Origin: a virus | Lineage: Duplodnaviria; Caudoviricetes | Reading direction: 5' to 3' (one strand) | DNA: 64,000 bases | Virus record (IMG/VR): IMGVR_UViG_3300031853_000001 | Location: 116,933 to 180,932 of that record | Shown here: positions 1 through 64,000 of the stretch, piece by piece | Position numbering within the stretch: position 1 is the stretch's first letter | How the letters are laid out: the number at the start of each line of letters is the position of its first letter | Program-made: the position numbers and the translations under genes | Notes under the pieces: model-generated | Databases searched by the model: none | Told to the model about the DNA's origin: nothing | Seen by the model: only the letters and a program-made list of their open reading frames with translations

Positions 1-2
1 AA

Positions 3-386
3 ATTTTTGAGCAGGCTTTTGGCGATAAGGAAGTTATTCTATTCGGTGAGGGCTATGGTCGTAAAATTCAGAAGGGCGGTGGCAAGTATATTGCCGATGG
101 CGTTGATTTTATTCTATTTGACGTTCTAATTGGTGAGAATTATCAAGAACGTGAATGGGTTGAAAGCACCGCCAAGATGTTTGGTATTAAGGTCGTCCCA
201 ATTGTGGGTGGCGGTTCGCTTGAAGACGCTGTAAATTATGTTAAGAAGCACCCTAATTCGATAATTGCGGAAGATGTACGAGAAATGGAAGGTATTGTAT
301 GTAGACCCGCTGTTGAGCTACGTGACCGTCGTGGTAATCGTATTATTGTAAAAATTAAGTGGGAAGATATAAAGGAGCTTATTTAA
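3..386 (+). CDS. ATP-dependent RNA ligase (Rnl2-like nucleotidyltransferase), 5'-truncated by window edge
   Basis: Frame open from base 3: ...ILFGEGYG...FILFDV...EGIVCRP...IVKIK, matching nucleotidyltransferase motifs III, IIIa, IV and V. Confidence 0.75.
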   Translation: MFEQAFGDKEVILFGEGYGRKIQKGGGKYIADGVDFILFDVLIGENYQEREWVESTAKMFGIKVVPIVGGGSLEDAVNYVKKHPNSIIAEDVREMEGIVCRPAVELRDRRGNRIIVKIKWEDIKELI

Positions 387-387
387 T

Positions 388-612
388 ATGAATGGATTTT
401 ATAAAGTAAAAGTTAATAATTATGGAGAAAAACCCGAAGAATGGTCTGGTGTTGTTGTGGGTAACGATGAAGGTGACCTTATGAACAAGGTTATGAAATA
501 TTATGGTCACGATAATGTAGAACAAATAAGCTTTTGGTTTGGAGAATTTTATGATAATGATGTCGTAGAATTTGACGATTTTAAGGATTGTCCATTATTT
601 GACTTTCACTAA
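388..612 (+). CDS. hypothetical protein
   Basis: 74-aa ORF abutting the ligase, RBS AAGGAG. Confidence 0.6.
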   Translation: MNGFYKVKVNNYGEKPEEWSGVVVGNDEGDLMNKVMKYYGHDNVEQISFWFGEFYDNDVVEFDDFKDCPLFDFH

Positions 613-627
613 AAATTTTGATATAAT
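599..627 (+). promoter_or_regulatory. sigmaA-type promoter upstream of the tRNA island
   Basis: TTGACT-N17-TATAAT. Confidence 0.75.
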
Positions 628-658
628 ATTTATACAAGGTGAGGGAACTCACCAATAA

Positions 659-731
659 TGCGGAGTGGCCAAGTAGTTAAGGCAATTGGCTCATACCCAA
701 TAGATCAAGAGTGCAAATCTCTTCTCCGCAA
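659..731 (+). tRNA. tRNA-Met/Ile2 (CAT)
   Basis: Acceptor TGCGGAG/CTCCGCA; anticodon arm ATTGG-CTCATAC-CCAAT; T arm AAGAG-TGCAAAT-CTCTT. Confidence 0.85.
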
Positions 732-974
732 CTCAGCGCAAAAGGAGAGCAAGCTGTTACTCCGAGTGAACTTATCGGCGCTATATAAATAGGAAAAACC
801 AATTAAATACAGTATTTTAAATGAAGTAATAACTGCCATAGAAGTCATGACCTATGATAGAAGACACTTCATTTAAAGCAACCGGTTGATTTGCGCAATT
901 AAGTCGTTAGAAGCGACTAGAGGGAGAGACCCTGACTAATAAGCAAGTCCATTCTATGAAATGGTAATGTCGAA

Positions 975-1044
975 AACCAATTAGTGTAAAGTAGCATACC
1001 TTACCAATAATAAGGAGAATCAGCGTAGCGAACTGAATTGGCGT
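975..1044 (+). pseudogene. degenerate tRNA-like element (anticodon position AAT)
   Basis: CCAAT/ATTGG partial acceptor, GTGT..GCAT D stem, CCTTA-CCAATAA-TAAGG arm, TCAG..CTGA T stem; no CCA. Confidence 0.45.
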
Positions 1045-1708
1045 ACTGGAATTTGTTGTCCAGAGTAGGCATAAATCGAGCAGCAATGCGGTAATACCCG
1101 TGCACAGGTAGCTAAATTACCCTGGCTCACCAATTATTTTAGAAGATAAGACTTGAGCTTATCTCTGGCTATGAAGCGAGTGCCGTGCCGCAGATGCGGT
1201 GCTTAGTGGAGCCTATGTGGGTTTAGCGTGTCAACCACAATGCGGATAGGTATTAACCGAAAGAAAACACGCTTTAATGGCGCTTTATCCCAAGCCTTTT
1301 CGCGGCGGCGCTATAAGTACCAAAAGGTATTATTTAATACTGAGCGTGAAACTAAGAGGGAACTGAAGGCTGTGCCAAGGTGAAAGGCTAACAGTCCGAG
1401 TGATGACCGTTGAAGCCATTCGGTGCATAGTGGTGCCGTTAAAGCGATGGATGCATACATCGTCCACTTCATTTAATGACTTGATGCTTATCAAGCTAGA
1501 ACTATCGAGGACGTGTGCGGTGGGAATGTTTGAGATTAGATGTAGATAGTTTAAGTATAGACTTGCGGTGCAAGCCTAATCAACTGGCGTTCCGCGGCCA
1601 GAATACTTTGCGGGCTTTATTGATTCGGGAGGAAGTGTCCGTAGATGAACTTCTCGGAGTAATCGCCATAATCGAATCAGCCGTGCGGCTGGCATAATGC
1701 CGCAATAT

Positions 1709-1828
1709 GGCACCGTAGTGCAAAGGTAAGCACGCCGGCCTTTGTGAGATAGGGTAAAGTGCAGTTCAACTCTGCCGTCTCGCACCACAAGCCGGTGATG
1801 CTGGGTTCAAGTCCCGCCGGTGCTTCCA
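1709..1828 (+). tRNA. tRNA-Glu(TTC) interrupted by a 44-nt tRNA-like insert (1744-1787)
   Basis: GGCACCG/CGGTGCT acceptor + T-CCA; CCGGC/GCCGG anticodon stem; removing 1744-1787 gives loop CT-TTC-AA. Confidence 0.85.
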
Positions 1829-1831
1829 AGC

Positions 1832-1918
1832 AAAGAAAAGAGAAGCATAAATCTGATCAATTTATGAGATAATGATGCCCTAACATCAAGTCTTTTCTTT
1901 AATAAATATTATTAGGGT
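1832..1918 (+). promoter_or_regulatory. three-way junction with RBS-pairing loop (RAGATH-18-like) before HNH gene
   Basis: AAAGAAAAGA/TCTTTTCTTT stem; CATAAAT/ATTTATG; TGATG-CCCTAA-CATCA loop complementary to TTAGGG at the RBS. Confidence 0.55.
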
Positions 1919-1924
1919 GATATT

Positions 1925-2566
1925 ATGAGTAGAAAATTAAGCCAACAACAATTTGAAGAAAGAGTATATAAGACATTTGGAGATAAATATTCTGTAGTAA
2001 GTGAATATTTAGGTCAAAGAAAACCTATAACTTTACATTGTAATATACACAATATTGATTTTACAGCTACTGCTGAATGTTTCATGAGACAAGCTAATGA
2101 CACTCGCTCAAGTTGTCCAGAATGTACTGCAGAAAAACGAAGACAAGAAAATAATTCTGTAAAATGTGAATGTGCTTATTGTCATAAAATTTTTTATTTG
2201 TCTCAATCTAAAGCTAATAATTCTAAAAGTGGATTACATTTTTGTTGTAGAGAACATAAAGATTTAGCTCAAAGAATAGATAGCGGTGAACAATTCGATA
2301 TAATGCGCCCGCCTCATTATAATGCAATAAAAAATGATACAGGAACAATTGGGACATATCGTATTTTAGCTTTTAGAAATTATCCCCATAAGTGCGCTGT
2401 TTGTAATTGGGACGAAGATGAAGATATATTACAAGTTCATCATATAGATGAAAATAGACAAAATAATTCTTTAACCAATTTAATTATTTTATGTCCTAAT
2501 TGTCACGCAAAAATAACTTATGGGAAATATAAATTAATTGATCGAAAACAAATTATATTAAAATAA
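1925..2566 (+). CDS. HNH endonuclease
   Basis: CAVC...VHHIDENRQNN...LCPNCH. Confidence 0.85.
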   Translation: MSRKLSQQQFEERVYKTFGDKYSVVSEYLGQRKPITLHCNIHNIDFTATAECFMRQANDTRSSCPECTAEKRRQENNSVKCECAYCHKIFYLSQSKANNSKSGLHFCCREHKDLAQRIDSGEQFDIMRPPHYNAIKNDTGTIGTYRILAFRNYPHKCAVCNWDEDEDILQVHHIDENRQNNSLTNLIILCPNCHAKITYGKYKLIDRKQIILK

Positions 2567-2579
2567 AATTAAATAGGAG

Positions 2580-2885
2580 TTGTTGTATATGGCAATCCAC
2601 GATAGAGCTTATACTCGTACAAAAAGTTGGACTAAGGCACTTCGTAAATACCACATTGATAGAGATATTTCCGCAGGTAAATGGTGGCCTATGTACAATA
2701 ATCTCCATCAATATGCTGATAATAAAATTCATTGTTCCTGTCCAATGTGTAGTGCTAAAACCAACAACAAAAAGCGCAATGGGCCTCGTGGATGGGAACC
2801 TTCAAAAAATTGGTCTATTTCAGATCAAAAGAAAATTAATAGTATGGAAAGTCAAGTTGAGGAATTAAATGATAACTTGGAATAA
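2580..2885 (+). CDS. hypothetical protein (HCSCPMC motif)
   Basis: ORF with RBS AGGAG; start may be ATG 2589. Confidence 0.6.
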   Translation: MLYMAIHDRAYTRTKSWTKALRKYHIDRDISAGKWWPMYNNLHQYADNKIHCSCPMCSAKTNNKKRNGPRGWEPSKNWSISDQKKINSMESQVEELNDNLE

Positions 2886-3063
2886 TTTTAAATGTGATTT
2901 TCCGTATCATCGTATAGATAATTTTGGCGATTATAGTGAAATGTGGTGCGGACGATTAGAAAAATATATTTCTAATTGTAATGATTGCCCATTTAACCAA
3001 AAAGAAAAAGAGATGCGTGAAGACCCCAATAATTATCAAAAATGGCTAAAATTACATAATTGA
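2869..3063 (+). CDS. hypothetical Cys-rich protein
   Basis: Overlaps upstream ORF; RBS GAGG. Confidence 0.55.
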   Translation: MITWNNFKCDFPYHRIDNFGDYSEMWCGRLEKYISNCNDCPFNQKEKEMREDPNNYQKWLKLHN

Positions 3064-3121
3064 CTTTTTCTAAAAATTATAGTATAATATATATAGTTAA
3101 GGGAAAGGAGATAAATTATTT

Positions 3122-3253
3122 ATGAATTATCTGGATGATTTTCTTGTTGGCCCGCAGAGCGATGAATATGATTGGTATTATGAAAATGAAATTCCTGATC
3201 CAGAATGGGACAGGAGATGTCGAGGATTGGATAAACTAATACTTGACAAGTAA
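3122..3253 (+). CDS. small acidic protein (43 aa)
   Basis: RBS AAAGGAG and own promoter at ~3060; below ORF-track cutoff. Confidence 0.5.
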   Translation: MNYLDDFLVGPQSDEYDWYYENEIPDPEWDRRCRGLDKLILDK

Positions 3254-3271
3254 TAAAAATTATGTTATAAT
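3243..3271 (+). promoter_or_regulatory. consensus sigmaA promoter
   Basis: TTGACA-N17-TATAAT with TG extended -10. Confidence 0.8.
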
Positions 3272-3301
3272 ATTTATAGAAACAAGGAAAGGATGATAAT
3301 T

Positions 3302-3394
3302 GTGCGCTTTACGACTCGCAAGTCTCGTACTGTGTTTTCTTCTTCTTGGAGTCGCCGCAAGCAGGCAGAGATGCTTGATGAGTGGCAGATTTAA
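3302..3394 (+). CDS. small basic peptide (30 aa, GTG start) MRFTTRKSRTVFSSSWSRRKQAEMLDEWQI
   Basis: RBS GAAAGGA behind a consensus promoter. Confidence 0.5.
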   Translation: MRFTTRKSRTVFSSSWSRRKQAEMLDEWQI

Positions 3395-3939
3395 ACGCCA
3401 GATTAGTTCAGCAAATTGCGGCCAATATTAATGGCGTTACCGCATTCCTTACTTATAGTTTGGAAGTACAAAGGTTTTGAGTAATTGAACCGGTTAAATC
3501 AATGCTTGGCGCCGGGTCCACCCTACTGGGCTCGTAAACAAATCGCGGCCAATGGTGAGAAGCGCCACCGCTATAAAGGAATGCCCCACGACGGGTTTCG
3601 TAAGTTATGTTGAAAGATATATACTAGCTTGGAATAAGCACACGCAAGAGTTGCTATAATGCGCAACAGAAAAATCCTTTATAATAGGTTAACCTACGGT
3701 CGGATGGGAGACGATAAACCCCTTTCAAGCAGTCTCTTTGGCGGTTGGACTTAAAATAAACCACCTAGGTCAGCAGGACTGATAACTATATATTATAGAA
3801 GCAATCTCTTTTATAATATATAGAAAACGCAGCCATAATCCTGTCGTTGCGGCGAACAACGATAAAAATCGCTAGTAGCCCAGATACTTACTTAAAGGGT
3901 TTTCGCCGCGTTAATCTTGGTATCGGATTGCGGTTGTAT

Positions 3940-4074
3940 CCACGCGTGGTGCAAATGGCGAGACACAGCGGACTTACGTAGGCCCAGTGGCTTGTTGGAG
4001 AGCAACACTCCTTCCTACGACCAAAATCCGCGACGCAAGATACATTGCTGGTTCAAATCCAGTCGCGTGGACCA
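3940..4074 (+). tRNA. tRNA-Leu(TAA) interrupted by a 47-nt tRNA-like insert (3977-4023)
   Basis: CCACGCG/CGCGTGG-A-CCA; GCGGA/TCCGC stem; long variable region; removing the insert gives CT-TAA-AA. Confidence 0.85.
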
Positions 4075-4077
4075 TAT

Positions 4078-4154
4078 GAGTTTGTAACCGAATTGGCATA
4101 GGTACTTGGCTCAAACCCAAGGTTTTGTGGGTTCGACTCCCACCAAACTCACCA
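4078..4154 (+). tRNA. tRNA-Leu(CAA)
   Basis: GAGTTTG/CAAACTC-A-CCA; CTTGG-CTCAAAC-CCAAG; GTGGG-TTCGACT-CCCAC. Confidence 0.9.
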
Positions 4155-4222
4155 AAATTTATATTTCGAGTGCGAATTATAATAATTTGAATTCGATGTT
4201 ATTACTTATCTAATGTAAGGAG

Positions 4223-4993
4223 GTGGTTAATATGCCACTAAAATATAAATTAGAAGAAGTATTAACAGAAAATTCTCCTGTTACTAGAAAAGTTTTAAAA
4301 GATTATTTAGCAAAATATAATGTTTTAGAATATAAATGTGCAATATGCGATAACAGAGGAGAATGGAATGGAGTTTCTTTAACATTACAAATAGACCATA
4401 TTAATGGTATAAGAGATGATAATAGAAAAGAAAATCTTCGTTGGCTATGCCCGAATTGTCATTCTCAAACTGATACTTTTACTGGGAAAAATAAAACTAA
4501 AAAAGAAGTTGTTAATTTTACAGTAGAAGAAGCTATTAAAGCATTACAACAAACTGAAAATGTAAATCAAGCAACCAAATTAATCGGCTGTGCGCAAGGT
4601 GGAGCAAATTGGATTAGAGTAAATGATATTAAAAAAAAGTATGGAATTATTCAATCTGGGGATTTAAAGAAAGAAGAAAAACAAAAGTTTAAAGAAAATC
4701 ATATTAATGCGAAACCAATTAACTCTATTAAATTATGTAAAAAATGCGGCCGTCCGTTATCGACAAAAGATGCTGAATACTGTCAAACTTGTATACACGA
4801 ATTTCAACGAAAATGTGAATGGCCTTCTCGCGAAGAACTTAAAAAATTAATTCGCTCTACACCTTTTTTACAAATAGGTAAAAAATATAATGTAAGCGAT
4901 AATGCTGTAAGAAAATGGTGCTTAAATTATGGTTTGCCATCTAAAAAGATGGAAATAAAAGCAATTTCAGATGAAGATTGGAATAATATTTGA
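4223..4993 (+). CDS. HNH endonuclease
   Basis: CAIC...LQIDHING...NLRWLCPNCHSQT. Confidence 0.9.
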   Translation: MVNMPLKYKLEEVLTENSPVTRKVLKDYLAKYNVLEYKCAICDNRGEWNGVSLTLQIDHINGIRDDNRKENLRWLCPNCHSQTDTFTGKNKTKKEVVNFTVEEAIKALQQTENVNQATKLIGCAQGGANWIRVNDIKKKYGIIQSGDLKKEEKQKFKENHINAKPINSIKLCKKCGRPLSTKDAEYCQTCIHEFQRKCEWPSREELKKLIRSTPFLQIGKKYNVSDNAVRKWCLNYGLPSKKMEIKAISDEDWNNI

Positions 4994-5044
4994 CTTTCTT
5001 TTAAAATTATAGTATAATAATTATAGTAAAGAGAAAGGATTTAT

Positions 5045-5257
5045 ATGAAAGCAAAGTGTAAATGCAGTTGTATTTGGGACTATTCTTGTAATGATATTAA
5101 AGTTGAACCTGACGGTCACGATGTTGTAGTTACTTTATATTGCCCTAATTGTGGGCATCAGCTTTTTGCTTATAGCCCTAATGACCTAATAGAAAAAGTA
5201 TCTCCTTCTTATGTTGATACTCATTGTTTTTCAAAATACACTTGGAATAATACTTGA
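5045..5257 (+). CDS. hypothetical Zn-ribbon protein
   Basis: CxC..CPNCG; promoter and RBS upstream. Confidence 0.6.
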   Translation: MKAKCKCSCIWDYSCNDIKVEPDGHDVVVTLYCPNCGHQLFAYSPNDLIEKVSPSYVDTHCFSKYTWNNT

Positions 5258-5294
5258 CTTTTAGCAGAAAATCTGCTATAATAAATATGTAAGA

Positions 5295-5365
5295 ACGACG
5301 GTAGCAGCAGTTTTAATAATAAATATTTTTAATGTAAAAATCCTTATTAGCAAAAATTCCGTCGT
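5295..5365 (+). ncRNA. stem-CAGCA cassette 1 (skipping-rope-like)
   Basis: ACGACGG/CCGTCGT closing stem, GCAGCAG, internal AT-rich hairpin. Confidence 0.5.
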
Positions 5366-5379
5366 GCTGATTGAAATTA

Positions 5380-5445
5380 AGGCGGACACAGCAAATAACT
5401 ATTTAAGCAATAATCTTTTAAATTATGTAGCTAAAATAACCGCCT
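5380..5445 (+). ncRNA. stem-ACAGCAA cassette 2 carrying a Lys(TTT) anticodon arm
   Basis: AGGCGG/CCGCCT; ACAGCAA; ATAAT-CTTTTAA-ATTAT. Confidence 0.6.
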
Positions 5446-5454
5446 AGAATTTAT

Positions 5455-5532
5455 GTGCCCGTGGCGCAACTTGGCAGACGCGCTACACTTAGGATGTAGA
5501 TTTTCAGAGTTCAAATCTCTGCGGGCGCACCA
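5455..5532 (+). tRNA. tRNA-Leu(TAG)
   Basis: GTGCCCG/CGGGCGC-A-CCA; CTACA-CTTAGGA-TGTAG; CAGAG-TTCAAAT-CTCTG. Confidence 0.9.
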
Positions 5533-5740
5533 GTCACTCCTCGCTAATGCGACAAGTCGCGTTAACATTTGTTTGTTAGCTACTGTTGGAAAACGCGACT
5601 TTAAAATACAAAGAAGCAACAGTAAATAGCTCAAACCGTATGTTGAGACTATCGTAACTATCACATTCTAGGAGTCCTGACTCGTTATTGGACTTAATAC
5701 TCAACGGAGTTGGCGCCCAAACAAATCCTAGAATGTATAT

Positions 5741-5793
5741 GGTATCAAGTGAAGAGCCTTCTCGTGGCGATACTGATTTCGACTAATCTTCAC
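5741..5793 (+). ncRNA. minimal HDV-like (theta-type) self-cleaving ribozyme
   Basis: P1 GGTATC/GATACT with G1.U wobble; P2 GTGAAGA/TCTTCAC; P3 GCC/GGC; L3 TTCTCGT; J4/2 CTAA. Confidence 0.75.
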
Positions 5794-6015
5794 AAAATAT
5801 TAAAGCGTGCTTTTCCTTGCTGTACACTTGTTGAAAAGCCAAATGTTCCCGTATGAGAATACGCAGGTTATACCTGTATATTGAAATCCCATAAGACGTC
5901 ACAAAGGAATGGATAGAAATTACAATGGGCCATTCAGAAAGTAGAACACTTTAATATTTGACTTTTTCTGAAAATTCTGGTATAATAATTACAGAAACAA
6001 GGAAAGGACAAAATA

Positions 6016-6171
6016 ATGAAGATACTTGTTGTAAATAAAGATGAGAAAATACAATTAATTCATCTCCTAAAACAAGAAATACGCAAACCTGGTTGTCCTT
6101 ATGAATTACTTACTATTTTAGAAAAACTTAGTCCTGGAGACTATGAATATCTTTTTACAACTATGAAATAA
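6016..6171 (+). CDS. small hypothetical protein (51 aa)
   Basis: Promoter at 5958-5986, RBS GAAAGGA. Confidence 0.55.
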   Translation: MKILVVNKDEKIQLIHLLKQEIRKPGCPYELLTILEKLSPGDYEYLFTTMK

Positions 6172-6194
6172 AAGAAAGGAAGTAGATACTCCAT

Positions 6195-6748
6195 TTAATA
6201 AAATGGTTGAACCAAGTGAAGAAGAGTTAACCACTCTGCTTGGGCTATCTAAATAACAGCCATACGATTTAGCGGGATACTACTAAATCGCGGCCACGAA
6301 ATCAGTAATGATTAGTGATAAGGAGAAACTCTTAATGTTAAGGATAGGCGCTTGGTTATTCGCTAACAAAAACTTGGCTCCTTGCGGCGTCGTAATAGAA
6401 AGCAGATTGAGCAGATTTGCCGAACCCAGAAAAGACTTTAAGGTGGCAGTTAAAGGGACTCTGGGAAAGCCATAAGACGTTTGGTGTCGTTGAAACCTAG
6501 AAATAGGATATAAGCAAGGTTCACAGATAAAGTAGCCTAAAACGACAATGATTCTAATAAGTAATTTAATTAGAATAATGTGCTGAATGGTTTAGGTGAA
6601 ATTTGGGAGTAATCAGTCTCCCCGTTGCTAGCCAAAAGGCAGGATGAAGAAGTTAAAGGGTCGCTACCTTTGGCTCAGCCTTCATCTTCAACGTGGTTGA
6701 ATATGTTAGAAGGATAATACAAGTACGGCGAAGGTCGCAACGGTTTTA
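6195..6748 (+). ncRNA. large structured RNA, ROOL-like
   Basis: ~550 nt ORF-free and helix-rich; the 3' part (AAAAGGCAGGATGAAG..GGGTCGCTACC..CTCAGCCTTCATC..GTGGTTGAATA..GGCGAAGGTC) resembles ROOL 3' domains as recalled; tRNA-island context. Confidence 0.5.
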
Positions 6749-6768
6749 TTAAATGGGGTATTTGCCCT

Positions 6769-6854
6769 AGACTTTAAGGTAGCATTGGAGTAATTAACCA
6801 ATGAGACAAAGATGCTCCTACATCGGCTTAAAGTTTAAAATATAATCATAGGAG
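6769..6854 (+). promoter_or_regulatory. RAGATH-18-like three-way junction/pseudoknot masking the HNH RBS
   Basis: ACTTTAAG/CTTAAAGT; CATTGG/CCAATG; GAGACAAA; GATG-CTCCTA-CATC loop complementary to RBS TAGGAG. Confidence 0.6.
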
Positions 6855-6863
6855 TGATTTAAT

Positions 6864-7424
6864 ATGCCAAGGAAAATTGATTTAACAGGAAAAATTTTTG
6901 GAATCATACAGGTAGATTCGCCAGCACCAAGTCAATCTGGTAAAACGTATTGGAATTGTCATTGTACAATTTGTAATACTAAAAAAGTAATTCAAGGTTG
7001 CGCCTTAAAAAATGGTTCTATTAAAACTTGCGGTTGTGGTTGTTCTTTTCATAAACAAAATACTTCAAAAATTTGTGAAATTTGTGGAAAAGAATTTATT
7101 CCAATAAAATTTGGCGGTGCTAGAAAATATTGTTATGAATGTTCTCCGCAAGAAGGCTCAGAAACAGATAAGCGCACAGTTATAAGACGAGCTTTAAAAA
7201 AGATGCTAGTTGATTATAAAGGTGGAAAATGTGAACGATGTGGATATAATAAATGTTTACGCGCATTAGAATTTCATCATTTAAATCCGTCTGAAAAAGA
7301 TTTTGGAATTTCTGGATGTATAACTAAAAATGTAGAAGAATTAAAAAATGAAGTTAATAAATGTATTTTAGTTTGTTCTAATTGTCACGCGGAAATTCAT
7401 GAAGAATTAGACGAGGCCCGTTAG
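6864..7424 (+). CDS. HNH endonuclease
   Basis: CERCGY..LEFHH...CILVCSNCHAEIH; stop codon lies inside tRNA-Asn. Confidence 0.85.
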   Translation: MPRKIDLTGKIFGIIQVDSPAPSQSGKTYWNCHCTICNTKKVIQGCALKNGSIKTCGCGCSFHKQNTSKICEICGKEFIPIKFGGARKYCYECSPQEGSETDKRTVIRRALKKMLVDYKGGKCERCGYNKCLRALEFHHLNPSEKDFGISGCITKNVEELKNEVNKCILVCSNCHAEIHEELDEAR

Positions 7425-7491
7425 TCCAGTTGGCAGAACGATAGACTGTTAATCTATGTCAGCGCTGGTTCAAGTCCAGCACGGGCCGCCA
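7415..7491 (+). tRNA. tRNA-Asn(GTT)
   Basis: GGCCCGT/ACGGGCC-G-CCA; ATAGA-CTGTTAA-TCTAT. Confidence 0.92.
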
Positions 7492-7771
7492 TAGTCACAT
7501 AGAGGACTTATTCTCTATGCTTGCTCAACGTCCCACTTATGTGAACGCGCGAAGTCACATAAGAGAGTCAACCCTTCCGAAGTACGAAGGAACCCCTAAA
7601 ATGGTCTGTGGGGATAAGCGGTGTCATGAACCGCCTAATGTAGCTGGCAAAGAGCATAGGTTCGTTAGGCTCCTAAGAAAAGCCTATCACCATCACGATA
7701 GCAAATAAGTGAATAAACGGATACGCGGTTAGCTGACCTTAAAGCTATTCTAATCTAGAGGAGAATAAAAT

Positions 7772-8311
7772 ATGAGTGACGTAAGACTAAAAATTTTACC
7801 TCCATGGACAGTAACAATTCGTAAGTTTGAGGCACTATTTGACGGTGACCCACAAATTGCTTGTAATTGTAATTTCTCAGGTTCTAATCCTTCTATTGTA
7901 CTAGCTTGTAATAATGGTGATAAGGTTGCTGCTCTACAGCAGATTCTTCCTTCTGAAGTTGGCTTTGGCAATATTAAGCTAAAGGTCGCGGTTGATGGTG
8001 TTCCTTCTAATCGTACTTTCAAGAGTAAGGTTGAACTATTTGACACGGCTTTCAAGGGGAATCCAGCATACGCTTATTCTGCATGTCCTGCTGAGGAAGG
8101 TTATCAGTGGATTGGGACTACTTATGTTGTATTTAATAACTGTGTAGTGCAGTTCGCGGCGGACAATCTAAATGATTGCCATGGTATTATTAGCACCCTA
8201 TATGAAACTATCGCAAGCGAACTTCTAACTGGCCCCGCTACTGATGGTGTATTTTATAATACAAATGTAGAACGTGCTGGGCTTGGTCTTTCGCTAGGAG
8301 AATGGCCATAA
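7772..8311 (+). CDS. hypothetical protein
   Basis: 179 aa, RBS GAGGAG, phage-like codon usage. Confidence 0.75.
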   Translation: MSDVRLKILPPWTVTIRKFEALFDGDPQIACNCNFSGSNPSIVLACNNGDKVAALQQILPSEVGFGNIKLKVAVDGVPSNRTFKSKVELFDTAFKGNPAYAYSACPAEEGYQWIGTTYVVFNNCVVQFAADNLNDCHGIISTLYETIASELLTGPATDGVFYNTNVERAGLGLSLGEWP

Positions 8312-8532
8312 AAGATAAGTTCACTGGGCTCTTCTAAAGTCCAGTACCAAAGCCGAATGTCACATAAAGTTAACGACGGTGCGGTATGAAAAGACCACGC
8401 TGTAGTGGCACGGGCAGAGCTAATCCGGCAAGGAAAGCGGCGGTTAAAGTGAAATCGCGACGCGGAAAGAGAAAGAATAACAACCAGTGATGGGTCGAAA
8501 GACGTCTTATCAGTTTTCTCGGTCACTTTTAT

Positions 8533-8606
8533 AGTCCGTTAGTTTAACAGTAAAATATAACCCTGTCACGGTTAAGTTACGAGGGCAGCACTCGTACGGA
8601 CTGCCA
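8533..8606 (+). tRNA. tRNA-Asp(GTC) with atypical T loop GGCAGCA
   Basis: AGTCCGT/ACGGACT-G-CCA; TAACC-CTGTCAC-GGTTA. Confidence 0.85.
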
Positions 8607-8724
8607 TAGACTCAAACAGCAATATTTTACTTGCATGTGGGGCCGGAAGTATTGGTTTAACTCCAGTTCTCTCCACCACATGGAGAGATAGTGTAACGAT
8701 AGCACGCCGTATAGTATGAGTCTA
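8607..8724 (+). ncRNA. stem-ACAGCAA cassette 3 containing a circularly permuted tRNA (GTG/His-like anticodon)
   Basis: TAGACTCA/TGAGTCTA; the 3' half (T arm, TCTCTCC-A-CCA) precedes the 5' half (GGAGAGA-TA-D arm). Confidence 0.7.
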
Positions 8725-8730
8725 GTATAT

Positions 8731-9283
8731 CGGGTTGTAGCGCAGTTTGGTAGCGCGCCTCGCTTGGGAAAAGCGATTTGTGCTTAATTATTATGTTAGA
8801 CATTACTCAACAAAAAGGAACGATTACAGAATTACGATGTATTTTAGATTTAACTAATTTGGGAATACGATGTTTAGTTCCTGTAGATGAAAGTTCTAAA
8901 TATGATGTAGTAGCAGATTTAAATGGTACTTTTATTAGAATTCAATGTAAAACAGCTTGTTGGGCTAAAGATACCGTTCAAGAAAAAGTAGCCTTTGAAA
9001 TAGATACTTGTCGAAGTACAACAAATACTAAAACTACTACTCATTATAAGTATTCTGCTAATGAAATTGATTATTTTTATACATGGTTTGAAGGACAAGG
9101 TTACTTAGTCTCCATTAAAGAAGCAAAAGGTTTAACTTTTAGATGGCGATATGAATATCCTTCTACCAATCAAAAACAAGGTATTCATATCGCAGAATTA
9201 TATAAGACTGAGGAGGTTTTAAAAGCACTCTAAAATTTTCCTGGACGAGGAGGCCGCAGGTTCAAATCCTGCCTGCCCGACCA
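8731..9283 (+). tRNA. tRNA-Pro(TGG) split by a 476-nt endonuclease-bearing insert (8767-9242)
   Basis: 5' half CGGGTTG..CCTCG-CTTG; 3' half GGA-CGAGG..GCAGG-TTCAAAT-CCTGC-CTGCCCG-A-CCA. Confidence 0.85.
8778..9233 (+). CDS. PD-(D/E)XK homing endonuclease (I-Ssp6803I-like) inside tRNA-Pro; likely start ATG 8793
   Basis: KG.ITE...KYDVVAD...IRIQCKT motif. Confidence 0.8.
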   Translation: MCLIIMLDITQQKGTITELRCILDLTNLGIRCLVPVDESSKYDVVADLNGTFIRIQCKTACWAKDTVQEKVAFEIDTCRSTTNTKTTTHYKYSANEIDYFYTWFEGQGYLVSIKEAKGLTFRWRYEYPSTNQKQGIHIAELYKTEEVLKAL

Positions 9284-9394
9284 TAATCAACTGGGTTTGA
9301 AGGTTATCCCATTTGAAAAACCTTCCCCTTTCTTTCTTGACTTTTTCTAAAAATTTTGATATAATAAATATATCAAAGGAAAGGAAATAAAAAG

Positions 9395-9622
9395 ATGGAT
9401 AAGAAAGAACTTTCTACTAATGCGGCAAAAGCAGAATTTGTAAAGTCTATTCATAATTGGCTTATGCGAACTTTAGAGCAAAACAATAAATCTGAATATA
9501 AAGATTGTTTTACTGTTGAAGGTTCTAGTATTATGTGCCAACTGCCGCAAGACTACTTTAATTCATGTAGTATTCCAGCGAACACTAAGATTGAAATGAA
9601 GTTTATTTCTAAGAAATCATAA
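9395..9622 (+). CDS. hypothetical protein
   Basis: Promoter at 9337-9365, RBS. Confidence 0.65.
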   Translation: MDKKELSTNAAKAEFVKSIHNWLMRTLEQNNKSEYKDCFTVEGSSIMCQLPQDYFNSCSIPANTKIEMKFISKKS

Positions 9623-9626
9623 CTAA

Positions 9627-9718
9627 TAAGCCTTTACTGCAATTACTTAAATGGTTAAATTATTTTGCTTGAATACAAAATGAGAGAAGGTTCGAGCCCT
9701 TCACAATTAAAAGGCTTA
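9627..9718 (+). ncRNA. stem-ACTGCAA cassette 4 with an acceptor-less tRNA body
   Basis: TAAGCCTTT/AAAGGCTTA; D-loop-like AAATGGTTAAA; ATTTTG-CTTGAATA-CAAAAT; GAAGG-TTCGAGC-CCTTC. Confidence 0.6.
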
Positions 9719-9734
9719 GCAAAGTTAGAAACTA

Positions 9735-9800
9735 AAGGCACAAGCAGCAACAAGACGTTTTAATAATTTGATAGTGGATTAAATTTATTGAGTGTGCCTT
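9735..9800 (+). ncRNA. stem-GCAGCAA cassette 5 with a GTG anticodon-like arm
   Basis: AAGGCACA/TGTGCCTT; TTTGA-TAGTGGA-TTAAA. Confidence 0.55.
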
Positions 9801-9809
9801 GATTATTAA

Positions 9810-9886
9810 GTCGGTTTAGCTTAGCTGGTTAAAGCACTCGCCTTGTAAGCGAGAGACCTTCGGTCCGAATCCGAAAACCGGCTCCA
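9810..9886 (+). tRNA. tRNA-Thr(TGT)
   Basis: GTCGGTT/AACCGGC-T-CCA; CTCGC-CTTGTAA-GCGAG. Confidence 0.9.
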
Positions 9887-9907
9887 TCTAAAAGAAGGAG
9901 TATTAAA

Positions 9908-10354
9908 ATGGGACTTTTTAATCGGTCTAAAAAAGAGCCTACAAAACAATATATTCCACCTGAGCAGCCTAAAAAATGCGAGCATAAATTTCAAGATTTT
10001 CCTTGGTATATAGAAGGAGAAGAAAATGAAGGTAATGTATATGGTTGTAACTCTTGGTATCATCTAGTAATTAAAGAACCTTATGTTTGTATTTATTGTG
10101 GCGAAAGATATGATAAAATATTGTGGGAAATAAGACGATATGGCTCTCATAAAGAAGCAATGCAGGCTCTAGATGATGTTAATGAAAAATTTAAAGACCG
10201 AATAAGACATCGCGCAGAAATTGAAGATATGATAAATGATATGCAATTAGTCGATCCTCAATATTTACAATATTATCATATGCTTCAGGGAACAAAAGAC
10301 CCATCTACTTCTCGATTATATGAGCAAGAAATTAAACCAAAATTAAAAACTTAA
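9908..10354 (+). CDS. hypothetical protein
   Basis: RBS AAGGAG, 148 aa. Confidence 0.7.
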   Translation: MGLFNRSKKEPTKQYIPPEQPKKCEHKFQDFPWYIEGEENEGNVYGCNSWYHLVIKEPYVCIYCGERYDKILWEIRRYGSHKEAMQALDDVNEKFKDRIRHRAEIEDMINDMQLVDPQYLQYYHMLQGTKDPSTSRLYEQEIKPKLKT

Positions 10355-10357
10355 TTT

Positions 10358-10476
10358 TATGCGGTCACAGCAATTTTAGATTTAATCTAAGTGTCATCGG
10401 TTCGATTCCGATTATTCCAGCCATTTAATTTGGAGTGTAGCTCAATTGGTAGAGCATTAGAATTATAAACCGCATA
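10358..10476 (+). ncRNA. stem-ACAGCAA cassette 6 containing a circularly permuted tRNA (TTT or TAT anticodon)
   Basis: TATGCGGT/ACCGCATA; 3' half 10381-10423 (ATCGG-TTCGATT-CCGAT, TATTCCA-G-CCA), then 5' half 10431-10461 (TGGAGTG-TA-GCTC-AATTGGTA-GAGC-A-TTAGA). Confidence 0.75.
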
Positions 10477-10489
10477 GTACGATATTTAA

Positions 10490-10554
10490 GACGCTTACAG
10501 CAATTTAATACAGTCGCACACATAAATAATTACATGACTAAGTAATAGAGCGTC
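10490..10554 (+). ncRNA. stem-ACAGCAA cassette 7
   Basis: GACGCT/AGCGTC; TACAGCAA. Confidence 0.55.
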
Positions 10555-10577
10555 GCGTTTTTATTTGAGGAATTAAA

Positions 10578-11012
10578 ATGAAGTTATATACATCTTATTT
10601 CGCGCAATTAAGGAATTTTCCACCAAATCTTGTTGGGCTTTCAACTGCAATTTGGAATCCCAAATGGTTGAATCCTGGCCGCGATAAAAATGGAGCAATT
10701 TGGTTAGATATTCCGCCACTTAAACCTGGGAAGGAGTGCGATGGATTATGTAATGGGAAGTGTGCTCCAAAACATCCTAATGATTGTGATTTTCTTAAAG
10801 TATATCGTAAGCAACTTGATAGGATAGATTTTAAGATGTTTATTGAACATTTAGAAACTCTTGCTAAAACTATTCAACTTGGCGAAAATTTAGACGAAGT
10901 TAATTTTGCCTTTCTTGTTTATGAAAAGTATGATAATCCTTGTAGTGAACGCGCAATAATTCAACAATGGTTTAAGGATAATGGAATGGAGATTGAAGAA
11001 TGGAAGAAATAA
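10578..11012 (+). CDS. DUF488-like protein
   Basis: MKLYTSYFA...YEK....CSER..I..W pattern. Confidence 0.55.
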   Translation: MKLYTSYFAQLRNFPPNLVGLSTAIWNPKWLNPGRDKNGAIWLDIPPLKPGKECDGLCNGKCAPKHPNDCDFLKVYRKQLDRIDFKMFIEHLETLAKTIQLGENLDEVNFAFLVYEKYDNPCSERAIIQQWFKDNGMEIEEWKK

Positions 11013-11332
11013 ATAATTATGATTGGCTTCATTATATTCCACAGGGTTGGAAAGAAATTGGCCGACAAATGATTCAAGAGTGCGAAGCAATTGACCCAAC
11101 TTACTGCATTTGCGATTTAAAAGAAAAATGGGGAACCCTTGATGTAATCGCAAATTGTGATATGACTTATTGGCGTGAAATAGATATGATTGAAAATAAG
11201 TATGAAAAATTAAGTGCAAGAACTTGTTGTTCCTGCGGCCAACCCGCTACAAAATATTCTACTGGATGGATTCTTCCTTGGTGTGATAAATGCGGCGATA
11301 TGGATGAAAAGTTTTATAAGAGGTTTGAATAA
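11000..11332 (+). CDS. hypothetical phage protein
   Basis: KEKWG.L...TC..CG...GWI...C pattern. Confidence 0.65.
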   Translation: MEEINNYDWLHYIPQGWKEIGRQMIQECEAIDPTYCICDLKEKWGTLDVIANCDMTYWREIDMIENKYEKLSARTCCSCGQPATKYSTGWILPWCDKCGDMDEKFYKRFE

Positions 11333-11428
11333 GGCGGGTTAAGCCTAATTTGGTAAGGCAGGAGATTGCTAATCTCTGAGTAATCGGTGTATACCGGTGT
11401 TTCGGTTCAAGTCCGAAACCCGTCGCCA
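11333..11428 (+). tRNA. tRNA-Ser(GCT)
   Basis: GGCGGGT/ACCCGTC-G-CCA; GGAGA-TTGCTAA-TCTCT; long variable arm. Confidence 0.9.
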
Positions 11429-11430
11429 AT

Positions 11431-11588
11431 TGTGGACTGTTGGCTTAGAAGCAGCCATTCAGCTAAGGAGTTCTTAATTTCTCTATTAGTGCGAAATGTA
11501 TTGTGGGCTACATTTGTTATAATGCCCCACGAGTATGATGTGCAAATAGGTAATAGGAATATAAGATTTGGCGTAATAGCACACCACA
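11431..11588 (+). ncRNA. mimic of 23S rRNA H43-H44 (L11-binding / GTPase-associated centre)
   Basis: TGTTGGCTTAGAAGCAGCCAT (11438-11458) and GCGTAATAGC (11571-11580), closed by TGTGG/CCACA. Confidence 0.7.
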
Positions 11589-11719
11589 AATATTGAGCTG
11601 GCCAGAGTAGCGTGCAGAAAGCTCATTAAACACGGGGTTACTACATAGACTTGCCCACGCCTCTTAACAATGCGTACCTTGGAGAGCGCGTGTTCCGCGA
11701 CGTTTAACTGCGGATTTAT

Positions 11720-11794
11720 GCGGGTGTAGTTCAACGGCTCGAATACTTGGCTTCCACCCAGGAGATGAGGTTTCGACTACCTCTACTCGCACCA
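11720..11794 (+). tRNA. tRNA-Gly(TCC)
   Basis: GCGGGTG/TACTCGC-A-CCA; CTTGG-CTTCCAC-CCAGG. Confidence 0.9.
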
Positions 11795-11797
11795 TAT

Positions 11798-11874
11798 AGG
11801 GAATTAGCGTAATGGTAGCGCCGCGGGCTTTGAACCCGTCTGTTGTAAAGGTTCGATTCCTTTATTCCCTGCCA
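11798..11874 (+). tRNA. tRNA-Gln(TTG)
   Basis: AGGGAAT/ATTCCCT-G-CCA; GCGGG-CTTTGAA-CCCGT. Confidence 0.9.
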
Positions 11875-11947
11875 ACCCAGATAGCATTAGGGTTTTCGGT
11901 GCGATAAACTTGCTATCGGTTTGCACCTGTTTTAAGGAGATTATATT

Positions 11948-12184
11948 ATGAAACGAGGAACAGATCATTCTTGGGAAGTGCGTAAATATTTAGGAGACAT
12001 AGCTTGGTATGCACATTGTAAATGTGGGTTTGAATATGCTTGCTCAAAAAGTAAAAGAAATAATGATGGGACTTGGTCCGTTGAGCAAGAAATAGATTGG
12101 CTTGCCCATTATTGCCCAAATTGTGGTGCTCGCAAGAAATGGTATAATCTTGAAATAATTAAAATAAATAAACATAAGTTCTAG
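11948..12184 (+). CDS. hypothetical Zn-ribbon protein
   Basis: CKCG..YCPNCGA; RBS AAGGAG. Confidence 0.65.
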   Translation: MKRGTDHSWEVRKYLGDIAWYAHCKCGFEYACSKSKRNNDGTWSVEQEIDWLAHYCPNCGARKKWYNLEIIKINKHKF

Positions 12185-12196
12185 GAGGTTAATCGG

Positions 12197-12511
12197 ATGA
12201 ACAAAGATATTTTAGATTTTATTAACAGGAGATTTCCTATTACCGATGAAGATAATGACAATTGGATGACAACCAATTGTTATTACTTCGCCCGCATTTT
12301 AAAAACAAGATTCAAAGGTGAAATTTGGTATGACTTGGTTGATGGTCATTTTCTCTTCCGTCGCGGCGATTACTTTTTTGATTGGACTGGGGTTAGATTA
12401 GAATATGATTTAAATAAGCCCGAAACGGTTGATAATCTAGTCAAGTGGTCTGATTATAAAAAGGTTGACCCTGTGCATTATGATAGAATTGTAAGAGATG
12501 TAATTAATTAA
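12197..12511 (+). CDS. hypothetical protein
   Basis: RBS AGGAGG; NCYYFA..L..RF...GH...DWTG. Confidence 0.7.
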   Translation: MNKDILDFINRRFPITDEDNDNWMTTNCYYFARILKTRFKGEIWYDLVDGHFLFRRGDYFFDWTGVRLEYDLNKPETVDNLVKWSDYKKVDPVHYDRIVRDVIN

Positions 12512-12525
12512 AGAGGATTAAAATT

Positions 12526-12771
12526 ATGAGTAGATTTCTAAGAAATATTAATGATTTAGACGCTTTTCGCGCGGCCGTAAGACAGTGTAAGGGAGATGTA
12601 ATTCTTCGCAGCACTGATGGGGTGGAAGAGTTTAATTTAAAGAGTAAGCTATCGGAATTTATTGCTTTGGGTAAGTTAGCAGATACTCATGGCGATGAAT
12701 ATGAAATTTTTTGTATGGATAGAGCAGATGAAGCAGTTTTATTAAAGTATTTTTATGATAGAGATCATTAA
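12526..12771 (+). CDS. HPr-fold-like small protein
   Basis: CKGDVILRS.DG..NLKS.LS pattern. Confidence 0.5.
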   Translation: MSRFLRNINDLDAFRAAVRQCKGDVILRSTDGVEEFNLKSKLSEFIALGKLADTHGDEYEIFCMDRADEAVLLKYFYDRDH

Positions 12772-12779
12772 TTAGTATA

Positions 12780-12807
12780 AAACCCGCGAAAGCGGGTTTA
12801 TTTTTTT
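12780..12807 (+). terminator. intrinsic terminator
   Basis: AAACCCGC-GAAA-GCGGGTTT followed by a T tract. Confidence 0.8.
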
Positions 12808-12825
12808 AGGTGGAGGTGGGAAAAA

Positions 12826-15633
12826 ATGAGTAAAAGTTTTAATTTTGCAAATTTTGGTAATTTATATTATTACCCAGGATTTAAACAAGATTTCTTTTAT
12901 TTTAATAGTTTACTTTCTAATTATGAAAGAAATCCACCAAATTTAGCTTATGTAAAATATGCTCAAGGAATTGGACAAACAGCTGTCTCAGAATTATCTA
13001 ATATCCCTGGAATAGGTTTGGAACAAAAAAATCAAGATGATTTTTTAATAGATCAAATTTCTCAAATCTTACAAATTCTTAATGCAGCTATTGTTCAAGA
13101 AAAAGAAAATGAAATAAAATTTGTAGATGATAAAATTGCTATGCTAAAAAATAATATAGATCCTAAATATTATAGAAAAAATCAAGATTTAGCTGCAATT
13201 GAGCATTTTTTACTTCAATTAAAAACTGAAGATGGTGAAATTAATTATGACGCTTTAATTCCATTATTAAATATTGTTGAACAAGGATTTGAAAATTCTA
13301 AAGAAATATTTAATTTTGAACAAAAACATTTAGAAGATTTAGATAATGCTGTAAAAAATAATAAACAAGCTTTAGAAAATCAAATTCGTGGGTTGTTAAA
13401 AACTGACAAATACCGTAATAAATCTGCTGAAGAACAAGAAGAAATATTAAACCGCTCTTTAAAGAAAAGAGACAAATTGAGAGTAGAATCTTATTTAAAA
13501 CAATCTCATTTAACAAATGTTCCTAGTTTTAAAAAATATATGGCAAATATGACAACAGCAGATTATAAAATTGCCAATTGGATTTCAGAACAAATTCAAA
13601 ATGTTTTAGATAATAATTACAGTACTTGGGCTACACTATTACAAAATAGCGGATTTACAAAAAATGGATATAAAACCGTCGCTGAAAATATTAAAGAAAA
13701 ACTTATTAGCTCCGTTTCTGCTTTTGCTGCAGAACATCAAGCAGAAATTCTTACTGACGGTTTAAAAACATTGGATTTAAACAGTTTTTGTAATGATTTA
13801 ATAAATGACTTTAATATAAGTCTTGGAACTAAAATTAGTAATGTACCAGATGATTTTGGATTAAAAGAAAATCATTTAAAGTTATTTGAACAAGCTATTG
13901 AAGCAAATAGTGATACTTATTATTCTGCTGAAGGAATTTATCAAGCATTAGAAGAAATAATGGGGAAAATGAAAAGAAAAAACAGTTCTTCATACTCTCC
14001 AGAAGAACAATTAATTGACGGTCTTATTGGTAAAAATACTGTAACAAATTTTTATGATGATACTATTGAGCCCATTAATAAAATTATTAAACAAATGGAG
14101 CAACTTATTGAATTAGAAAAAAATAATAAAGCTTCAATAGTTTTACAAAGAAATAATGAAACTAAAACTATTGAAGCAGCAATTACTATAGACGGTAATA
14201 CTATTACTCAAAATTTTAGTCAAGCTTTCTCTTCTGCGGGACTAAAATTATACCAAAAAAAGAATTATATTCCAGCAAGTTTATCTTCTATAGTAACTAA
14301 TATGAAAAGAGCTGCAGGAAAAAAAATACGCGATGAAATTGTAAGAATAATTACTTCAAGGCCCGCACAAGCACGAAAAGATTTACAAACTGATATGGCG
14401 CATGCTTTACAACAAATTCATGTTGAAATAAAAGGGCCAGAAGTTTCAGAAATACTTCAAGGTTTTGACAAAACTTGGTCAACAAAAATTTGGACTGGTC
14501 GAACAAATGTAAAAAATGACGTAATTGAAATTGTCGTAGGCATGCCAAATGGTCAAGAAACAAGTATGATAGTAAATAATCTTTTAGAAGGAAATATCAA
14601 TGCGATAAATAAACCTGCTTATATTAAAAAATTTTTTCAAGGCTATTCAGAAGTTTTTAAAGATTTTCAATCTCAATTTGAACAAGCAATTACTAACGAT
14701 ATGATTCAGACAAGAAATGCACAAGAATATACCGATTACGACAAAATGGCTGAAAGATTTTTTAAAACTCAAGAAATCAAAAATGAAATGATTAAAAAAA
14801 TTAATGAATTATATGGACAATATAAAGAAGAATTAACCAAACAAATAAAAGATGAAGAAAAAAGAGCAAAAAGTATTGATAATATCGAACGCGCTGCAGA
14901 AAGATTTATCCAATCTATTAGAGATACTCTTTATGTTAGTTCAACTATGAAAACTTATACAAATTATCAAAATGATCTTGGCTTTACAGGGGGTAGTTTA
15001 GGTTCTACAATAGATTCTCAAATCGAATCTTTTGACCAATTATTTACAGCTGCAGGAATGCCAATTGAAACAACACTAAAACGATGGTTAAAATTTGCTA
15101 TTTTAAACTGTTCACCAGTTAGTGTAGTCGGAGAAAAAAATAAAGATTTTATTGAAAATTATTTAGGGGGATTAGCAGTATTTTCTTTATTTAATGAAGG
15201 AGGAGCAGAGTTAACTTTATTGCACCAACAATTACAAAATCAAGAATTAATAACCACAAATAATATTATGCATCTTTATAGGTTAAATGGAATTTATTAT
15301 CCTGGCTCTTATGTTTTAAAACAAGTTGTTGAAAATTTAAATATGGTAGTTACTCAAATTAATGAAGCTCAAGCTACAGTCGCAAGAAAAAATATTATGA
15401 TTTATAACCCTGCATCTTTTGACGTTTTACCAAATGGAAAATTTTCTAATGGAAAATTTTCAAAAGGTTCAGGAAAAAATAAAATATTTAAAACACAAAA
15501 TGAAACTAACCCTTGGAGCTATGTAGGGGAAAAAATTAATAGCCAAGTCCAAATAAAAGTTCTATTTTTAGCAGGTTTATTAGATGTGGTTAAAAATTTA
15601 CATAAACAAATGGAATTTGAATTACCACAATAA
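12826..15633 (+). CDS. large hypothetical protein (935 aa, coiled-coil rich)
   Basis: Long ORF, RBS GGAGG; no recognisable motif. Confidence 0.8.
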   Translation: MSKSFNFANFGNLYYYPGFKQDFFYFNSLLSNYERNPPNLAYVKYAQGIGQTAVSELSNIPGIGLEQKNQDDFLIDQISQILQILNAAIVQEKENEIKFVDDKIAMLKNNIDPKYYRKNQDLAAIEHFLLQLKTEDGEINYDALIPLLNIVEQGFENSKEIFNFEQKHLEDLDNAVKNNKQALENQIRGLLKTDKYRNKSAEEQEEILNRSLKKRDKLRVESYLKQSHLTNVPSFKKYMANMTTADYKIANWISEQIQNVLDNNYSTWATLLQNSGFTKNGYKTVAENIKEKLISSVSAFAAEHQAEILTDGLKTLDLNSFCNDLINDFNISLGTKISNVPDDFGLKENHLKLFEQAIEANSDTYYSAEGIYQALEEIMGKMKRKNSSSYSPEEQLIDGLIGKNTVTNFYDDTIEPINKIIKQMEQLIELEKNNKASIVLQRNNETKTIEAAITIDGNTITQNFSQAFSSAGLKLYQKKNYIPASLSSIVTNMKRAAGKKIRDEIVRIITSRPAQARKDLQTDMAHALQQIHVEIKGPEVSEILQGFDKTWSTKIWTGRTNVKNDVIEIVVGMPNGQETSMIVNNLLEGNINAINKPAYIKKFFQGYSEVFKDFQSQFEQAITNDMIQTRNAQEYTDYDKMAERFFKTQEIKNEMIKKINELYGQYKEELTKQIKDEEKRAKSIDNIERAAERFIQSIRDTLYVSSTMKTYTNYQNDLGFTGGSLGSTIDSQIESFDQLFTAAGMPIETTLKRWLKFAILNCSPVSVVGEKNKDFIENYLGGLAVFSLFNEGGAELTLLHQQLQNQELITTNNIMHLYRLNGIYYPGSYVLKQVVENLNMVVTQINEAQATVARKNIMIYNPASFDVLPNGKFSNGKFSKGSGKNKIFKTQNETNPWSYVGEKINSQVQIKVLFLAGLLDVVKNLHKQMEFELPQ

Positions 15634-15716
15634 TTTTTTATAAAACTTTTATACAAGTATTCCTACATATCAATGAGGAGAACAAATCCTCACTCTAACC
15701 AAGGAGGTATAGACCA

Positions 15717-16172
15717 ATGCAGCAAATCCTTCAATGGTTGGCGAATCATCCATTAACTGGTTTAATCGTCTTTACTGGTTTAATTCAAATTGTGCCAATC
15801 AAAATAAATCCTTGGTCAGCCCTTTTCAAATGGATTAGTAAAATCATAACTGGAGATGCTTGCTCCAAAATAGACGGTCTTATAGAGAAAGTAAATAAAA
15901 TTGACGGCTTAATTGATAAAGTTGATAAAATTGAAGCCGATGTAAAAACAAATGAAAAAGACCGAATTCGCTGGGAAGTATTAGATTTTGCTAATTCATG
16001 CCGCAATAATCGCAAGCATACAAGAGATGAATATCAGCATATTATCGCTTTAAATGACAAATATAGAGAATTACTAGCTCAAACTGGTGATACAAATGGT
16101 GTATTTGAAGCTGAATATGAATATATTAAAAAACTGTATGCCGAACGATTAGAGAAAAATGATTTTCTATAA
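15717..16172 (+). CDS. membrane-anchored lysis-module protein
   Basis: N-terminal TM with IKINPWS; R..ILDFA...NG motif; adjacent to holin. Confidence 0.6.
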   Translation: MQQILQWLANHPLTGLIVFTGLIQIVPIKINPWSALFKWISKIITGDACSKIDGLIEKVNKIDGLIDKVDKIEADVKTNEKDRIRWEVLDFANSCRNNRKHTRDEYQHIIALNDKYRELLAQTGDTNGVFEAEYEYIKKLYAERLEKNDFL

Positions 16173-16187
16173 GGAAGGTGAATTATT

Positions 16188-16397
16188 ATGATCTTTACTA
16201 AACAATGGCTAAAAGCCGCGGGTGTTCGTGCTATTAAAACTATTGCTCAAACTGCTATTGCTACTATTGGCACAAGTGCTGTTTTAGATGAAGTAAATTG
16301 GGTCATGGTAGCTTCCGCTTCTGCTTTAGCGGGCATTTTAAGCCTTCTAACTAGCGTCGCGGGCTTACCAGAAGTAGAGGAGAAGGAAGAGGCTTAA
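16188..16397 (+). CDS. holin (r1t-type)
   Basis: W.KAAGVRAIKT.AQTA...LLTSVAGLPEV. Confidence 0.85.
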   Translation: MIFTKQWLKAAGVRAIKTIAQTAIATIGTSAVLDEVNWVMVASASALAGILSLLTSVAGLPEVEEKEEA

Positions 16398-16466
16398 TAC
16401 CTCTTCCTTGACTTTTTTTTAATTTTATAGTATAATATTTTTGAAGAATAGAAGGAGGACAATATT

Positions 16467-16988
16467 TTGGAAAGACATAGTAAAGAAAAAGTAATTAATT
16501 TGGAAGTATATACTGATGGTTCTTTAAAGAAAACTGGTATGAAATCAACTTTTGGTGGTTGGGCCTATATTGTAACTCAAGATGGTAAGGAGTTATATTA
16601 TGCGTCTGGGAATGAGCCTAATACTACAAATCAAAGAATGGAATTAATTGCTATTCGTGAAGCTTTAAACTATGTAAAAAATGTCCGCCGTAACTCTGAA
16701 AAAGTTATTATATATAGCGACTCTGCTTATGCTATTAATTGTTATTTACAAGAATGGTATGTAAATTGGCAAGCGAATGGTTGGCGCAATGCTAATAAAA
16801 AAGAAGTTGCTAATCAAGATTTATGGCGAGAAATTATTCCATTCTTTGATAATTTTTGGTATGACTTTAAAAAAGTAGAGGGACATTCAGGAAATTATTG
16901 GAATGAAGAATGCGATAAACTTGCCCAAGATAAAGCAGAGGAGCTAAAGAAAACTTGGCGAGGTAATAAAAATTATGATAACAGATAA
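16467..16988 (+). CDS. rnhA: ribonuclease HI
   Basis: YTDGS, TNQRMEL, SDSAY, NQDLW, GHSG..NEECD. Confidence 0.92.
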   Translation: MERHSKEKVINLEVYTDGSLKKTGMKSTFGGWAYIVTQDGKELYYASGNEPNTTNQRMELIAIREALNYVKNVRRNSEKVIIYSDSAYAINCYLQEWYVNWQANGWRNANKKEVANQDLWREIIPFFDNFWYDFKKVEGHSGNYWNEECDKLAQDKAEELKKTWRGNKNYDNR

Positions 16989-17328
16989 TAGTATTTATGA
17001 AGTAACTCGTAATGAATATAAGGGATTTGTAGAACAAATTAAACCCGAATGTAGACGAGTTGAAGTTGTTGAAATAGATAAGATTCATACCGCAGCAAAA
17101 ATTTTCAGCACTAATACTGGAAAATGTTTATGTAGTAGATTAACTTATACCGCCGATTATGGTACACCAGAGCCAGAAAAATATTATGTGTTTGAAATGC
17201 CAGAAAATTATGAACGCCGAGCTCCGATACCAAAACAACAAGTAGTTTTAGAAACCAAAGAACAAGTTCAAGCTTTCTTTGATTTTTTAACGCAACAAGC
17301 GAAAAAGGAGAATAATAAAGATGATTGA
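16975..17328 (+). CDS. hypothetical protein
   Basis: Coupled ORF in operon. Confidence 0.65.
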   Translation: MITDNSIYEVTRNEYKGFVEQIKPECRRVEVVEIDKIHTAAKIFSTNTGKCLCSRLTYTADYGTPEPEKYYVFEMPENYERRAPIPKQQVVLETKEQVQAFFDFLTQQAKKENNKDD

Positions 17329-17533
17329 GATTTTTGCCAATATTCCAGAAGAAATTCGTAAGCAAACTGAGCTAATCGCAAATTTTATTTTCTCAACTCT
17401 TAAACCAGAAGCTGGTTTAAAATTTATAGAAAGTTATATTGCTTCTTGTGAAAACGAAGAAGAAAAAGAATTTATTCGTTTCTATTTTAATATGAGAATG
17501 GAGCAGTTATTAAATGAAAATAATAATGATTAG
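17321..17533 (+). CDS. hypothetical protein
   Basis: Coupled ORF, RBS AAGGAG. Confidence 0.65.
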   Translation: MIEIFANIPEEIRKQTELIANFIFSTLKPEAGLKFIESYIASCENEEEKEFIRFYFNMRMEQLLNENNND

Positions 17534-18047
17534 TGGTAAAGCAGGTCACGGGAAAGATACTGTCGCTCAAATATTAAAAGAGCAATTAGAAGAGCAAAAT
17601 GAAAAGGTTCTTATTATTAAATTTGGAGATCCTGTAAAATGGTTCGCGCGCGAATATTATGGTTATACTGGAATTAAAGACACAAAAGAACGGGCTTTGC
17701 TCCAATATATTGGAACAGAAATGATGCGTTCTTATGACGAATATTATTGGGGAAGAATTATAAGTGAATTTATCGCGGCAAATAAAGATTTTACTTACGC
17801 ACTAATTCCTGATTGGCGCTTTTATACAGAACGAGAAGCAATTCTTGCCGCGAATAAAAAATGCTATACTTTAAGAATTGAACGTCCTAATTTTATTAAT
17901 CCTAATATGACAGAAGAACAATTGAAACATATTAGTGAAACAGAATTAGATAATTATTATTTTAATTATATTATTTATAATTCTGGTGATTTATCTGACT
18001 TGCGCGAAAACGCAAAATTTGCTCTTGACTATTTCAATAAATTATGA
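17514..18047 (+). CDS. deoxynucleoside monophosphate kinase
   Basis: SGKAGHGKDT, R.LLQ..GTE, DWRF..E, HISE..LD. Confidence 0.85.
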   Translation: MKIIMISGKAGHGKDTVAQILKEQLEEQNEKVLIIKFGDPVKWFAREYYGYTGIKDTKERALLQYIGTEMMRSYDEYYWGRIISEFIAANKDFTYALIPDWRFYTEREAILAANKKCYTLRIERPNFINPNMTEEQLKHISETELDNYYFNYIIYNSGDLSDLRENAKFALDYFNKL

Positions 18048-18074
18048 TATAATAAAAGAAAAAGGAGAAAATAA

Positions 18075-19205
18075 ATGACTGATAACTTATTTGAAATGGA
18101 ACCAATGCGTTATTGGGCTCCTACTTCTTCTATGTCTCCCGAAGTTAAGCGACAGCATTTAGAGCAAATGATTGCTCATGGTGATTATATTTGGAGCCGC
18201 AAGTATGATGGTAATTGGTCACGCGCAGTTATTACCCCTGAACGTAATGCTCTTCAAACTCGCGGTATTAGTAAGAAAACTGGAACATATGGAGAAATTC
18301 AAAATAAAGTTTTCTTTTGGGATAGCGTTGTAAAGGCATTTTCGCGCGAAACAGTTATTCTTGGTGAAGTTTATCTTCCTGGTGGTATAGATAAAGACGT
18401 TGGTTCTATTCTTCGTTGTCTAGATCCAAAGGCTCAAGCTAGACAAAAAGACAAGAAACTAGAATGGAGAGTTTTTGATGTTCTTGTCCTTGATGGTGTT
18501 GATATGATGAATACTCCTGTTGAAGAGCGCATTCGATGTATTCCAGAAGTAGTTCATCGTATTAACAACCCTCTTGTTATAGGAATTGAATACCATTATA
18601 TGGATGAAGATTTTTTTGATGATTTAAATAATATCTTTGCAGAGGGTGGGGAAGGAGCTGTATGTTATCGTCGTTCTTCTATTTATGTTCCTGGTAAACG
18701 AGGCCCATCTGCTTGGGAAACCTGTAAAGTAAAGCAAGAAATTTCCGCAGATATTGACTGTTTTATTACTGGCGTTGAACCTGCTGTGCGTGATTATACT
18801 GGTAAAGATATTCAAACTTGGAACTTCTGGGAAGATGAACGTAGCGGAGAAAAGTTAGTTGGCCAATTATATGGAGATTATAGAACTGGTCGCGCAATTC
18901 GCCCAATTTCTAAAGGCTACTATTATGGATGGCCTGGCGCTATTTATACAAGCGTATATGATAATAATGGTAATATTATTCCACTTTGCAAAGTAGCTGG
19001 TCTTACAGAAGATTTCAAAACGGAACTGCGAGATAATTTTGAAGAGTGGAATATGTGCCCGCTAACAATTGGCGGAATGATGGTTTCAACCGCGCAAGCA
19101 GAAAGTGATGGAACTGGCGTTTCAATTCGTCACCCTTATATAAAGAGTATTAGAAAGAATGATATTGACCCCAAAGATTGCACTTTGACAAAAATTCTTT
19201 CTTAA
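18075..19205 (+). CDS. ATP-dependent DNA ligase
   Basis: KYDG, LGE, FD, EGAV, KVK, RHP motifs. Confidence 0.85.
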   Translation: MTDNLFEMEPMRYWAPTSSMSPEVKRQHLEQMIAHGDYIWSRKYDGNWSRAVITPERNALQTRGISKKTGTYGEIQNKVFFWDSVVKAFSRETVILGEVYLPGGIDKDVGSILRCLDPKAQARQKDKKLEWRVFDVLVLDGVDMMNTPVEERIRCIPEVVHRINNPLVIGIEYHYMDEDFFDDLNNIFAEGGEGAVCYRRSSIYVPGKRGPSAWETCKVKQEISADIDCFITGVEPAVRDYTGKDIQTWNFWEDERSGEKLVGQLYGDYRTGRAIRPISKGYYYGWPGAIYTSVYDNNGNIIPLCKVAGLTEDFKTELRDNFEEWNMCPLTIGGMMVSTAQAESDGTGVSIRHPYIKSIRKNDIDPKDCTLTKILS

Positions 19206-19250
19206 TATAAATAAATCTAAGTCGCGCGAAAACGCGGCGAGGAGGAACAA

Positions 19251-19847
19251 ATGAGCGACCTTGAATTTTTGGGTTTTGCTAATGATGTTAGCACTTTAGA
19301 CCCAATAATGTATCAATATTTTAATCAGCTTTTAAGAAAAAGAACTATTGTTTTAAATGCTGAAATTGATGAAAGTATTTTAGAAACAGTAGTTCTACCT
19401 TTAAAAGACTTTGAACAAGACACAGATGATACCCCAGTTAAGTTAATTTTAAATACTCCAGGCGGTTCAGTAGCTGATGGTTTAATGTTATGTAATATTA
19501 TTGATAATTATAAAAAACCATTAGAAATTATTGTACCATCTTATTCTTGTAGTATGGGAACTATCATTTTATGTTCTGGAAATAAAAATCCTAATGTTAT
19601 CAAGAAAGCATATCCCTTTTCTTTCGCTTTATTCCATAGCGGCCAAACTTATGTCGGCGGCGAATCTACTTCTGTTGAAGATGTTATGAATTTCAATAAG
19701 GGCGTTGATAATAAAATCCGCGATTATATTATTGCTAATACTAATATAACCGAAGAATTATATGATGCCCATCATCGCAAACAGTGGTATATTTCCGCAG
19801 AGGAAATGCTGAAATATGGACTAATAAACGAAATTATTGGGGCGTGA
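19251..19847 (+). CDS. clpP: ClpP-like protease
   Basis: NTPGGSV, CSMG (Ser), FH, A.E...YGLI. Confidence 0.85.
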   Translation: MSDLEFLGFANDVSTLDPIMYQYFNQLLRKRTIVLNAEIDESILETVVLPLKDFEQDTDDTPVKLILNTPGGSVADGLMLCNIIDNYKKPLEIIVPSYSCSMGTIILCSGNKNPNVIKKAYPFSFALFHSGQTYVGGESTSVEDVMNFNKGVDNKIRDYIIANTNITEELYDAHHRKQWYISAEEMLKYGLINEIIGA

Positions 19848-21096
19848 TAATGTGATTAATTTTCTTGACACTTCTGCTATTTTAAATGGGGCAATTAATT
19901 TATATGAAAATATTTATATTAGCCCATTAGCAATCGCAGAATTAGAAAATATTAAAACCTCCATTCATAAAGATGACAATTTAAAATATAAAGCACGGCA
20001 AGCCGTAAGAGATATTCTTGCCAATCCTAAAATTATTGTTCAACCAATTTCTCAAAAATTGGTTGAAAAAATTTTTAAAGAGTATCCTTTTTTAAGTGAT
20101 ATAAACGACCATCATCTACTGTGCGAAGCAGTTGCACTAGATAGAAAAACTGAATCAGTTAATTTTATTACCAGTGACTGTGCGTTATATGAAATGGCTA
20201 AATTTGTAGATTTAACCACAACTACATTTCTTGAAGAAAATGGAATGGAAAAATTCCAAGAAACATTTTATTGTGGTTATGGCAAATATTACCCAACAGA
20301 TGATGAGCTTGTCAAACTTTATTCAGAAGGTTTAAATCAAAATGTATTAAATGCGAAAGTAAATGAATATTGTGAAATTTTTGACCATAATGGCTCTCTA
20401 ACAGATATTTTACGTTGGGATGGCAAATCATACCAACATTTAAAATATATAAATATAGAAAATAAAACATTAGGTATTAGAGTTTCACCGCGAAATTTAA
20501 ATCAGAAAATGATGTTTGATTTATTACAAAATCCTGAAATTCCTATTAAATTAATTACAGGAGTTTATGGTAGCGGCAAAGACTACTGTGCTTTGATTCA
20601 CGCACTTAATTTAATTGAGAAAGGTAAAAAGAATAAATTAGTTTTCGTTAGAAATCTAATTGACTTAAAAGACACCCCACAAATTGGTTTCTTACCAAAT
20701 GATATAGAACAAAAAATTGGTTGGGGCCTTGGGCCAATTAAAGATATTTTAGGCGGCGACCAAGCCCTTGAAATATTTACTTCACAAGACCAAATAGAGG
20801 CAGTAAATTTAGGTTTCTGCCGCGGCCGTAGTTGGGAAAATGCGATAATATATGTAACTGAAGGCCAAAACTTAACAAGCTCTCAAATTAAATTACTTAT
20901 TTCTCGTTTAGGAGAAGGTTCGGAAATTATTATTAACGGAGACTATCACGGTCAAGTTGATAAAGAAATTTTTGAAAAGGATAATGGGATTAAAGCTATG
21001 CAAAATAAATTAGTTGGGCAGTCAATGTTTGGTTGTATTGATTTAATTAAAACAGAGCGTAGTAAAATGGCTGAATTAGCTACGCTATTAGATTAA
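19837..21096 (+). CDS. phoH: PIN + PhoH-family ATPase
   Basis: N-terminal LDTS..ND..TSD PIN; GVYGSGKD, GFLP, RGRS, EGQN, SRLGEGS. Confidence 0.85.
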   Translation: MGRDNVINFLDTSAILNGAINLYENIYISPLAIAELENIKTSIHKDDNLKYKARQAVRDILANPKIIVQPISQKLVEKIFKEYPFLSDINDHHLLCEAVALDRKTESVNFITSDCALYEMAKFVDLTTTTFLEENGMEKFQETFYCGYGKYYPTDDELVKLYSEGLNQNVLNAKVNEYCEIFDHNGSLTDILRWDGKSYQHLKYINIENKTLGIRVSPRNLNQKMMFDLLQNPEIPIKLITGVYGSGKDYCALIHALNLIEKGKKNKLVFVRNLIDLKDTPQIGFLPNDIEQKIGWGLGPIKDILGGDQALEIFTSQDQIEAVNLGFCRGRSWENAIIYVTEGQNLTSSQIKLLISRLGEGSEIIINGDYHGQVDKEIFEKDNGIKAMQNKLVGQSMFGCIDLIKTERSKMAELATLLD

Positions 21097-21173
21097 GAGG
21101 GAGAGAAATCTCCCTCTTTTATTTTTTGACTTTTTTCAGATTTTATGATATAATAAAAAAAAAGGAGTAAAGT

Positions 21174-21476
21174 ATGAACCAATATTTTGAAGAACAAAAG
21201 AGAAAGTTTTGGATTTTATCGGGACTTAACGAAGATAATTTAGTTGAGTTTTGGGCTGACCAAACCTATGATGCATATCAGGATGATGTCGCAGCGATGG
21301 CTGCTTTTGTCACAGTTTTAAATCATAAGTGCTGGTATTGGTATGATAAAGGAAATGAAGAACTTTCTAAAATCTATTCAGACCTTTATTATAAATATAA
21401 CGATTTAGAATGGGATTGGTTAGAAGCCCACGGAACTTCTGAAGAAAAAAGTTGGTATTTTGATACTTTGGATTAA
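21174..21476 (+). CDS. hypothetical protein
   Basis: Own promoter and RBS; LNHKCW. Confidence 0.7.
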   Translation: MNQYFEEQKRKFWILSGLNEDNLVEFWADQTYDAYQDDVAAMAAFVTVLNHKCWYWYDKGNEELSKIYSDLYYKYNDLEWDWLEAHGTSEEKSWYFDTLD

Positions 21477-21488
21477 TGGAGGAGTAAT

Positions 21489-22277
21489 ATGAAAATTTAT
21501 TTAGCAGGTTCAATATTTTATCACGGTGACGCTCTGCGAAACACAGAATGGGCCGCGAAAATTCGTGCGGCGGTTCCCAATGTAGATTTATATAGCCCTA
21601 TTGAAAATACTGAAATTAATGGAGCAGAAGGCAAAAAGAAATTCGCTGGTTCACAAGAAATCGCTAATGGCGATAACATTAGATTAAATAACACTGATAT
21701 TCTTGTTGCTTGTATTGACGGCGATATTCTTCCTGCGGGAACTTGTGCAGAAATTGGTAAGTTCCACGAAAAAATTGAGCGTGGCGACCATAAATATATT
21801 GTAGGTATTTGCACAGATAATCGTCAAATGTATTTAACTCATAGCGAAGCTAAAAATGCAGGTGGTGCCGCCTCACTTGGAGAACAGCAATATAGTTATC
21901 AAAATTTATATGTAACCGGTCTAATTAAGCAAGGCGGTATTTTAGTATCTAATATTGAAGATGCCATAAATTTTATTAAAGAAAAAGAACCTGAATTTAG
22001 TGAACAAAATCCAATTATTTACTTTGATAAAAATAAACTATTAAAAATGACTTCAAGAGTGCAAGCTTATGGTAAACCAATGATTTATTGTAATGATCTC
22101 TATGCTAGTCAAATGCTCAATAGTATTATATACAAAAATGAAGAATACCAAGCAAAAGGCCTCATTGGAAAATTTTATGGCACCCCAGTATATAAAAATA
22201 ATAGCTTATTTGAAAACAATGAACAACCTCAAGCAATGGTAGTACCAATTTTACAGGAGAAGTTTAAAAATGAATAA
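21489..22277 (+). CDS. nucleoside 2-deoxyribosyltransferase-family protein with C-terminal extension
   Basis: KIYLAG, YSP.EN, D..D..GT.AEIG. Confidence 0.8.
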   Translation: MKIYLAGSIFYHGDALRNTEWAAKIRAAVPNVDLYSPIENTEINGAEGKKKFAGSQEIANGDNIRLNNTDILVACIDGDILPAGTCAEIGKFHEKIERGDHKYIVGICTDNRQMYLTHSEAKNAGGAASLGEQQYSYQNLYVTGLIKQGGILVSNIEDAINFIKEKEPEFSEQNPIIYFDKNKLLKMTSRVQAYGKPMIYCNDLYASQMLNSIIYKNEEYQAKGLIGKFYGTPVYKNNSLFENNEQPQAMVVPILQEKFKNE

Positions 22278-22449
22278 ACTTGGCTACTGTCCTTTCTTTT
22301 CATACTGCTCGCATAAAGACGATATATACCATGCATCGTTGCCTTATAAAAAATGTTGCCATTATACTACTTTTATTAATGAAATGTATAAATTATATAA
22401 TATGAAACCAGAAGATTTTTTGAAATATATAGGAGTTAAAAATGAATAG
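22270..22449 (+). CDS. small hypothetical protein (59 aa)
   Basis: RBS CAGGAG; coupled to neighbours. Confidence 0.5.
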   Translation: MNKLGYCPFFSYCSHKDDIYHASLPYKKCCHYTTFINEMYKLYNMKPEDFLKYIGVKNE

Positions 22450-22599
22450 TTTAAAAAAACAAATTTTGAATTTATACCAAAATTGGTTTGAAAAAAACTA
22501 CCCTGTTGATTATGAATCATATAAAGATGCATTAAGAAAAACTAGTGAATTATTGACTAGCATTTATAATTTAACTAAAAATTATGAAGGAGAATAATT

Positions 22600-23874
22600 A
22601 TGAATAATATGTTATATGGTATTAACGATAAACTACCTACAAAGCGACTAATTGTCGCCGCACTACAACAAGTAGTTGCTTGCTTTGTTGCGACAGTTCT
22701 TATCCCGCAAATTTGTGGAGTTCCAATTGCTCCTGCAATGTTAGGCGCGGGTTTAGGCACTCTAATTTATCAACTATTCACTCGCGGCCAAAGCCCTATG
22801 TTTATTAGTTCTTCTGGCGCTTTTGTCGCCGCTGTTATTGGCGCATTAACATTAGGAACAGCTCCTAATTATTCAGCCGTATTTGTTGGTGGTCTAATTA
22901 TTTGTGCAGTTTATTTTATAATTGGTTTAGCGATTAATCATTTTGGAACAGATTGGATAAATAAATTATTACCTCCAGTTGTTATTGGCCCAATTGTAGC
23001 TGTAATTGGTTTAAATCTTGCTACTTTCTTACCAACTTATTTTCAAGTTAATGGTCAATATAGCCTAATTGGTTTTGGACTTGGAATACTTACACTACTA
23101 ATTACTGCTTTAATTTCACATTATGGAAAGGGTTTTATTAAAAATCTTCCATTTTTAATAGCCATTTTAATTGTTTATGTTTTTTCTGCGCTATTAACTG
23201 TTTGTGGTATTCCCATTATAGATTTTTCTGTTTTTAAGAATGTTAAATTAATTCAAATTCCAGATTTTTCATTCTTACATTTTAATGGATGGAATTGGGC
23301 TTGGCTACCACAAATTCTACTTCTATTTCTGCCCCTAAGTTTAGTCACTATCTGTGAACACACATCCGACCATAAAGCCTTAAGTGCTGTTATTGGAACA
23401 GATTTGACGCAAAACCCAGGGCTTGGTTATACTCTAATGGGTGATGGGGCCGCTACTGCTATCGGTTCATTATTCGCGGCAATGCCTAATACCTCCTATG
23501 GGGAAAGCGTAGGCACAACTGGATTTAGCCGTATTTGTTCTAAATATGTTATTGCTCTCGCAGCTGTAATTATGGGTGTTGCAGCCTTTATTGGCCCACT
23601 CCAAGCTTTCTTAATCAGCGTTCCATCTTGTATTTTTGGTGGCTGTGCTGGCGTATTGTATGGTTATATTACTTTAAGTGGTATTCGCACTATTAAAGAT
23701 AATGATATTGATTTAAATAATAATAAAAATATTATTATTCTTGCTGCTGTTCTTACTCTTGGTGTTTCTGGCGCAGTTTGTAATTTTGGTGTAGTAAGTA
23801 TTGGAACAACTGCTCTTGCTATGATTGTAGGTATTGTTCTAAATCTTATCTTAAAGGAGGAGAAGGCAGCATAA
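22600..23874 (+). CDS. uracil/xanthine permease (NCS2, UraA/PyrP-like)
   Basis: Polytopic membrane protein; SSSGAF, PPVVIGP, EH..DH, PNTSYGES.G, YG.I..SG. Confidence 0.9.
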   Translation: MNNMLYGINDKLPTKRLIVAALQQVVACFVATVLIPQICGVPIAPAMLGAGLGTLIYQLFTRGQSPMFISSSGAFVAAVIGALTLGTAPNYSAVFVGGLIICAVYFIIGLAINHFGTDWINKLLPPVVIGPIVAVIGLNLATFLPTYFQVNGQYSLIGFGLGILTLLITALISHYGKGFIKNLPFLIAILIVYVFSALLTVCGIPIIDFSVFKNVKLIQIPDFSFLHFNGWNWAWLPQILLLFLPLSLVTICEHTSDHKALSAVIGTDLTQNPGLGYTLMGDGAATAIGSLFAAMPNTSYGESVGTTGFSRICSKYVIALAAVIMGVAAFIGPLQAFLISVPSCIFGGCAGVLYGYITLSGIRTIKDNDIDLNNNKNIIILAAVLTLGVSGAVCNFGVVSIGTTALAMIVGIVLNLILKEEKAA

Positions 23875-23892
23875 ACTGCCTTCTTCAAAATT

Positions 23893-24192
23893 ATGAGTTG
23901 TATAGGATGTAAAAATTTTTACTACCGTAGTGATGGTAGCGGCTGCTGTGATATGCCTTATAAAGACGCTTGCTTAAACAATAATTTTCAATTTTATCAA
24001 TTGCCAATTTGTGAAGGAGATTCTGGTTTTTCTAGTAAAGAAGCCGCAGAAAGATATTTTAGACAAAAATTTCTTTGTGGTTTACGAGCCAAAGCTTCAT
24101 TTCTTGATGATTATTTAGTAGAAGATAAAAATAGTTTAGATATATTTTTACGCGAAAATTTAGAAGGAACTCCACCACCACCTTTATTTTGA
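23893..24192 (+). CDS. hypothetical Cys-rich protein
   Basis: 99-aa ORF. Confidence 0.5.
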   Translation: MSCIGCKNFYYRSDGSGCCDMPYKDACLNNNFQFYQLPICEGDSGFSSKEAAERYFRQKFLCGLRAKASFLDDYLVEDKNSLDIFLRENLEGTPPPPLF

Positions 24193-24237
24193 CTTTTTAT
24201 TTAATTTATTATATAATAAATATATAAAGGAGGAAAT

Positions 24238-24381
24238 ATGATTTGTGAACAATGTCCTTTTGGTGAATTAGTTCAAGTAGATTCTTTTATTTGGATGATT
24301 AAATGCACTATTGAGGATACACTAATGGCTCGAGAAGATGAATGTTTTTTCCCTGAAACAATTCAGGAGAAAGGAGTTTAA
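24238..24381 (+). CDS. small Cys-rich protein (47 aa)
   Basis: Promoter at ~24189, RBS AAGGAGG. Confidence 0.55.
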   Translation: MICEQCPFGELVQVDSFIWMIKCTIEDTLMAREDECFFPETIQEKGV

Positions 24382-24566
24382 TTTGAATCAATGGCACGAA
24401 TATTCTTATTTAGCTAAAACTTGTGGTAATACACATTGCAAATATTTTACAATAAACGGATGTATACACCCTAATGTAAAAGCTTGTAAAAGTGCTAGTT
24501 TATATTGGCCTTGGCAATTAGATTATGATAATATGAAAATTTTAATTAAGAAAAGGAATGAGATAA

Positions 24567-24779
24567 ATGAAATATAAATTAGCAATTGATTATGAATATA
24601 TACGAGATGTGCAAGAAGAATATGATGAATTAATTGAAGATGGTTATTTACCTGATGAAGCAAAACGACAAATTGAATCTAATTTAAAAGAATTAGCTTA
24701 TAAAATTAGTGGCCGTGCAGATAATACTTTTTGGGGCGGATACACCGAAGTTATTAATGTGGAGGAAATTGATGAATGA
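24567..24779 (+). CDS. hypothetical protein
   Basis: Coupled ORF. Confidence 0.6.
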   Translation: MKYKLAIDYEYIRDVQEEYDELIEDGYLPDEAKRQIESNLKELAYKISGRADNTFWGGYTEVINVEEIDE

Positions 24780-25000
24780 AACTTAATATAAATAACCATC
24801 AAAGTGTAAAAATGTTTAAACATACTTGTATGCGTGGATTGTTTCATCATAAAAGACGAGTAAGAAAGAAGAATTACGCTCGCGCGCATCGAAATCTTGA
24901 AATGTGGATGGGCGCTAAAAATAGAAAAATTAATCTTATTCGCGCGAAAAAATTAACTGGATGGAGAGAACCAGAATGGTATTTAGTTAGAGGCTATTAA
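24776..25000 (+). CDS. small basic protein
   Basis: ATGA overlap, RBS GGAGG. Confidence 0.6.
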   Translation: MKLNINNHQSVKMFKHTCMRGLFHHKRRVRKKNYARAHRNLEMWMGAKNRKINLIRAKKLTGWREPEWYLVRGY

Positions 25001-25122
25001 TTTTTATTAGTATAATAAAATGATAGAAATTAAATTAGAAATATTACTTATCTATTGGTAAGAATATTTCTTTTTACTTAAAGATGTGCTAAATATGTCC
25101 GCACATTTCAAGGAGGATAATT

Positions 25123-25317
25123 ATGATACAAGAAATCATTAATAAGTATAAACAGTATCAAATGGATAATAGATTAACTCAGCAACAAGCAGCTGATAAA
25201 GTTCATATTAGCAGAACTCATTTATCAAGAATTTTTAGTGGTGAAAGAACTCCATCTATGACATTACTTAACCGTATGGAAGAAGTAATGAAAACTGGAA
25301 GCAGTAGTAAATATTAA
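25123..25317 (+). CDS. XRE-family HTH regulator
   Basis: LTQQQAA..ISRTHLSRIFSG.RTPS. Confidence 0.85.
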   Translation: MIQEIINKYKQYQMDNRLTQQQAADKVHISRTHLSRIFSGERTPSMTLLNRMEEVMKTGSSSKY

Positions 25318-25330
25318 TCAAATTAACAAA

Positions 25331-25540
25331 ATGACAAAGAGGTATTCAGGTATGACAGATAAAAATATTTATCGAGTATATACTCGTTGGTTAGCTTATG
25401 AGCTAAGAAAATTAGGATTTAAAATAGTTGGAACAGATATAAATGAATATCATCCAGAGTATACTGTATGGCTTTTTGAAAATAGTCAAAAATTACAACA
25501 AGCAATTCCTAATTTAACTAAGCAGCATAAGCATAGTTAA
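25331..25540 (+). CDS. DUF5659-like small protein
   Basis: LAYELRKLGF...N...P...VWLFENS. Confidence 0.55.
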   Translation: MTKRYSGMTDKNIYRVYTRWLAYELRKLGFKIVGTDINEYHPEYTVWLFENSQKLQQAIPNLTKQHKHS

Positions 25541-25554
25541 GGAGGAAATCCAAG

Positions 25555-25890
25555 ATGGCAAATACTACAAACGCTCCCGCTTTATATATAAGCGGGCAAA
25601 AATGGAAACAACAAAATGAACAGCGTATAAGTGTCGCTGATAGATTATTAGTAGCAATAGGTAATAAAAAAGGATTAACCGCAAATGATAGATTATTACT
25701 TATAGTTCTTATTGGACAAACTGATGACCCAACTCGTCCATTTCATCCTTCCGAAAAATGGATAAGAGATAGAACTGGAATGTCACACGATACATATATA
25801 GAGCGACGTAAATCTCTCGCGGCAAAAGGTATAATTGATTTTAAAGAATACGAATCTATTACTATTAATTTAGAATCTTTAGAAAATTAG
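25555..25890 (+). CDS. winged-HTH protein (initiator-like N-terminal domain)
   Basis: PS..WI..RTGMS..T.....KSL..KGII; directly followed by iteron-like repeats. Confidence 0.55.
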   Translation: MANTTNAPALYISGQKWKQQNEQRISVADRLLVAIGNKKGLTANDRLLLIVLIGQTDDPTRPFHPSEKWIRDRTGMSHDTYIERRKSLAAKGIIDFKEYESITINLESLEN

Positions 25891-26156
25891 TCGGAAATTC
25901 CTACTTATTAACAAGTCGGAAAATCGTTCTATATTTTAGGTAGGAAATTTCGTGGCAATAAGTCGGAAATTCCTACTTATTATTAAGTAGGAAAATTCTA
26001 CCTATCAAAAGTCCGAAAATCCTACCCATAACATAATAAGAACATAATATATAAAACATAATAATAACACAAAAATAAAAATTACGACAGGTAGGAATTT
26101 CCGACCCTCTTACATTTACTGCTGTGCCCGTTGGGCTTCGCAGTAAATGTAAGAGC
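25890..26156. repeat. iteron-like repeat array, AT-rich ACATAAT repeats and long hairpin: putative replication origin
   Basis: About six ~24-bp-spaced GT(C/A)GGAAAtTCCTAC repeats, one inverted copy (~26090-26105), hairpin CTCTTACATTTACTGC..GCAGTAAATGTAAGAG. Confidence 0.6.
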
Positions 26157-26239
26157 CGCTTCGCGGGATTTTGTTATAAAAGAATTTGACTTTTTCTAAA
26201 AACTATGTTATACTAAATAAAAGAAAAGGAGAATTAAGT

Positions 26240-26668
26240 ATGTATAGATATAAGCAAGAGAAACGTTGGCGGTCAAAAAATAAAGCCGCAGAACTTGATC
26301 CAAACTATCCAATTGACCCAGAAGTTCTACAAAAGCAAGAAGAAGCAACTGCAAAACTTGAATTAATTTATCGTGAAATTGATACACAAGAGGTAAGTGG
26401 CAATGGTGCCCATGAACATATTTGTACTTTTGAAATGCTAAGTAATGATAAAACCCGTCAAGCCCGAGAATGTAAGGAATGGTTAAAGAAACATCCTATT
26501 AAATATCCAACAGACGATGATTTTTGGGAGCCTTGTGATTTTTGTGCTATGATGAATTATGTGGCACAAGATGACGAAGGAAAGATTATGTATGTATCAA
26601 GAGCTTTTCCAGAAAAACGAATAAATTGGACCAAAAGATTTAAGGAGACTAATAATGTTTCATTATAG
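26240..26668 (+). CDS. hypothetical protein
   Basis: Start ATG 26240 after RBS AAAGGAG; the track's upstream TTG lies in the promoter. Confidence 0.65.
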   Translation: MYRYKQEKRWRSKNKAAELDPNYPIDPEVLQKQEEATAKLELIYREIDTQEVSGNGAHEHICTFEMLSNDKTRQARECKEWLKKHPIKYPTDDDFWEPCDFCAMMNYVAQDDEGKIMYVSRAFPEKRINWTKRFKETNNVSL

Positions 26669-26873
26669 GTATGATATGATTGGAGCTGATTTAGATTATA
26701 ATATTCATAAACATCCTCAACAAGATTTAGAAGATAGAGGATACAAATGGATAAAAAGTGAACCTTTTTCAATTGCAGATTGTTGGATTTTTCGTTTTCA
26801 AAATGAATTAGAAAATCCTCCAAAGTATTTACAAAGAATTTCAAATGATTTTAAGTTTTCAGACGAGAGGTAA
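26655..26873 (+). CDS. hypothetical protein
   Basis: Coupled ORF. Confidence 0.6.
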   Translation: MFHYRYDMIGADLDYNIHKHPQQDLEDRGYKWIKSEPFSIADCWIFRFQNELENPPKYLQRISNDFKFSDER

Positions 26874-26878
26874 TTAAT

Positions 26879-27169
26879 ATGATTACAATTATTCAAAATC
26901 GTGGAACTGGTAAGGCAAAGAAACTACTTGAGACCGCGCGCGAAAAGAACGCAACAATTATTACCCAAGACAAACGAGCTTTTGAAGTAAAAGCAAAATC
27001 TTACGGCTTTTCTGATGTTGAAATTTTAGATTATGACGATTTAGAAGATGATAACTATACTATTGACAAGCCAGTTTTAGTTCATAATGGAGATAAGTTT
27101 TTAGAGTATCTACTTGACCGCTATTATGGTTTAGATATAATTGGCTTTAGCGCCACACAGGAGGATTAA
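26879..27169 (+). CDS. small P-loop-like protein
   Basis: RGTGKAK. Confidence 0.6.
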   Translation: MITIIQNRGTGKAKKLLETAREKNATIITQDKRAFEVKAKSYGFSDVEILDYDDLEDDNYTIDKPVLVHNGDKFLEYLLDRYYGLDIIGFSATQED

Positions 27170-27171
27170 TT

Positions 27172-27528
27172 ATGAATTATACGACTACTACTAATTTTAA
27201 AAATAAAACTACTCTAGAGCATTTTGAAGATATTTATTGTCGTATTAATAAGCTAGAAAATTATATGCTTGGAATTAAGAAAGACAATAAACCAGCAGAT
27301 ATTAATATTGTTGCAAACTTAGATTTAAAGAATGATAAAGCAATAGAAAATATTCACGAAGTAAAAGAAGAAGTTGAAGAATTAAATGATTTACTCGCGG
27401 AGTTAGAACTACCAGATATCCGCCCAATCATTAATTTCTATGGCTGTTCCTTCAATTTTGGAGAAGGTTCCGCAGAAGCTACTTATCATATGGGCGATGA
27501 CAATTGGGAAAGAAAGGTTGAGGATTAA
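27172..27528 (+). CDS. hypothetical protein
   Basis: RBS GGAGG. Confidence 0.65.
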   Translation: MNYTTTTNFKNKTTLEHFEDIYCRINKLENYMLGIKKDNKPADINIVANLDLKNDKAIENIHEVKEEVEELNDLLAELELPDIRPIINFYGCSFNFGEGSAEATYHMGDDNWERKVED

Positions 27529-27619
27529 TCAATAAAATAAAGATTTTTCCTAAAAAAAGAAGAAAACACATTAATTCATTTCCTATAATATTACTTATCT
27601 TATGAAAGGAGTGGTTCAT

Positions 27620-27817
27620 ATGGGTTTAAAAGAAAAAATTCAATATTTAATTGATAAAGGTTTTTCTTGCGGCCAGGTAGGAAAAATTTGTAATTGTCAT
27701 TCTTCTTCTATTTCTAAATGGTTAAATGGAGTTTCACAAATTTCACCGCGAATGGAAGAATCAATTGAAAATCATATGAAATCATTTCTAGAAGATTTAA
27801 ATAATATTTGGAAGTGA
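27620..27817 (+). CDS. small HTH protein
   Basis: SC.QV...C..SSISKWLNG; ATG 27620 after AAGGAG. Confidence 0.6.
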   Translation: MGLKEKIQYLIDKGFSCGQVGKICNCHSSSISKWLNGVSQISPRMEESIENHMKSFLEDLNNIWK

Positions 27818-28620
27818 TTTATATGGGTGCTAAAATAGATATGACTGGTTGGAAAATGTGGGAACATGGAGTTTCTGAAAGTAGAATAACCGTTATTAAA
27901 GAATTAACAGAAAGAAACTCTGATAATAGAATTATGTGGCAATGCCAATGTTCTTGCGGCAAAGTTTTTAATGCTTGTGGTAAATTAATTAAAAATGGTA
28001 CTACTAAATCTTGTGGCTGTTATAACCGAGATAAAATCCAAGAAAGACTCGCAAAAAAGGCATTGGAAAAAATTGGAAAACGAAATGGTTTATTAACGGT
28101 TAAAGAATTTATTGGTTTTAAAAAGAAAAAGAATAGTAATTTTAATACCGCTTATTTTTTATGCCAGTGTGATTGTGGTAATTTTATTGAATTAGAAGAA
28201 AAACGTGTTCAAGATGGAAGAGTAAAAAGTTGTGGTTGTACATCTACGTCTATTGGTGAAAAAAGAATTAAATATATATTAGAAAATAATCACATTCATT
28301 TTGATTATGATACATGTTTCCCGCAATTATTAAAAGATACAAATAGAAATCTTCGTTTTGATTTTATTATTTATAATAAAGATAATAGCATTAATAGATT
28401 TATTGAATTTGATGGGGTACAACATATCACTGGTTTAATAGGTGGTACTTGGGGAAAAATTAATAATAAAGAAATTATTCAAGAAAGAGATAAAATTAAA
28501 AATGATTGGTGTTTAAAAAATAATTATATATTAGTTAGAATTCCTCATACTAAACTTAATACTTTATGTTTAGAAGATATAATGGGTGATAAATTTATCT
28601 ATAAAGGAGATGATTTTTAA
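27808..28620 (+). CDS. free-standing homing endonuclease (CxCxCG repeats + Vsr/DUF559-like PD-(D/E)XK domain)
   Basis: CQCSCG..KSCGC repeats; LRFDF..IEFDG.QH..D..KN..C..LVRI. Confidence 0.8.
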   Translation: MEVIYMGAKIDMTGWKMWEHGVSESRITVIKELTERNSDNRIMWQCQCSCGKVFNACGKLIKNGTTKSCGCYNRDKIQERLAKKALEKIGKRNGLLTVKEFIGFKKKKNSNFNTAYFLCQCDCGNFIELEEKRVQDGRVKSCGCTSTSIGEKRIKYILENNHIHFDYDTCFPQLLKDTNRNLRFDFIIYNKDNSINRFIEFDGVQHITGLIGGTWGKINNKEIIQERDKIKNDWCLKNNYILVRIPHTKLNTLCLEDIMGDKFIYKGDDF

Positions 28621-29347
28621 TGTCCCGGTTTTTTCTTACCGGTGACACCTAACTCATGGGTCACTTGAAACTAAAAAATTAAGTTATAAAAATTTTCCGC
28701 TTGGCCGCGCACTCAATAAGGAAGACTGTATTTGTATATTAGGTGATTTTGGAAATGTTTGGCGTCTTGATAATGAAGATAACTATTGGCTAGATTTTTT
28801 AGAAGATAAAAATTTTACGACTATCTTCATTCCGGGGAACCATGAATGCTATCCTCTTCTTCGTACTTTTCCAATAGAACGATGGCATAATGGCATTGTT
28901 AGAAAAATTCGTCCTTCTGTAATTATGCTTGAACGTGGCGAAATATTTAATATAAATAATCAAACTTTCTTTTGCTTTGGCGCCGCACGAAGTGTAGATA
29001 AAATATACCGAAAAGAAGGTATTTCATGGTGGCCAGAAGAGCAAGCTTCACGAGAAGAATATGAAAATGGAATTAATAATCTTGAAAAACATAATTTTCA
29101 AATAGATTATATTTTAACCCATTGTGCGCCTAATTATTTAGTTGATAAACTTTTTCCTTATGAAAATCAACATGATGATACAACTAATTATCTCGAAAAG
29201 TGTATACGACAACAAGTAACTTTTAAAAAGTGGTTTTTAGCGCATTATCATGTTGACCGCAGCTATGACAATCAAAAATATAATATACTCTATAATGATA
29301 TAATTGAACTCTTTCCTAACGATGAAATTAAGGTGGTAAATAATTAA
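28620..29347 (+). CDS. calcineurin-like metallophosphoesterase interrupted by a 5-nt insert at 28650-28654
   Basis: ATG 28620 with RBS; TGDT|HG, LGDFG, PGNHE, LTH, AHYH motifs; the frame breaks at ACC-TAA-CT-CAT. Confidence 0.75.
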
Positions 29348-29758
29348 ATGGATAAATACGATTATTATGTTGAAGTAGCAAATGATATAGAATGCTGGAT
29401 GGATAAAGATGGAGACCCATTTGACCTATCTCAATTTGAAAATAGAGAAGAAGCCGCGGAATTTCTCCGCGATGAACTTTGGACAGAAGATACTATTACT
29501 GGTAATGGCCCGGATGGGTATGCTAGTGAAGAAGAGTGTGAGGAATATCTTTGTCATAATTTAAATCTTCTATTTGATGCTTTATTTGAATTTGGAGAAT
29601 TAGAAGAATCATTACTAGATAATATTCATAAACACTATAAAGAAAAAAACTTAGCCCGTTGGGCTGATTGCACAATACGATGTTATGTTTTAGATAATGC
29701 GATTGAAGAAGTACTTATTACTTGGGAAGGATATGGGTTTAAATATAAAGGAGAATAA
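29348..29758 (+). CDS. hypothetical acidic protein
   Basis: D.ITGN..G....D..IRCY.L. Confidence 0.7.
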   Translation: MDKYDYYVEVANDIECWMDKDGDPFDLSQFENREEAAEFLRDELWTEDTITGNGPDGYASEEECEEYLCHNLNLLFDALFEFGELEESLLDNIHKHYKEKNLARWADCTIRCYVLDNAIEEVLITWEGYGFKYKGE

Positions 29759-29759
29759 A

Positions 29760-30242
29760 ATGAAAATCTATCTAGCTGGAGATTGTAGTTCAGAAAATCG
29801 TTATAACATGGTTCAAATTTCCAAAGTTTTTCGCGAATATGGCGGTTATGAAGTATATTGTCCTTGGGAACTTAAAATTGAAAATGCTTGGGATATGCCG
29901 CAAGAAGACTGGGCACGAAAAGTTTTTGAAGCAGATATTAAAACTATTCAAGAATGTGAAGTATTTGTAATGATTACTTCTGGCCGCGAAAGTACCGCGG
30001 GAACCAATTGGGAAAATGGTTATGCTTATGCTTTAAATAAACGTATTGTAGTTATTCAAGTCACTGATAAACCAACGTCTTTAATGACTTATGCTAGTTC
30101 TTCTGAATTTTTTAATTCTTCTTTAGCAGATTGTTTAGATACCGTGAAAGAAGTTGTCAATCGTTGGGAACGATGGGGATTATATAGCATTGCTTTAAAC
30201 GGTGTTGATGGGAATTATGTGTGTAAGACGGTATTAACTTAA
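29760..30242 (+). CDS. nucleoside 2-deoxyribosyltransferase-family protein
   Basis: MKIYLAG..VF.AD...GTNWE.GYAYA; RBS AAAGGAG before ATG 29760. Confidence 0.8.
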   Translation: MKIYLAGDCSSENRYNMVQISKVFREYGGYEVYCPWELKIENAWDMPQEDWARKVFEADIKTIQECEVFVMITSGRESTAGTNWENGYAYALNKRIVVIQVTDKPTSLMTYASSSEFFNSSLADCLDTVKEVVNRWERWGLYSIALNGVDGNYVCKTVLT

Positions 30243-30252
30243 AGGAGTAATT

Positions 30253-30657
30253 ATGTCTAAATATCAAGAAATGTTAGATTATGTAAAATGGTATCAAGAA
30301 AAGCATAAATACGTAAATGGTAATGTTCCTAATCCTATTTTTGAAATTATGGTTTTTGAATATCCTAATAAAGAAATGACTTATCCTACATCAAATGGGA
30401 ATGTTCGTTCTGGTTGGCCAGATACTGGTTGTATAGACCATATAGGATTTTATTATGAACTTGATACCGCAATTCAAGCAATGAATGAAAACTGGTGTGA
30501 CATTCAAGAAACGTGCTATCACGCAGGTTTTATTCTCTGTCGTTTTCCTGGGCTATATTATGCGGCAATTTCTCGAATGTATTTTCTTTGGGATGAAGAA
30601 AAGAAAGGTTTTTTTGAAGCAGAAGAACCTGAAATTTTTAAACATGTTGCCTATTAA
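30253..30657 (+). CDS. hypothetical protein
   Basis: RBS AAAGGAG. Confidence 0.7.
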   Translation: MSKYQEMLDYVKWYQEKHKYVNGNVPNPIFEIMVFEYPNKEMTYPTSNGNVRSGWPDTGCIDHIGFYYELDTAIQAMNENWCDIQETCYHAGFILCRFPGLYYAAISRMYFLWDEEKKGFFEAEEPEIFKHVAY

Positions 30658-30703
30658 AGCCAAGAAAATCTTGGCTTTTTAAATATATAAAGGAGGAATA
30701 ATA

Positions 30704-31537
30704 ATGAGAGAAGTAACAGATAAAATGCGTATTGCCGCGAAAAAATATTTTACTCCTCGATGGCGTGAAAAATATGGATTTTTAGAACCATATGATATTG
30801 ATGAAGATAAAATACAAGAAACAACTTGTGGAATATATTTAAAATGTAGGTGTCATTTTCCAGACTGTCCAACAATGAAAGACCCAATTCATCCTTGGGT
30901 TAGTGTAAGAGGGAGTAAATTAAATGGAAGAACTCAAATTTCTTGCGGAGCTTGTTCTAAAAAAGCTAGACAATTAGAAGAATTTAAATTTAAAGAAATG
31001 AAAGTAGGAGATATAATAGGATGTTGGCAATTAGATGAAGAATTAAAAAATAAAGAATTAAAAACAAAAATGGGATGGTCAGGACATAGTAAATATTATA
31101 AAGCTCACTGTATATATTGCGGAATTTCAGACTATAAAAGTTCTGATCATCTTAAAGTTGGTGATGATAGCTGTGTATGTCGTTCTGGAAGTTTTAATGA
31201 AAAACGATTAAATAAATTATTAGGAAGAATTTTTAAAGATAATGAAAAATTTTTTTATACCTCTGAATATGGCTTTGACAATCAACGAATAGATTTTGCT
31301 ATTTTTAATAAAAATGAAGAACCTTTATTATTTATAGAATATGATGGAGAATTTCATGATAAAGATGAAATGCACAAAGGTGAATTAGAATTAAATAAAG
31401 AAAGAGATCACCGTAAAAATTCTCGCGCAGAACAGCTTGGAATTCCAATAATTAGAATTACATATAAAGAACAAAAACTCATTAGTGAAATTTGGCTGAA
31501 AAAACATATTAAAGAATTTATTGGAGAAATTGATTGA
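30704..31537 (+). CDS. Vsr/DUF559-like endonuclease
   Basis: RIDFAI..IEYDGEFH..D..KN..IPIIRI. Confidence 0.75.
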   Translation: MREVTDKMRIAAKKYFTPRWREKYGFLEPYDIDEDKIQETTCGIYLKCRCHFPDCPTMKDPIHPWVSVRGSKLNGRTQISCGACSKKARQLEEFKFKEMKVGDIIGCWQLDEELKNKELKTKMGWSGHSKYYKAHCIYCGISDYKSSDHLKVGDDSCVCRSGSFNEKRLNKLLGRIFKDNEKFFYTSEYGFDNQRIDFAIFNKNEEPLLFIEYDGEFHDKDEMHKGELELNKERDHRKNSRAEQLGIPIIRITYKEQKLISEIWLKKHIKEFIGEID

Positions 31538-31592
31538 CTTTTTCTTTAATTTATATTATAATAAATATATAAAATAAGAAAGGAAAATAATA

Positions 31593-31895
31593 ATGCACGA
31601 ATATATTATTGAAAAACAGACTTGTGATATGGGTAGTGGAAAAGGTGAATATATTTTTTCAAATATTACGCTAGAACAAGCATTAGATTGGTTTGAAAAG
31701 AATTTGAACGAATGGGGAACAATAATAATTAAATTCAAAAATGGAGAAATTTTGAGAAAATTTGATTATGACTTATATAATTCGCATCAATTTTATCACC
31801 ATTTAAACGGATGGGAATATGATTCCTTAATAAAGAAAATAGAATTTTCTTATTGTTTTATGAACAGAGATATTATTATTTATTTGAATAAATAA
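31593..31895 (+). CDS. hypothetical protein
   Basis: Promoter and RBS. Confidence 0.6.
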   Translation: MHEYIIEKQTCDMGSGKGEYIFSNITLEQALDWFEKNLNEWGTIIIKFKNGEILRKFDYDLYNSHQFYHHLNGWEYDSLIKKIEFSYCFMNRDIIIYLNK

Positions 31896-31966
31896 GTTAA
31901 ACCAAAAAGGTTTGACTTTTCTTTTAATTTATGTTATAATTAAATATAAAGAAAAGGAGGGATAAT

Positions 31967-34856
31967 GTGAATCAAAATTATGACATTAACTCCATTGAAA
32001 GTCTGGATTTTCGCACTGGCGTCCGCACTCGTATTCAAATGTATTTAGGCTCGGATGACATAGAAGGAACCTATCAGGCTTTAAAGGAAATTATTAATAA
32101 TAGCACTGATGAAGCGCTTGCTGGCTTTGGAAAGAAAATTGAAATTACAGTTGATGAAAAAGAAAACGCAGTAGCAGTAAGAGATTATGGCCGCGGCGTT
32201 CCTTTCGGCATTCGCGAAAATGGGGAAAACGTGCTAGTATCTGTTTATACACAATCTCATACAGGTGGTAAATTTAATCATAATGCTTATAAAAATTCCA
32301 GTGGCCTTAACGGTTTAGGAGCAAGCTGCACTTGTCTTTCTTCTGAAAAATTTGAAGTTCAAAGTAATCGTGATGGTAAGTGTGCTTGTGCTTTTTTTGA
32401 GAAAGGTAATTTAATCACTTATAAAGAAGGAAAAACTAAGGATAAGGATGGAACATATGTTCGTTTTAAGCCTGACCCAGAAGTTTTTTCTAATGGTGAA
32501 ATTGGCTATTCTTATGAGCGTATTTGCTCTGATATAAAAGATATTTCTTATCTTTATCCTGGAATAGATTTTGTTGTATCTTGTGGAGACGAAACAAAAA
32601 CATATTGTGCCAAAGAAGGTATTGTAGATTTCGTAAGAGAAATGGTTCAGAAACCATTACAAAAACATATTATTACTGGTTCTGCTTCTGATGGAACCGA
32701 TTCAGTAGAAATTGCTTTTCAATGGGGAACTAAGCGTGAAACTCCTTATGTTTTCGTAAATGGTCTTCGTTGTCCTGAATTAGGAACTCCAGTGACTGGT
32801 GCGAAAACCGCTATTACAAAAACTATTAATAGTTTATCTGGACAAAATTTTGAAGGAGAAAATATTCGGAAAAATTTATTTTATGTAATTAATTGTAAAG
32901 TAGAAAATCCTTCATTTGCAAATCAGACTAAAACTAAAATTAATAATCCTTCTCTACGCACTCTTGCTACAACTGCCTTTACTTCGGCCTTAAAAGAAAT
33001 GAACATTAAATATAATAGTGAATTTAACACTATTGTAGAAATGTTAAAGAAAGTTGAAAAGGCAGAAGCCGCAGCAGAAAAGGCTCGTAATGCTGTCCTT
33101 AATATGGAAAAGAAGGAGTCGGAACACAAGAAACAAAAGATTACTTCTTCCGATAAATTTAAGGACTGTGAAAAGCACGGACAAGATTCTATGCTAATTG
33201 TGTGCGAGGGTAATTCCGCTCTGGGCGGCCTTATGCCTGCACGTGATGTTAATACAGAAGCTTTATACGCTGTGCGCGGAAAGGTAAAGAATCTGTTAAA
33301 ACATCCACTTGATGAATGCCTTGAAAATCAGGAAGTTTCTGATATTATTATGGCTCTTGGCTGTGGTATTCAAAATCGGTATAATAGCAAGAAATTAAAT
33401 TATGGTAAGGTTGCTATTGCAGTTGATGCAGACGCTAAAATTTATTAAATTGGCGTAAAATGCTTTACTCTTTATCAGGAGGGTCTACATATTATATGAG
33501 GATGGATATCATATAAAGTAGGCTAACGGTCAACTAAACTGAAAAGTTAAGGTGGTAAGAGAGCCTAAGTCCTTTAAGGATATGGTAATACCGTGGGAAT
33601 CAAATATTAATCCATTCTCACTAATTTTATGAGGTGAGAATATGATAGGAATTTATAAAATAACAAATAAACTCTCTGGGAAAACCTATATTGGACAGTC
33701 TAATGATATTGAACGAAGATTTAAAGAACATAAATGTAAAAAAGATATTCCAGTTGAAATAGCAATTCAAAAATATGGAGTAGAAAATTTTATATTTGAA
33801 GTTCTTGAAGAATGTTCAATAGATGAATTAGATGAAAAAGAAAAATACTATATTAATCTTTATAATACATATCGTGGAAATGGTTATAATTGTAACGAAG
33901 GCGGCGGATGTTCTAATTGTGAAAACAATGGTAGAACTAAATTAACAAACGAAGATGTTTATGATATTCGTGAAGCATATAATAAACATTTAAGAAGAAA
34001 AGATGTTTATGAAAATTATAAAGATAAAATAGCTTTTGGGGCTTTTGCTCGTATTTGGGATGGTTCTACTTGGAAAGGTATACATTCTGATGTTTATACT
34101 CCAGAAAATAAAGAATATTATAAACATCAAGCAACTAATGGTGAATCATCAGATAGAGCAGTTTTTACCAATGAAGAAGTTATTGCAATGCGAACACGAT
34201 ATGTAAATGAAACCGCCGATAAAATTTATGAAGATTATAAAGATAGATGTGCTTTACAAACCTTAAAAGCAATTTTATGGGGTAACGCTTATAAAGATTT
34301 ACCTTTATATAAAAAAAGAGAGAAAAGATGGATTAATATTTGAAGCCTGTAACGACTATCTACGTTTAGTAGAGTACCGATACTATTGATACGTATTGGG
34401 AAAGAGCATTCCTTGTAAAAGGTAAAATATAGTCTAGCTTTATGGAAACATAAAGAGTAACTGGATGGTTATAATATAATGTGTTTAATTTCAACGATGT
34501 TTTATGTGTTAATGCCTGAATTTATTAAAGAAGGTAGATTATGTTGGCTAAGAGCTCCGTTATACCGTTTAAGTAAAGGAAATCAAAAAGTTTATGCTTA
34601 TACAGATGAAGAATTAAAACGACTTTCTAAAGGTAGAGAAAATTGGGAGCAAAGTCGCTATAAAGGCTTGGGAGAATGCACTGCAGATGATATGGAAGCC
34701 TCTATGCTTCACCCAACTGAACGTCGTCTTGAAATATTAACTATTCACGACGCAGAAGCCGCGGCTGAAAGTTTACAAATGCTTATGGGTAATGATGTTG
34801 ATCCACGGCGTGAGTTTCTATTTGAGAACGTTGATTTTAGTATTTTAAATAGTTGA
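31967..34856 (+). CDS. gyrB: DNA gyrase/topo IV subunit B (exons 31967-33436 and 34464-34856)
   Basis: E..NNS.DE, DYGRG.P, HTGGKF, EGNSA, RGKVKN; splicing restores Toprim DADADG. Confidence 0.9.
33437..34463 (+). mobile_element. group I intron in gyrB
   Basis: Exon ends in U with P1 ACGCT/GGCGT; core CCTGTAACGACTA and ATATAGTCT; terminal G 34463. Confidence 0.9.
33642..34343 (+). CDS. intron-encoded GIY-YIG endonuclease
   Basis: GIYKITN...YIGQS..R..EH..E..YI..GYN. Confidence 0.9.
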   Translation: MIGIYKITNKLSGKTYIGQSNDIERRFKEHKCKKDIPVEIAIQKYGVENFIFEVLEECSIDELDEKEKYYINLYNTYRGNGYNCNEGGGCSNCENNGRTKLTNEDVYDIREAYNKHLRRKDVYENYKDKIAFGAFARIWDGSTWKGIHSDVYTPENKEYYKHQATNGESSDRAVFTNEEVIAMRTRYVNETADKIYEDYKDRCALQTLKAILWGNAYKDLPLYKKREKRWINI

Positions 34857-34862
34857 GGTTTT

Positions 34863-35045
34863 ATGTTTAAAGAAATTCAAGAGCAAATTCAGGAAAATAT
34901 TCAAGAGCCAATTCTCAAAATCTTTTTTGAAAAATATTCTGGAGTATATAATATTTTAACACAAGATAATAAAAAAGATTATCATCTTTACTGGTTATAT
35001 CGTAAAATGGAAGATGCCACTTGGTATTGTGAAGAAATAATTTAA
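34863..35045 (+). CDS. hypothetical protein
   Basis: RBS GAGG. Confidence 0.5.
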   Translation: MFKEIQEQIQENIQEPILKIFFEKYSGVYNILTQDNKKDYHLYWLYRKMEDATWYCEEII

Positions 35046-35072
35046 AATGAAAAAATAGTTAAGGAGAAAATA

Positions 35073-35396
35073 ATGAAAACACAAGAATTTTTTTATACTG
35101 CTAAGCCAATTAAGAAAAAAGTATCTAAACAAGAATTTTTAAATTTTATTAAAAATTATCCTCGTAAGCTTCAAGTCGATTGTTGTGGAATTAGTGACCC
35201 TCCTAGTATTACTTATAATGATTTTGAGCTTGCTAATAGATGGCCGTATAGTATTGTAGCTTCAACATTTGCTTATGATGATAATCCAGATGATTATTTT
35301 TATGAACCCGAAGATAAAAGAGATTATTTTATCATTATAAACTATGAAGAATTATTTAAATCTAAAACTAGTAATATAGCAAAAAGCAATGAATAA
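35073..35396 (+). CDS. hypothetical protein
   Basis: RBS AAGGAG. Confidence 0.65.
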   Translation: MKTQEFFYTAKPIKKKVSKQEFLNFIKNYPRKLQVDCCGISDPPSITYNDFELANRWPYSIVASTFAYDDNPDDYFYEPEDKRDYFIIINYEELFKSKTSNIAKSNE

Positions 35397-35460
35397 AAGC
35401 TTGACTTCTCTCCAAAATCATGATATAATATAATAAAGAAGAAAAGGAAGTGAAAACAAT

Positions 35461-37839
35461 TTGATTTACGAAACTGACTTTCAAAAACAAATTGAAAATG
35501 CTTTCTTGACCTACGGAGCATCCGTGGCGCAAGAACGTGCCATTCCCGATGTTCGGGATATGCTCAAAATCGGTTTGCGTCAAGGACTGTATGCTCAATT
35601 CACAAATAAACTAACTCATAAGGACAAGATGCAAAAAGCACAGAAGTCCGTAGCAGCAGCCATGAACCAAAGTTACGTTCATGGTGATGTTGCTATGTAT
35701 GACACTTTCATTCGTGCGGCAAGACCTTGGTCTTATCGTTATCCTATTGAGGATGTTCAAGGTAGCTTTGGTAATCCATCTTCTCCTGATAGTCATGCGG
35801 CCGCGCGCTATGTTGAGATGCGCGCAGGTGAAATGGCGGATTATTTCTTTGCTGGTTTAAAGAAAAACGCGATTGGAGAACAATGGTATTCTAATTATGA
35901 TGATACAGAAATGATACCTTCTGTATTTCCCTCTGTTGGTTATTGGAATATTGTAAATGGTTGTTCTGGCATTGCTGTTGCGATGGCTACATCAGTTCCA
36001 CAATTTAACTTGCGTGAAGTTAATGAAGCATTAATTAAGATTATTCAAAATCCCGACGTAAGTTTCAATGAAATTTATTGTGCTCCAGATTTCGCAACTG
36101 GTGGAACAATTACCAATGCTAAGGCTGTTAAAGAAAGTTTAAAAAATGGTAAGGGAGAATCTATTCGTTTAAAGGCGAAGTTAGAATATTTCCCAGACCA
36201 AAATATGATTCAAGCTACCGAACTCCCTTATGGTGTTTTCACCAATACAATTATAGACCAACTAGCCGCGCTCACAAATGAAAATGAAAGTTATGGAATA
36301 GAACGAGTAGTTGACCATACGAAGAAAACAGCTGATATTCGCATTTACTTATCTAAGGGAGCAAACCCAAAGAAAATGATAGCAAAATTATATAAAGATA
36401 CTAGTCTTGAGAACTGGTATGCCATAAATATGATTTTGTTAGATAATGGCCGTTTCCCAAAAGTATTTGGTTGGCGTGAAGCCTGTGATGCTTATATTAC
36501 TCATATTAGAGAATGTAAGCGTAATATGGTTCAATTTGATTTAGATAAAGCTCTTGCTCGTGAAAATGTAGTAGAAGGATTAATTCTCGCGGCTGCATCC
36601 ATTGATGAAGTCGTAGCAATTATTCGTTCTTCTCAAAATCCCGCAGAAGCGTCAACTAAGTTAATTGCTCGTTTTAAGTTTAATGAAGAACAAACCAAAG
36701 CAATTCTTGCTATGAAGCTATCTTCATTAACAAAAATAGATGCTATTAAGCTAAATGATGAACTGGAAGAACTTAAAAGAAAAATTAAGGAGTATCAACA
36801 CTTATTATCTGATACTACCGCTTTGAATAATGAATTAATAAAAACACTACAGGTAGTTGCTGATAAATATGGAGATGCTCGTCGTACAAAAATTTTAAAT
36901 ATTGTAGAAAACGATAACGAAGAAGAACAGCAAATTCAAGAAGAAGAAATTGGTATTATGTTATTTGATAACAATATGCTTCGTCTTGTTAAAAAAGAGG
37001 ATTTACAAGGTGGAAAGCGTGGCCGTCGTGGAGTAAATATTAAGCCGCCGAAGAACGCGAACTTAATTAATACTTTATATACAACCAATCTTGGTGTAGT
37101 AGCAGCTTTTACTAATGCAGGTAGAATGTATAACTTTTCTCTTGCAGATTTAGATTATGGAAAGGACTATTCAATTTATGAACTCATTATGCTGCAAGAT
37201 AATGAAAAAGTCCTGCTACTAATAGATACAACTTCCTTCAACTCATATCATAATTTAGTAACCATAAGTAAGAAAGGTTATATTAAAAAAACTGCGACAC
37301 GAGAATATAATATGAGAGCCAAGAAAGGTACTGCCGCGATGAAATTAGATGCTGATGACCAACTAATTGGTGTTTATCTATCTATGAGTGATGAGGATAA
37401 GATTTTTATCGCAAGTAGTAGTGGTAATTATAATTTCTATGAAATTAATGAAATATCTGACACTGGTAGATTAACCAAGGGAGTTAAAGCTATTAAGCTA
37501 ACTTCTGATGAATACATTCGTGCGGCGACTTTAATTAAAAAAGATATTGAATATCGTGGTCTATTAACCATTACTACAACTGGTAAAGGCAAGATTACTA
37601 AAATAGAAGATTTCAATACTACAAGTCGTGCGATTAAAGGTCCACAAGTTATGGCTTTAAAAGATGAAAATCTTGCTACCGTTTTTGCTGTCCCAGTATC
37701 TCAAGAGAAAATATTTATTACAACAAATAATAAAGCGGTTCTATTAAATGTAGATTCAATTCCAATTCAAAATCGTGTAACTAGTGGTGTACGAATTATT
37801 GATGGACGAGGTGTTGAATCTGAAATAGAAATTATGTAA
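35461..37839 (+). CDS. gyrA: DNA gyrase/topo IV subunit A
   Basis: RAIPDVRD.LK, HGD, AAARY (catalytic Tyr), NG.SGIAVAMAT, PDF.TGG, C-terminal pinwheel. Confidence 0.92.
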   Translation: MIYETDFQKQIENAFLTYGASVAQERAIPDVRDMLKIGLRQGLYAQFTNKLTHKDKMQKAQKSVAAAMNQSYVHGDVAMYDTFIRAARPWSYRYPIEDVQGSFGNPSSPDSHAAARYVEMRAGEMADYFFAGLKKNAIGEQWYSNYDDTEMIPSVFPSVGYWNIVNGCSGIAVAMATSVPQFNLREVNEALIKIIQNPDVSFNEIYCAPDFATGGTITNAKAVKESLKNGKGESIRLKAKLEYFPDQNMIQATELPYGVFTNTIIDQLAALTNENESYGIERVVDHTKKTADIRIYLSKGANPKKMIAKLYKDTSLENWYAINMILLDNGRFPKVFGWREACDAYITHIRECKRNMVQFDLDKALARENVVEGLILAAASIDEVVAIIRSSQNPAEASTKLIARFKFNEEQTKAILAMKLSSLTKIDAIKLNDELEELKRKIKEYQHLLSDTTALNNELIKTLQVVADKYGDARRTKILNIVENDNEEEQQIQEEEIGIMLFDNNMLRLVKKEDLQGGKRGRRGVNIKPPKNANLINTLYTTNLGVVAAFTNAGRMYNFSLADLDYGKDYSIYELIMLQDNEKVLLLIDTTSFNSYHNLVTISKKGYIKKTATREYNMRAKKGTAAMKLDADDQLIGVYLSMSDEDKIFIASSSGNYNFYEINEISDTGRLTKGVKAIKLTSDEYIRAATLIKKDIEYRGLLTITTTGKGKITKIEDFNTTSRAIKGPQVMALKDENLATVFAVPVSQEKIFITTNNKAVLLNVDSIPIQNRVTSGVRIIDGRGVESEIEIM

Positions 37840-37852
37840 TGGAGAAATTAGT

Positions 37853-38239
37853 ATGGATAAAAGATATATAGAATTATTTACTTTGATTTCTAAAAGCGTT
37901 GCTAATTTAGCGGAACAAGTTATGAATAGTCATCAAGATAAAGGAGAAACCAAAGAACAGGAAACTGCTCAGATTATGCGTGATGATTATATGGCTCTTC
38001 ACGATAAACTTACCACAGGTGAAGATTTAGTAAAGGCAGATTTTGCTCGACTACTTGTCGGTGCAATTATTATTACTAATCAATTAGATGCTCGTATTAA
38101 GAATGAACAAAAGGCTTTAGATGGCTATAAGATAGATGTTATTCCTAAGTTAGATAGAATTAATAATACTGAAGCAGATGAAATTCCTTCTCTCGCAGTT
38201 GAACTATTTAATATTAAAGAATCAGATAATCAGGAATAA
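37853..38239 (+). CDS. hypothetical protein
   Basis: RBS GGAG. Confidence 0.7.
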   Translation: MDKRYIELFTLISKSVANLAEQVMNSHQDKGETKEQETAQIMRDDYMALHDKLTTGEDLVKADFARLLVGAIIITNQLDARIKNEQKALDGYKIDVIPKLDRINNTEADEIPSLAVELFNIKESDNQE

Positions 38240-38458
38240 TTAATATTTGACTTTTATAGAAAATTGTAATATAATATAATTACAGAAAAGGGAAAGGAAA
38301 ATACCGAGCTTGAACTTTTAGCAAGAAAAAATTATTTAACATTTGACTTTCACCTAAAAATCTGTTATAATATTTACATAAAGAGGAAAAGGAGAAAAGA
38401 AAGTCCTTGCCGCTTTAAAAAACTATTAACAAACGTATTAAAAGGAGATTGATGTATT

Positions 38459-38818
38459 ATGATTACCCCAAATAGTGAACTAGTTCTAAATTATCTAAAG
38501 AAGCATTTTGGCCAGGAGTTTACCAAGCAGGAGATCGCAGAGACTCTAAATATTTCAGTTCCCGCCGTTACTGGTTCTATTAATGGCCTAGTAAAGAAGG
38601 GCTATGTTGTTGAGCGTCTAGAAGAGGTTGAGGTAGAGCCCGCCACCGATACTCGCAAGGCAAAGGTTAAGACTATTCGTCACGAGACTCTAACTGAGAC
38701 TGGTCTAGCTTATGACCCAGTAGCTGAGGAAGAGGCTAAGCAGGCTGCTAAGGCTGCCGAGAAGGAGCGTAAGGCTGCTGAGCGTGCCGCTGCTAAGGCC
38801 GCAAAAGAGAACGCCTAA
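38459..38818 (+). CDS. winged-HTH DNA-binding protein with AK-rich tail
   Basis: T..EIAETLNIS..AV.GSINGLVKKG; tandem promoters upstream. Confidence 0.75.
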   Translation: MITPNSELVLNYLKKHFGQEFTKQEIAETLNISVPAVTGSINGLVKKGYVVERLEEVEVEPATDTRKAKVKTIRHETLTETGLAYDPVAEEEAKQAAKAAEKERKAAERAAAKAAKENA

Positions 38819-38924
38819 TTAAATAGATTGGAGCGGTCCCCGCTCGGGGCCGCTCTTTTATCTTGATAAATTATTAAATTTATGTTAAAATAAATATACA
38901 AAATAAATAAATGAGGTAAAAAAT

Positions 38925-39815
38925 ATGAGCAAGAATATTATGGAACAAGCAACAAATAAGGTAAATATTGTTGGTAAGCTACTAGATACAACTTTCCGTG
39001 AAGGTAAGACTTCTACTGGTCAGACTTATGAGAGCTGTAATTTTACAGTTCGGGTCACTCAAACCTATGGTGGCCGTGAGGAAACCAGTGAAATTCCAGT
39101 AAGCATTTTTGCGACTCAATATACTTCCCAGAATAAGCCGCATCCTGGTTATAAGAATATTCAGGAAATGAAGAAAATGAAGACTGTTCAAGATTATGGC
39201 GAAGCTGAAGCTACCGTTGTTCGTATGACTAGTGCGAATATTCGCGAAAACAACTTCGTATCTCGTAATGGTCAGCTAATTAATGGTTGGCAGATTAACA
39301 CTTCCTTCCTAAACGAAGGTAAGACTTCTGATATTGCTTCCTTTAATATGGACATCTTCATTATGGATATGCACGAGGAGATGGATCGTGAAGGTGAGCC
39401 TACTGGCCGTCTAGTTATTAAGGGTGCTGTTGTTCAGTATCTGGGTAGACTTGACGTAATTGAATTTATCGTTGAAGGTTCTGACGCCGTTAATTATATT
39501 TCTCGTAATTGGGAAGAGAATAAGACTGTTAATGTTGGCGGTCGTATTCGTGTAACTTCTCAGGAAGAGAAGCGTTCTGCCAACGAAAGTTCTTGGGGTG
39601 AAGAGCTACCAGAAACTTCCACTCGTATGGTTCGTGAGCTAATTATCACTCGTGGTTCTGATGAGCCATTTGATGACGATTTTGCTTATGATGCTACAGA
39701 AATTAAGAAAGCATTTAATGAGCGTAAGGCTCGTCTAGAGCAGATGCAGATTGATGCTAAGAAGGGCTCTCCTGCGAAGGCAGCTGCCTCTGATAAGAAG
39801 TATAGTTGGGAATAA
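38925..39815 (+). CDS. ssDNA-binding protein (OB fold)
   Basis: NKVNIVG.L; replication-module context. Confidence 0.65.
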   Translation: MSKNIMEQATNKVNIVGKLLDTTFREGKTSTGQTYESCNFTVRVTQTYGGREETSEIPVSIFATQYTSQNKPHPGYKNIQEMKKMKTVQDYGEAEATVVRMTSANIRENNFVSRNGQLINGWQINTSFLNEGKTSDIASFNMDIFIMDMHEEMDREGEPTGRLVIKGAVVQYLGRLDVIEFIVEGSDAVNYISRNWEENKTVNVGGRIRVTSQEEKRSANESSWGEELPETSTRMVRELIITRGSDEPFDDDFAYDATEIKKAFNERKARLEQMQIDAKKGSPAKAAASDKKYSWE

Positions 39816-39851
39816 TAAATTCCCAACTATATTTTAAAGGAGGGCTAAGTT

Positions 39852-40853
39852 ATGGCTGATATAGATATTTTTAATTTAAGTCCAAGTGTTATAGACAAGT
39901 CGCTTAAGGGAAAGTATTTACTTATTTATGGTTCTAGTAAAATCGGCAAAACTTCTTTTGCAGTTCAAGCTCCTCGAACATTAACTTGTGCTTTTGAATT
40001 AGGTCTTAATGCTTTAAGCGGGCAAAGATATGTGCCTATTCCAAAATGGTCAGATTTCAAAAAGGTACTTTCTCAGTTGCGGAAACCCCAAGCCAGAGAG
40101 ATGTATGATACTATTGTTATTGATACAGCAACTTGGGCTTATGGTCTTTGTGAAAAATATATTTTACAGAGAGAGGGCGCGGATGATATAAGGTCGATAC
40201 CCTGGGGGCAGGGTTGGGGCATGGTAAAAAATGAATTTTCAGAATCGTTGCGCGAAATTACAATGCTAGGTTTTGGAATTATTCTTATTTGCCACGAAAA
40301 AGAAAAACCCACAGAATTTCGGGACGAAGAAGGAAATGCGATTTCAAGAGTTGAACCAGATGGCCCGCGTCAAATGCGAGAAATTATAGACGCTCTTGTT
40401 GATATTATCGGCTATATTGGAGTAGAATTTGATCCTGTCACTGGTGAAAGTGTTAGATATTTATATACTCGTTCTACCCCAACTATTTTTGCTGGTTCTA
40501 GGTATCGTTATCTAGCTCCTAAAATTAAATTTGGATATCAAGAATTAGTAGATGCAATAGGACAAGCAATTGATGACTCAGTAGAAAAAGATGGCGCACA
40601 AGTAACAGAACACGCAGAGACTGTTCAAATTAAATCTCGTTCATTTACGGATGTTATGCAAGAAGCAAGAGATATTTGGATTTCTTATTTAAATGATGGA
40701 AAAACAGATGAAGATAAAGAGCAACGATTAAGAATTATGAAAGATATTGTTCGTCGAATTTTTGGTTCAGAGGATTTTAAAATTAGTGGGGCTGTAATGT
40801 CACAACAAGATCTTGTTGAACTTTTTATAGATGAAATGAAAAATTTGGAATAA
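39852..40853 (+). CDS. AAA_24/Sak4-like ATPase
   Basis: LIYGSSKIGKT, IVIDT, WGQGW, ICHE, DIIGY. Confidence 0.8.
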   Translation: MADIDIFNLSPSVIDKSLKGKYLLIYGSSKIGKTSFAVQAPRTLTCAFELGLNALSGQRYVPIPKWSDFKKVLSQLRKPQAREMYDTIVIDTATWAYGLCEKYILQREGADDIRSIPWGQGWGMVKNEFSESLREITMLGFGIILICHEKEKPTEFRDEEGNAISRVEPDGPRQMREIIDALVDIIGYIGVEFDPVTGESVRYLYTRSTPTIFAGSRYRYLAPKIKFGYQELVDAIGQAIDDSVEKDGAQVTEHAETVQIKSRSFTDVMQEARDIWISYLNDGKTDEDKEQRLRIMKDIVRRIFGSEDFKISGAVMSQQDLVELFIDEMKNLE

Positions 40854-40922
40854 AATTAAATAATTTACCTTTTATATCACTACTAATTTTATGAGTGAGA
40901 AAGTAATTAGGAGTGAAAAAAA

Positions 40923-41987
40923 ATGGGAATTATTTATTTAATGACAAATAAAATTAATGGCCTACAATATGTAGGCCAAACTTCTTTAACTTTAGCCGCG
41001 AGAATGAGAGGGCATAAAAATGAAGCAAAATATCTAAAACCAAATGTTTATTTTGTGAGAGCAATGCACAAGTATGGGTTTGAAAATTTTGATGTAAAAA
41101 TAATCGAAGAATGCCCGGATGAAAATTTAGATGAAAGAGAAGTATTTTGGATTTCTGAATATAACACTTTCTTAGGGCCAGGTTATAATTCTACACGGGG
41201 CGGACAAGGAAACAAAAAAATTTTAAACTCTGATATTGCAAAATTATGGGATGCAGGTTTTACGCGCGCCGAAATTGCGGATAAGTTAAATTGCAGTAAA
41301 GCAACTGTTACAAATGGTTTTAGAATTTTGGGTATTTCGCAAGAAGAAATAAGAAAAAGAGGCCAATCTTTAGTCTGTAAGAAAAAAGAAGTTTTACAAT
41401 ATGATTTGTCAGGTATGTTAATTGCCACATATTCCTGTGTAGATGAAGCCGCAAGAATAATTGGTGGTTCTTCCAGTATTATTCGACAAGTTTGTAATCA
41501 TCATTTGCATACAGGATTTGGCTATATTTGGTGCCACGCAGATGAACCAAAAGCTATCCAAGAACTTATAAACGAGATTCCTAAATCTAAACGAGAAAAA
41601 CAAGTAGAACAATATGATTTAAACGGTAAATTAATTAAAATATATAATTCTTGTGCAGAAGCCAGCCGGCAACTAAACGTCAGTGCTTGCACAATTGAAC
41701 AGGCCGCAAGAGGAGAACTTTTTTCGTGCGCCAATTTTCTTTGGAAATATACTAATGATAGTATAGAAATTGGAGAAAAAGTTCAAAAAAATCAGAGTAA
41801 AAAAGATTATAAAAAAAGACAAATAAATCAATACGATTTAAAAGGCAAGTTTATAATGTCACATAATTCAGCTAAAGAAGCTTCTTTATTTATCGGCAAA
41901 GAGCAAGGAAGTTCTTCTATTACAAAAGCTTGTCGCGGGAAATTAAAAACTGCATACGGTTATAAGTGGAGTTATGCTGAAGCATAA
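40923..41987 (+). CDS. GIY-YIG homing endonuclease with NUMOD1 repeats
   Basis: GIIY..YVGQT; repeated QYDL.G...S..EA..AYGYKW. Confidence 0.88.
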   Translation: MGIIYLMTNKINGLQYVGQTSLTLAARMRGHKNEAKYLKPNVYFVRAMHKYGFENFDVKIIEECPDENLDEREVFWISEYNTFLGPGYNSTRGGQGNKKILNSDIAKLWDAGFTRAEIADKLNCSKATVTNGFRILGISQEEIRKRGQSLVCKKKEVLQYDLSGMLIATYSCVDEAARIIGGSSSIIRQVCNHHLHTGFGYIWCHADEPKAIQELINEIPKSKREKQVEQYDLNGKLIKIYNSCAEASRQLNVSACTIEQAARGELFSCANFLWKYTNDSIEIGEKVQKNQSKKDYKKRQINQYDLKGKFIMSHNSAKEASLFIGKEQGSSSITKACRGKLKTAYGYKWSYAEA

Positions 41988-42053
41988 CTTCACTTGACTT
42001 TTTTTAAAAACTGTGCTATACTTAATATAGTAAAAGTATAGGAAGGTGTTTAT

Positions 42054-42548
42054 ATGGCAATTCGTCCAACTCATAAATGTCATGTTTGTAAAGAAGTTTT
42101 TAGAAATGAAGATATGGTAAATTACGCCAGTCCTCGCTCGAAAACTTCTTATTGGTATTGTAAAAAGTGCTATGATGAAAAAATGGCACAAGAAAATTTT
42201 TCTAATAAAGTTTGTTCTATTTTTGGAATTAAAACTCCTGGCCCAAGGATTTGGGCTGAGCGTAAGCGTTTAATAGATACTTATGGATATACTGATGAAA
42301 CAATTGTAAATTGTTTAGATTATATTTATAATGTTCTTAAAAAGCCAAAAAAAGTTGAAACAATTTATTTAGTTAATCCAACTATGGTTGATGAAATGAT
42401 GCGTTATAAGCGACAGCAAAATCATAAAAGTTTAAATCTTGCGGCCGCACTTCAAACTGAAGTGCATGAGCATATTGTTCCAATTAAAGAAAATGTTGGT
42501 GGGAAAAAGAAAGTAAATTATGATCCAGATGAATGGCTGGATGATTAA
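42054..42548 (+). CDS. Zn-finger replication-module protein
   Basis: C..C..C..C; directly upstream of helicase. Confidence 0.6.
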   Translation: MAIRPTHKCHVCKEVFRNEDMVNYASPRSKTSYWYCKKCYDEKMAQENFSNKVCSIFGIKTPGPRIWAERKRLIDTYGYTDETIVNCLDYIYNVLKKPKKVETIYLVNPTMVDEMMRYKRQQNHKSLNLAAALQTEVHEHIVPIKENVGGKKKVNYDPDEWLDD

Positions 42549-42562
42549 GGAGAGATTTAGTT

Positions 42563-44188
42563 GTGACTTTATCAGACAAAATGGCATATCGTCAAATTAT
42601 AGGGTGTTTGATGAAAAATCCTCTTTTATTTTTAGAGTATCCCGACATACATCCTCTTGACTTTGATAACACAAATAAAGTCGCACGAATTTGTTTTATA
42701 AGTATTCAAAGGTTATATAACGAAGGAGCAACTAAATTAACACCAATTGAAGTAGATCAAGAAATAGAGAAACATATTAATAGTGCGGCGATTTATAATA
42801 ATGATGGTGGTCTTGATTTTTTAAAAGCTTGTTTTGAGTTTGCAGAATTAGCAAATTTCAAAGTTTACTATACAAGATTAAAAAAATATTCTTTATTAAG
42901 AAGATTGATTAGTGAAGGATATGACGTTAGCGAATTTTATGTAGATGATAAAAGTGATGTAAGTCCAATTGAAGAAGCTGAAATTCAAGAGCGTTTTGAC
43001 GGCGCGTCAATTGAAGATATATTAAATTCTGTTGAAGGAAAATATAATATAATTCGCAATGAGTTTTTACAAGGAGGGTCAATGAATGGAGACCCATCAG
43101 AAGGAATTTTTGAACTTATTGATGAATTACAAAAACTTCCGAATATTGGGCCAAGTTTAGAAGGCAAGTTTTTAAGCACAGCAGTTCGTGGCGCGAGACA
43201 GGGCTGTTTTTATTTAAAGACAGCAAGTTCTGGCGCTGGTAAAACAAGAACAGCTGTATTTGATGCTTGTCATTTAGCATACCCAATAAGGTATTCTCAC
43301 GAAAAAGGGACTTTTATTAGAGAGATAGATGAAGATGGAAATCCGCGGCAACCTCGTAAAGTTTTGTTTATTGTAACAGAGATGGATAAAGAAGAACTTC
43401 AAACTATTATGCTTGCTTATTTATCAGGGGTAAATGAATCTCATATTCTTACTGGTAAATATGACGGTGGTGAAATAGACAGAGTTCGTTTTGCAGGAAC
43501 AATTCTTCAAATGTATAAAGGTTATTTTATAATTGAAGAAATTAGTGACCCAAATCTAGTTAATGTTGAAGCAACAATTAAGAAATATGCGACAATTGAC
43601 GAAGTTAAGTATGTCGCATTTGACTATATACATTCAACCGCGAGTATGTTTGGGCAGTTCGCAAAAAATAATGTCCGAGAGGATGTTATTCTAATGATGA
43701 TGGCTAACCAACTAAAACAATTAGCAAAGGATTATAAAATCTTTATTATGTCAGCAACACAAGTTAATGCTTTGGGTATGTCTGACGACGGAGAGTTTAA
43801 AAATGAAACTAGTATTCGTGGCAGTAAAGCTGTTGCAGATAAAGCTGATGTTGGTATGGTTATGTCAAGAGTTTCAGAAAAGAATCTTAATACCTATATG
43901 ATTGAATGGCGTAAAGCCGCGAGAGAAGGTTTACTAGATTCTAAATATGTTGAAGATGAAAGATTTCGTCCAACTCACGTTTTAGATATATATAAAAATC
44001 GTCGTGGTGGTTATAAAAATGTTAGAATTTGGATAAGACTCCATTTAGGAACTGGTGAGCGTGAAGATTTGTTTATGACAACCGCGGAAAATGAGCCAAT
44101 TAGAGAACCGTACATTGATCTGTTTTCATCCGCCCGCGAAGAAATTATAAATTGGAGAAATTATTTTGAAAGGGATTCAAAAGAATGA
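42563..44188 (+). CDS. dnaB: DnaB-like replicative helicase
   Basis: SGAGKT, TEM, FDYI, LKQLA, ATQVN, KNRRG. Confidence 0.9.
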   Translation: MTLSDKMAYRQIIGCLMKNPLLFLEYPDIHPLDFDNTNKVARICFISIQRLYNEGATKLTPIEVDQEIEKHINSAAIYNNDGGLDFLKACFEFAELANFKVYYTRLKKYSLLRRLISEGYDVSEFYVDDKSDVSPIEEAEIQERFDGASIEDILNSVEGKYNIIRNEFLQGGSMNGDPSEGIFELIDELQKLPNIGPSLEGKFLSTAVRGARQGCFYLKTASSGAGKTRTAVFDACHLAYPIRYSHEKGTFIREIDEDGNPRQPRKVLFIVTEMDKEELQTIMLAYLSGVNESHILTGKYDGGEIDRVRFAGTILQMYKGYFIIEEISDPNLVNVEATIKKYATIDEVKYVAFDYIHSTASMFGQFAKNNVREDVILMMMANQLKQLAKDYKIFIMSATQVNALGMSDDGEFKNETSIRGSKAVADKADVGMVMSRVSEKNLNTYMIEWRKAAREGLLDSKYVEDERFRPTHVLDIYKNRRGGYKNVRIWIRLHLGTGEREDLFMTTAENEPIREPYIDLFSSAREEIINWRNYFERDSKE

Positions 44189-45306
44189 CAAATTTTAATG
44201 AAGCTGATAGAGATGCTTATTTAGCAACTTTAAATACTAAAGATATAATTGATTCAATTACTCTAATAGATGTTAAAAACTTTTTAGAAAGTTTAGGAGT
44301 AGAGCAAATAGATGTTAATGAAGAAAAACAGTATCTAGTTTGCCCTACAATTTGTCATAATCCAATTCACGAAGCGGAGTCGATGAAACTGTATTGGTAT
44401 CAAAATAATAAAATTTTTAGATGCTATACAGAATGTGATGAAGCAATGTCAATATTTGAATTATACCGCAAATATATGGCGTTAAATCAATATCCAATTA
44501 CGCTAGAAGAAGCAGAAAATTATGTTAAACAATTTTTAAAACATATTATAGTTACTACGAAGCGAGCAAATTCCAGTTTTGAAAATGATATTGAAAAATA
44601 TAAATATACTGCGAATATTCCAGTATTAGATGAATATTCACCAGTAGTATTAGATTATTTTACAAAATATTATCATCCTCTTTGGTTAAAGGATGGGATA
44701 ACCAAAGAAGCTATGGATAAATTTAAAATTAAATTTTCTCTTGGACAAAATAAAATTATTATTCCACATTTTGATATTGAAGGTCGGTTAATTGGTATTC
44801 GCGGCCGTGCCTTAGAGAAAAAAGAAATAGAAGAATATGGAAAATATCGTCCAATTCAAATTGGGAAAATTTTATATACCCATCCCTTACAATTTAATCT
44901 ATATGGTATTTATGAGCATCAGAAAGCCATTTCTAAACGTAGATGCGCGATTATAGCCGAAGCTGAAAAATCTGTTCTATTAGATGATGGTTATTATGGT
45001 GAATGGAGCAATTGTGTTGCTTGTTGTGGTTCTACATTTAATAAATATCATATTAGTTTATTAACAGATATATTAGGAGCAAATGAAATTATTGTTGCTT
45101 TGGATAAAGAATATACTGATTGGCGAACAGAAAAAGCTCAGAAATACCGAGATAAAATAGAACATATGTGTAAAAAATATTCTAATCAAGCTTCTTTCTC
45201 TTATATTTGGGATTTTGATAATCTACTTAATGAAAAAGATTCTCCCTTTGATAGAGGCAAGGAAGTATTTGAAGAACTTTATAAAAATAGAATTAGAGTG
45301 AGGTAA
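44185..45306 (+). CDS. DNA primase
   Basis: TICHN..CYTEC Zn motif; IIIP, IRGR, EAEKS, ALDK Toprim. Confidence 0.85.
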   Translation: MTNFNEADRDAYLATLNTKDIIDSITLIDVKNFLESLGVEQIDVNEEKQYLVCPTICHNPIHEAESMKLYWYQNNKIFRCYTECDEAMSIFELYRKYMALNQYPITLEEAENYVKQFLKHIIVTTKRANSSFENDIEKYKYTANIPVLDEYSPVVLDYFTKYYHPLWLKDGITKEAMDKFKIKFSLGQNKIIIPHFDIEGRLIGIRGRALEKKEIEEYGKYRPIQIGKILYTHPLQFNLYGIYEHQKAISKRRCAIIAEAEKSVLLDDGYYGEWSNCVACCGSTFNKYHISLLTDILGANEIIVALDKEYTDWRTEKAQKYRDKIEHMCKKYSNQASFSYIWDFDNLLNEKDSPFDRGKEVFEELYKNRIRVR

Positions 45307-45310
45307 CTAT

Positions 45311-45805
45311 ATGGTACAAATTATTACTGCCCCAAGTATTGAAAAACCAAAATTTATTTCTCTATTTTTGGCGGGTGGCATTACTAATTGTAAAAATTGG
45401 CAAAATGAAGTAATAAAAGAATTAGAATTTGAAGATGTTTCTATTTTTAATCCTCGTCAAATAAATTTTGATATAAATGATAAATCCGCATCTTTTAAGC
45501 AAATATCTTGGGAATTTGAAAGATTGGAGCAAATGGAAATTTTTAGTATGTATTTTTGTGAAAGTAACTCTGACCAACCAATTTGTATGTATGAGTTAGG
45601 TCGTAATATAGTTCGCATGCAAAATAGATTTCCATCAAATTGGCAAGATAGAATAATTATTGGAGTAGAAGAAAACTATAAAAGAAAACAAGATGTAATT
45701 ATTCAGACATCATTGTGTGCCCCTCAATTATTTGTAGATAATCTTGCAAGACCTGAAACTCATGCTAATTATATAAAAAATAAAATAAGAAAAATAAAGG
45801 AGTAA
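45311..45805 (+). CDS. nucleoside 2-deoxyribosyltransferase-like protein
   Basis: FLAGGI..WQ, NPR, QI.WE, PI...ELG. Confidence 0.75.
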   Translation: MVQIITAPSIEKPKFISLFLAGGITNCKNWQNEVIKELEFEDVSIFNPRQINFDINDKSASFKQISWEFERLEQMEIFSMYFCESNSDQPICMYELGRNIVRMQNRFPSNWQDRIIIGVEENYKRKQDVIIQTSLCAPQLFVDNLARPETHANYIKNKIRKIKE

Positions 45806-45811
45806 TAGCCT

Positions 45812-47593
45812 ATGAATTATAGATTAAGAAAACAATATACTACAAATCCAGAAAAAGCGTTATCAGAAATTTTAATAGATCGTGGTGTTCAAGATATTGA
45901 AACTTTTTTACATCCTACATCAGAATGTGAATTAGACCCTTATGGCCTTGAAAATATTGATCTCGCGGCAGAAATGTTGTTAAGACATTTAAGAAAAAAT
46001 AGTAAGATTATGATTATTGTGGACAGCGATACGGATGGATTTACTAGTGCGAGTATTTTATGGCTTTATGTCAAACATATTTTCCCTAACGCAGATTTAA
46101 ATTTTACTTTGCACGAGCATAAGCAACACGGTCTGGATGATAAAATTGATTGGCTAGAAACATTAAATGAGGTTGATTTAGTTATTTGCCCTGATTCTGC
46201 GAGTTATGATATTGAAGAACATGAACGATTAGCGGATTTAAATATTAGTTGTTTAGTGTTAGACCATCACGAACAGCAATACGACCTAGATGGAAACCCA
46301 ATTATTTCTACTTCTCCAAACACCATAGTTGTTAATAATCAACTATCTCCAATGTATTCAAATAAATCACTATGCGGGGCTGGTGTAGTTTATAAATTTT
46401 GTGAAGTGCTAGATGAAATTTTAGGTATTAAGCAAGCCCAAGAATATATGGATTTAGTCGCTCTTGGAGAAATAGCTGATGTTATGGATAGAACAACTTC
46501 TGAAACAAACTATCTAATGCTTCGTGGTTTAAAAAATATTAAAAATAAAGGTTTCCAAACTTTACTTGAAGCTCAATCGTATTCTTTAAAAGAAAAAGCA
46601 ACATATCCTTGGTATGGATTAACTCCAATTGATATTGCTTTTTATATTGCTCCTCTTATTAACGCCCTTACTCGCGTCGGTTCTATGAAAGAAAAAGAAG
46701 CAATGTTTTATTGTTTTATTGAACCAGATAGGATTTTACCAAGCACAAAGCGTGGGGCAAAGCCAGGAGATACCGAAACCGCGGCAGAACAAACCGCGAG
46801 AGTTGGTAAGAACGCAAAGGCTCGCCAAGATAAGTTAAAAGAAAAAGCTATTGATTTAATTGATTTTAAAATTCAAAAGAATGATTTAGCAAGTAATAAT
46901 ATTATTTTGGTTGAAGTAGAGCCAGAAGATAATATTCCGCCAGAATTAACTGGATTGATAGCAATGGCTATTGTTAATAAGTATAACAAACCAGTTATGA
47001 TTGGTCGCAGAAATGACAATAATGAAATAAATGGTAGTATTCGCAGCAGCGGAAATTTTGCTGGCCTTCCTAGTTTCAAGCAATTTCTTGAAGAAAGTAG
47101 CTTAATTAATTATGTGGCTGGTCACGATGCGGCCGCAGGCTTTGGAATTAATAGTTTTAATGCGGACAAATTACTTTCTTATAGTAACGAAAAATTAGAT
47201 GATAATGCTTTTGTGAAATGCTATACTGTTGATTATATATTAGATGGGCGTGAAAATATTAATCCACTACTTGAAAGTTTAGCCGAGCACCCTGAATTTT
47301 TTGGTAATCACATTGATGAAATTAAAGTAGTTATTAAAAATATTTCTCTTGCCAGTGTAATGGCGATGGGTGCAAATAAAGATAGTATGAAAATTAATTT
47401 TAATAATATTGATTATGTGCGTTTTAAGGACGCTACTTTTACAGAAGAAGTTTTTAGTAATAGAATGAAAACACTTACTGTATATGGACGAGTTAATTTA
47501 AATACTTTCGCGGGAAGAACCACTACACAAGTTTTTATTGATGATTATGATTTAGATGATGCTCAGGAAGATCCGCATAAGTATGATTTTTAA
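45812..47593 (+). CDS. recJ: RecJ-like ssDNA exonuclease
   Basis: DSDTDG, DHH, GAGV, AD, GS.R, GH..AAG. Confidence 0.9.
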   Translation: MNYRLRKQYTTNPEKALSEILIDRGVQDIETFLHPTSECELDPYGLENIDLAAEMLLRHLRKNSKIMIIVDSDTDGFTSASILWLYVKHIFPNADLNFTLHEHKQHGLDDKIDWLETLNEVDLVICPDSASYDIEEHERLADLNISCLVLDHHEQQYDLDGNPIISTSPNTIVVNNQLSPMYSNKSLCGAGVVYKFCEVLDEILGIKQAQEYMDLVALGEIADVMDRTTSETNYLMLRGLKNIKNKGFQTLLEAQSYSLKEKATYPWYGLTPIDIAFYIAPLINALTRVGSMKEKEAMFYCFIEPDRILPSTKRGAKPGDTETAAEQTARVGKNAKARQDKLKEKAIDLIDFKIQKNDLASNNIILVEVEPEDNIPPELTGLIAMAIVNKYNKPVMIGRRNDNNEINGSIRSSGNFAGLPSFKQFLEESSLINYVAGHDAAAGFGINSFNADKLLSYSNEKLDDNAFVKCYTVDYILDGRENINPLLESLAEHPEFFGNHIDEIKVVIKNISLASVMAMGANKDSMKINFNNIDYVRFKDATFTEEVFSNRMKTLTVYGRVNLNTFAGRTTTQVFIDDYDLDDAQEDPHKYDF

Positions 47594-47652
47594 TTGACTT
47601 TTATTAAAGTTTATGATATAATAAATATAGAATAAAAGAAGGAAGTGATTTT

Positions 47653-50600
47653 GTGTATTATAGCTTACACAACCACACCTGTGCGAGCAACCAGCGTCTC
47701 GTTGATTCTATAAACGTTATAGAAGATTTAATTCAATATGCTTTTGATTTAGGTTTATATGGTGTAGCTTTAACTGAACACGAAACAGTTAATAGTCATA
47801 TTAAAGCATTAAAGTATGTTGACAAACAAAGAAAAAAAGAAAATCACGATCCGCGATGGGATAAATTTAAACTTATTCTTGGTAATGAGATTTATCTTTG
47901 CCGAAATGGATTAAATAATGATAATTATGATAGTAAGAAGGATAGTTTTTATCATTTTATTCTTCTTGCGAAAGATGAAATTGGGCATAAGCAGATTCGT
48001 CAACTTTCAACACGAGCATATGGTCAAAGTTTTATGAAAAGTCGTATGCGTCGTGTGCCAACTTATTATTCTGATTTAGAAGATATTATTGGTGGAAATC
48101 CAGGACACGTAATCGCAAGCACAGCTTGTATTGGTGGATATTTTGGAAAAACAATTTTAAAGGCTAGTAAGTTTGAGAAAGATGAAGAACTTTTTGAAGA
48201 AGAATTAATTAAACTAAAAAGTTGGTGTGAGTATTTACAAAGTATTTTTGGTAAAGAAAATTTCTTTCTTGAACTTCAACCTTCTGATAATAATGAACAA
48301 ATTTATGTAAATAAGTGGTTATTAAAGTTTTCGGAAGAATTAGGTATTCCCGCAATTGTAACCACTGATAGCCATTATTTAACAAAAGAAGATAGACGTT
48401 TTCATAAAGCATATCTAAATTCAAAAGATGGCGACCGCGAAGTTGATGAATTTTACGCAACAACTTATATGATGAGTGCGAAAGAACTTCACGGTTATAT
48501 GGATAAATATAATGGTGCTGAGATTGTTAATCAATTAATGGAAAACACAAAGTTAATTGGTGAACGAATTGAGCAATATGATTTGAGAAAACCATTTAAG
48601 CTTCCTTATCTTCCAAGTAGGCAAGATGCTCGCATTTCAGCGTTGCCAATTATAGTAGATAGACCTCTACCTGATATTTGGTATAATTTTATTAATTCTC
48701 ACGAAGCCGCAGATAGAGTTTTCATCCGTAGAATTATTGATAAATGTAATAGTAATGAAAACTATTATTGGACTGATGAACGTATCGCACGAATGACGAT
48801 TGAGTTAGAAACTGTATGGAATGCTTCAAAGAAACAAGATATTGTTTGGTCAAAGTATTTCTTACAGGTGGCAGATTATTTAAAGATTGCGTGGGATGAA
48901 GGCGATACATTAGTTGGCCCCGGTCGTGGTTCTGGTGTTGGTTTCTATCTAAATTATCTATTAGATATTATTCAGATAGACCCAATGGTTGAGAAAGTGC
49001 CTTTGTTTCCGTGGAGATTCCTTAATCCAGAAAGAACTAGTATTTTGGATTAACAAAATTTTTACAAACAGTAGATATTGATGTATAATTGGGTAGGCAT
49101 AATCACTTGTTATATGAGGTGAGTGATATGTCAGAAAATAAAAGAAAAGGTTGTAAATTTACTTTTGAGCAAGAACAAGAAATTATTCAAGAATATAAAA
49201 ATGGTAATAGTCTTAGAACATTAGGCGAAAAGTATAATTGTTCTCCCACAACAATAAAAAATATATTAAATAGAAATGAAATTTCTACAAGAAATTTTTC
49301 CGAAGCAAGAAGAAACTTTTTAAATTATACCATAGACGAATCTTGTTTTGAAATAATTGATAACCCTGATAAAGCTTATTGGTTAGGAGTTATGTATAGT
49401 GATGGATATATTAGCAAAGCAAGAAAATATACTAACTCTTTTGGTTTATCTGTTTCAGAAAAAGATTTAGAATGGGTAGAAAAATTTAAAAGTTTTTTAA
49501 AATATAATGGAGAAATTAAACATTATATTGTTACTGAGGGGTATAACCCTGGCAGCAAATATGTCAGACTTATAATTGGTAATAATAAAATTGTAGAAGA
49601 TTTAGAAAAACTTGGTGTGGTAGAACATAAAAGTAAAATAATTTCTTGCTTACCCAATATACCTTTTTTAGATGATTTTATTCGCGGTTATATAGATGGT
49701 GACGGTTCTTTATTAAAACGATTACCTTGTTTTCAAATTAGTGGCAATAAAGATTTTTTATTAGAAATAGCAAATTATTTTAAAATTCCATATAATTTAA
49801 CTCCTGATAAAAGTATTTATTGTTTAAGATATAACGCAAAAGAGAGCCGCTATCTAGAAAAAAGATTATATAAAAACGCGAATTATTATTTAAAAAGAAA
49901 ATATGATATTGCTAGTAGAAGTTTTAACAGTCCCATTACATTGGAAGATGTAATGAAAAAGTCAGAATAACAGGGAAAGTCCTTAGAGCTTTACTTACTA
50001 AACATTAGCGAAAGCGAAGTGCGGCGTTGCTAATCACAACGGTATAGTAAAAAGAGTAAAGATTGGATAATCCTGTGGCATAGTCCTTAAAAGGAAAGGC
50101 CGCAACGACTACCAATGACTACCGAGAACCGGTAATGGTATAGTCTACTCCGCTAATAAATATCGGGAAACCGACGGTAGCAAGGATTGATAGTGATGTC
50201 CAAAGTAATCGTCGTAATAAGGTTATTGAAGCACTTCAAAGTCATTATGGAGAATTAAATGTCGTAAGAGTTGGAACTGAAAGAACAGAGGCGGCAAAAG
50301 CAGCAATTCTTACAGCCGCACGCGGCCTTGAAATTGATGTAGATACTGCTCAGGCAATTGCGGCGTTAATTGAAAGTGACCGTGGTATTCAGCGTTCTTT
50401 AAAGGTAACTTACTATGGTGATCCAGAAAATGATATTCCTCCAAATAGAACTTTCCAAGAAGAAATGGCAAAGTATCCAGAACTTTGGGCAGTAGCTCAA
50501 AAAATTGAGGGATTACAGTGCGGATGCGGTTGCCACGCTGGCGGAGTTATCATTGTAGATGAAGATATTACAGAAACTAATTCTCTTATTAAATTAAATA

Positions 50601-52786
50601 GCGGAGAATGGGTAACTGCGTGGGACCTTCACGAATCTGAGGAAGTAAGCAATGTTAAGATTGACTTACTTGCGACTTTAAACTTAACTCGTATGAGAAC
50701 CTGCTTAGACTTACTTGTCCAGTATGGATATATTGAAAAGAAGGATAGTTTAAGAGAAACATATGAGGCCGCGATTGGAGTTTATAACTTAGATAGAGAT
50801 AATCCTAAGATGTGGGAAATGCTTGCGAATAATGAAATTCTAAGTGTATTCCAGTTTGATACTCCGCAGGGTATTCAAGGCATTTCACTAGCAAAACCAA
50901 CTTCTGTTGAAGAAATGGCAGCCTTAAACTCTATTATGCGACTAATGGCAAGTGAAAAAGGTGCGGAACAGCCTCTTGAAAAGTATGCTCGTTTTAAAAG
51001 AAATCCAATGTTATGGGAACAAGAAATGAATCAGTATGGATTAACAAACGAGCAGAAGCAACTTCTTCATAAATATCTTGATTATGAGTATGGTATTTGT
51101 GCTTCGCAAGAAGATATTATGTCTATGATTCAAGACCCTCAACTTGGTGGTTGGAGCTTGAAAGATAGTGATATGCTTCGTAAATCAATTGCAAAGAAAG
51201 ACCCAAAACTTTATGAACAGTTATCTAAAAAGTATTTTGATACAGTAAAAGATAAAGATCTTGATAATAAACTTTGTAATTATTTTTGGAATGTTCTAGT
51301 TAATACTCAGCGCGGTTATTCATTTAATCTAAGCCACACATTAGCTTATAGTATTGTTGGACTTCAAAATATGAATTTAGCTTGTAATTATCCAATTATA
51401 TTCTGGAATACAGCAAATCTAATTGTTGATAGTGCAGGCGTAGATGATGGTGAAAATCCCGAAGATATAGACCAAGATGAAGTTGCGGAAAACATCGAAG
51501 AAGTAATGGAAGAAATTGAAATTGAAGATGATGACGACGATGAAGATGAAGAAGTAAAAGTCGGGCCAAAAGAAAAGGTTAAGCGAGTAAAGAAAACCGT
51601 TGATTATGGTAAAACTGCCCGAGCAATTGGTCGTTTCAAATCTTACGGTATTAATATTCTTCCCCCTGATATAAATACTTCAAGTTTTACATTCGCACCA
51701 AATGTAGAACAAAATAGTATAACATATGGACTTCGTGGTATTACACGAATTTCAAATGATGTGATTAGATTGATTATGAGTAATAGACCTTACGAATCTT
51801 TTAATGATTTTATGGTTAAAAATAGAACTAATAAATTACAAACAATTAATCTAATAAAATCTGGTGCATTTGACGCAGTTGAAGGTAAGCCGCGAGAAGA
51901 GATAATGAATAATTATCTATTAAGTATCGCAGACCAAAAGCAAAGATTAACTTTACAGAATATGCAAATGTTAATTAATAAAGATTTAATTCCCGAAGAA
52001 ATGGAATTTTATGCGAAGTTATTTTCTTTCAATAAATATCTAAAGACTTGTAAAAGTGGATTAAAGTATCATTTAGTCCCTAACGCGGTTGATTTTATTA
52101 GTGAGCATTTTGATGTAGATCTTATTGAAGATGGAGAATATATACTTCAAAAAACTTGGGATAATCTTTATAAGAAGGCTATGGAGCCAATGCGTCAGTA
52201 TTTAAAAGATAATAAAGAAGTTATGCTAGATAAGTTAAATAATTCTCTATTTAATGAAGTGGCTGAAAAATATGGTAAGGGTAATATTAGCAAGTGGGAA
52301 ATGGATAGTATTTCATTCTACTATCACGAACACGAGCTCGCGGCCGCAGCTTCAAATTATGATGACTTCTTTGAATTAAATGAAGAGCCGGAAGTGGAAT
52401 ATAGTTTCCCAGGTTCTAACGGACAAGAAGTGAAGATTTTCAAACTTCATAAACTTATTGGAACCGTAATTGATAAGAATAAGTTAAAGAATAGTATTTC
52501 ACTTCTAACTCCAACTGGCGTTGTTCAAGTTAAGATTTATAAAAATCAATATGCGATTTATGATAAGCAAATTTCGCAAAAAGGTGAAGATGGCCACAAA
52601 AAGGTTTTAGAGAAGAGTTGGTTCTCGCGAGGGACAATGCTTATGGTGCAGGGCATAAGGAGGGGAGACGCGTTCATTCCACGCAAAAAGAAGAACTCCT
52701 TATATCCAATTATCTCAAAGATTACAAACGTTTCAAAAGATGGTGAATTAACATTTCAGTATGAACGAGCGGAGGTTGATGCCTGA
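47653..52786 (+). CDS. dnaE: DNA polymerase III alpha (exons 47653-49050 and 50186-52786)
   Basis: PHP LHNHT/TEH/DSHY; GRGS; splicing gives RFLNPER..LDIDSD; HAGG, KIDLL, YSFN.SH. Confidence 0.9.
49051..50185 (+). mobile_element. group I intron in dnaE
   Basis: Exon ends GAT; core GCAACGACTA / GTATAGTCT; terminal G 50185; interrupts the catalytic DID motif. Confidence 0.88.
49089..49970 (+). CDS. intron-encoded LAGLIDADG endonuclease (likely start ATG 49128)
   Basis: AYWLGVMYSDG and FIRGYIDGDG. Confidence 0.9.
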   Translation: MGRHNHLLYEVSDMSENKRKGCKFTFEQEQEIIQEYKNGNSLRTLGEKYNCSPTTIKNILNRNEISTRNFSEARRNFLNYTIDESCFEIIDNPDKAYWLGVMYSDGYISKARKYTNSFGLSVSEKDLEWVEKFKSFLKYNGEIKHYIVTEGYNPGSKYVRLIIGNNKIVEDLEKLGVVEHKSKIISCLPNIPFLDDFIRGYIDGDGSLLKRLPCFQISGNKDFLLEIANYFKIPYNLTPDKSIYCLRYNAKESRYLEKRLYKNANYYLKRKYDIASRSFNSPITLEDVMKKSE

Positions 52787-53868
52787 TGATAGGCTTACTA
52801 GACTATGATTGGTGTGTATCTAATAAAAACTCCGTTCTAATTCCTAATATTGAAATTATGAAACTTGCTACTTATTATAAAATTGAAAAAAACCAATTTT
52901 GCCGGCTACTAACTCTTGAAGATCAAGAGTTAAGTAGCTGCGACAAAATTTACTTTTTTAGCGAACTAAATAAAAATCCTCAAATACCCGAGCATTATTT
53001 GCGGGCGAAAAATGTTTTTTATGGCGGGACAGCATTTACAAACGGAGTGTATATTCCCTTTGAAGAAGAAATTATTGATTACACTATCCCAAAGCCATTT
53101 ATATATAAAGAGTTTTTAAAACAGAAATATAACGATGGAGTAAAGGCAAGAGTTATTTCCCACGTATTAGATGATACTTATTATCGCAATTATGCTGGAG
53201 ATAATAAACTTCCTCTTCCCGCAATCTTACCACGAAAAAGAGTTTATCTATATGATAGAGATTTCTTTTACGATGACTGGCAAGAAACTTTAACTAAAAT
53301 TTCTGAGCGGTCTCCCGCGAGCATTGTTAGAATACACCCAATTATTTGTCATACTTTAACAGAATATTTTACTTTACGTTCATTTCAAAAATTTTCACGG
53401 GTGAATGAAATTATTTTAGATTTAAATATTCCATTAGATGAAGTTTATTATATGTTAAAGAAATATAAAAAGCAATTTCTTGCAGATATTACTCAAAGTT
53501 CTAATGTTTATATAGTTTTAGGAGGCTCTTGGCCTACTCAAATGTTATATTTTCGAGATTTTATTTATAAACTTAATCTTTTATTTTCTTTTTGGAGTTG
53601 CGGTATAATGATTAAAATAAAGTTTGAAGAACCAAATTTAGGTTTTAAAAATCCGCTTATGAATCTTTCTCAACTTGTTGAAAGTGTTTTTAATATAAGC
53701 TATGAAAGAAAAAAAGATTATAGTTTAAATAGTAAAATTGATAAAATAAAGAAAAATAATTTTTGTGCAGAAGAAAAGAAATTATTATTAAAATTCCATC
53801 CTTCTGCAAAAGATTTATTTGACCAATCTTTTAATAAAATAGCAAAAGAAGGGAGATGGCGTATATGA
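52786..53868 (+). CDS. hypothetical protein (N-terminus like radical-SAM-associated phage proteins)
   Basis: IGL.D.D..PN..IMKLA.YYK..GGT; no CxxxCxxC. Confidence 0.6.
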   Translation: MIGLLDYDWCVSNKNSVLIPNIEIMKLATYYKIEKNQFCRLLTLEDQELSSCDKIYFFSELNKNPQIPEHYLRAKNVFYGGTAFTNGVYIPFEEEIIDYTIPKPFIYKEFLKQKYNDGVKARVISHVLDDTYYRNYAGDNKLPLPAILPRKRVYLYDRDFFYDDWQETLTKISERSPASIVRIHPIICHTLTEYFTLRSFQKFSRVNEIILDLNIPLDEVYYMLKKYKKQFLADITQSSNVYIVLGGSWPTQMLYFRDFIYKLNLLFSFWSCGIMIKIKFEEPNLGFKNPLMNLSQLVESVFNISYERKKDYSLNSKIDKIKKNNFCAEEKKLLLKFHPSAKDLFDQSFNKIAKEGRWRI

Positions 53869-54083
53869 TAGATGATATTATTGCTACTCACGAAAAATTA
53901 GAACGCGAATTACGTATGGCATTGGCAACAATGGAACGTTCTGATAAAGTTTTTGAAATCAAAAAGCAGATAATTGCTAATCAATCAAAATGCCCTCATT
54001 TTGATAATAATTATAATTGGGCTATAACAAATGATACTTGTCCATATTGTGGAATGCATTTTGCTACAGGAGGAATTGTATGA
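53856..54083 (+). CDS. hypothetical protein
   Basis: CPH..CPYCG. Confidence 0.6.
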   Translation: MAYMIDDIIATHEKLERELRMALATMERSDKVFEIKKQIIANQSKCPHFDNNYNWAITNDTCPYCGMHFATGGIV

Positions 54084-56317
54084 CTATTCAAGAATGGCTT
54101 GGTAAAGATAATGAAATTGGTATTTCTATTTGGGAAAGAAAATATCAACATAATGGAGAAAATTTTGAAGCTTGGTTAAATAGAGTAAGTGGTAATAAAG
54201 AAAATATTAAAGAAATAATTCGTAATAAGAAATTTTTATTTGGTGGGCGAATTTTAGCAAATCGTGGCCTTGCGGATTCAGCAAAAATTACATATTCTAA
54301 TTGTTATGTAGTTTCTCCTCCAGAAGATAATCTTGAATCTATTTTTGATTGTGCAAAAAGCCTCGCAAGAACTTATTCATATGGCGGCGGAGTTGGAGTA
54401 GATTTGTCAAAACTTGCTCCTAAAGGAGCAAAAGTTCGTAACGCAGCTAAAGAAAGTTCCGGAGCAGTATCATTTATGGATTTATATTCTATGGTTACAG
54501 GGCTTATTAGTCAAAATGGTAGACGTGGAGCTCTTATGTTATCTATGAATTGTAACCACCCAGATATTGAAGATTTTATCAATATTAAAAGTGATTTAAA
54601 TAGAGTTACAAAAGCTAATACTTCTATTAAAATTTTTGATGATTTTATGCAAGCGGCAAAAAATCATCAATCATATACCTTATCTTTTACAAGAGAAGAA
54701 ACTGGAGAAGTTATTAATAAAACCATTGATGCTTACGAATTATTTAAAAAGATGGCTTATAATAACTGGGACATGGGCGAACCAGGTATGTTATTTTGGA
54801 ATAGAATAAGCAATCATAATCTACTTTCTGGTTTTGAAGATTTTGAATATGCCGGGACTAATCCATGTGCTGAAGAACCGCTTCCCGCGGGAGGGAGTTG
54901 TTTACTTGGTTCTATCAATTTAGCCGAATTTGTAAAAACAAGCCCTGCTGGTTCAATTTATTTTGATTTTGACGATTTAGCAGAAACAGTATATATTGCA
55001 GTAGAAGCTTTAAATGATGTTTTGGACGAAGGACTTCCTTTACATCCATTAATAGAGCAGCAAGAAAGTGTTAAAAATTGGCGACAAATTGGTTTAGGAG
55101 TGATGGGAATTGCAGATATGCTAATCAAAATGGGCATTCGCTATGGCAGCCCAGAATCTCTTGAATTATGCGGCACTATTGCTCATGATATATTAAATTT
55201 TGCAGCCTACGCTTCTTGTAATTTAGCCGCACAAAAAGGAACTTTCCCTAGATATGATTTTCATAAATTAAATCAATCAGACTTCTTTTTTGATAATTTA
55301 GATGATAAAGTTCGTGCAATTATCGCAAGAAATGGTTTAGCTAATAGTCAATTACTAACAATTGCACCAACTGGTACATTAAGCACTATGTTAGGAATTA
55401 GTGGCGGCATTGAACCAATTTTTGCAAATTATTATACTCGTAAAACTGAAAGTCTTTATGGTAAAGATGTTGAGTATAAAGTTTACACGCCTATTGTAAA
55501 AAAATATATTGAAGAACATCACCTTTCAGATGACAGTCAGCTTCCAGACTATTTTATTACAGCAGGAGAATTAAATTATCATCAAAGAATAGATATGCAA
55601 GCCACCTGGCAAAAGTATATTGACGCTTCAATTTCTTCAACTGTTAATCTTCCTGAAACAGCAACCGTAGAAGATATTATGAATATTTATATGGAAGCGT
55701 GGGAAAAAGGTTTAAAAGGTATTACCGTTTTTAGAAATAATTGTCGTCGTGCAGGAATACTAACTACCGAAAAAAAAGATTCAGTAAAAGAAATTCACCC
55801 AGAAGATTTTCCAGTAATTTTTGATTCTATTACTCCAGTATCGCGTAAAACGTTAGGAACTACACACGGTAATACATATTGCCGTCATTGTGCTTGTGGA
55901 ACTTTATATATTACTGTTAATTGCGACGATGAAGGTAATTTAGTTGAAACTTTTATTGAAAGTAGTAAAGGCGGTATTTGTAAAGCTAATACTGCGGCAG
56001 TAAATAGATTAATTTCTGTTGGCCTTCGTTCTGGCGTAAAAGTAACTGAAATTATTGACCAATTAAAAGGTATTTATTGCCCAGCTTGTGCAAAAACTAG
56101 TAAAGCTGTAGATGGTTTATCTTGTCCAGATATTATGGCTAAAACTTTACAGGCTTTTTATTATGGAGAAGAAGAAAAACCTCAAAAAAATATTGTAAAA
56201 AGTAAAAAAGCTATTGAAATTGAAACGAATGAAAAATGTCCTGAATGCGGCGAACCCATTCGCAGAGAAGGTGGTTGTGTTATTTGTAGTAGTTGTGGAT
56301 GGAGTAAATGTGGTTAA
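54080..56317 (+). CDS. nrdJ: class II (B12-dependent) ribonucleotide reductase
   Basis: NCY, GGGVG, RRGA, TNPCAE, CLLGS, APTG, SIS.T.N, KGIT; C-terminal Zn ribbon; ATG 54080 after AGGAGG. Confidence 0.92.
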   Translation: MTIQEWLGKDNEIGISIWERKYQHNGENFEAWLNRVSGNKENIKEIIRNKKFLFGGRILANRGLADSAKITYSNCYVVSPPEDNLESIFDCAKSLARTYSYGGGVGVDLSKLAPKGAKVRNAAKESSGAVSFMDLYSMVTGLISQNGRRGALMLSMNCNHPDIEDFINIKSDLNRVTKANTSIKIFDDFMQAAKNHQSYTLSFTREETGEVINKTIDAYELFKKMAYNNWDMGEPGMLFWNRISNHNLLSGFEDFEYAGTNPCAEEPLPAGGSCLLGSINLAEFVKTSPAGSIYFDFDDLAETVYIAVEALNDVLDEGLPLHPLIEQQESVKNWRQIGLGVMGIADMLIKMGIRYGSPESLELCGTIAHDILNFAAYASCNLAAQKGTFPRYDFHKLNQSDFFFDNLDDKVRAIIARNGLANSQLLTIAPTGTLSTMLGISGGIEPIFANYYTRKTESLYGKDVEYKVYTPIVKKYIEEHHLSDDSQLPDYFITAGELNYHQRIDMQATWQKYIDASISSTVNLPETATVEDIMNIYMEAWEKGLKGITVFRNNCRRAGILTTEKKDSVKEIHPEDFPVIFDSITPVSRKTLGTTHGNTYCRHCACGTLYITVNCDDEGNLVETFIESSKGGICKANTAAVNRLISVGLRSGVKVTEIIDQLKGIYCPACAKTSKAVDGLSCPDIMAKTLQAFYYGEEEKPQKNIVKSKKAIEIETNEKCPECGEPIRREGGCVICSSCGWSKCG

Positions 56318-56350
56318 TATTTGACTTTTTCTAAAATTTATGATATATTA

Positions 56351-56438
56351 AGATAAAGGATAGGAAAGATTAGCTACCTTTCTGATAAGCGTTCAACTCC
56401 CGCTTCCTTTATCTTTTTTATTTTGGAGTTGAAGGAGT
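56351..56438 (+). promoter_or_regulatory. three-way junction whose loop pairs next to the RBS of a GIY-YIG gene
   Basis: AGATAAAGGA/TCCTTTATCT; GCG-TTCAACTCC-CGC loop complementary to GGAGTTGAA. Confidence 0.6.
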
Positions 56439-56445
56439 TAAGAAT

Positions 56446-57132
56446 ATGCGAGATATTATTTGTGGAATATATCGCATTCATAATAATCTTAATAATAAAG
56501 ATTATATTGGCCAAGCGATAGACATATATCAAAGATGGCGGCAACATAAAGCACGATACGATGATTGTGCTATTCATAGAGCGATAAGTAAATATGGAAT
56601 TGATAATTTTACTTTTTCAATTCTTGAAGAATGTAGTGAAGAGTTGTTAGATGAAAAAGAAATCTATTGGATTAATTATTATGATAGTTATTTTAACGGT
56701 TATAATGAAACTTCTGGAGGGAAACGTCCTATTCATACTATTTGTAACAGACAAATTGAAATGTATGATTTAAATGGAAATTACATAAAAGATTTCCCAT
56801 CTATGAGTGCCGCGGCAAGAGAGTTAAAATGCGAACCTTCTTTAATAAATGCGGTAATTCAACAACGACGTCCTACTGCAAAAGGTTACCAATTTAAAAC
56901 GAAAAATGATGATACAATTGTTATAAAACCTTTTGTTAAAAAGAAAAGTGGGCCTTCTGGTAAAAAAGTAATTCAATATGATTTAGAAGATAATGTTATA
57001 GCAGAATATATTAGTGCAAGCGAAGCCGCGAGACAAACTGGTTTATATGCACAAAATATAAGTGGAGTTTGTCGTGGTGTAAAGAAAACTTGTGGTGGAT
57101 ATAAGTGGAAATATAAAAATGAGCAGGCTTAA
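56446..57132 (+). CDS. GIY-YIG homing endonuclease with NUMOD1 repeats
   Basis: GIYRI..YIGQA..RW.QH. Confidence 0.88.
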   Translation: MRDIICGIYRIHNNLNNKDYIGQAIDIYQRWRQHKARYDDCAIHRAISKYGIDNFTFSILEECSEELLDEKEIYWINYYDSYFNGYNETSGGKRPIHTICNRQIEMYDLNGNYIKDFPSMSAAARELKCEPSLINAVIQQRRPTAKGYQFKTKNDDTIVIKPFVKKKSGPSGKKVIQYDLEDNVIAEYISASEAARQTGLYAQNISGVCRGVKKTCGGYKWKYKNEQA

Positions 57133-57218
57133 TGCCTGCTCTTTTCTTTTTAATACTTGACTTTTTCAAAAACCTATGTTATAATTAATTATAAAGTAAA
57201 GGAGTGGTTGTGATGTAG

Positions 57219-58232
57219 ATGTTATATGGAATTATTGGAATATTAATATTTGTTATAATAATACTTGGGATAAAACTTGGGAAAAAAGTTTTTATAAATA
57301 ACCAAGAATTAAAAAAATATAATGATGAAATTAATGCCGCGAAAATAACCATTGATAAATTACTTAATCAAAAAATAGATTTAGAAAGAAATATTCTTAA
57401 TCAACGCAATTTAATTGAAGATTATCAAGATAAAATCCTTACCGTTCAAAATAAATACCGAGAAGAATTAAATAAAAAAACAGAGGATTTAAATGTATAT
57501 TTTGAGCATCAAAAGAATACGCGGCAGTCCGAAATGGATACAGATTTTGAACGATTGTGGCGAGAAAAAGAAGACAATTTAAAAAATCAATATATTAAAC
57601 TTGAACAAGAAGAATTAGAAAAAGAGAATAAATTTAAACAAGAAGTAGCTGATAATATTGAGGCCGCGAAGAAAAGCCAAGATAATATTCTTGCAGATAC
57701 TCTATATCAGCAACAAAGATTTGAAGCTCTACTTGAACCATTAAAACAATATGAAAAAGACCAACAGGAGCGGCTATTTTATACAATACAAGTTCCTGAT
57801 GAATATAAAGATGATATTAACTTCTTAATTACTACCGTATCACAAAAAGTTCAACATCCTGATATTATCAATAAACTCGTTTGGGCTGAATATGTTAAAC
57901 CTTATATAGACGGAACTTTCAAGCGGGCAAGCATAGAGGATAAACCTGGCATTTATAAAATCACTAATATAAACAGTGGTAAATGTTATATTGGTAAAAG
58001 TACCAATGTGAAAAAGCGAATTGCTGACCACTTTAAAAGTTCTATTGGAATTAAAACAATCGCAGACCAAGCGGTTCATCACGAAATTTGGAAAACAGGA
58101 TTTTGGAATTGGACAATTGAAGTTATTATTTATTGTGAAAAAGAACAACTTAATGAGTTAGAAAAATATTATATAGATTTCTTTAAAAGCCAAGAGTTTG
58201 GTTATAATAAAAATGTAGGTGGCGGTGGATAA
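57219..58232 (+). CDS. membrane-anchored coiled-coil protein with C-terminal GIY-YIG domain
   Basis: N-terminal TM; GIYKITN..YIGKS. Confidence 0.8.
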   Translation: MLYGIIGILIFVIIILGIKLGKKVFINNQELKKYNDEINAAKITIDKLLNQKIDLERNILNQRNLIEDYQDKILTVQNKYREELNKKTEDLNVYFEHQKNTRQSEMDTDFERLWREKEDNLKNQYIKLEQEELEKENKFKQEVADNIEAAKKSQDNILADTLYQQQRFEALLEPLKQYEKDQQERLFYTIQVPDEYKDDINFLITTVSQKVQHPDIINKLVWAEYVKPYIDGTFKRASIEDKPGIYKITNINSGKCYIGKSTNVKKRIADHFKSSIGIKTIADQAVHHEIWKTGFWNWTIEVIIYCEKEQLNELEKYYIDFFKSQEFGYNKNVGGGG

Positions 58233-58534
58233 TGATTAAACAAGTTTTAAAATATCAAGGAAATGCAAATTATATTTGTATTTTATGTTTGAATGAAAAA
58301 GATGAATTATTTATATTTTATGCACTAACTGGAAAGTTAAGTATTAATATAAATAAAGAAACTGAGTATTGTGACTTAGGTCTTGCTGAAAAATTTATCA
58401 TTCACACATTGTCAGAATGTGAAATAAATATCCCAATTCTCGCAGCAAAAGATTCATCACTTTTTCATATTATTAAAATAGACAATGAAAAAGAATATGA
58501 GCATATTTGCTCCGTAGTGGAGAGCTTAGTATGA
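58232..58534 (+). CDS. hypothetical protein
   Basis: Coupled ORF. Confidence 0.55.
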   Translation: MIKQVLKYQGNANYICILCLNEKDELFIFYALTGKLSININKETEYCDLGLAEKFIIHTLSECEINIPILAAKDSSLFHIIKIDNEKEYEHICSVVESLV

Positions 58535-58818
58535 GTGATGACACATTTGTAACTGGTCTAACAACAGACCAAGATAATATAGAAGAAATCGTAGAAGAAA
58601 CTACTTCTGCAATTGAAAGCAAGGTAAATCAACCGCAATTCCATAATCGTGCGAAACGTCGCAAATTTGCCAAGAAACTTGGTAAGTCTGGCCGTGCGAA
58701 AATGGGAACTATTTCTGAGACAGCTAAAAAGCTTACATATATAAATCTAATTCAAAAACTAAGAGAACTAAATGAAGAAAAGGAGAATGAAAATTATGAA
58801 CAAGCAACTGAAGACTGA
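58531..58818 (+). CDS. hypothetical protein
   Basis: ATGA overlap; NRAKRR motif. Confidence 0.6.
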   Translation: MSDDTFVTGLTTDQDNIEEIVEETTSAIESKVNQPQFHNRAKRRKFAKKLGKSGRAKMGTISETAKKLTYINLIQKLRELNEEKENENYEQATED

Positions 58819-59014
58819 AACTCTAGTATTTAAGGTAGATAGCGAACAGCTGGCAATGGACACTATTGAAGAGTATAAGAATAATCAGGTAACTGATGGA
58901 TATACTCTCACAAAGTATAATACAACTTATAAGTGTAAGAAGAATCGCAAGACAGGTGAAATTGAAGATGAATTTTGGCTTGTAAGTGTAACTAAGGAAT
59001 ATGAGGTAATGTAA
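58796..59014 (+). CDS. hypothetical protein
   Basis: RBS AAGGAG; start codon uncertain. Confidence 0.6.
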   Translation: MNKQLKTETLVFKVDSEQLAMDTIEEYKNNQVTDGYTLTKYNTTYKCKKNRKTGEIEDEFWLVSVTKEYEVM

Positions 59015-59015
59015 T

Positions 59016-59825
59016 ATGGCAGATTTTATGAATATTGCGGACGGTCTAGCAGATAATGAAAATGCCCGTCCTTTACTAGATATTATTGAACAAATTATGG
59101 AACTTCCAGAAGATAGCTTAAATGATACATCTGTTGATGTTATTTCTGGAATGATGCGTGGGGCTTTAACTCCAAAGATTAAGGAAGAGTCTATTAAGAG
59201 TGTTATTCAAGGTTTTGAGGATGAAAACCTTTCTCGCGTCCAGGCTGCTGAAATTGTAGCCCAATCAAAACAGGCTCTTAAAGATGCAATTGATGAGGTA
59301 AAGCCTTCTCCTAATAAGCGCGCTCTACTTGATGCTGCGTTTGATTTCTTCTATGAAGTATTTGATGAAGCTTTTGAGAAGTATCATTCTTATACTTTTG
59401 AACTTCCCATTAAACTAGAAGATGGCGGTAAGGCTCCGACTTATGCACACGAAACTGACGCTTGTGCTGATATTTATGCTTCTAAAGATATTACAATTCC
59501 GGCGCATTCTTGCTCTACAAAAATACCTACTGGATTGCGAATTGCTTTACCAGAAGGCTGGGTAGCAAAGATTGCTCCTCGTTCTAGTATCGGAGCAAAG
59601 ACTGGTCTGCGTCTTTCTAACTCAATCGGTATTATTGACGCAGATTATCGTGGAGAAATTGGAGTTCTTTATGATAATATTTCCGATTCTGATTATAAAA
59701 TTAAAGCTGGCGACCGAATCGCACAAGTGTGGGTTGAGCGTGTAGAACGTTTTAAGCCCGTGCTCGTTGATATTCTTCCTGCGACTGAGCGCGGAGAAGG
59801 AGGATTTGGCTCCAGCGGCAAGTAA
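59016..59825 (+). CDS. dut: dUTPase with ~125-aa N-terminal extension
   Basis: DACAD, PRSS, GIIDADYRGE, GDRIAQ, RGEGGFGSSG. Confidence 0.92.
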   Translation: MADFMNIADGLADNENARPLLDIIEQIMELPEDSLNDTSVDVISGMMRGALTPKIKEESIKSVIQGFEDENLSRVQAAEIVAQSKQALKDAIDEVKPSPNKRALLDAAFDFFYEVFDEAFEKYHSYTFELPIKLEDGGKAPTYAHETDACADIYASKDITIPAHSCSTKIPTGLRIALPEGWVAKIAPRSSIGAKTGLRLSNSIGIIDADYRGEIGVLYDNISDSDYKIKAGDRIAQVWVERVERFKPVLVDILPATERGEGGFGSSGK

Positions 59826-60566
59826 ATGCCTATAAATATTTATAGTGTCCGGAATCATTTAGAAGAAGAAGGATGGCAATTGATTTCGGACACTTATAAA
59901 AATTTAGATACAGAATTGGAAATGAAATGCCCGGAAGGGCATTTACAAACTCAGACTTATCGTCACTGGCGGACACATCCTCAATGTGAAGTATGTATGG
60001 CTGGCGACCCTTATAAAGTCAAAAAAAATAAAGTGCCAATTAAAAAGATTGACACAACACGAATTTTAGCATTAGATGCGGCAACAGTTATTACTGGTTA
60101 TTCTATATATGATGATGGAATTCTTGTTAGTTATGGAACTCATAAAGCGGATAAAGAATTACCTACAGAAGAAAGAATAAATGATATGAAAAAATGGCTC
60201 GCTGCCGCAATTAATGAATGGGAACCTGATTTTATTGGTTTAGAACATATTCAATTACAAACTTATGGTCACGGTCAGGCACAGGTTGAAACTTATAGAG
60301 TGCTTGCTAATTTACAAGGCGTATTAGTAGATACTATTTTTGAAGCTTGTATAGACCACGATTTAGCTTATTCTGTAGAATGGCGAAAATATTGTGGTGT
60401 GGGTGAAGGCACTGGTCGCGAAAATAAAAAGAAACAGGCTCAAAATAAAGTTAAATTATGGTACAATCAAGATTGTACTCAAGATGAAGCTGACGCGATT
60501 TGTATTGGCAAATATTTTGTTAGCTTGTTGAAAAAAAACAAATCCACTTGGGGTGAAAATATATGA
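59826..60566 (+). CDS. RuvC-like Holliday junction resolvase with N-terminal Zn domain
   Basis: ILALD...TGY, LE, WRK, K, DEADAI.IG. Confidence 0.8.
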   Translation: MPINIYSVRNHLEEEGWQLISDTYKNLDTELEMKCPEGHLQTQTYRHWRTHPQCEVCMAGDPYKVKKNKVPIKKIDTTRILALDAATVITGYSIYDDGILVSYGTHKADKELPTEERINDMKKWLAAAINEWEPDFIGLEHIQLQTYGHGQAQVETYRVLANLQGVLVDTIFEACIDHDLAYSVEWRKYCGVGEGTGRENKKKQAQNKVKLWYNQDCTQDEADAICIGKYFVSLLKKNKSTWGENI

Positions 60567-60946
60567 TTAAGGTTAGCTTAAATAATATTTTAAATTCAAT
60601 TAGTATTTTTCAGTCAATTATGCAGCAGCCATGTAAAGGCTCTATTGCTTTTAAGATAGCAAGACTCGCGCGAGAACTTAATAAAGAAATTGATACCTTT
60701 GACAGAGAAAAAGAAAAGATTTTGAAAAAGTTTTGCGAATTAAATGAAAATGGTGAATTAATGATTGAAGAAAATGGCAATGTTAAAGTTTTACCAGAAA
60801 AGATTAAAGATTTTAATGAAGAATTCGCAGTTCTTTTAAATACTGAAATTGAGATTAATGCAGATAAAATTCCACATGAAGCTATGGATAGTTTTGAAAT
60901 TACTCCACAGGAAATGATAAATTTGGAAGTTTTTTTTGAAGATTAA
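60563..60946 (+). CDS. hypothetical phage protein
   Basis: Last gene before the convergent terminator. Confidence 0.7.
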   Translation: MIKVSLNNILNSISIFQSIMQQPCKGSIAFKIARLARELNKEIDTFDREKEKILKKFCELNENGELMIEENGNVKVLPEKIKDFNEEFAVLLNTEIEINADKIPHEAMDSFEITPQEMINLEVFFED

Positions 60947-60990
60947 AAATAAAACCCTTCGCTTATAAAGCGAAGGGTTTATTTTTTTAT
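60945..60990. terminator. bidirectional intrinsic terminator
   Basis: AAACCCTTCGCTT-ATA-AAGCGAAGGGTTT with A/T tracts, between convergent genes. Confidence 0.85.
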
Positions 60991-63900
60991 AGAATTTGTT
61001 CAGTGCCGCCAAATTCATGTAATTTATCACCATCTTCAGATAACCAAACATCTGAAAGTTGGCTTGGGTCATGAATTAATAAATTTATTATTTTAGCTAA
61101 AGAATACCTTCCACGAGCTTTTTCCGTTGAAGGATCATATCTTCCTGGCCAAACAGTTAAAACAGTATCATTATAATTACTACTATTATGATTTTCTATA
61201 GTATGAGGATAAAATTGCTGAAAAACAATATCAGAAACAGTAACTACACCATCACGCCTTACTGAAAATGGAGCATTAACACTTGATTCATCTCCTACCC
61301 ATATTGCGTAATTTTTTCCATCTAAATTTCCAAAACCACTATCGTTAGTGTTTAAAACTATTCTTGCACGTTTCAAATATGGATTGTAAGCAGATGTAAT
61401 TTCACTTGCGGCAGTATACTCAAAAGTATTTTGTCTTTGATTATCAGCGGTAGTTCGCCAATCTCCTTTAGAAGTTCCTAAATCACTAAATTCACCGCCT
61501 TGAAACCTTGCACGAGATTGACCTATTAAAGCTCCACCGCCTTGAAGTGACCATATTCCAAATGTAAAAGCAGTATCAAATCCTCTTCCTAATTTTAAAT
61601 TTCCTTCTGCGTCTAAATCAAAATTTTTCATCTGGCATACTAACTTACCCTCTGAACCTAAAGTTATACCTTTATCGTTAATTTTTACAACACTAGAACC
61701 AGAAGCATTTAACTCAATAGCTGCTCCATTTAACGTCAATTTAGTTGATGATGCTAGTGTTATACCAGAATGATTGAGTGCAATAACATTTGTTTCTGTA
61801 GCAGAAGCAGTTGTAATGTTAATTGCCGCTCCATGCAACGCAATACCGCTTTTATCTAATACTAAAGCAGCTCCATCACTCTGAGATCCAGACTTAGCTA
61901 TTGTAATACCATTATTTGCTCCAATTAATAATGGATTTTTATTACTATCATTCACTAAAGCAACCGGGTATGTTTCATTATTCCATTCATAATCAGTTAA
62001 TAAGCCATGACCTGTAAAAGCTTGCGCACTTGTTGCTGCAGCTGCAGCAGAAACACTCGCGGAAGTAGCGTTTGCTACTGCGGCTGTAAGGCCATAATCT
62101 ATATAATAATTTGTGAAAGTAATACTTTCATCAGACCATTCTTGTTTCTCACTTCTATAATATGTAGCACTACTATTAGTAGGATAAGTAGGAACAACTG
62201 TAGTCCAGGCATCTTGCCTATCATTAGTATAAATATTTGTTGAAGTTGTCGGTTGAGATGGATTAGTTGTTTTTTTTAACCAATATAATGGGGTAATTTT
62301 TGTAATATATTTACCATTTGTACCATTGGTACCATTGGTACCGTCTGCGCCTCTTTTTGAAATAGAATAAGAAACGCTTTGATTACCAGCAGTATAAGTA
62401 GTTATAGTTCTAGTCCATAAAAACGGTTTTGCCGCAGTTGTCGATGGGATACTAGACTGCCATTCTGAGCTTCCAGGAGTTGTTGTGCCACTACTACTAA
62501 TAGCATAACTAATTGTTGCACTAATTGCTTCCATATTATTAACTTTAGTTTGAAGAGTACTAAACCCATCTACATCACCGGAAGAAATTTTTGTTCCTTC
62601 TAGATTAAATGCTGTAGCAGTTACTTCTCCTTTAAAAGAACCACTTGTCGCGTGAATTTCGCCATTAATAACAGCATTTTGTGCAACCAATTTACCGTTA
62701 TTAAGAACATAAAACATTCCTTTATAAGTATTATTATCAATAGCGTTTTGCCAAGTTGCACTTACTGGTTTTCTAAAAACATAAAAAGCTATATCTGTTG
62801 GATCACCGCTTGCCTTTAAACCAACTTCATATTCATAATTATTATCACTACTATGACCAAATAAAGAATTTGTATAATAATGCCCACCATTCGCAGAAGT
62901 TGCACCTCGATTAGCAGAACTGGTAATCGAAAAACCACCGACTGAACCACTTGTTGCTTCAATCTTACCCTTTACCTGTACAGTTCCATTACCATCTGTA
63001 TTAACTTTTAAATTTGTACTATCAAGAGTAAACGTTCCACTTGAAGAAATATCTATTTTACTTGGACCAATTTTTATTGCAGAACTATTGCTAAAAGTAG
63101 ATGTTCCGCTTTTAGTAGATAATGTAATTAAACCATCAGACATTGATAACGTGGCCACGTTATTTATCCCAGAAACTGACTCAAATTTTAAATTACCATT
63201 AGCATCTAATTCCATTGTTGTTCCAGAAATAACTATTTTACCATTTTTCGTCTCTTGTAAAGCAGAACCTTTAATAATTCCCTTAGTTGAGTCAGAATAT
63301 AAAGAGGTTTTAGTAACATAAGCGTCTCCACCAATAAAAGACTGGATATCTTCACCATTAATATCTAAAGATGTGGCATGAATTGTACCTCTAATAACTG
63401 CATTTTGTGCAACCAATTTACCATTATTAAGAACATAAAAAGCAAATTTACGTTTTGTAGAATCACTTTTAGCTTCAGCCCAAGTCGCACTTAATGGTTT
63501 ATTAACTGAATAAAATGCCACACTATCAGGCCCAGAACTAGCTTTAAAACCAATTTCATATTCTCGTCTATCTGCCGCAGCAACACTATCTCCATCTTGT
63601 GAATGTGCGTATAATGAAGTGGCATAATAATGATTCATAGGAGAGGTAGAATCATTTTCAATAATATGAAAGCCACCAATTGAACCACTTTTTGCATTAA
63701 TGGATCCTGTTACAGTCAAACCTCCACCAACTTTATACTGTAAATATGGATTGGAACTAGAACCAATTCTAAAAACTTCTTCACCATTAACTGAAGTATT
63801 TTTTACAACAAAATTATTACTTCCAATATTTAATTCTCCACCAGTTTTAATTTCTATTCCTGTGCTATCTATAACTACAGCAGAGGCTGTTTTTTGAGCA

Positions 63901-64000
63901 TTTACAATAACAATTCCACCATTAGAACCAATTAACATTGGTAATGTTTGATTATTACCAAGTATTAATCCATAAGAATCTCCCGCATAAATTGGATAAC
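60987..64000 (-). CDS. tail fibre / large tail protein, open to the window edge
   Basis: G/S/T-rich beta repeats, duplicated FYVLNNGKLVAQNAVI.G.IHATS module, GTNGTNG collagen-like segment; frame stays open 63939-64000. Confidence 0.8.
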   Translation of the reverse strand, partial: YPIYAGDSYGLILGNNQTLPMLIGSNGGIVIVNAQKTASAVVIDSTGIEIKTGGELNIGSNNFVVKNTSVNGEEVFRIGSSSNPYLQYKVGGGLTVTGSINAKSGSIGGFHIIENDSTSPMNHYYATSLYAHSQDGDSVAAADRREYEIGFKASSGPDSVAFYSVNKPLSATWAEAKSDSTKRKFAFYVLNNGKLVAQNAVIRGTIHATSLDINGEDIQSFIGGDAYVTKTSLYSDSTKGIIKGSALQETKNGKIVISGTTMELDANGNLKFESVSGINNVATLSMSDGLITLSTKSGTSTFSNSSAIKIGPSKIDISSSGTFTLDSTNLKVNTDGNGTVQVKGKIEATSGSVGGFSITSSANRGATSANGGHYYTNSLFGHSSDNNYEYEVGLKASGDPTDIAFYVFRKPVSATWQNAIDNNTYKGMFYVLNNGKLVAQNAVINGEIHATSGSFKGEVTATAFNLEGTKISSGDVDGFSTLQTKVNNMEAISATISYAISSSGTTTPGSSEWQSSIPSTTAAKPFLWTRTITTYTAGNQSVSYSISKRGADGTNGTNGTNGKYITKITPLYWLKKTTNPSQPTTSTNIYTNDRQDAWTTVVPTYPTNSSATYYRSEKQEWSDESITFTNYYIDYGLTAAVANATSASVSAAAAATSAQAFTGHGLLTDYEWNNETYPVALVNDSNKNPLLIGANNGITIAKSGSQSDGAALVLDKSGIALHGAAINITTASATETNVIALNHSGITLASSTKLTLNGAAIELNASGSSVVKINDKGITLGSEGKLVCQMKNFDLDAEGNLKLGRGFDTAFTFGIWSLQGGGALIGQSRARFQGGEFSDLGTSKGDWRTTADNQRQNTFEYTAASEITSAYNPYLKRARIVLNTNDSGFGNLDGKNYAIWVGDESSVNAPFSVRRDGVVTVSDIVFQQFYPHTIENHNSSNYNDTVLTVWPGRYDPSTEKARGRYSLAKIINLLIHDPSQLSDVWLSEDGDKLHEFGGTEQIL

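Follow-up and report, generated by a model that had tools for sequence, protein, structure and literature searches.

Anticodon-loop inserts in the tRNA genes of an uncultured phage: candidate protein-dependent introns, the short ones tRNA-shaped

How can tRNA genes that are broken inside the anticodon loop be of use to the phage that carries them? The question is raised by an uncultured phage of 181 kb (read under the standard bacterial code), in which inserts interrupt the anticodon loops of the genes for tRNA-Glu(UUC), tRNA-Leu(UAA) and tRNA-Pro(UGG). All three lie in the window, that is, the whole stretch of 64,000 nucleotides under analysis (Table 1). ARAGORN at its default settings calls none of the split genes; with introns allowed, it reports 1709-1828 with a 44-nt insert, 3940-4074 with a 47-nt insert and 8731-9283, as tRNA-Pro(tgg), with a 476-nt insert. 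Its anticodon guesses for split genes (Val-cac and Leu-caa) are wrong, the loops of the intronless orthologues being CTTTCAA and CTTAAAA. Related phage contigs hold both insert-containing and insert-free alleles, the latter with exact boundaries for Glu, Leu and Pro. A previous interpretation of the letters alone (hereafter the sequence-only reading) had described the three tRNAs as broken within the anticodon, and the intron-aware search and the uninterrupted alleles confirm the interruptions; the end helices and ACCA tails that it quoted are present. It had also held that exact removal gives canonical 7-nt loops. For Glu and Leu this was verified by re-scanning, since the sequence without 1744-1787 is called tRNA-Glu(ttc) and that without 3977-4023 tRNA-Leu(taa), whereas the Pro loop was read by eye.

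Table 1. Features of the split tRNA genes and their neighbours (window positions)
Feature	Position	Strand	Basis
RNA ligase gene, 3' part (C-terminal 127 of 216 aa)	3..386	+	PF09414
tRNA-Glu(UUC) 5' exon, last base U35	1709..1743	+	ARAGORN, uninterrupted alleles
Glu insert, 44 nt: terminal stem of 7 bp; hairpin whose UUCAACU loop resembles a T-loop; ACCA tail	1744..1787	+	
tRNA-Glu 3' exon, CCA encoded	1788..1828	+	ARAGORN, uninterrupted alleles
HNH endonuclease gene, 3' of the split Glu gene	1925..2566	+	PF01844
tRNA-Leu(UAA) 5' exon, to A35 if the stem-plus-ACCA reading is taken	3940..3976	+	ARAGORN, intronless alleles
Leu insert, 47 nt: 6-bp terminal stem, inner hairpin without T-loop motif, ACCA tail	3977..4023	+	
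tRNA-Leu(UAA) 3' exon, long variable arm, CCA	4024..4074	+	ARAGORN, intronless alleles
HNH endonuclease gene, 3' of the Leu pair	4223..4993	+	PF13392, PF01844
tRNA-Pro(UGG) 5' exon, its end fixed only to within 3 nt	8731..8766	+	
Pro insert, 476 nt; P1 8766-8772/9236-9242, P2 8780-8784/9224-9228	8767..9242	+	
Pro intron ORF, 146 aa, PD-(D/E)XK homing endonuclease, I-Ssp6803I family	8793..9233	+	
tRNA-Pro 3' exon with CCA	9243..9283	+	

The tRNA region as a whole is rich in other elements. It contains abundant tRNA-mimic RNAs and several large ORFs without a known family, and many unexplained structured RNAs lie nearby, among them ROOL and drum. Homing endonuclease genes occur at very high density. 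Introns are patchily present among close relatives and are transferred in mosaic fashion together with their flanks.

The exact place of the inserts differs in how closely it can be fixed. In four otherwise colinear contigs with an uninterrupted Glu gene, the BLAST alignments break at exactly 1743|1788, and therefore the 35/36 site proposed by the sequence-only reading is unambiguous for Glu. For Leu, 34/35 and 35/36 are both possible, and for Pro the GGA repeat at the two ends of the insert allows every site from 35/36 to 38/39. The ends of the Glu insert pair in its fold (z -3.0), leaving a tail of 4 nt single-stranded; its closing stem is equalled in 1 of 2000 shuffled inserts, and it is spanned by the Rfam tRNA model at 44.8 bits; it is also found in L004, L008 and L009. 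The Leu closing stem is equalled in 11 of 2000 shuffled inserts. This insert and its anticodon stem recur with 100% identity in a different Leu(UAA) gene (L007:2892-3025).

What the short inserts have in common emerges from their comparison across relatives, which comprised 11 inserts in ten families unrelated in sequence. A terminal stem of 6-8 bp followed by a 4-nt tail is found in all ten families; the tail is RCCA in eight and begins with a purine in every one (chance probability ~1.6e-13), the two remaining tails being ACUA and GCAA. Glu (7 bp + ACCA) and Leu (6 bp + ACCA) fit the same build of a nested tRNA-like intron, running from the first base of the stem to the purine-CCA tail. The helix, 5' leader and 3' RCCA that characterize a bacterial RNase P substrate are present in both, as in eight of the ten families. 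The position in the loop, on the other hand, varies among families between 32/33, 34/35, 35/36 and 36/37. Conservation of the 35/36 site in relatives had been made the test of the earlier rule, and by that test the rule fails. As far as sequence comparison can tell, the constant feature is the insert itself, stem plus tail, and not a site in the loop. Between L009 and G001 two base pairs of the intron stem have covaried, and this also shows that the first base, though variable, is part of the intron. Recognition appears to lie wholly inside the intron. Among relatives, tRNA-likeness ranges from a complete tRNA with anticodon CUA (47.8 bits), which forms the intron of one relative, to a bare hairpin. 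No more than 4 of the 11 inserts (3/10 families) contain a T-loop motif, and so most short inserts are probably not true minihelices. The acceptor/T-arm minihelix suggested by the sequence-only reading holds for the acceptor-like stem and ACCA of Glu and Leu, and for the T-loop of Glu but not of Leu.

A second class is represented by the Pro intron, which has no ribozyme and in which a helix of two covarying parts loops out an endonuclease gene. Its ORF matches PF11645 at 73.3 bits (cut-off 26.1) and PDB 2OST, deposited as 'putative endonuclease', at E 2.7e-6; we take 2OST to be I-Ssp6803I. Nine homologues are located within tRNA-Pro genes. Among them P2 covaries at 5/5 pairs and P1 shows one double and one single change, both helices being 100% paired. 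Just 26 nt precede the ORF and 9 nt follow it within the insert, which has no CCA, no T arm and no RCCA tail. The earlier view of the Pro insert as a mini-tRNA is thus to be abandoned. When read as a stem plus one nucleotide with no CCA after it, the insert is weakly consistent with the geometry of RNase P and an ordinary RNase Z; its splice sites, inspected by eye in the structure, do not fit the 2-nt stagger of RNase III.

The reading preferred here, to which we give a probability of about 0.5, is that these are working tRNA genes whose introns would be protein-dependent and spread as mobile DNA, the short ones being tRNA-shaped and leaving by a route of RNase P and ligase, with Pro as the second class. 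Each short intron would be an autonomous unit, from the first base of its acceptor-like stem to the purine-CCA tail, variably placed in the loop. Host RNase P would cut where the intron stem begins on its 5' side, just as the bacterial enzyme does with any stem that has RCCA attached to its 3' end (PMC4693268). A host endonuclease of the kind that makes CCA ends would then cut right after the tail, which is the weak step. RNase Z of the B. subtilis type is inhibited by CCA, and we know of no general bacterial endonuclease that cuts exactly after CCA in front of a structured 3' exon. A candidate would be a CCA-tolerant RNase Z or an enzyme of the RNase BN type; for example, the tRNase Z of T. 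maritima cuts after an encoded CCA (PMC3161902). Finally, the body of the tRNA would hold the halves together, and the Rnl2-like ligase of the phage would join their 3'-OH and 5'-phosphate ends across the nick in the anticodon loop. Excision by tRNA-end enzymes, as conceived in the sequence-only reading, gains from the many like inserts of relatives and from the nested tRNA, but the Pro insert speaks against extending it to all three genes.

The complete ligase gene (L001:16669-17319; protein P0001, 216 aa) matches PF09414 at 66.6 bits (cut-off 27) and bears the PHROG name 'RNA ligase'. Its best solved relative is the N-terminal domain of T4 Rnl2 (1s68, E 4e-7), the KxDG motif is present as EKIDG, and against TIGR02307 it scores 37.4 bits where the cut-off is 197. 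The protein is without the C-terminal domain of Rnl2, which in the T4 enzyme is needed for nick sealing. Ligase genes are found in G000, G002, G003, G004 and G005, of which G004 and G005 were reached without the ligase as bait. The phage also encodes a 293-aa protein in which a polynucleotide-kinase-like P-loop domain is fused to an HD phosphohydrolase domain. The kinase domain matches PDB chains 4gp6 and 4jst (deposited as 'Metallophosphoesterase') at E 4e-7, which are presumably the kinase domain of C. thermocellum Pnkp. A ligase together with a healing enzyme is the classical kit for anticodon-loop repair. Hence, although an RNA ligase gene does adjoin the split genes as had been noticed, the link drawn from it is weak: its neighbour is a Ro60-like gene, and with the kinase-HD protein at hand the ligase may serve RNA repair, not splicing.

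The same kinase-HD protein, which would be superfluous for the products of RNase P and RNase Z, suggests another way of splicing. A dedicated, so far unrecognised endonuclease of phage or host would leave a 2',3'-cyclic phosphate and a 5'-OH, which the kinase-HD protein would heal before the ligase seals, as yeast Trl1 or T4 Pnkp with Rnl1 do. The family-less large ORFs of the tRNA region could supply such an enzyme, and Pro-type introns without CCA would be covered as well. Against this stand the variable site, 32/33 to 36/37, which does not suit an enzyme that gauges its cuts from the body of the tRNA, and the ~42 kb between the kinase-HD and ligase genes. The purine-CCA tail and the exact start at the stem base in unrelated introns would be left unexplained. 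Genes of the EndA, RNase III, RtcB, CCA-adding enzyme and RNase Z types were looked for in the phage and not found; the splicing endonuclease family PF01974 (EndA) has no match in five phage genomes, with four archaeal controls positive. We regard this alternative as unlikely.

Both of these routes presuppose that the halves are rejoined. It is quite improbable, in our estimation, that the insert is excised and the halves are left apart, the outer tRNA being a carrier or scaffold for a CCA-ended RNA or a source of exact tRNA halves. The insert that is a full suppressor-type tRNA might itself be the product, and tRNA mimics abound in the region; but the interiors of the short inserts bear no relation to one another from family to family and mostly do not resemble tRNA, and the loop bases flanking the inserts are identical to those of the intronless alleles. 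Moreover, for the Glu, Leu and Pro codons that it uses most, namely GAA (82% of Glu codons), UUA (51% of Leu) and CCA (43% of Pro), the phage has no other genes than the split ones, and the genome has no spare copies of these tRNAs.

That absence of spare copies, with no decay in any split gene, also speaks against the genes being dead or dying after a hit by selfish DNA, whether tRNA-like or endonuclease-bearing. Such an origin would agree with the patchy presence, the mosaic transfer and the density of homing endonuclease genes, but it is disfavoured by covariation to the point of being very improbable. Compensatory changes keep every stem paired in nine diverged split Pro genes: 99% of cells pair, with double changes at 21 pairs, against 42-52% pairing in slid controls, and the anticodon stem covaries at 5/5 pairs across the 476-nt insert. 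Likewise, the Glu anticodon stem has changed from C-G to U-A across its intron, and the Ile acceptor stem from U-A to A-U between L009 and G001. By this comparative evidence the inserts interrupt real tRNA genes whose exons are under structural selection. Split genes that are kept working in related phages point to a candidate splicing route by ordinary tRNA-trimming enzymes and the phage RNA ligase.

Known intron classes do not provide that route. The group I core (Rfam RF00028) has no match in the window at 600-9900 (E 1) nor in 8700-9300, the Pro intron, even at E 10, and the 349-nt Leu intron of a relative (match at L009:17418-17723) is detected as a positive control at 50.6 bits (E 6e-12). 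A group I intron ends in G, and the final U of its 5' exon is paired with a G; the last base of the Glu and Leu inserts is A, and the Pro 5' exon ends in G at every permitted site. With no core, no terminal G in Glu and Leu, and 44 and 47 nt in the short inserts, group I identity is rejected, in keeping with the sequence-only reading. Self-splicing by some small ribozyme, or with a core supplied in trans by the structured RNAs nearby, is hardly credible even though true group I introns of relatives occupy the same Leu(UAA) gene, given these sizes, ends and negative searches and families that share no sequence. A bulge-helix-bulge motif places the splice sites in two bulges of 3 nt, between which lies a helix of 4 bp. 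In the folds inspected it is absent, both splice sites lying at one junction of anticodon stem and intron stem with no 4-bp helix between, and for lack of the motif and of PF01974 the archaeal/eukaryal class is likewise rejected. To our knowledge, EndA-type splicing endonucleases are absent from bacterial hosts.

Tentatively, a third route of tRNA splicing may be put forward, in which RNase P-type cassettes anywhere in the loop would be excised by end-maturation nucleases and the exons rejoined by a phage ligase, with the kinase-HD protein in reserve. The cassette, stem plus RCCA and sometimes a whole tRNA, would be self-contained. If so, the freed CCA-ended minihelices might benefit the phage, for instance by drawing off host toxins whose target is the 3' end of tRNAs, and the class may stem from mature small RNAs ligated into broken anticodon loops. 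Group I introns (tRNA-Leu(UAA), and tRNA-fMet with I-Ssp6803I) share the target genes, the loop and the co-conversion of exon flanks with the present inserts, and the endonuclease family with the Pro intron, but the present inserts have neither a catalytic core nor room for one. Archaeal and eukaryotic introns (EndA/Sen with RtcB/Trl1) are also short, non-catalytic and placed in the anticodon loop; proteins take them out and a ligase joins the exons, as would be the case here, but theirs is the bulge-helix-bulge and the 37/38 site. T4 repair by Pnkp and Rnl1 likewise combines a phage ligase with kinase and phosphoesterase and can reseal a broken anticodon loop. The adenylyltransferase domain of T4 Rnl2 is the nearest to the phage ligase, which in turn lacks the Rnl2 C-terminal and the Rnl1-type tRNA-binding domains, and the healing enzyme has an HD domain in place of the T4-type phosphatase. 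In the punctuation model of mitochondrial transcripts, tRNA-shaped units mark the cuts in longer RNAs as they would here, except that here the mark is inside another tRNA and its flanks need rejoining. We know of no natural case of such punctuation within another tRNA. In RNase P model substrates and external guide sequences, a 6-8 bp stem with RCCA is the minimal bacterial substrate (PMC4693268), as in these cassettes. The literature on such introns consists of brief remarks, beginning with the 'enigmatic' tRNA introns of Lak megaphages (Devoto et al., 2019; PMC6784885) and repeated for jumbo phages in 2026 (PMC13037316). There too, tRNA genes are broken in the anticodon loop and the intron may itself be a tRNA gene. 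Intron sequences do not differ between samples, and the predicted boundary shifts between alleles that have the intron and alleles that lack it; neither paper gives a structural rule, evidence of selection or a mechanism (PMC6784885, PMC13037316). Compared with those of Lak phages, the introns described here mostly consist of no more than a stem and RCCA (44-50 nt), vary in their site and stand alongside a second, ORF-only class.

Three tRNA genes of the phage, tRNA-Glu(UUC), tRNA-Leu(UAA) and tRNA-Pro(UGG), are each interrupted by an insert. All three were missed by ARAGORN in its default mode and recovered when introns were allowed, and the Rfam tRNA model spans the Glu insert at 44.8 bits. 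Even with introns allowed, two of the three were given a wrong anticodon, the program's own boundary guesses (Val-cac and Leu-caa) being wrong by comparison with the relatives. The end helices and ACCA tails described by the sequence-only reading are present as quoted, and without their inserts the Glu and Leu sequences are recognized by ARAGORN as tRNA-Glu(ttc) and tRNA-Leu(taa). When metagenomes were scanned for the joined Glu gene, four multi-kb colinear phage contigs proved to carry the same gene uninterrupted, and BLAST of the genome against them breaks exactly at 1743|1788. Likewise, an orthologous intronless Leu(UAA) with the loop CTTAAAA is found in the locus L012, and an intronless tRNA-Pro(UGG) lies at the syntenic place in L012 and in the related genome G001. 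The presence of introns among the related phages is patchy: the phage under study carries Glu, Leu and Pro introns with Ile(UAU) intact, and the syntenic G001 carries Leu and Ile introns with Glu and Pro intact.

The short introns have a defining form. From about a dozen related phages, the intron calls of ARAGORN, which are independent of intron content, gave ten families of 44-76 nt with no sequence relationship to one another. One call, a 27-nt 'intron' in a 'Lys-ctt' of the related genome G002, had the look of a tRNA-like RNA with several hairpins and was left out of the catalogue. Every family has a terminal stem of 6-8 bp, which no more than 11 of 2000 shuffles equalled, and a 4-nt tail beginning with a purine. 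Eight of these tails are RCCA (purine-CCA), and the two others are ACUA and GCAA; the chance of this tail pattern, with two boundaries allowed per intron, is about 1.6e-13. A T-loop motif is seen in 4 of 11 inserts, or three of the ten families as the two Ile alleles make one, and is present in the Glu insert and absent from that of Leu. For bacterial RNase P, a stem fused to RCCA is the minimal substrate (PMC4693268), and the constant part of the short introns, stem and RCCA, matches this form.

The proposal of 35/36 as the common insertion site did not survive the comparison, as the families are inserted at 32/33, 34/35, 35/36 or 36/37. A common site at 37/38 was rejected too, since the anticodons of Glu and Leu would then be impossible. 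The first base of the Ile intron is G or C in L009 versus G001 and covaries with its partner; hence, this base is part of the intron, which puts the site at 34/35 and gives UAU as the anticodon of both genes. The Ile intron of L009 is a complete tRNA (47.8 bits, anticodon CUA), and others retain only a hairpin. This tRNA, of the amber-suppressor type, is thus nested in the anticodon loop of tRNA-Ile(UAU), and the homologous insert of G001 has lost its tRNA score.

Comparison of the sequences indicates that function is maintained in the split genes. In an alignment of nine homologous split tRNA-Pro genes, taken from different phages, one stated structure was counted pair by pair, and 99% of cells were paired against 42-52% with the partner slid, with changes on both sides at 21 pairs. 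The Pro anticodon stem covaries at all five of its pairs in these nine genes, though its strands are 480 nt apart. The Glu anticodon stem occurs in three pairing-preserving variants, which are seen both with and without the intron, and between L009 and G001 the split Ile gene differs at one compensated acceptor pair. The split Glu, Leu and Pro genes are also the sole phage genes for GAA, UUA and CCA, the codons that the phage uses most for Glu, Leu and Pro. Such stem covariation and sole-gene status are not what decaying pseudogenes look like.

The phage record in IMG/VR has 180,932 bp, of which the window is the final 64 kb, with a G+C content of 34.5%, and megablast of window positions 1-10000 found no close relative among GenBank phages. 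ARAGORN reports 24 tRNA genes in two arrays, interspersed with ROOL and drum RNAs and many homing-endonuclease genes; HNH genes lie downstream of both the split Glu and the split Leu genes. ROOL has the same position in the relatives, one of which additionally has RAGATH-33. ARAGORN misses a tRNA-Asp(GUC) gene, and a promoter-like unit (TTGACT, about 17 nt, TATAAT), recognized by eye, precedes small ORFs and RNA genes. The heptamer ACAGCAA has 15 occurrences over the whole window, where 8.8 are expected; 1 of 100 shuffles reaches 15, and four copies are in the tRNA region. In the related genome G005, a 116-nt match to the tRNA model has its anticodon arm replaced by a long CAGCAA-containing insert, which makes it a tRNA mimic and not a split gene.

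Features of the phage and its relatives (window coordinates unless prefixed; L, loci or contigs; L001 includes the stretch upstream of the window; G000, the phage under study)
Feature	Position	Remark
Split tRNA-Glu(UUC)	1709-1828	44-nt insert, 1744-1787
Split tRNA-Leu(UAA)	3940-4074	47-nt insert, 3977-4023
Split tRNA-Pro(UGG)	8731-9283	476-nt insert, 8767-9242
Pro intron helix P1	8766-8772 with 9236-9242	
RNA ligase gene	3-386	3' part of gene
DUF2828/DUF7788 protein	L001:14117-15754	just upstream of window, beside ligase; PHROG 'RNA-binding protein'
Kinase-HD fusion gene	G000:C1:74889-75768 = L038:890-1768	candidate RNA end-healing enzyme
Five free-standing homing-endonuclease genes	1925-2566; 4223-4993; 6864-7424; L001:9636-10271; L001:12147-13103	HNH, GIY-YIG, HNH with DUF2726; within ~17 kb of tRNA array
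ROOL RNA, full-length	6188-6756	315 bits; within tRNA array
Drum RNA	1166-1277	70.8 bits; within tRNA array
tRNA-Asp(GUC)	8533-8603	Rfam 45.8 bits
Promoter-like units	about 608-640, 3061-3090, 4990-5020, 5256-5290, 5957-5990, 9338-9370	by eye
ACAGCAA in tRNA region	5388, 8616, 10367, 10497	
tRNA(CUA) nested in tRNA-Ile(UAU)	L009:3366-3518	
Homologous Ile insert, G001	L027:8514-8662	
tRNA mimic, G005	L034:17473-17588	41 bits
Long Leu(UAA) inserts	L009:17364-17789; L032:1543-2366 (-); L034:12024-12848	L009 true group I by score; other two look alike at their ends

The introns bear signs of mobility. The 47-nt Leu intron and its anticodon stem are identical between the window and the locus L007 (64/64), and identity over the remainder of the two genes is only 19/28 and 27/43. 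Similarly, the Pro genes of L022 (with intron) and L012 (intronless) share a common body with different anticodon stems. Such mosaicism is the signature of homing accompanied by co-conversion.

From the sequences we infer each enzymatic step of a splicing route for the short introns, in which RNase P would cut at the base of the intron stem to give the 5' end and a second cut, directly after the CCA tail, would give the 3' end. The RNase P cut is well motivated. The cut after CCA is not, and is the weak point of the route. RNase Z of the B. subtilis type is blocked by CCA. The tRNase Z of T. maritima cuts after CCA (PMC3161902). RNase P was also considered for the 3' splice site and rejected by reasoning, as the 5' exon acting as guide strand puts the cut at 38/39 and not at the observed site. 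Phage-encoded RtcB, RNase III, CCA-adding enzyme or RNase Z-type metallo-beta-lactamase was not found; with no phage genes for the cutting enzymes, these are probably the host's.

The phage RNA ligase has 216 aa and a KxDG motif, is nearest to the adenylyltransferase domain of T4 Rnl2 without the Rnl2 C-terminal domain, and its gene adjoins a DUF2828 Ro60-like gene. The kinase-HD protein (293 aa), encoded 42 kb from the ligase, combines a polynucleotide-kinase-like P-loop domain with an HD phosphohydrolase domain. Together they form a joining kit, which is just as much the classical set for mending damage by anticodon nucleases. OB-fold plus RNA-ligase proteins are also encoded by G004 and G005, related genomes that were both reached via the endonuclease and not the ligase.

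Self-splicing is ruled out, in agreement with the sequence-only reading, as group I searches gave no match in window 600-9900 (E 1) or within the Pro intron (E 10), while the positive control, the 349-nt intron of Leu(UAA) in a relative, scored as group I at 50.6 bits. The last base of the Glu and Leu inserts is A, and the intron families have no common sequence. Relatives also have long inserts in tRNA-Leu(UAA), the gene interrupted by 47 nt in the window, and these lie at the classical position 34/35. A bulge-helix-bulge intron is ruled out by inspection of the folds, from which the motif is absent, and no EndA gene was found in five phage genomes.

The Pro intron belongs to a different class from the short introns. 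The mini-tRNA reading fails here, as the insert lacks both CCA and a T arm. It consists of an ORF with 26 nt on its 5' side and 9 nt on its 3' side, and the ORF is an I-Ssp6803I-type PD-(D/E)XK endonuclease by profile and structure-database matches. Helix P1 shows one double and one single change, and all five pairs of P2 covary. RNase III was rejected for its excision, as the allowed site pairs give 3' overhangs of 1, 3 or 5 nt and never the 2-nt stagger. Taken as a stem plus one nucleotide with no following CCA, the intron may fit the geometry of RNase P and ordinary RNase Z, a view which we hold loosely. ORF-only introns with related endonucleases are found in relatives' Met, Lys and other tRNA genes; their ends always pair, tail lengths vary, and no common rule emerged for the ORF-bearing introns.

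'Enigmatic' introns, one of which may encode a tRNA, were described in tRNAs of Lak phages (Devoto et al., 2019; PMC6784885), a remark restated in a 2026 survey of jumbo phages (PMC13037316). We found no structural rule, selection evidence or mechanism in the literature searched on such phage tRNA introns. As these genes escape standard tRNA finders or receive a wrong anticodon from them, phage tRNA repertoires and the inferences on codon supply and stop-codon recoding are biased. If the proposed route is right, a selfish insert would be tolerable in an essential RNA through mimicry of the processing signals of that RNA. Bacteria and phages would then have protein-dependent tRNA splicing from enzymes present in every cell, which would make a third pathway next to self-splicing and the endonuclease route of archaea and eukaryotes.

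Follow-up and report, generated by a model that had tools for sequence, protein, structure and literature searches.

A probable 44-nt tRNA-shaped intron in the anticodon of a phage tRNA-Glu(UUC) gene and its relatives in other tRNAs

Described tRNA introns and RNA-repair systems

The closest described introns are those of the Lak phages, i.e., Prevotella megaphages of more than 540 kb with an alternative code (PMC6784885, PMC13037316). Devoto et al. (2019, Nat Microbiol, PMC6784885) describe highly conserved, "enigmatic" introns in the Lak tRNAs, and state of one of them that it "itself may encode a tRNA". According to a 2026 survey of jumbo phages, such tRNA introns "could encode another tRNA" (PMC13037316). 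The inserts described here resemble those of Lak phages in several respects: they are short, lie in the anticodon loop, are near-identical between variants, are present or absent among relatives and are miscalled by tRNA finders. The differences are that (i) the phage considered here is of 181 kb and has a ROOL RNA gene; (ii) the insert goes down to 44 nt and ends with ACCA; (iii) the Lak papers give no boundary rule, minihelix form, covariation or mechanism, and all of these but a demonstrated mechanism are given below. No mechanism for phage tRNA introns was found in the literature. The new elements here are an insert pared down to a minimal 44 nt, its occurrence in another phage lineage, the boundary rule, the covariation support and the complete ligation toolkit. 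A boundary rule with comparative support is now available for introns reported as "enigmatic" since 2019.

The tRNA introns of archaea and eukaryotes (EndA/Sen with RtcB/Trl1) are similar to the present inserts: they are short, not self-splicing and located in the anticodon loop, and in both cases proteins would perform the excision before a ligation. Nevertheless, they are located at 37/38 and not at 34/35 or 35/36, and the phage genome contains neither RtcB nor an archaeal splicing endonuclease (EndA family, PF01974). Inspection by eye of the splice sites did not reveal the bulge-helix-bulge motif, i.e., two 3-nt bulges and a 4-bp helix. Group I introns are found in the same class of target site, the anticodon loops of bacterial and phage tRNAs, e.g., tRNA-Leu(UAA). 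The group I catalytic core (P3-P9) comprises about 200 nt or more. An insert of 44 nt cannot hold such a ribozyme core and is therefore not a group I intron. There is no Rfam intron match in the window (no Intron_gpI at the gathering score).

Three other systems can be compared. The minimal model substrates of RNase P consist of an acceptor stem, a T stem-loop and a 3' RCCA. The insert has a similar helix and tail, together with a hairpin that may correspond to the T arm, and its 5' end is located where RNase P would be expected to cut such a model. MALAT1/mascRNA and the mitochondrial tRNA punctuation release neighbouring RNAs without any re-joining of the flanks; on the contrary, the flanks are here the two halves of another tRNA and need ligation. 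The repair of the anticodon loop by T4 (Pnkp and Rnl1) is similar in that Rnl1 and a kinase/phosphoesterase are encoded and the break to be sealed is in the anticodon loop. However, the T4 break is a damage caused by a host anticodon nuclease, whereas the present one would be made on purpose, as part of the normal expression of the gene. Moreover, the healing enzyme of T4 has the Pnkp architecture and the present one is a kinase-HD fusion.

Self-splicing introns are the only kind known to us from the tRNA genes of bacteria and of their viruses. A 44-nt insert that is not self-splicing, that is under selection and that interrupts the only gene for the commonest codon would imply enzyme-based splicing in the bacterial world. 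If this is true, the RNA-repair enzymes of phages gain a routine role in gene expression.

The interrupted tRNA-Glu(UUC) gene

The virus record comprises 180,932 bp (34% GC). The window, i.e., the whole stretch of 64,000 nt that was analysed, is its final 64 kb. The record ends (genome 1-185 and 180748-180932) are repeats of each other with one mismatch (overlap of about 185 nt). The assembly is therefore essentially complete, and the record, which is labelled linear, is probably that of a complete genome, either circular or with terminal redundancy. The region 1-12000 of the window is a tRNA array on the plus strand, for which no match to an isolated phage was obtained by megablast. A protein search with the DNA ligase gave as best isolates Bacillus-group phages (Bacillus, Brevibacillus, Alicyclobacillus), which are distant (27-29% identity). 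The array also contains a ROOL RNA (6188-6756; Rfam, 315 bits) and a drum RNA (1166-1277; Rfam, 70.8 bits). In an Rfam scan of five relatives, ROOL is again found in L003, L008 and L010, and drum in L003 and L013.

The array is headed by the gene of an Rnl2-like RNA ligase of 216 aa (genome 116668-117318; PF09414, 66.6 bits), whose 3' part is at 1..386 of the window (plus strand). The position of this gene is conserved in the relatives, and it is through this gene that the latter (L-numbered contigs) were retrieved. The gene order Rnl2-like ligase, tRNA-Met, tRNA-Glu is also kept in them.

The segment 1709-1825 matches the Rfam tRNA model RF00005 over model positions 1-71 with 44.8 bits (cut-off 29 bits), an insert being placed in the anticodon loop. 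The 5' exon (1709..1743, plus strand) contains the 5' strand of the acceptor, the D arm, the 5' strand of the anticodon stem and C32, U33, U34 and U35. A 44-nt tRNA-minihelix intron (1744..1787, plus strand) follows, between the anticodon positions 35 and 36. The 3' exon (1788..1828, plus strand) starts with C36, A37 and A38 and the 3' strand of the anticodon stem; its remainder consists of a 4-nt variable loop, the T arm, the 3' strand of the acceptor and an encoded U73-CCA.

An uninterrupted tRNA-Glu(UUC) is found at the matching array position of L003, L007, L013 and L008. It has the loop CTTTCAA and resembles the window gene in its D arm, its T loop and its variable loop of 4 nt. Moreover, the exon 1709..1743 aligns with the uninterrupted tRNA-Glu of L003 and L008. 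The initial annotation had claimed that excision restores CT-TTC-AA, and this is the loop read in these orthologues. Only the excision of exactly 1744-1787 restores CTTTCAA, which places the intron between positions 35 and 36; a register displaced by one base leads to another anticodon. Other splice registers were considered, i.e., Val CAC (as given by ARAGORN), Val UAC and Gln UUG. They were ruled out, the orthologues reading CTTTCAA, and they are also countered by the covariation of the first insert base with its partner in the nested-tRNA family (see below). It had also been anticipated that tRNA finders would miss or miscall the gene. Indeed, ARAGORN misses it in its default mode and calls Val(CAC) with the option -i. 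Default finders miss or miscall interrupted genes, and phage tRNA repertoires, suppressor tRNAs included, are therefore under-counted.

No further Glu tRNA gene was found in the phage genome by ARAGORN. GAA is the commonest phage codon among those counted (59 per 1000). The phage has a single gene each for Glu(UUC) and Leu(UAA), the readers of its commonest Glu and Leu codons, and both genes are interrupted. The insert is very probably a real intron within a functional tRNA-Glu gene.

The insert reads GTGAGAT-AGGGTAAAGT-GCAG-TTCAACT-CTGC-C-GTCTCGC-A-CCA over 1744-1787, exactly as in the initial annotation. The 7-bp acceptor stem described there is found again: GTGAGAT (1744..1750, plus strand), whose first base is the 5' junction, pairs with GTCTCGC (1777..1783, plus strand), two of the pairs being G.U. 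This helix (P1) was deduced from the sequence and by RNAfold, and is present in both the MFE and centroid folds. The discriminator-like A1784 and the CCA (1785-1787) come directly after the helix, as had been proposed; this segment (1784..1787, plus strand) is unpaired in both folds and its final A is the 3' splice junction. The folded sequence has thus the features of a minihelix, i.e., a helix of about 7 bp starting from +1 and a single-stranded 3' RCCA. The junction with the outer tRNA is an asymmetric loop (4 nt by 7 nt) between the anticodon stem and P1.

With RNAfold, the closing helix and the free 4-nt tail are obtained with an MFE of −15.8 kcal/mol (z = −3.0), a value equalled by 1 of 200 shuffles. 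Among 2 million shuffles of the insert, the fraction with a 7-bp terminal helix and a 4-nt tail is 9.4e-4. It is only 1.6e-5 when the tail must end with CCA. The T arm proposed at the outset must be considered in two parts. An inner hairpin stacked on P1 is secure. On the contrary, the register that gives a TTCAACT T loop (GCAG-TTCAACT-CTGC, 1761..1775, plus strand) is not that of the MFE: with GCAG/CTGC (7+4 bp and a 1-nt bulge) the energy is −10.8 kcal/mol, vs. −15.8 kcal/mol for an extended irregular stem. The rival register pairs 1753-1756 with 1773-1776. The T17C variant (L015, L098, L099) disrupts a pair in the competing register only and not in the T-arm register.

The interrupted tRNA-Glu is present in 9 contigs, with 0-1 changes within the 44-nt insert. 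Alignment of the 8 full copies gives 5 variable columns in total. Two are in the intron, i.e., T17C and the discriminator, which is A changed to G in the copy of L010. The 3 remaining columns are in the outer anticodon stem (28:42 C-G to U-A and 27:43 C-G to U.G). All of the modelled pairs (32/32) stay paired in every copy. The pairs thus persist, with a compensatory change at 28:42, despite the interruption, which leads to the conclusion that the outer tRNA fold is under selection. P1 of the Glu intron is invariant and therefore gives no covariation evidence of its own, either way.

It must be noticed that the Glu insert varies less than the anticodon stem around it. This is expected of a selected product, and would fit an insert that is never removed. 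The transcript would then be a chimeric RNA or a dead tRNA, the tRNA body would be a stable carrier, and the useful product would be the CCA-ended minihelix (e.g., a decoy for enzymes or toxins acting on tRNA 3' ends), or there would be none. Such a reading is very unlikely: the outer anticodon stem of tRNA-Glu keeps its pairing through a compensatory change, and the genes concerned include the sole ones for the commonest Glu and Leu codons. Further evidence on both sides comes from the other inserts.

Related inserts in other tRNAs

ARAGORN -i was run over 1.6 Mb, i.e., 91 sequences (90 related loci and the phage genome), and the output was then parsed manually. Among these 91 sequences, tRNA-shaped inserts are confined to the closest relatives. 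The insertion site is 34/35 or 35/36 in the six tRNAs concerned (Glu, Leu, Asn, Lys, Gln and Ile). The window contains a second interrupted gene, tRNA-Leu(UAA) (3940..4074, plus strand), whose intron (3977-4023) was located by ARAGORN -i and from the sequence; the Leu insert, also found in L008, L016 and L017, is of 47 nt (CGTAGG...CCTACG-A-CCA) and at 35/36. In the case of Asn(GUU) (L013 and L015), the insert is of 49-50 nt (GTCAGAT...ATCTGGC-A-CCA) and at 34/35. L011 and L012 contain both the Lys(UUU) insert (75 nt, G-CCA end, 35/36) and the Gln(UUG) insert (69 nt, cloverleaf-like, GCAA end, 34/35). The Ile(UAU) insert (L010, L016 and L017) is of 74-77 nt and at 34/35, in a tRNA body that is unconfirmed.

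The flanks of the Leu, Asn, Lys and Gln inserts align with uninterrupted tRNAs of the same type in the phage or in relatives. The flanks of the Ile type do not align with the Ile(UAU) and Thr(UGU) genes of the phage. The assignment to Ile(UAU) is thus based on the restored loop CTTATAA and on the first insert base, which covaries with its partner at position 72. In the ARAGORN output, the outer gene of the Ile type is wrongly given as Thr or Arg, the first base of the inner tRNA being drawn into the anticodon.

The boundaries follow a simple rule. The first base of the insert is the first base of its helix in every family, and an NCCA end is found in 5 of the 6 families. Excision at these boundaries restores a 7-nt loop of the orthologue type in six different tRNAs. 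It is thus the helix start and the 4-nt tail of the insert itself that the boundaries follow, and not a fixed position of the host tRNA, which argues for recognition of the insert and against a ruler set by the outer tRNA.

The insert of L010 (3401-3476) is a bona fide tRNA with the anticodon CUA (Rfam, 47.8 bits), also called by ARAGORN. Its first base and its A-CCA end coincide exactly with the two junctions. The expression "tRNA inside a tRNA", which the initial annotation had used for the Glu gene, is thus literal in relatives. This nested tRNA(CUA), of the amber-suppressor type, is located within L010:3366-3518, and a second one within L017:5290-5441, the outer loop being CTTATAA. In L016 (3074-3222) the inner element is degenerate (74 nt), with an "anticodon" loop of 6 or 8 nt. 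The inserts, of 44-77 nt, form a series from the minihelix of the window to the full nested tRNA. The stacks of helix and hairpin are of 10-14 bp and not of the canonical 12, which, like the T-loop register that differs from the MFE fold, is a point against the excision by RNase P considered below.

The helices covary in several families. P1 of the Asn insert is GTCAGAT/ATCTGGC or GTTGGAT/ATCCAGC (C3-G to U3-A and A4-U to G4-C). That of the Leu insert is CGTAGG/CCTACG or CGTGGG/CCCACG (A-U to G-C), the compensatory variant being in L017. The terminal pair of the nested tRNA is either G1-C72 or C1-G72. The Glu and Asn introns have GTNNGAT-AG...C-ACCA in common, with a G-C to C-G flip, though their host tRNAs and positions in the loop differ; the MAFFT alignment of these two introns is unreliable at the 5' end.

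Concerning an insert that would never be removed, the nested element of L010 and L017 is a functional-looking suppressor tRNA, which is in favour of a useful product. Nevertheless, the anticodon stems of the Asn family also differ in a compensatory manner by eye (TTCGG/CCGAA in L013 vs. GTCGG/CCGAC in L015), and the restoration of the 7-nt loop in six tRNAs is likewise difficult to reconcile with an RNA that stays unspliced.

Excision, re-joining and spread of the inserts

A model that can be tested directly follows from the anatomy of the insert: RNase P would make one cut, a second would fall after CCA, and a ligase of the phage would join the ends. On the basis of sequence analysis, the chances are judged about even that the tRNA-shaped intron is cut by RNase P on its 5' side and by an endonuclease after CCA, and that a phage ligase then seals the tRNA. 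In this model: (i) host RNase P would cut at 1743/1744, as at any tRNA 5' end; (ii) an endonuclease, the leading candidate being a host enzyme of the RNase Z/BN type, would cut straight after CCA (1787/1788); (iii) the tRNA body would hold the two halves together after cleavage; (iv) phage Rnl1 (or the Rnl2-like ligase) would join the halves, after repair of the ends by the kinase-HD enzyme where this is necessary. The anticodon loop of the product would then read CUUUCAA, as in a normal tRNA.

The classical minimal substrate of bacterial RNase P consists of the acceptor stem, the T arm and RCCA. The minihelix inserts have no D and anticodon arms, and keep an acceptor-like helix, a stacked hairpin and NCCA. 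This resemblance to the minimal substrate, with loss of the other arms, is the main reason why RNase P is favoured as the enzyme acting on the 5' side.

The 3' cut is the least secure step: we know of no bacterial enzyme with a demonstrated ability to cleave exactly behind CCA in front of another structured RNA, and the phage genome contains no RNase Z-like metallo-beta-lactamase. The 3' CCA is encoded by 23 of the 24 tRNA genes of the phage (genome 104942-128806), and the spacers between tRNAs of the array go down to 1-4 nt (e.g., 1 nt between Arg(UCU) and Ser(CGA)). Cutting tight against CCA must therefore be routine for this array. The phage genome has no CCA-adding enzyme and no reverse transcriptase. 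A phage-encoded cutter was considered and is unsupported, since the genome lacks the candidate nuclease families. Nor is there support for retro-insertion by a reverse transcriptase of the phage, which has no such gene.

The re-joining of tRNA halves requires ligases and a healing enzyme, and the phage supplies such a set: besides the Rnl2-like ligase, it encodes an Rnl1-family ligase (genome 66583-67725) and a kinase-HD (Pnk-HD) end-healing enzyme (genome 74889-75770), i.e., an AAA_33 kinase with an HD phosphoesterase. The Rnl1 of T4 seals 3'-OH/5'-P breaks in tRNA anticodon loops.

Some inserts depart from the CCA pattern. The GCAA end of the Gln family is against a pure RNase P/CCA model. 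Moreover, tRNA-Pro(UGG) (8731-9283) has a 476-nt insert in its anticodon loop (8767-9242), at a position compatible with that of the other inserts. It consists nearly entirely of an ORF (8793-9233) for a homing endonuclease of the PDDEXK_5 (I-Ssp6803I) type and leaves no room for a group I or other ribozyme core. It is closed by the helices GGAAAA/TTTTCC and GTGCTT/AAGCAC, and has a 1-nt tail, no CCA and no tRNA shape. The removal of some inserts in this lineage must therefore do without CCA as a signal. A similar ORF-bearing insert was noticed in a tRNA-Met (L013:2631-3160), its junction being read by eye. A 349-nt insert was also noticed in a tRNA-Leu(UAA) (L010:17364-17789), after the U34-type position; it is possibly a group I intron, though no Rfam intron family is above the cut-off for this insert.

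The absence of CCA in the Gln and tRNA-Pro inserts makes a serious rival of an endonuclease that reads the junction, followed by healing and sealing. A dedicated and so far unrecognised endoribonuclease, of the phage or of the host, would read the junction of stem, loop and closing helix; the ends would be a 2',3'-cyclic phosphate and a 5'-OH, as in T4 repair or in yeast tRNA splicing, and would be healed by the kinase-HD enzyme and sealed by Rnl1. The tRNA shape would then reflect ancestry from nested tRNAs and not the mechanism of cutting. The completeness of the heal-and-seal set and the closing helix, which starts at the 5' junction in all inserts, are in agreement with this, as is the ORF insert of tRNA-Pro (probably also that of the L013 tRNA-Met). 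However, no candidate nuclease was found, there being neither the EndA family nor a bulge-helix-bulge motif, and two features would be left unexplained: NCCA is retained in 5 of the 6 small families and the minihelices match the minimal substrate of RNase P. A dedicated endoribonuclease is considered rather unlikely.

More generally, it is proposed, tentatively and as a possibility somewhat short of probable, that large phages use a third, protein-only type of tRNA splicing, in which an intron made of a tRNA, or reduced to the minimal substrate of RNase P, would be excised by the usual end-processing nucleases of the cell and the phage ligase would join the halves. The 44-nt minihelix would be the remnant of a nested tRNA that decayed under selection for excision alone, and the element would move between tRNA genes.

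Several observations concern this movement. Uninterrupted tRNA-Glu orthologues exist, and close relatives vary in the presence or absence of the intron. An identical 47-nt Leu intron, together with its anticodon stem, is found in tRNA-Leu bodies that are otherwise divergent (L008 and L016 included), which looks like co-conversion. A free-standing HNH endonuclease gene (1925..2566, plus strand; PF01844) is directly downstream of the interrupted tRNA-Glu and may have a role in the spread of the intron. HNH genes, some of them fragmented, were noticed next to interrupted tRNAs at 1925-2566 and 4223-4993 in the window, and at L016:14645-15394, L010:12705-13235 and L013:15880-16161. Their location beside intron-bearing tRNAs in four genomes suggests that they are homing endonucleases targeting tRNA genes. 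The pattern of presence and absence, the Leu intron in divergent bodies and the HNH neighbours fit a mobile element, possibly helped by HNH. The Glu intron belongs to a lineage-specific and probably mobile family of tRNA-shaped introns, with full nested tRNAs at one extreme and minihelices at the other.

The same observations are in favour of an intron that would be mainly a selfish or protective DNA element, breaking the HNH site and spreading with the HNH gene (collaborative homing): HNH genes adjoin interrupted tRNAs in the phage, L016, L010 and L013, and P1 and tail are common to the Glu and Asn introns, which lie in different tRNAs and at different positions. On the contrary, in L005, L009, L097 and L098 the Glu intron has another tRNA and not an HNH gene directly downstream, and no HNH homologue was found in L008, L015 and L017. 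It is doubtful that this is the main function of the intron. It must be noticed that such a reading concerns the function and is compatible with splicing.

Two other particularities of the array can be mentioned. The segment 8533-8603 is a tRNA according to Rfam (45.8 bits) and is missed by ARAGORN. Inspection by eye points to an Asp(GUC)-like tRNA whose T loop (GGCAGCA) is non-canonical. The segment 10358-10476 looks like a circularly permuted tRNA, i.e., a 3' half ending with G-CCA, a 7-nt linker and a 5' half. It lies between the arms of an inverted repeat (TGCGGT at 10360-10365 and ACCGCA at 10469-10474) and is also flanked by direct repeats ACAGCAATTT, located at about 10367 and 10497. 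This candidate would likewise require a ligation in the anticodon loop.

Follow-up and report, generated by a model that had tools for sequence, protein, structure and literature searches.

A conserved, laterally spreading tRNA-shaped intervening sequence in the anticodon of a phage tRNA-Leu(UAA) gene

A virus record of 180,932 bp in IMG/VR (34% G+C) carries a tRNA-Leu(UAA) gene whose anticodon is split by 47 nt resembling the top half of a second tRNA, which raises the question of what this insert is and whether the gene that holds it can still yield a tRNA. We studied the final 64 kb of the record, referred to here as the window, in which the gene and its parts are arranged as follows.

3940-4074, + strand: split tRNA-Leu(UAA) gene, read from the sequence and with ARAGORN
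3940..3976, + strand: 5' exon, with the acceptor 5' strand, D arm, anticodon stem 5' strand and C32, U33, U34 and A35
3977..4023, + strand: 47-nt top-half 'minihelix' insert, assigned by its geometry and by covariance model R1 (58.5 bits)
3977-3983: acceptor 5' strand of the insert
3984-3995: linker of the insert
3996-4000 and 4008-4012: T stem of the insert
4001-4007: loop of the insert, AGCAACA
4013-4019: acceptor 3' strand of the insert
4020 and 4021-4023: discriminator A and CCA of the insert
4024..4074, + strand: 3' exon, with A36, A37 and A38, anticodon stem 3' strand, variable region, T arm, acceptor 3' strand, A73 and encoded CCA
4078..4154, + strand: uninterrupted tRNA-Leu(CAA), 3 nt downstream of the split gene

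The outer gene has an acceptor stem (CCACGCG/CGCGTGG), a D arm, a T arm (GCTGG-TTCAAAT-CCAGT) and A73 with an encoded CCA; its anticodon stem pairs GCGGA (3968-3972) with TCCGC (4027-4031), and the loop reads CTTA, insert, AAA. The insert site falls between anticodon positions 35 and 36 with a 1-nt ambiguity, and an earlier remark that the junction is uncertain by one A is correct, since removal of 3976-4022 yields an identical spliced product. When 3977-4023 is deleted in silico, ARAGORN calls tRNA-Leu(taa), a clean cloverleaf with a 7-nt loop and a UAA anticodon. The split gene itself is missed both by ARAGORN without introns and by the Rfam tRNA model; once introns are allowed, ARAGORN detects it, but with the junction misplaced and as Leu(caa). 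We rejected this reading, Leu(CAA) with an intron at position 36, because it ignores the ends of the minihelix and because the intact tRNA-Leu(CAA) 3 nt downstream would render it redundant. The insert is a top half only, and no tRNA is predicted in it by ARAGORN or Rfam.

From 5' to 3' the insert reads CGTAGGC / CCAGTGGCTTGT / TGGAG / AGCAACA / CTCCT / TCCTACG / A / CCA. Its acceptor stem has seven positions, six of them paired (7-66 is a C.U mismatch), and its T stem has five, four of them paired (49-65 is a U.U mismatch). The T stem abuts the acceptor 3' strand with no spacer, exactly as in a tRNA, and 12 linker nt stand in for the D arm, anticodon arm and variable region. As a T loop AGCAACA is non-canonical, with C56, A57 and A58 present and U54 and U55 absent, and the tail consists of the discriminator A and CCA (ACCA, 4020-4023), unchanged in 16 copies of the insert. 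The window contains a second gene of this construction.

1709..1828, + strand: tRNA-Glu(UUC) gene, with a sister 44-nt minihelix insert at 1744-1787, between positions 35 and 36

The Glu insert reads GTGAGAT / 9 nt / TGCAG-TTCAACT-CTGCC / GTCTCGC / A / CCA, with a canonical T loop (TTCAACT), and its removal in silico leaves a clean Glu(UUC) cloverleaf. ARAGORN's Val(CAC) call for this gene was rejected, as it ignores the minihelix ends and as the body of the gene matches an intact tRNA-Glu(UUC) in contig L124. The first-pass annotation had described the two inserts as alike in architecture and unrelated in sequence. The first part stands, both having the spacing 7 + 5 + 7-nt loop + 5 + 7 + N + CCA; the second is true of the acceptor stems, which differ, and not of the T arm plus tail, which agree at 15 of 21 aligned positions.

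Such a geometry is rare by chance. In 2 million shuffles with the ends fixed, scored for at least 6/7 acceptor pairs, at least 4/5 T-stem pairs and CCA at the very end, it was reached by a fraction of 1.8e-5 for the Leu insert and, under identical criteria, 1.65e-5 for the Glu insert. A covariance model of this architecture (R1) scores 58.5 bits for the Leu insert and 45.2 bits for the Glu insert in the 181-kb genome, the next, insignificant matches being 3' halves of real tRNAs. A covariance search of phage tRNA loci had been proposed earlier as a check; with R1, the two inserts are the sole hits in their own genome, and 0 new members emerged from 0.9 Mb of other phage tRNA loci. The model also missed a long-linker insert in L237, described below. 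In both inserts the MFE fold is favoured over the tRNA-like one by 5 kcal/mol, nearest-neighbour folding preferring another inner hairpin. A description of the insert as a MITE-like element with a 6-bp terminal inverted repeat was rejected, there being no target duplication and the tRNA spacing being common to unrelated inserts.

By pattern scanning, the Leu insert was located in 15 further viral or metagenomic contigs of IMG/VR and the JGI metagenomes, at 94-100% identity. It occurs in three variants, of which v1 is that of the window, v2 has the loop AGCAGCA in place of AGCAACA, and v3 adds a change of CGTAGG/CCTACG to CGTGGG/CCCACG, a compensatory A-U to G-C replacement in the closing stem. 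The proposal that the insert arose by chance insertion or as an assembly artefact, to which we give practically no credence, is refuted by these independent assemblies, since the same insert is present in 16 contigs from different samples and the chance level is ~2e-5. We conclude that this tRNA-shaped intervening sequence of 47 nt is real and conserved and that it spreads laterally. Insert-bearing tRNA-Leu exons come in four types. Between types the 3' exons are 63-73% alike, whereas the inserts are 94-100% alike; because the insert is more conserved than the exons around it, comparison of the sequences points to lateral spread among diverged tRNA-Leu(UAA) genes. The ACCA is retained even in exon type C, whose outer tRNA encodes no CCA.

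All insert-bearing tRNA-Leu(UAA) genes have in common the anticodon arm CAGCGGACTTA|AAATCCGC, and the same arm is found as an uninterrupted 19-mer in >120 other viral contigs. The spliced Leu forms align with intronless phage tRNA-Leu(UAA) genes; among the matches listed, no intronless allele has exons of types A-D, and only diverged intronless genes have the 19-nt arm. Selection on structure had been suspected from the two inserts of the window, and it is supported by the compensatory change in the closing stem, by ACCA in 16/16 copies and by four unrelated inserts with identical geometry. Relatives do not display random indels; stem and ACCA are conserved in them. The metagenome scan pattern left the T stem free, and all copies carry GGAG/CTCC, so that there is no T-stem covariation within the Leu lineage, where the pairing of the T stem is a prediction. 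A blastn search of INPHARED with 3300-4200 matched only the neighbouring Leu(CAA) gene and found the insert in no isolate phage, and the 935-aa neighbouring protein used as a query retrieved no related loci. A loose pattern, GCGGACTT-N25-55-AAATCCGC, gave mostly chance matches, among which L047 and L094 came up by accident. The sister Glu insert is present in three other contigs (L267, L268 and L269), with one discriminator A-to-G variant. At these Glu loci an HNH or GIY-YIG gene lies ~100 nt downstream and a short RNA ligase gene ~1.3-1.7 kb upstream.

The two inserts belong to a wider set. Some 15 distinct short inserts came out of ~2.2 Mb of fetched phage loci when ARAGORN was set to allow introns, and six independent ones have minihelix geometry: the Leu and Glu inserts, two in L047, and those in L246 and L237, the last four being unrelated in sequence. 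In 6/6, removal from acceptor position +1 to the final tail base leaves an anticodon loop of exactly 7 nt. When the six are aligned (alignment A1), 91.6% of cells pair, compared with 68.6% in shuffles and <=49% with partners slid, and 8 of the 12 pairs are changed on both sides, counts that are biased towards structure because the members were chosen by a structure scan. The expected number of false passes of the structure filter is ~0.01 among 15 candidates. The L047 Leu insert ends in CAA, not CCA, so CCA is not universal in related inserts.

Other short inserts in these loci are of different kinds. In L094 (a phage of 306 kb that has terminal repeats), the tRNA-Leu(UAA) at 2936-3046 with the same anticodon arm holds another insert of ~28 nt, a plain hairpin (GAATGCA...TGCATTG) with no CCA tail and thus a second kind of mini-insert at the site. 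Three tRNA-like genes (L137:165-288, L183:6054-6173 and L213:1407-1529) have 36-49-nt inserts in the anticodon region that contain ACAGCAA or TGCAAT, lack a CCA tail and fall outside the minihelix type. An odd tRNA-like sequence with an over-long middle, GCGGTGG...GGTGCAAATCCTTACCCGCA, lies ~400 nt upstream of the interrupted tRNA-Leu in L124, on the minus strand of the locus, and may be a further interrupted tRNA.

Whether the insert is removed depends on whether the split genes still serve as tRNA genes. Among exon type B alleles, L124 and L128 have five exon differences, made up of one compensatory variable-arm pair (U-A to C-G) and three loop positions, and in the Glu allele of L267 and L269 the exon's anticodon stem has U-A where the window has C-G, a compensatory change. 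In the long ORFs of the genome TTA, described by the first-pass annotation as a very common Leu codon, indeed accounts for 50% of Leu codons, GAA for 82% of Glu codons and CCA for 43% of Pro codons. Three interrupted genes (Leu UAA, Glu UUC and Pro UGG) are the phage's sole genes for those anticodons in the 181-kb record, and each of the three tRNAs reads the phage's most used codon for its amino acid. Structure-preserving exon changes, codon demand and the lack of a duplicate together argue for selection as tRNAs and, with it, for removal of the insert; from their sequences, the insert-bearing genes look functional. It is plausible that tRNA-Leu(UAA) is useful to the phage as the sole reader of UUA, given this codon usage and the structure-preserving exons, a view that presupposes excision. 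Our main reading, which we hold at a probability of roughly one half, is that a functional tRNA-Leu(UAA) gene is interrupted here by a 47-nt intron (intervening sequence), built from acceptor +1 to CCA and removed by a route that we infer below.

The same observations bear on the alternative that the insert is retained and the split tRNA no longer decodes, so that the insert would be a selfish or protective DNA insertion (for example, one that breaks a homing-endonuclease target) or the gene would have been repurposed to release a CCA-ended minihelix that would act as a decoy, drawing off defence nucleases directed at tRNAs or enzymes that bind tRNAs. Consistent with this alternative, homing-endonuclease genes of three families adjoin the interrupted tRNAs, the insert spread laterally, and RNase P would free a 5'-matured minihelix anyway. 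We consider retention quite unlikely, however, as the exons keep perfect cloverleaves and change by compensatory substitutions, the three interrupted tRNAs read the most used codons with no intact duplicate, and exact removal always restores a 7-nt loop. Moreover, protection at the DNA level is compatible with removal at the RNA level, and would need it.

If the insert is an intron, the first question is whether it could remove itself. Group I introns interrupt the tRNA-Leu(UAA) anticodon loop in cyanobacteria and plastids, making this loop their classic bacterial home, and the Leu insert resembles them in tRNA species, loop and mobility. A group I intron, however, has at least about 200 nt with a P3-P9 catalytic core and self-splices, whereas the insert has just 47 nt and no ribozyme core; a permissive Rfam scan of 1-13000 gave no ribozyme or intron match over it (Intron_gpI none at E up to 5). 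Nor does the insert conform to an archaeal-type bulge-helix-bulge (BHB) intron, as unpaired flanks of 4 nt and 7 nt surround a 6-bp helix in place of two 3-nt bulges 4 bp apart, and the phage has no tRNA_int_endo domain. With this length, no Rfam ribozyme and no BHB motif, the insert cannot self-splice, and we regard a self-splicing ribozyme intron (group I-like or with flanking self-cleaving ribozymes) or a BHB intron as highly improbable. Like archaeal and eukaryal tRNA introns, the Leu insert is small, lacks self-splicing and needs a protein nuclease and a ligase; unlike them, it has no BHB, no phage splicing endonuclease and a bacterial host, and it mimics a tRNA end-processing substrate.

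The ends of the Leu insert coincide with the two sites where every tRNA is matured. Acceptor/T-arm minihelices serve as model substrates for RNase P, for RNase Z and for the CCA-adding enzyme, and RNase P accepts those with a 3' CCA; McClain, Guerrier-Takada and Altman are said to have described minihelices as RNase P substrates in 1987. The Leu insert has the 12-layer stack of acceptor and T stem, the 7-nt loop and the N73-CCA of such substrates, but known minihelices are laboratory constructs or tRNA halves, whereas this one lies within another tRNA's anticodon, an arrangement of which we know of no other natural case.

Our analysis of this geometry suggests that ordinary tRNA-trimming enzymes could excise the insert and that a phage RNA ligase could reseal the tRNA. 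A host RNase P cut at 3976/3977 would provide the 5' exon with a 3'-OH, and a second endonucleolytic cut right after A4023, for which an RNase Z-type enzyme is a candidate, would provide the 3' exon with a 5'-phosphate. The outer cloverleaf would keep both exons together as a nicked anticodon loop, and a phage ATP-dependent ligase (the Rnl1-family enzyme or the short PF09414 ligase encoded among the tRNAs) would seal the nick. Because RNase P and RNase Z cuts give 3'-OH and 5'-phosphate ends, ATP-dependent RNA ligases could join them without end healing. In the predicted spliced junction ...GCGGACUUA is joined to AAAUCCGC, and the RNA reads ...CUUA|AAAUCC. The 3' cut must be endonucleolytic, as exonucleases cannot make a cut after A4023. 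The RNase Z of Bacillus-type hosts is inhibited by CCA, which counts against the proposed 3' cut. A precedent for it is the tRNase Z of Thermotoga maritima, which cuts exactly after A76 of an encoded CCA (PMC1540738). Taken as a whole, a third tRNA-splicing route of this kind, with RNase P and an RNase Z-like cut after CCA, an ATP-dependent phage ligase, no end healing and a minimal mobile intron spread with homing endonucleases, is put forward tentatively and as rather less than an even bet.

The phage encodes the following enzymes of RNA joining and repair.

1..386, + strand: 3' part of an RNA ligase gene (216 aa, PF09414, nucleotidyltransferase domain only; whole gene G000 116668-117318) that starts 264 nt before the window
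G000 65251-68835 (L121:1333-2475): Rnl1-family ligase, 380 aa, gene at G000 66583-67725
G000 73404-76805 (L252:1486-2367): kinase (AAA_33) + HD-domain protein, 293 aa

The gene for the 216-aa PF09414 ligase sits inside the tRNA cluster, and its product is a candidate sealing enzyme; the kinase-HD protein and the Rnl1-family ligase, which form a heal-and-seal RNA repair set, are encoded far from the cluster. Among other minihelix-bearing records, 8 of 10 have a PF09414 ligase scoring above the cut-off; among records whose Leu(UAA) gene is intronless, 6 of 50 do. The association is only suggestive because many insert-bearing phages are related and the comparison is thus confounded. In four records the ligase gene lies 0.65-2.3 kb from the interrupted tRNA. 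Relatives of the short PF09414 ligase occur in Streptomyces phages, Prevotella phages, crAss-like phages and others. A domain search of the phage found no RtcB, PNK3P, CCA-adding enzyme, tRNA-intron endonuclease (PF01974) or metallo-beta-lactamase RNase. T4 Pnkp and Rnl1 reseal anticodon loops cut by anticodon nucleases, and this phage, too, has a kinase-type healer and an Rnl1-family ligase; the T4 system differs in that it repairs damage and removes no encoded insert. The ligases and the kinase-HD protein are equally well explained as T4-type repair against anticodon nucleases.

These enzymes also figure in an alternative in which the insert is a true intron and another endoribonuclease, possibly phage-encoded, excises it by recognising the closing stem and the three-way junction; 2',3'-cyclic phosphate and 5'-OH ends would then be healed by the kinase-HD protein and sealed by the Rnl1-family ligase, re-using T4-type repair. 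Such a course would make use of the full heal-and-seal set in the genome (AAA_33 kinase + HD, Rnl1-family ligase), and it is in keeping with an MFE fold that differs from the tRNA-like fold and with the absence of CCA from some relatives. However, it gives no reason why six unrelated inserts should have ends that coincide exactly with acceptor +1 and CCA, or why their acceptor and T stems should be spaced exactly as in a tRNA. No candidate nuclease was identified, and tRNA-intron endonuclease, RtcB and metallo-beta-lactamase RNase are all lacking from the phage. We judge it unlikely.

As for movement at the DNA level, the insert would spread among phage tRNA-Leu(UAA) genes sharing CAGCGGACTTA|AAATCCGC, probably by gene conversion, which free-standing homing endonucleases encoded beside the interrupted tRNAs may help. 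Two endonuclease genes of the window stand in such positions.

4223..4993, + strand: free-standing HNH endonuclease gene (HNH_3 1.1e-06, HNH 8.9e-05), directly after the two Leu tRNAs
1925..2566, + strand: HNH endonuclease gene, 97 nt downstream of the interrupted tRNA-Glu

Three families of endonuclease are encoded directly downstream of interrupted tRNAs: HNH behind the Glu gene and the Leu pair of the window and also in L123 and L268, GIY-YIG in L267, and PD-(D/E)XK in L130 and L259. The arrangement in L123 is homologous to that of the window's HNH gene after the Leu tRNAs, and exon type B alleles have no adjoining endonuclease gene. From its position, the HNH gene at 4223..4993 is a candidate helper for DNA-level spread of the insert. 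In collaborative homing, a cyanophage psbA intron is paired with the free-standing endonuclease F-CphI. Like that intron, the Leu insert is ORF-less, adjoins a free-standing endonuclease gene and spread laterally, but it is not a ribozyme, and the endonuclease targets here are putative.

The third interrupted gene of the window is built differently. The tRNA-Pro(UGG) gene at 8731-9283 is split by a 476-nt insert (~8767-9242), removal of which gives a clean tRNA-Pro(tgg). The insert consists almost wholly of a PD-(D/E)XK ORF at 8793-9233 (PDDEXK_5, 2.6e-20), its ends pair as GGAAAA/TTTTCC, and it has no group I match in Rfam. L123, a close relative, has a quite different, uninterrupted tRNA-Pro(tgg).

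Short tRNA-looking inserts in phage tRNAs have been seen before. Devoto et al. 2019 (PMC6784885, Fig. 4) described 'enigmatic', highly conserved tRNA introns in Lak megaphages, one of which 'itself may encode a tRNA', and a 2026 survey of jumbo phages (PMC13037316) remarks in one sentence that tRNA introns 'could encode another tRNA'. Our literature search found no paper giving structure rules or a mechanism for such phage tRNA introns. Like the Leu insert, the Lak and jumbo-phage introns are short and tRNA-looking, lie in the anticodon region of a phage tRNA and are conserved across genomes, and the Leu insert is of the type described in 2019 in that it lies in the anticodon loop of a phage tRNA and its removal restores a standard tRNA. 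Paired alleles of one tRNA with and without the insert, another feature of that type, were not seen among the matches listed. The earlier introns come from phages of >200 kb with alternative genetic codes and were given no structure rules, mechanism or enzymes; the Leu insert, in contrast, belongs to a 181-kb phage with the standard code, is a top half only (no D or anticodon arm), has defined ends (acceptor +1 to CCA) and occurs in four exon backgrounds.

If excision works as proposed, it would amount to protein-dependent tRNA splicing in bacteria and phages, assembled from housekeeping tRNA-processing enzymes and an RNA ligase, and the pathway would be neither group I self-splicing nor the archaeal/eukaryal endonuclease route. 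Phage RNA ligases would then gain a role beyond damage repair, and the insert would be one of the smallest mobile introns known. The under-count of such genes by tRNA finders would also be explained, three genes for the top Leu, Glu and Pro codons being missed or mis-called here.

The tRNA cluster contains other RNA features. GC-rich ORF-less blocks lie upstream of the interrupted tRNAs at 3395-3935 and 1280-1700 and are probably undescribed structured RNAs. A motif, GTTGCGGCGAACAAC-N-ATAAAAATC-N-CTAGT, occurs at ~3847-3877 and also upstream of the interrupted tRNA-Leu in L124. The cluster further holds a full-length ROOL RNA (6188-6756, 315 bits) and a drum RNA (1166-1277, 70.8 bits), and two sub-threshold Rfam matches were recorded, one YrlA Y RNA-like (10388-10461, 30.4 bits; gathering score 69) and one to abiF RNA (11650-11687, 30.5 bits; gathering score 37).

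What the first reader, a model, noticed from the sequence alone, without database searches (positions are those of the whole stretch)
8607..8724. Second permuted tRNA whose anticodon segment pairs with its own CCA linker
The order is again 3' half (GTG-GG-GCCGG, T arm, TCTCTCC-A-CCA), linker CAT, then 5' half (GGAGAGA, D arm, CCG). The acceptor stem is a perfect 7 bp but the anticodon stem has only 3 bp. CATGTGG (8634-8640) is exactly complementary to CCACATG (8676-8682), giving an alternative fold that hides both the anticodon and CCA. It may be a switchable precursor or a decoy.
Basis: partly seen in the sequence, partly recalled or inferred. Interest (0 to 1): 0.75.

Follow-up and report, generated by a model that had tools for sequence, protein, structure and literature searches.

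The report
Phage Y-RNA-like permuted tRNA mimic
This 118-base phage RNA gene folds like a tRNA with a capped acceptor end and a conserved 'handle' where the anticodon loop should be, and it belongs to a large family not found in Rfam or the searched literature that sits next to a Ro60-shaped phage protein, so it is most likely a Y-RNA-type tRNA mimic rather than a switch or a working tRNA.

Summary
Window 8607-8724 (+) has the order T arm, acceptor 3' strand, A-CCA, CAT, acceptor 5' strand, D arm. An 8-bp stem closes the whole element.

The element is real. Seven orthologues in related phages keep it between tRNA-Asp and tRNA-Pro, and the acceptor stem shows compensatory changes. A covariance model finds more than 60 full-length relatives in which 93.5% of the modelled pair positions form standard pairs.

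The proposed alternative fold is not supported. It has about 2% ensemble probability, costs 3.8 kcal/mol, and is lost in five of seven orthologues.

There is no usable anticodon arm. In its place is a conserved handle: the closing stem followed by ACAGCAA. Other RNAs in the same tRNA island carry the same handle.

The handle RNAs lie on the same strand as a DUF2828+vWA gene and nearly always upstream of it. The predicted fold of that protein matches Ro60. This linkage recurs in distant phages, including FelixO1 and an Enterococcus phage.

Best reading: an undescribed Y-RNA-like tRNA mimic with the topology of YrlA. Its CCA-CAT loop copies an inter-tRNA junction, so RNase P probably cuts it into two pieces. 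Protein binding and cleavage are inferred, not shown.

This scan found the same family earlier on other DNA.

The parts
8533..8606 (+). Upstream neighbour: tRNA-Asp(GUC)-like gene (8533-8603) plus its encoded CCA (8604-8606). The element starts at the next base.
   Evidence: Rfam tRNA 45.8 bits. ARAGORN calls tRNA-Asp directly before the element in orthologous loci.
8607..8614 (+). Closing stem, 5' strand (handle)
   Evidence: Perfect 8-bp complement of 8717-8724. In the family alignment all 8 pairs covary and 98% of pair positions are paired.
8616..8622 (+). Conserved handle motif ACAGCAA. Its last four bases (8619-8622) form the 5' strand of the small hairpin listed next.
   Evidence: CAGCAA follows the closing stem in nearly all family members. 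Regex scan: 640 stem+motif hits on the + strand against 95 on the - strand.
8619..8634 (+). Small hairpin (4 bp, 8-nt U-rich loop), in the position of the 'V' stem-loop of YrlA
   Evidence: Minimum-free-energy fold. 81.6% paired in the family (helix 2).
8636..8643 (+). 5' strand of the weak 'anticodon-stem' rod (4 bp, a G/G mismatch, 3 bp); pairs with 8706-8713
   Evidence: Only 73-77% paired across the family (helices 3 and 4). One compensatory G-C to A-U change in L033.
8651..8667 (+). T arm (5-bp stem, 7-nt loop). The loop here reads UUUAACU; most relatives have the canonical UUCRAAU.
   Evidence: 100% paired in 60 distinct family members (helix 5).
8668..8688 (+). Capped acceptor arm: 3' strand 8668-8674, A73 at 8675, CCA at 8676-8678, linker CAU at 8679-8681, 5' strand 8682-8688. 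The inferred RNase P site is between 8681 and 8682.
   Evidence: Perfect 7 bp with pair probabilities 0.84-0.98. Compensatory changes at 2-71, 3-70 and 4-69 among orthologues. All 7 pairs covary in the family. The loop matches the CCA-TAT spacing between adjacent tRNA genes of this phage.
8691..8705 (+). D arm (4-bp stem, 7-nt loop with a single G where relatives have GG)
   Evidence: 99.6% paired in the family (helix 7).
8706..8713 (+). 3' strand of the rod
8717..8724 (+). Closing stem, 3' strand (handle), followed by GUA. The family consensus ends GUCU(A/U)-GUU.
8634..8640 (+).
10357..10477 (+). Sister long-form family member in the window: a permuted tRNA-like body with a GCCA + 7-nt loop and the same handle
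   Evidence: R1 43.8 bits. R2 87.5 bits.
9627..9718 (+). Handle RNA with an acceptor-less tRNA-like body
   Evidence: Stem + ACTGCAA motif. Rfam tRNA 20 bits at 9641-9709.
9735..9800 (+). Short-form handle RNA (no tRNA body)
5295..5365 (+). Short-form handle RNA
10490..10554 (+). Short-form handle RNA

Best explanation
The element is a non-decoding tRNA mimic built like a bacterial YrlA-type Y RNA. Its two ends pair into a closing stem that, together with the adjacent ACAGCAA, forms a conserved 'handle'. The handle carries a tRNA body made of a T arm, a 7-bp acceptor arm capped by a loop, and a D arm. The anticodon arm is replaced by the connection to the handle.

Shown:
- The fold, its conservation and its covariation.
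- Membership in a large handle-RNA family with long (tRNA-like) and short forms.
- A fixed position inside a tRNA gene array.
- Genomic linkage of the family to a DUF2828+vWA gene whose predicted fold is that of Ro60.

Inferred:
- The RNA is released from the polycistronic tRNA transcript by the enzymes that mature the flanking tRNA-Asp and tRNA-Pro.
- The handle binds the phage Ro60-like protein, as Y RNAs bind Ro60.
- Because the acceptor loop (A-CCA-CAU) copies the junction between two adjacent tRNA genes of this phage, RNase P cuts before G8682 and trimming stops at CCA. This would give a two-piece RNA with a free CCA end, as was shown for Mycobacterium smegmatis YrlA.
- The particle works with the neighbouring RNA-repair enzymes (a cREC phosphoesterase-like protein and an Rnl2-like ligase), or against host tRNA-directed defences, by presenting a tRNA look-alike.
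For: - The minimum-free-energy fold is the permuted cloverleaf, z = -3.2.
- Seven orthologues lie between tRNA-Asp and tRNA-Pro, with compensatory changes in three acceptor pairs.
- Model R1 finds 66 full-length matches at E <= 1e-4, all on the + strand.
- On that alignment 93.5% of pair positions are paired, against 35-43% when the partners are slid. Thirty-two of 33 pairs change on both sides.
- NCCA opens the acceptor loop in 18 of 60 distinct members, where about 1 in 64 is expected by chance.
- Twenty of 21 tRNA genes of this phage encode CCA, and adjacent genes are mostly spaced by TAT, as in the orthologues' loop.
- The DUF2828+DUF7788/vWA gene is followed by cREC_REC and RNA-ligase genes.
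- The AlphaFold2 model of that protein (pLDDT 81.6) gives Ro60, Rsr or phage Ro60 as the 12 best Foldseek matches, full length, E down to 6e-9, TM 0.55.
- Model R2 finds the RNA near DUF2828 genes that are only 34-64% identical to this one. There were 62 hits, all on the gene's strand and nearly all upstream, and 17 more of the same kind in genome contigs.
- An Enterococcus phage has two copies within 600 nt upstream of the gene, Bacillus phage PK-3 has two copies, and FelixO1 has one.
- T5 and T4, which have tRNA arrays but no DUF2828, have no copy apart from one artefact.
- Published YrlA has the same order (5' motif, V, T, acceptor-like stem, D, 3' end). M. smegmatis YrlA, with a 7-bp stem, is cut by RNase P and carries CCA (PMC4201824).
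Against: - No binding, expression or cleavage data exist.
- The handle motif ACAGCAA is not the GNCGAA(N)G or CGAA motif of known Y RNAs.
- Rfam YrlA (RF02553) does not reach its threshold anywhere in this genome and does not hit this element at all.
- The RNAs also always sit in tRNA arrays, so the linkage could be to the array rather than to DUF2828. Only two arrays without DUF2828 were checked.
- KVP40 has DUF2828 but no detectable copy.
- In this genome the gene lies 9.8 kb upstream of the element, farther than the 4 kb used for YrlA.
- Most family members have no CCA and have loops as short as 3 nt, so cleavage cannot be general.
- This copy has a non-canonical T loop (U at position 56) and a single G in the D loop, so the tRNA elbow may be weakened.
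Confidence: 0.6

Rival explanations
1. The RNA is a stand-alone decoy or sponge for tRNA-binding factors, such as host anticodon nucleases or other tRNA-directed defences, tRNA-processing enzymes or synthetases. On this reading the handle serves only stability or processing and does not bind the Ro60-like protein.
For: The tRNA body (T arm, 7-bp acceptor, D arm, NCCA) is strongly conserved. The element lies in a tRNA island with RNA-repair genes. The handle does not match the known Ro60-binding motifs. KVP40 has DUF2828 without a detectable copy.
Against: It lacks an anticodon loop, which is the target of anticodon nucleases. The handle sequence, not only its pairing, is conserved from Firmicutes phages to FelixO1, which suggests a dedicated protein partner. 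Short-form handle RNAs have no tRNA part. The RNAs lie close to DUF2828 genes and on their strand.
Confidence: 0.2
2. It is a true circularly permuted tRNA gene. The transcript ends would be cut and ligated by the phage RNA ligases into a circle, and RNase P plus 3' trimming would then open the CCA-CAU linker to give a working tRNA.
For: The gene order is 3' half, CCA, short linker, 5' half. The phage encodes an Rnl2-like ligase. Some other family members carry a complete anticodon hairpin next to the handle.
Against: This element has no 5-bp anticodon stem or 7-nt loop. Joining the ends would only cap an 8-bp stem on a 3+4-bp rod. No splicing endonuclease (PF01974) or RtcB is found in the genome. 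The handle sequence is conserved as if it belonged to the mature RNA. The rod pairs poorly, at 73-77%.
Confidence: 0.05
3. One reading: CAUGUGG (8634-8640) pairs with CCACAUG (8676-8682), hiding the CCA in an alternative fold that toggles the RNA between two states.
For: Exact 7-nt complementarity. It is retained in the two closest orthologues, with a C-to-U change that still allows a G-U pair, and in L007 by alignment columns.
Against: The pair probability is about 0.02, and the forced fold is 3.8 kcal/mol worse because it breaks the acceptor arm. Only 4-5 of 7 positions can pair in five of seven orthologues. A 7-mer complement arises in 25% of shuffles. In L007 the segment is interrupted by an insertion.
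Confidence: 0.04
4. It is a neutral relic of a tandem tRNA duplication: the 3' half of one copy joined to the 5' half of the next, with no function of its own.
For: The CCA-TAT loop looks like an inter-tRNA junction. A permuted model also hits a real tRNA-Leu/tRNA-Gly junction in T4 at 32 bits.
Against: The acceptor strands pair perfectly and covary, which two different neighbouring tRNAs would not do. The closing stem and handle are conserved across phage families. Scores are 100-142 bits, far above the 32-bit junction artefact.
Confidence: 0.03

Closest known systems
YrlA-type bacterial and phage Y RNAs bound by Ro60/Rsr (Chen et al. 2014, PMC4201824; Rfam RF02553), in particular Mycobacterium smegmatis YrlA
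   Same: The 5' and 3' ends pair, with a conserved motif just after the 5' strand. The order is then V hairpin, T arm, acceptor-like stem capped by a loop, D arm. There is no anticodon loop. The RNA is encoded on the same strand as a Ro60-fold gene, accompanied by shorter hairpin RNAs (YrlB-like), next to RNA-repair genes, and co-transcribed with tRNAs. M. smegmatis YrlA has a 7-bp acceptor-like stem, is cut by RNase P and ends in CCA.
   Different: The handle motif is ACAGCAA, not GNCGAA(N)G. The partner is a DUF2828-family protein that hit only DUF2828, DUF7788 and VWA_2 in Pfam, not TROVE, and has no sequence match to solved Ro60 structures. The Rfam YrlA model does not detect the element. 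CCA is already encoded in the loop here, whereas in M. smegmatis part of it is added. There are many paralogues per phage. Binding and cleavage are untested here.
Yrl1 and Yrl2 of Thermus phage phiLo with its Ro60 homologue (PMC12135203)
   Same: Phage-encoded Ro60-fold protein with small RNAs encoded upstream of its gene. Each RNA has a 5'-3' stem flanking a conserved motif.
   Different: Those RNAs carry a CGAA motif in a bulge and were not described as tRNA-like. Their protein is a canonical TROVE Ro60 (PDB 9KOP, 9L5Y).
Circularly permuted tRNA genes of the red alga Cyanidioschyzon merolae and some green algae (from my own knowledge of Soma et al. 2007; mentioned in PMC3400036 and PMC4238349, papers listed but not opened)
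   Same: The 3' half precedes the 5' half. The acceptor strands are joined by a short linker that includes CCA.
   Different: Those genes mature through a bulge-helix-bulge cut, circularisation and linker removal into complete decoding tRNAs. This element has no bulge-helix-bulge motif, no endonuclease gene and no anticodon arm.
Two-piece tmRNA from permuted ssrA genes (my own knowledge)
   Same: The gene is permuted, so the acceptor stem is capped in the precursor and opened by processing. This gives a two-piece RNA with a tRNA-like domain and a CCA end.
   Different: There is no tag reading frame and there are no pseudoknots. This copy has no G3-U70 pair. ARAGORN finds no tmRNA.
Class I RNAs of Dictyostelium (PMC7919456; search pattern printed in PMC5054030)
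   Same: A short covarying stem joins the two ends. It is followed directly by a conserved motif ending in ACAGCAA. A conserved short tail follows the 3' strand. The interior is variable and there are many paralogues.
   Different: They are eukaryotic, 42-65 nt long, have their own promoters and have no tRNA-like body. The reported binder is an RRM protein. Whether dictyostelids have a DUF2828 protein was not tested here.

Membership tests
YrlA / Y RNA (Rfam RF02553) | 5' and 3' ends pair into a closing stem | tested here: met
   8607-8614 pairs with 8717-8724, 8 of 8. The stem covaries in the family.
YrlA / Y RNA (Rfam RF02553) | Ro60-binding motif GNCGAA(N)G, or CGAA, near the 5' end | tested here: not met
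   That position holds ACAGCAA. The motif definition comes from PMC4201824 and PMC12135203.
YrlA / Y RNA (Rfam RF02553) | tRNA-like domain in the order V, T arm, capped acceptor-like stem, D arm | tested here: met
YrlA / Y RNA (Rfam RF02553) | Conserved T-loop and D-loop residues that allow the tRNA elbow contacts | tested here: inconclusive
   The family has UUCRAAU and GG. This copy and its two closest orthologues have U at position 56 and a single G in the D loop.
YrlA / Y RNA (Rfam RF02553) | Encoded near a Ro60 orthologue and on its strand (within about 4 kb) | tested here: inconclusive
   Same strand, but 9.8 kb from a gene that is Ro60-like by fold only. In other phages the distance is 0.05-1 kb.
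YrlA / Y RNA (Rfam RF02553) | Scores above the Rfam gathering threshold | tested here: not met
   No hit on this element. The best hit in the genome is 30.4 bits against a 69-bit cut-off, on the sister element. No non-tRNA family matched.
YrlA / Y RNA (Rfam RF02553) | Bound by Ro60/Rsr in vivo | not testable with these tools
   Needs immunoprecipitation or a gel-shift assay.
Circularly permuted tRNA gene | 3' half upstream of 5' half, joined by a short linker | tested here: met
Circularly permuted tRNA gene | Joining the ends gives a complete cloverleaf with a 5-bp anticodon stem and a 7-nt loop | tested here: not met
   Only 3 bp, a G/G mismatch and 4 weak pairs, which then run into the handle. 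The rod is 73-77% paired in the family.
Circularly permuted tRNA gene | Bulge-helix-bulge junction and a splicing endonuclease | tested here: not met
   There is no such motif at the ends. PF01974 is absent from the genome, although it is found in 4 archaeal control genomes.
Two-piece tmRNA | Tag reading frame, pseudoknots, G3-U70 | tested here: not met
   ARAGORN finds no tmRNA. The element is only 118 nt. Position 3-70 is A-U.
Dictyostelium Class I RNA | Short closing stem followed by an 11-nt motif ending in ACAGCAA | tested here: inconclusive
   The stem and the last 7 of 11 motif bases match the pattern printed in PMC5054030. Homology was not tested.

The most novel reading that the evidence does not exclude
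The handle (closing stem plus ACAGCAA) is the docking site of a previously unrecognised branch of Ro60-like proteins (DUF2828). This copy is cut by RNase P in its CCA-CAU loop, so the particle displays a two-piece tRNA body that ends in CCA and may be chargeable. Such a body could serve as bait or guide for tRNA repair, or for countering tRNA-directed host defences. The same handle in Dictyostelium Class I RNAs would then mean that this RNP type extends from phages to eukaryotes.
Probability: 0.2. Interest if true: 0.85.

Novelty: new variant of a known kind. Interest (0 to 1): 0.65.

Why it matters
Y RNAs and Ro60 are known mainly from animals and a few bacteria, and the purpose of their tRNA-like module is an open question. 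This element belongs to a large, strongly covarying RNA family that is absent from Rfam and that I could not find described in the searched literature. The family occurs in cultivable phages (FelixO1, an Enterococcus Schiekvirus, Bacillus phage PK-3). It sits beside a Ro60-fold protein that databases list only as DUF2828 or 'RNA-binding protein'. That would give tractable systems for asking what a tRNA-mimicking Y RNA does. This copy is especially useful because its capped acceptor stem carries an encoded CCA in a loop that copies an inter-tRNA junction. The step seen in M. smegmatis YrlA, RNase P cleavage leaving a CCA end, could therefore be tested directly. The element also shows that ordinary tRNA-finding programs miss 'permuted tRNAs' of this kind in phage genomes (ARAGORN and Rfam's tRNA model both missed this one), and that such elements need not be tRNA genes.

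Tried and rejected
- An exact-pattern scan of IMG/VR for the acceptor hairpin gave only two chance hits inside coding sequence.
- blastn of 8500-8800 against GenBank phages found nothing.
- A script looking for 7-bp hairpins with NCCA in the loop found only this element in the genome. The sister elements have G-U pairs or mismatches, or longer loops.
- RNAalifold on the eight orthologues replaced the T arm with a G-U-rich hairpin. I rejected that structure because the T arm is canonical and 100% paired in the wider family, and I gave the model a hand-drawn structure instead.
- Rfam at E <= 10 gives nothing but tRNA hits around the element.
- A sequence search of the DUF2828 protein against the PDB was empty. 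Only the fold search showed the Ro60 likeness.
- A literature search for DUF2828 returned only plant and tardigrade papers. Two Y-RNA reviews are not held, and the supplements of Chen et al. are not held.
- The promoter and terminator scan was at chance level.
- The weak R2 hit in T4 is a tRNA-Leu/tRNA-Gly junction, not a family member.
- An attempt to find the tRNA-Pro exons in relatives by short blastn was uninformative. ARAGORN settled that question.

Full report
**What is in the sequence.** The window is the last 64 kb of a 180,932-bp IMG/VR virus record.
- a T arm at 8651-8667;
- an acceptor 3' strand at 8668-8674, then A and CCA;
- a 3-nt linker;
- the perfectly complementary acceptor 5' strand at 8682-8688;
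- a D arm at 8691-8705;
- only three base pairs where an anticodon stem should be.

The 7-nt complementarity between 8634-8640 and 8676-8682 is exact. First, 8607-8614 pairs 8 of 8 with 8717-8724 and closes the whole element. Second, ACAGCAA follows the closing stem. The unconstrained minimum-free-energy fold is this permuted cloverleaf (-37.2 kcal/mol, z = -3.2). ARAGORN and Rfam do not call it.

**Is it more than chance?** Yes.
- nhmmer found orthologues in seven distinct related phage contigs.
- In their alignment the closing stem, T arm and D arm are kept, and the acceptor stem changes on both sides at pairs 2-71, 3-70 and 4-69.
- NCCA is kept in 7 of 8 copies.
- A covariance model built on my hand-drawn structure found 66 full-length matches at E <= 1e-4 in 0.9 Mb of related loci, all on the + strand.
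- On that alignment 93.5% of pair positions form standard pairs, against 35-43% when the 3' partners are slid by 1-3 columns. Thirty-two of 33 pairs change on both sides.
- The closing stem, T arm, acceptor arm and D stem are 98-100% paired. The 'anticodon' rod is only 73-77% paired.
- The alignment was fitted to the model, which favours the structure. The slid control and the variety of pair types still make the helices convincing.

**The family.** Members share a handle. It is a closing stem with a conserved outer part and a covarying inner part, then (U/A)CAGCAA, and at the 3' side a short A/U-rich stretch, the stem and GUU. The interior is usually a small hairpin, a canonical T arm, a 7-bp acceptor hairpin with a 3-11-nt loop, and a canonical D arm.

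In some members the small hairpin looks like a complete anticodon arm. In this element it does not. NCCA opens the acceptor loop in 18 of 60 distinct members, spread over several lineages.

A plain regex for 'stem, motif, complement' gives 640 hits on the + strand against 95 on the - strand of 2.29 Mb of phage loci. The lengths peak at 60-80 nt and at 100-120 nt, so there are short forms without a tRNA body and long forms with one.

In this genome the long form occurs three times: here, at window 10355-10479, and 11 kb before the window. Short forms lie at 5295, 9735 and 10490, and an acceptor-less form lies at 9627.

**Context and likely processing.** The element starts at the base after the encoded CCA of a tRNA-Asp-like gene. 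It ends 7 nt before tRNA-Pro. Relatives keep the same order. Twenty of the phage's 21 ARAGORN tRNAs encode CCA, and adjacent tRNA genes are mostly separated by TAT. The orthologues' acceptor loop reads NCCA-TAT (CAT here), so it copies an inter-tRNA junction.

From this I infer, but have not shown, three steps:
- tRNA-maturing enzymes release the element from the array transcript;
- RNase P cuts before G8682;
- trimming stops at CCA.

The arrangement also suggests that the element arose from a tandem tRNA duplication.

**The proposed switch.** The alternative helix has a pair probability of about 0.02. Forcing it gives -32.6 against -36.4 kcal/mol, because it breaks the acceptor arm. At least one 7-mer complement appears in 25% of shuffles. 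Its columns pair 7 of 7 only in the window and its two closest orthologues (one of these has an insertion inside the segment). They pair 4-5 of 7 in the other five. I reject the switch.

**The likely partner.** A 546-aa ORF lies 9.8 kb upstream on the same strand, in the middle of the tRNA island. It has DUF2828 and DUF7788/vWA domains. A cREC_REC protein and an Rnl2-like RNA ligase follow it.
- PHROGs calls it an RNA-binding protein.
- Sequence search against the PDB finds nothing.
- An AlphaFold2 model from 30 homologues has pLDDT 81.6.
- The 12 best Foldseek matches of that model are Ro60, Deinococcus Rsr and the Thermus-phage Ro60, aligned over the full length (E down to 6e-9, TM 0.55).

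**Linkage between the RNA family and the gene.** I took loci around DUF2828 homologues that are 47-64% identical to this one. The family model found 62 matches there, all on the gene's strand and nearly all upstream, some within 60-500 nt. In genome contigs there were 17 more of the same kind, down to 34% protein identity.

In cultivated phages:
- Enterococcus phage vB_OCPT_Bill has two copies within 600 nt upstream of the gene;
- Bacillus phage PK-3 has two copies;
- FelixO1 has one copy 1 kb downstream;
- the Enterococcus phage and FelixO1 copies that I folded (the top-scoring Enterococcus one) adopt the same architecture on their own.

T5 and T4 have tRNA arrays but no DUF2828. They have no copy apart from a 32-bit hit on a tRNA-Leu/tRNA-Gly junction. 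KVP40 has the gene but no detectable copy. The linkage is strong, but it is confounded by the equally constant linkage to tRNA arrays.

**Comparison with what is known.** The topology is that of YrlA, the tRNA-mimicking Y RNA of bacteria and some phages. YrlA has paired ends, a motif after the 5' strand, then V, T, a capped acceptor-like stem and D. M. smegmatis YrlA has a 7-bp stem, is cut by RNase P and ends in CCA. Shorter YrlB RNAs accompany it, and Deinococcus Y RNAs are co-transcribed with a tRNA (PMC4201824). Phage Ro60 proteins with Y-like RNAs are also known (PMC12135203; PMC7824862).

Membership in the YrlA family fails on three points:
- the motif differs;
- the Rfam model does not reach threshold;
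- the protein belongs to a different sequence family.

So the element works like a YrlA but is not a member of that Rfam family.

It is not a true permuted tRNA gene. It has no anticodon arm and no bulge-helix-bulge motif, and the genome has no splicing endonuclease or RtcB. It is not a tmRNA.

The handle resembles that of Dictyostelium Class I RNAs: a stem, a motif ending in ACAGCAA, and a short 3' tail (PMC5054030; PMC7919456). I checked the motif against the paper. I did not check whether dictyostelids have DUF2828.

**Verdict.**
- This is a real, conserved, non-decoding tRNA mimic on a conserved handle (confidence about 0.95).
- It is most likely the RNA partner of a Ro60-like DUF2828 protein (about 0.6).
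- It is probably opened by RNase P into a two-piece, CCA-ended form (about 0.5).

The main rival is a decoy that acts without the Ro60-like protein.

Earlier notes of this scan described the same family in this genome and reported it in at least 35 genomes, and follow-up agents reached the same reading on other genomes. The Ro60/DUF2828 lead came from those notes, and I re-tested it here. I found no paper describing the family.

**Limits.** There are no expression, binding or cleavage data. Covariation was counted on model-fitted alignments. Only three control phages were checked. E-values from the home-made models are rough.

Noticed in passing
window 8732-9282 (+): tRNA-Pro(UGG) is split in its anticodon loop by an insert of about 475 nt. 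The insert is almost filled by an ORF (8793-9233) of the PDDEXK_5 family (PF11645, E 2.6e-20). Relatives have an uninterrupted tRNA-Pro at the same place. No group I intron model matches, and the non-coding remainder seems too short for a group I core.
   Followed up: partly
window 1709-1828 (+): A tRNA (Rfam 44.8 bits) has a 47-nt insert in its anticodon loop. The insert folds as a 7-bp helix enclosing a T-arm-like hairpin and is followed by ACCA. It looks like a tRNA minihelix nested inside another tRNA.
   Followed up: partly
window 6188-6756 and 1166-1277 (+): A full-length ROOL RNA (315 bits) and a drum RNA (70.8 bits) lie in the same tRNA island.
   Followed up: no
window 8533-8603 (+): The tRNA-Asp(GUC)-like gene directly upstream has a non-canonical T loop with no UUC. 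ARAGORN misses it, although Rfam scores it at 45.8 bits.
   Followed up: no
window 8380-8530: A relatively G+C-rich non-coding stretch lies between ORF 7772-8311 and the tRNA-Asp-like gene. It matches no Rfam family and may be another structured RNA.
   Followed up: no
window 1925-2566, 4223-4993; L089 9636-10274: Free-standing HNH and GIY-YIG endonuclease ORFs are interspersed among the tRNA and handle-RNA genes.
   Followed up: no
L172 9434-9561 and 9619-9744; L173 12417-12549: Cultivated phages carry unannotated family members. Enterococcus phage vB_OCPT_Bill has two copies just upstream of its DUF2828 gene. FelixO1 has one copy (record 24576-24708), which overlaps the annotated ORF94 on the opposite strand; that ORF may be spurious.
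   Followed up: partly
NC_005083 (KVP40) 168943-169677: KVP40 encodes a DUF2828 protein but has no match to the handle-RNA model at E <= 1e-3. Its partner RNA may be divergent or absent.
   Followed up: no
A1 alignment, T loop and D loop columns: The window copy and its two closest orthologues have U at T-loop position 56 and a single G in the D loop. The other five orthologues have C56, and four of them have GG. Both partners of the elbow pair therefore changed together.
   Followed up: partly
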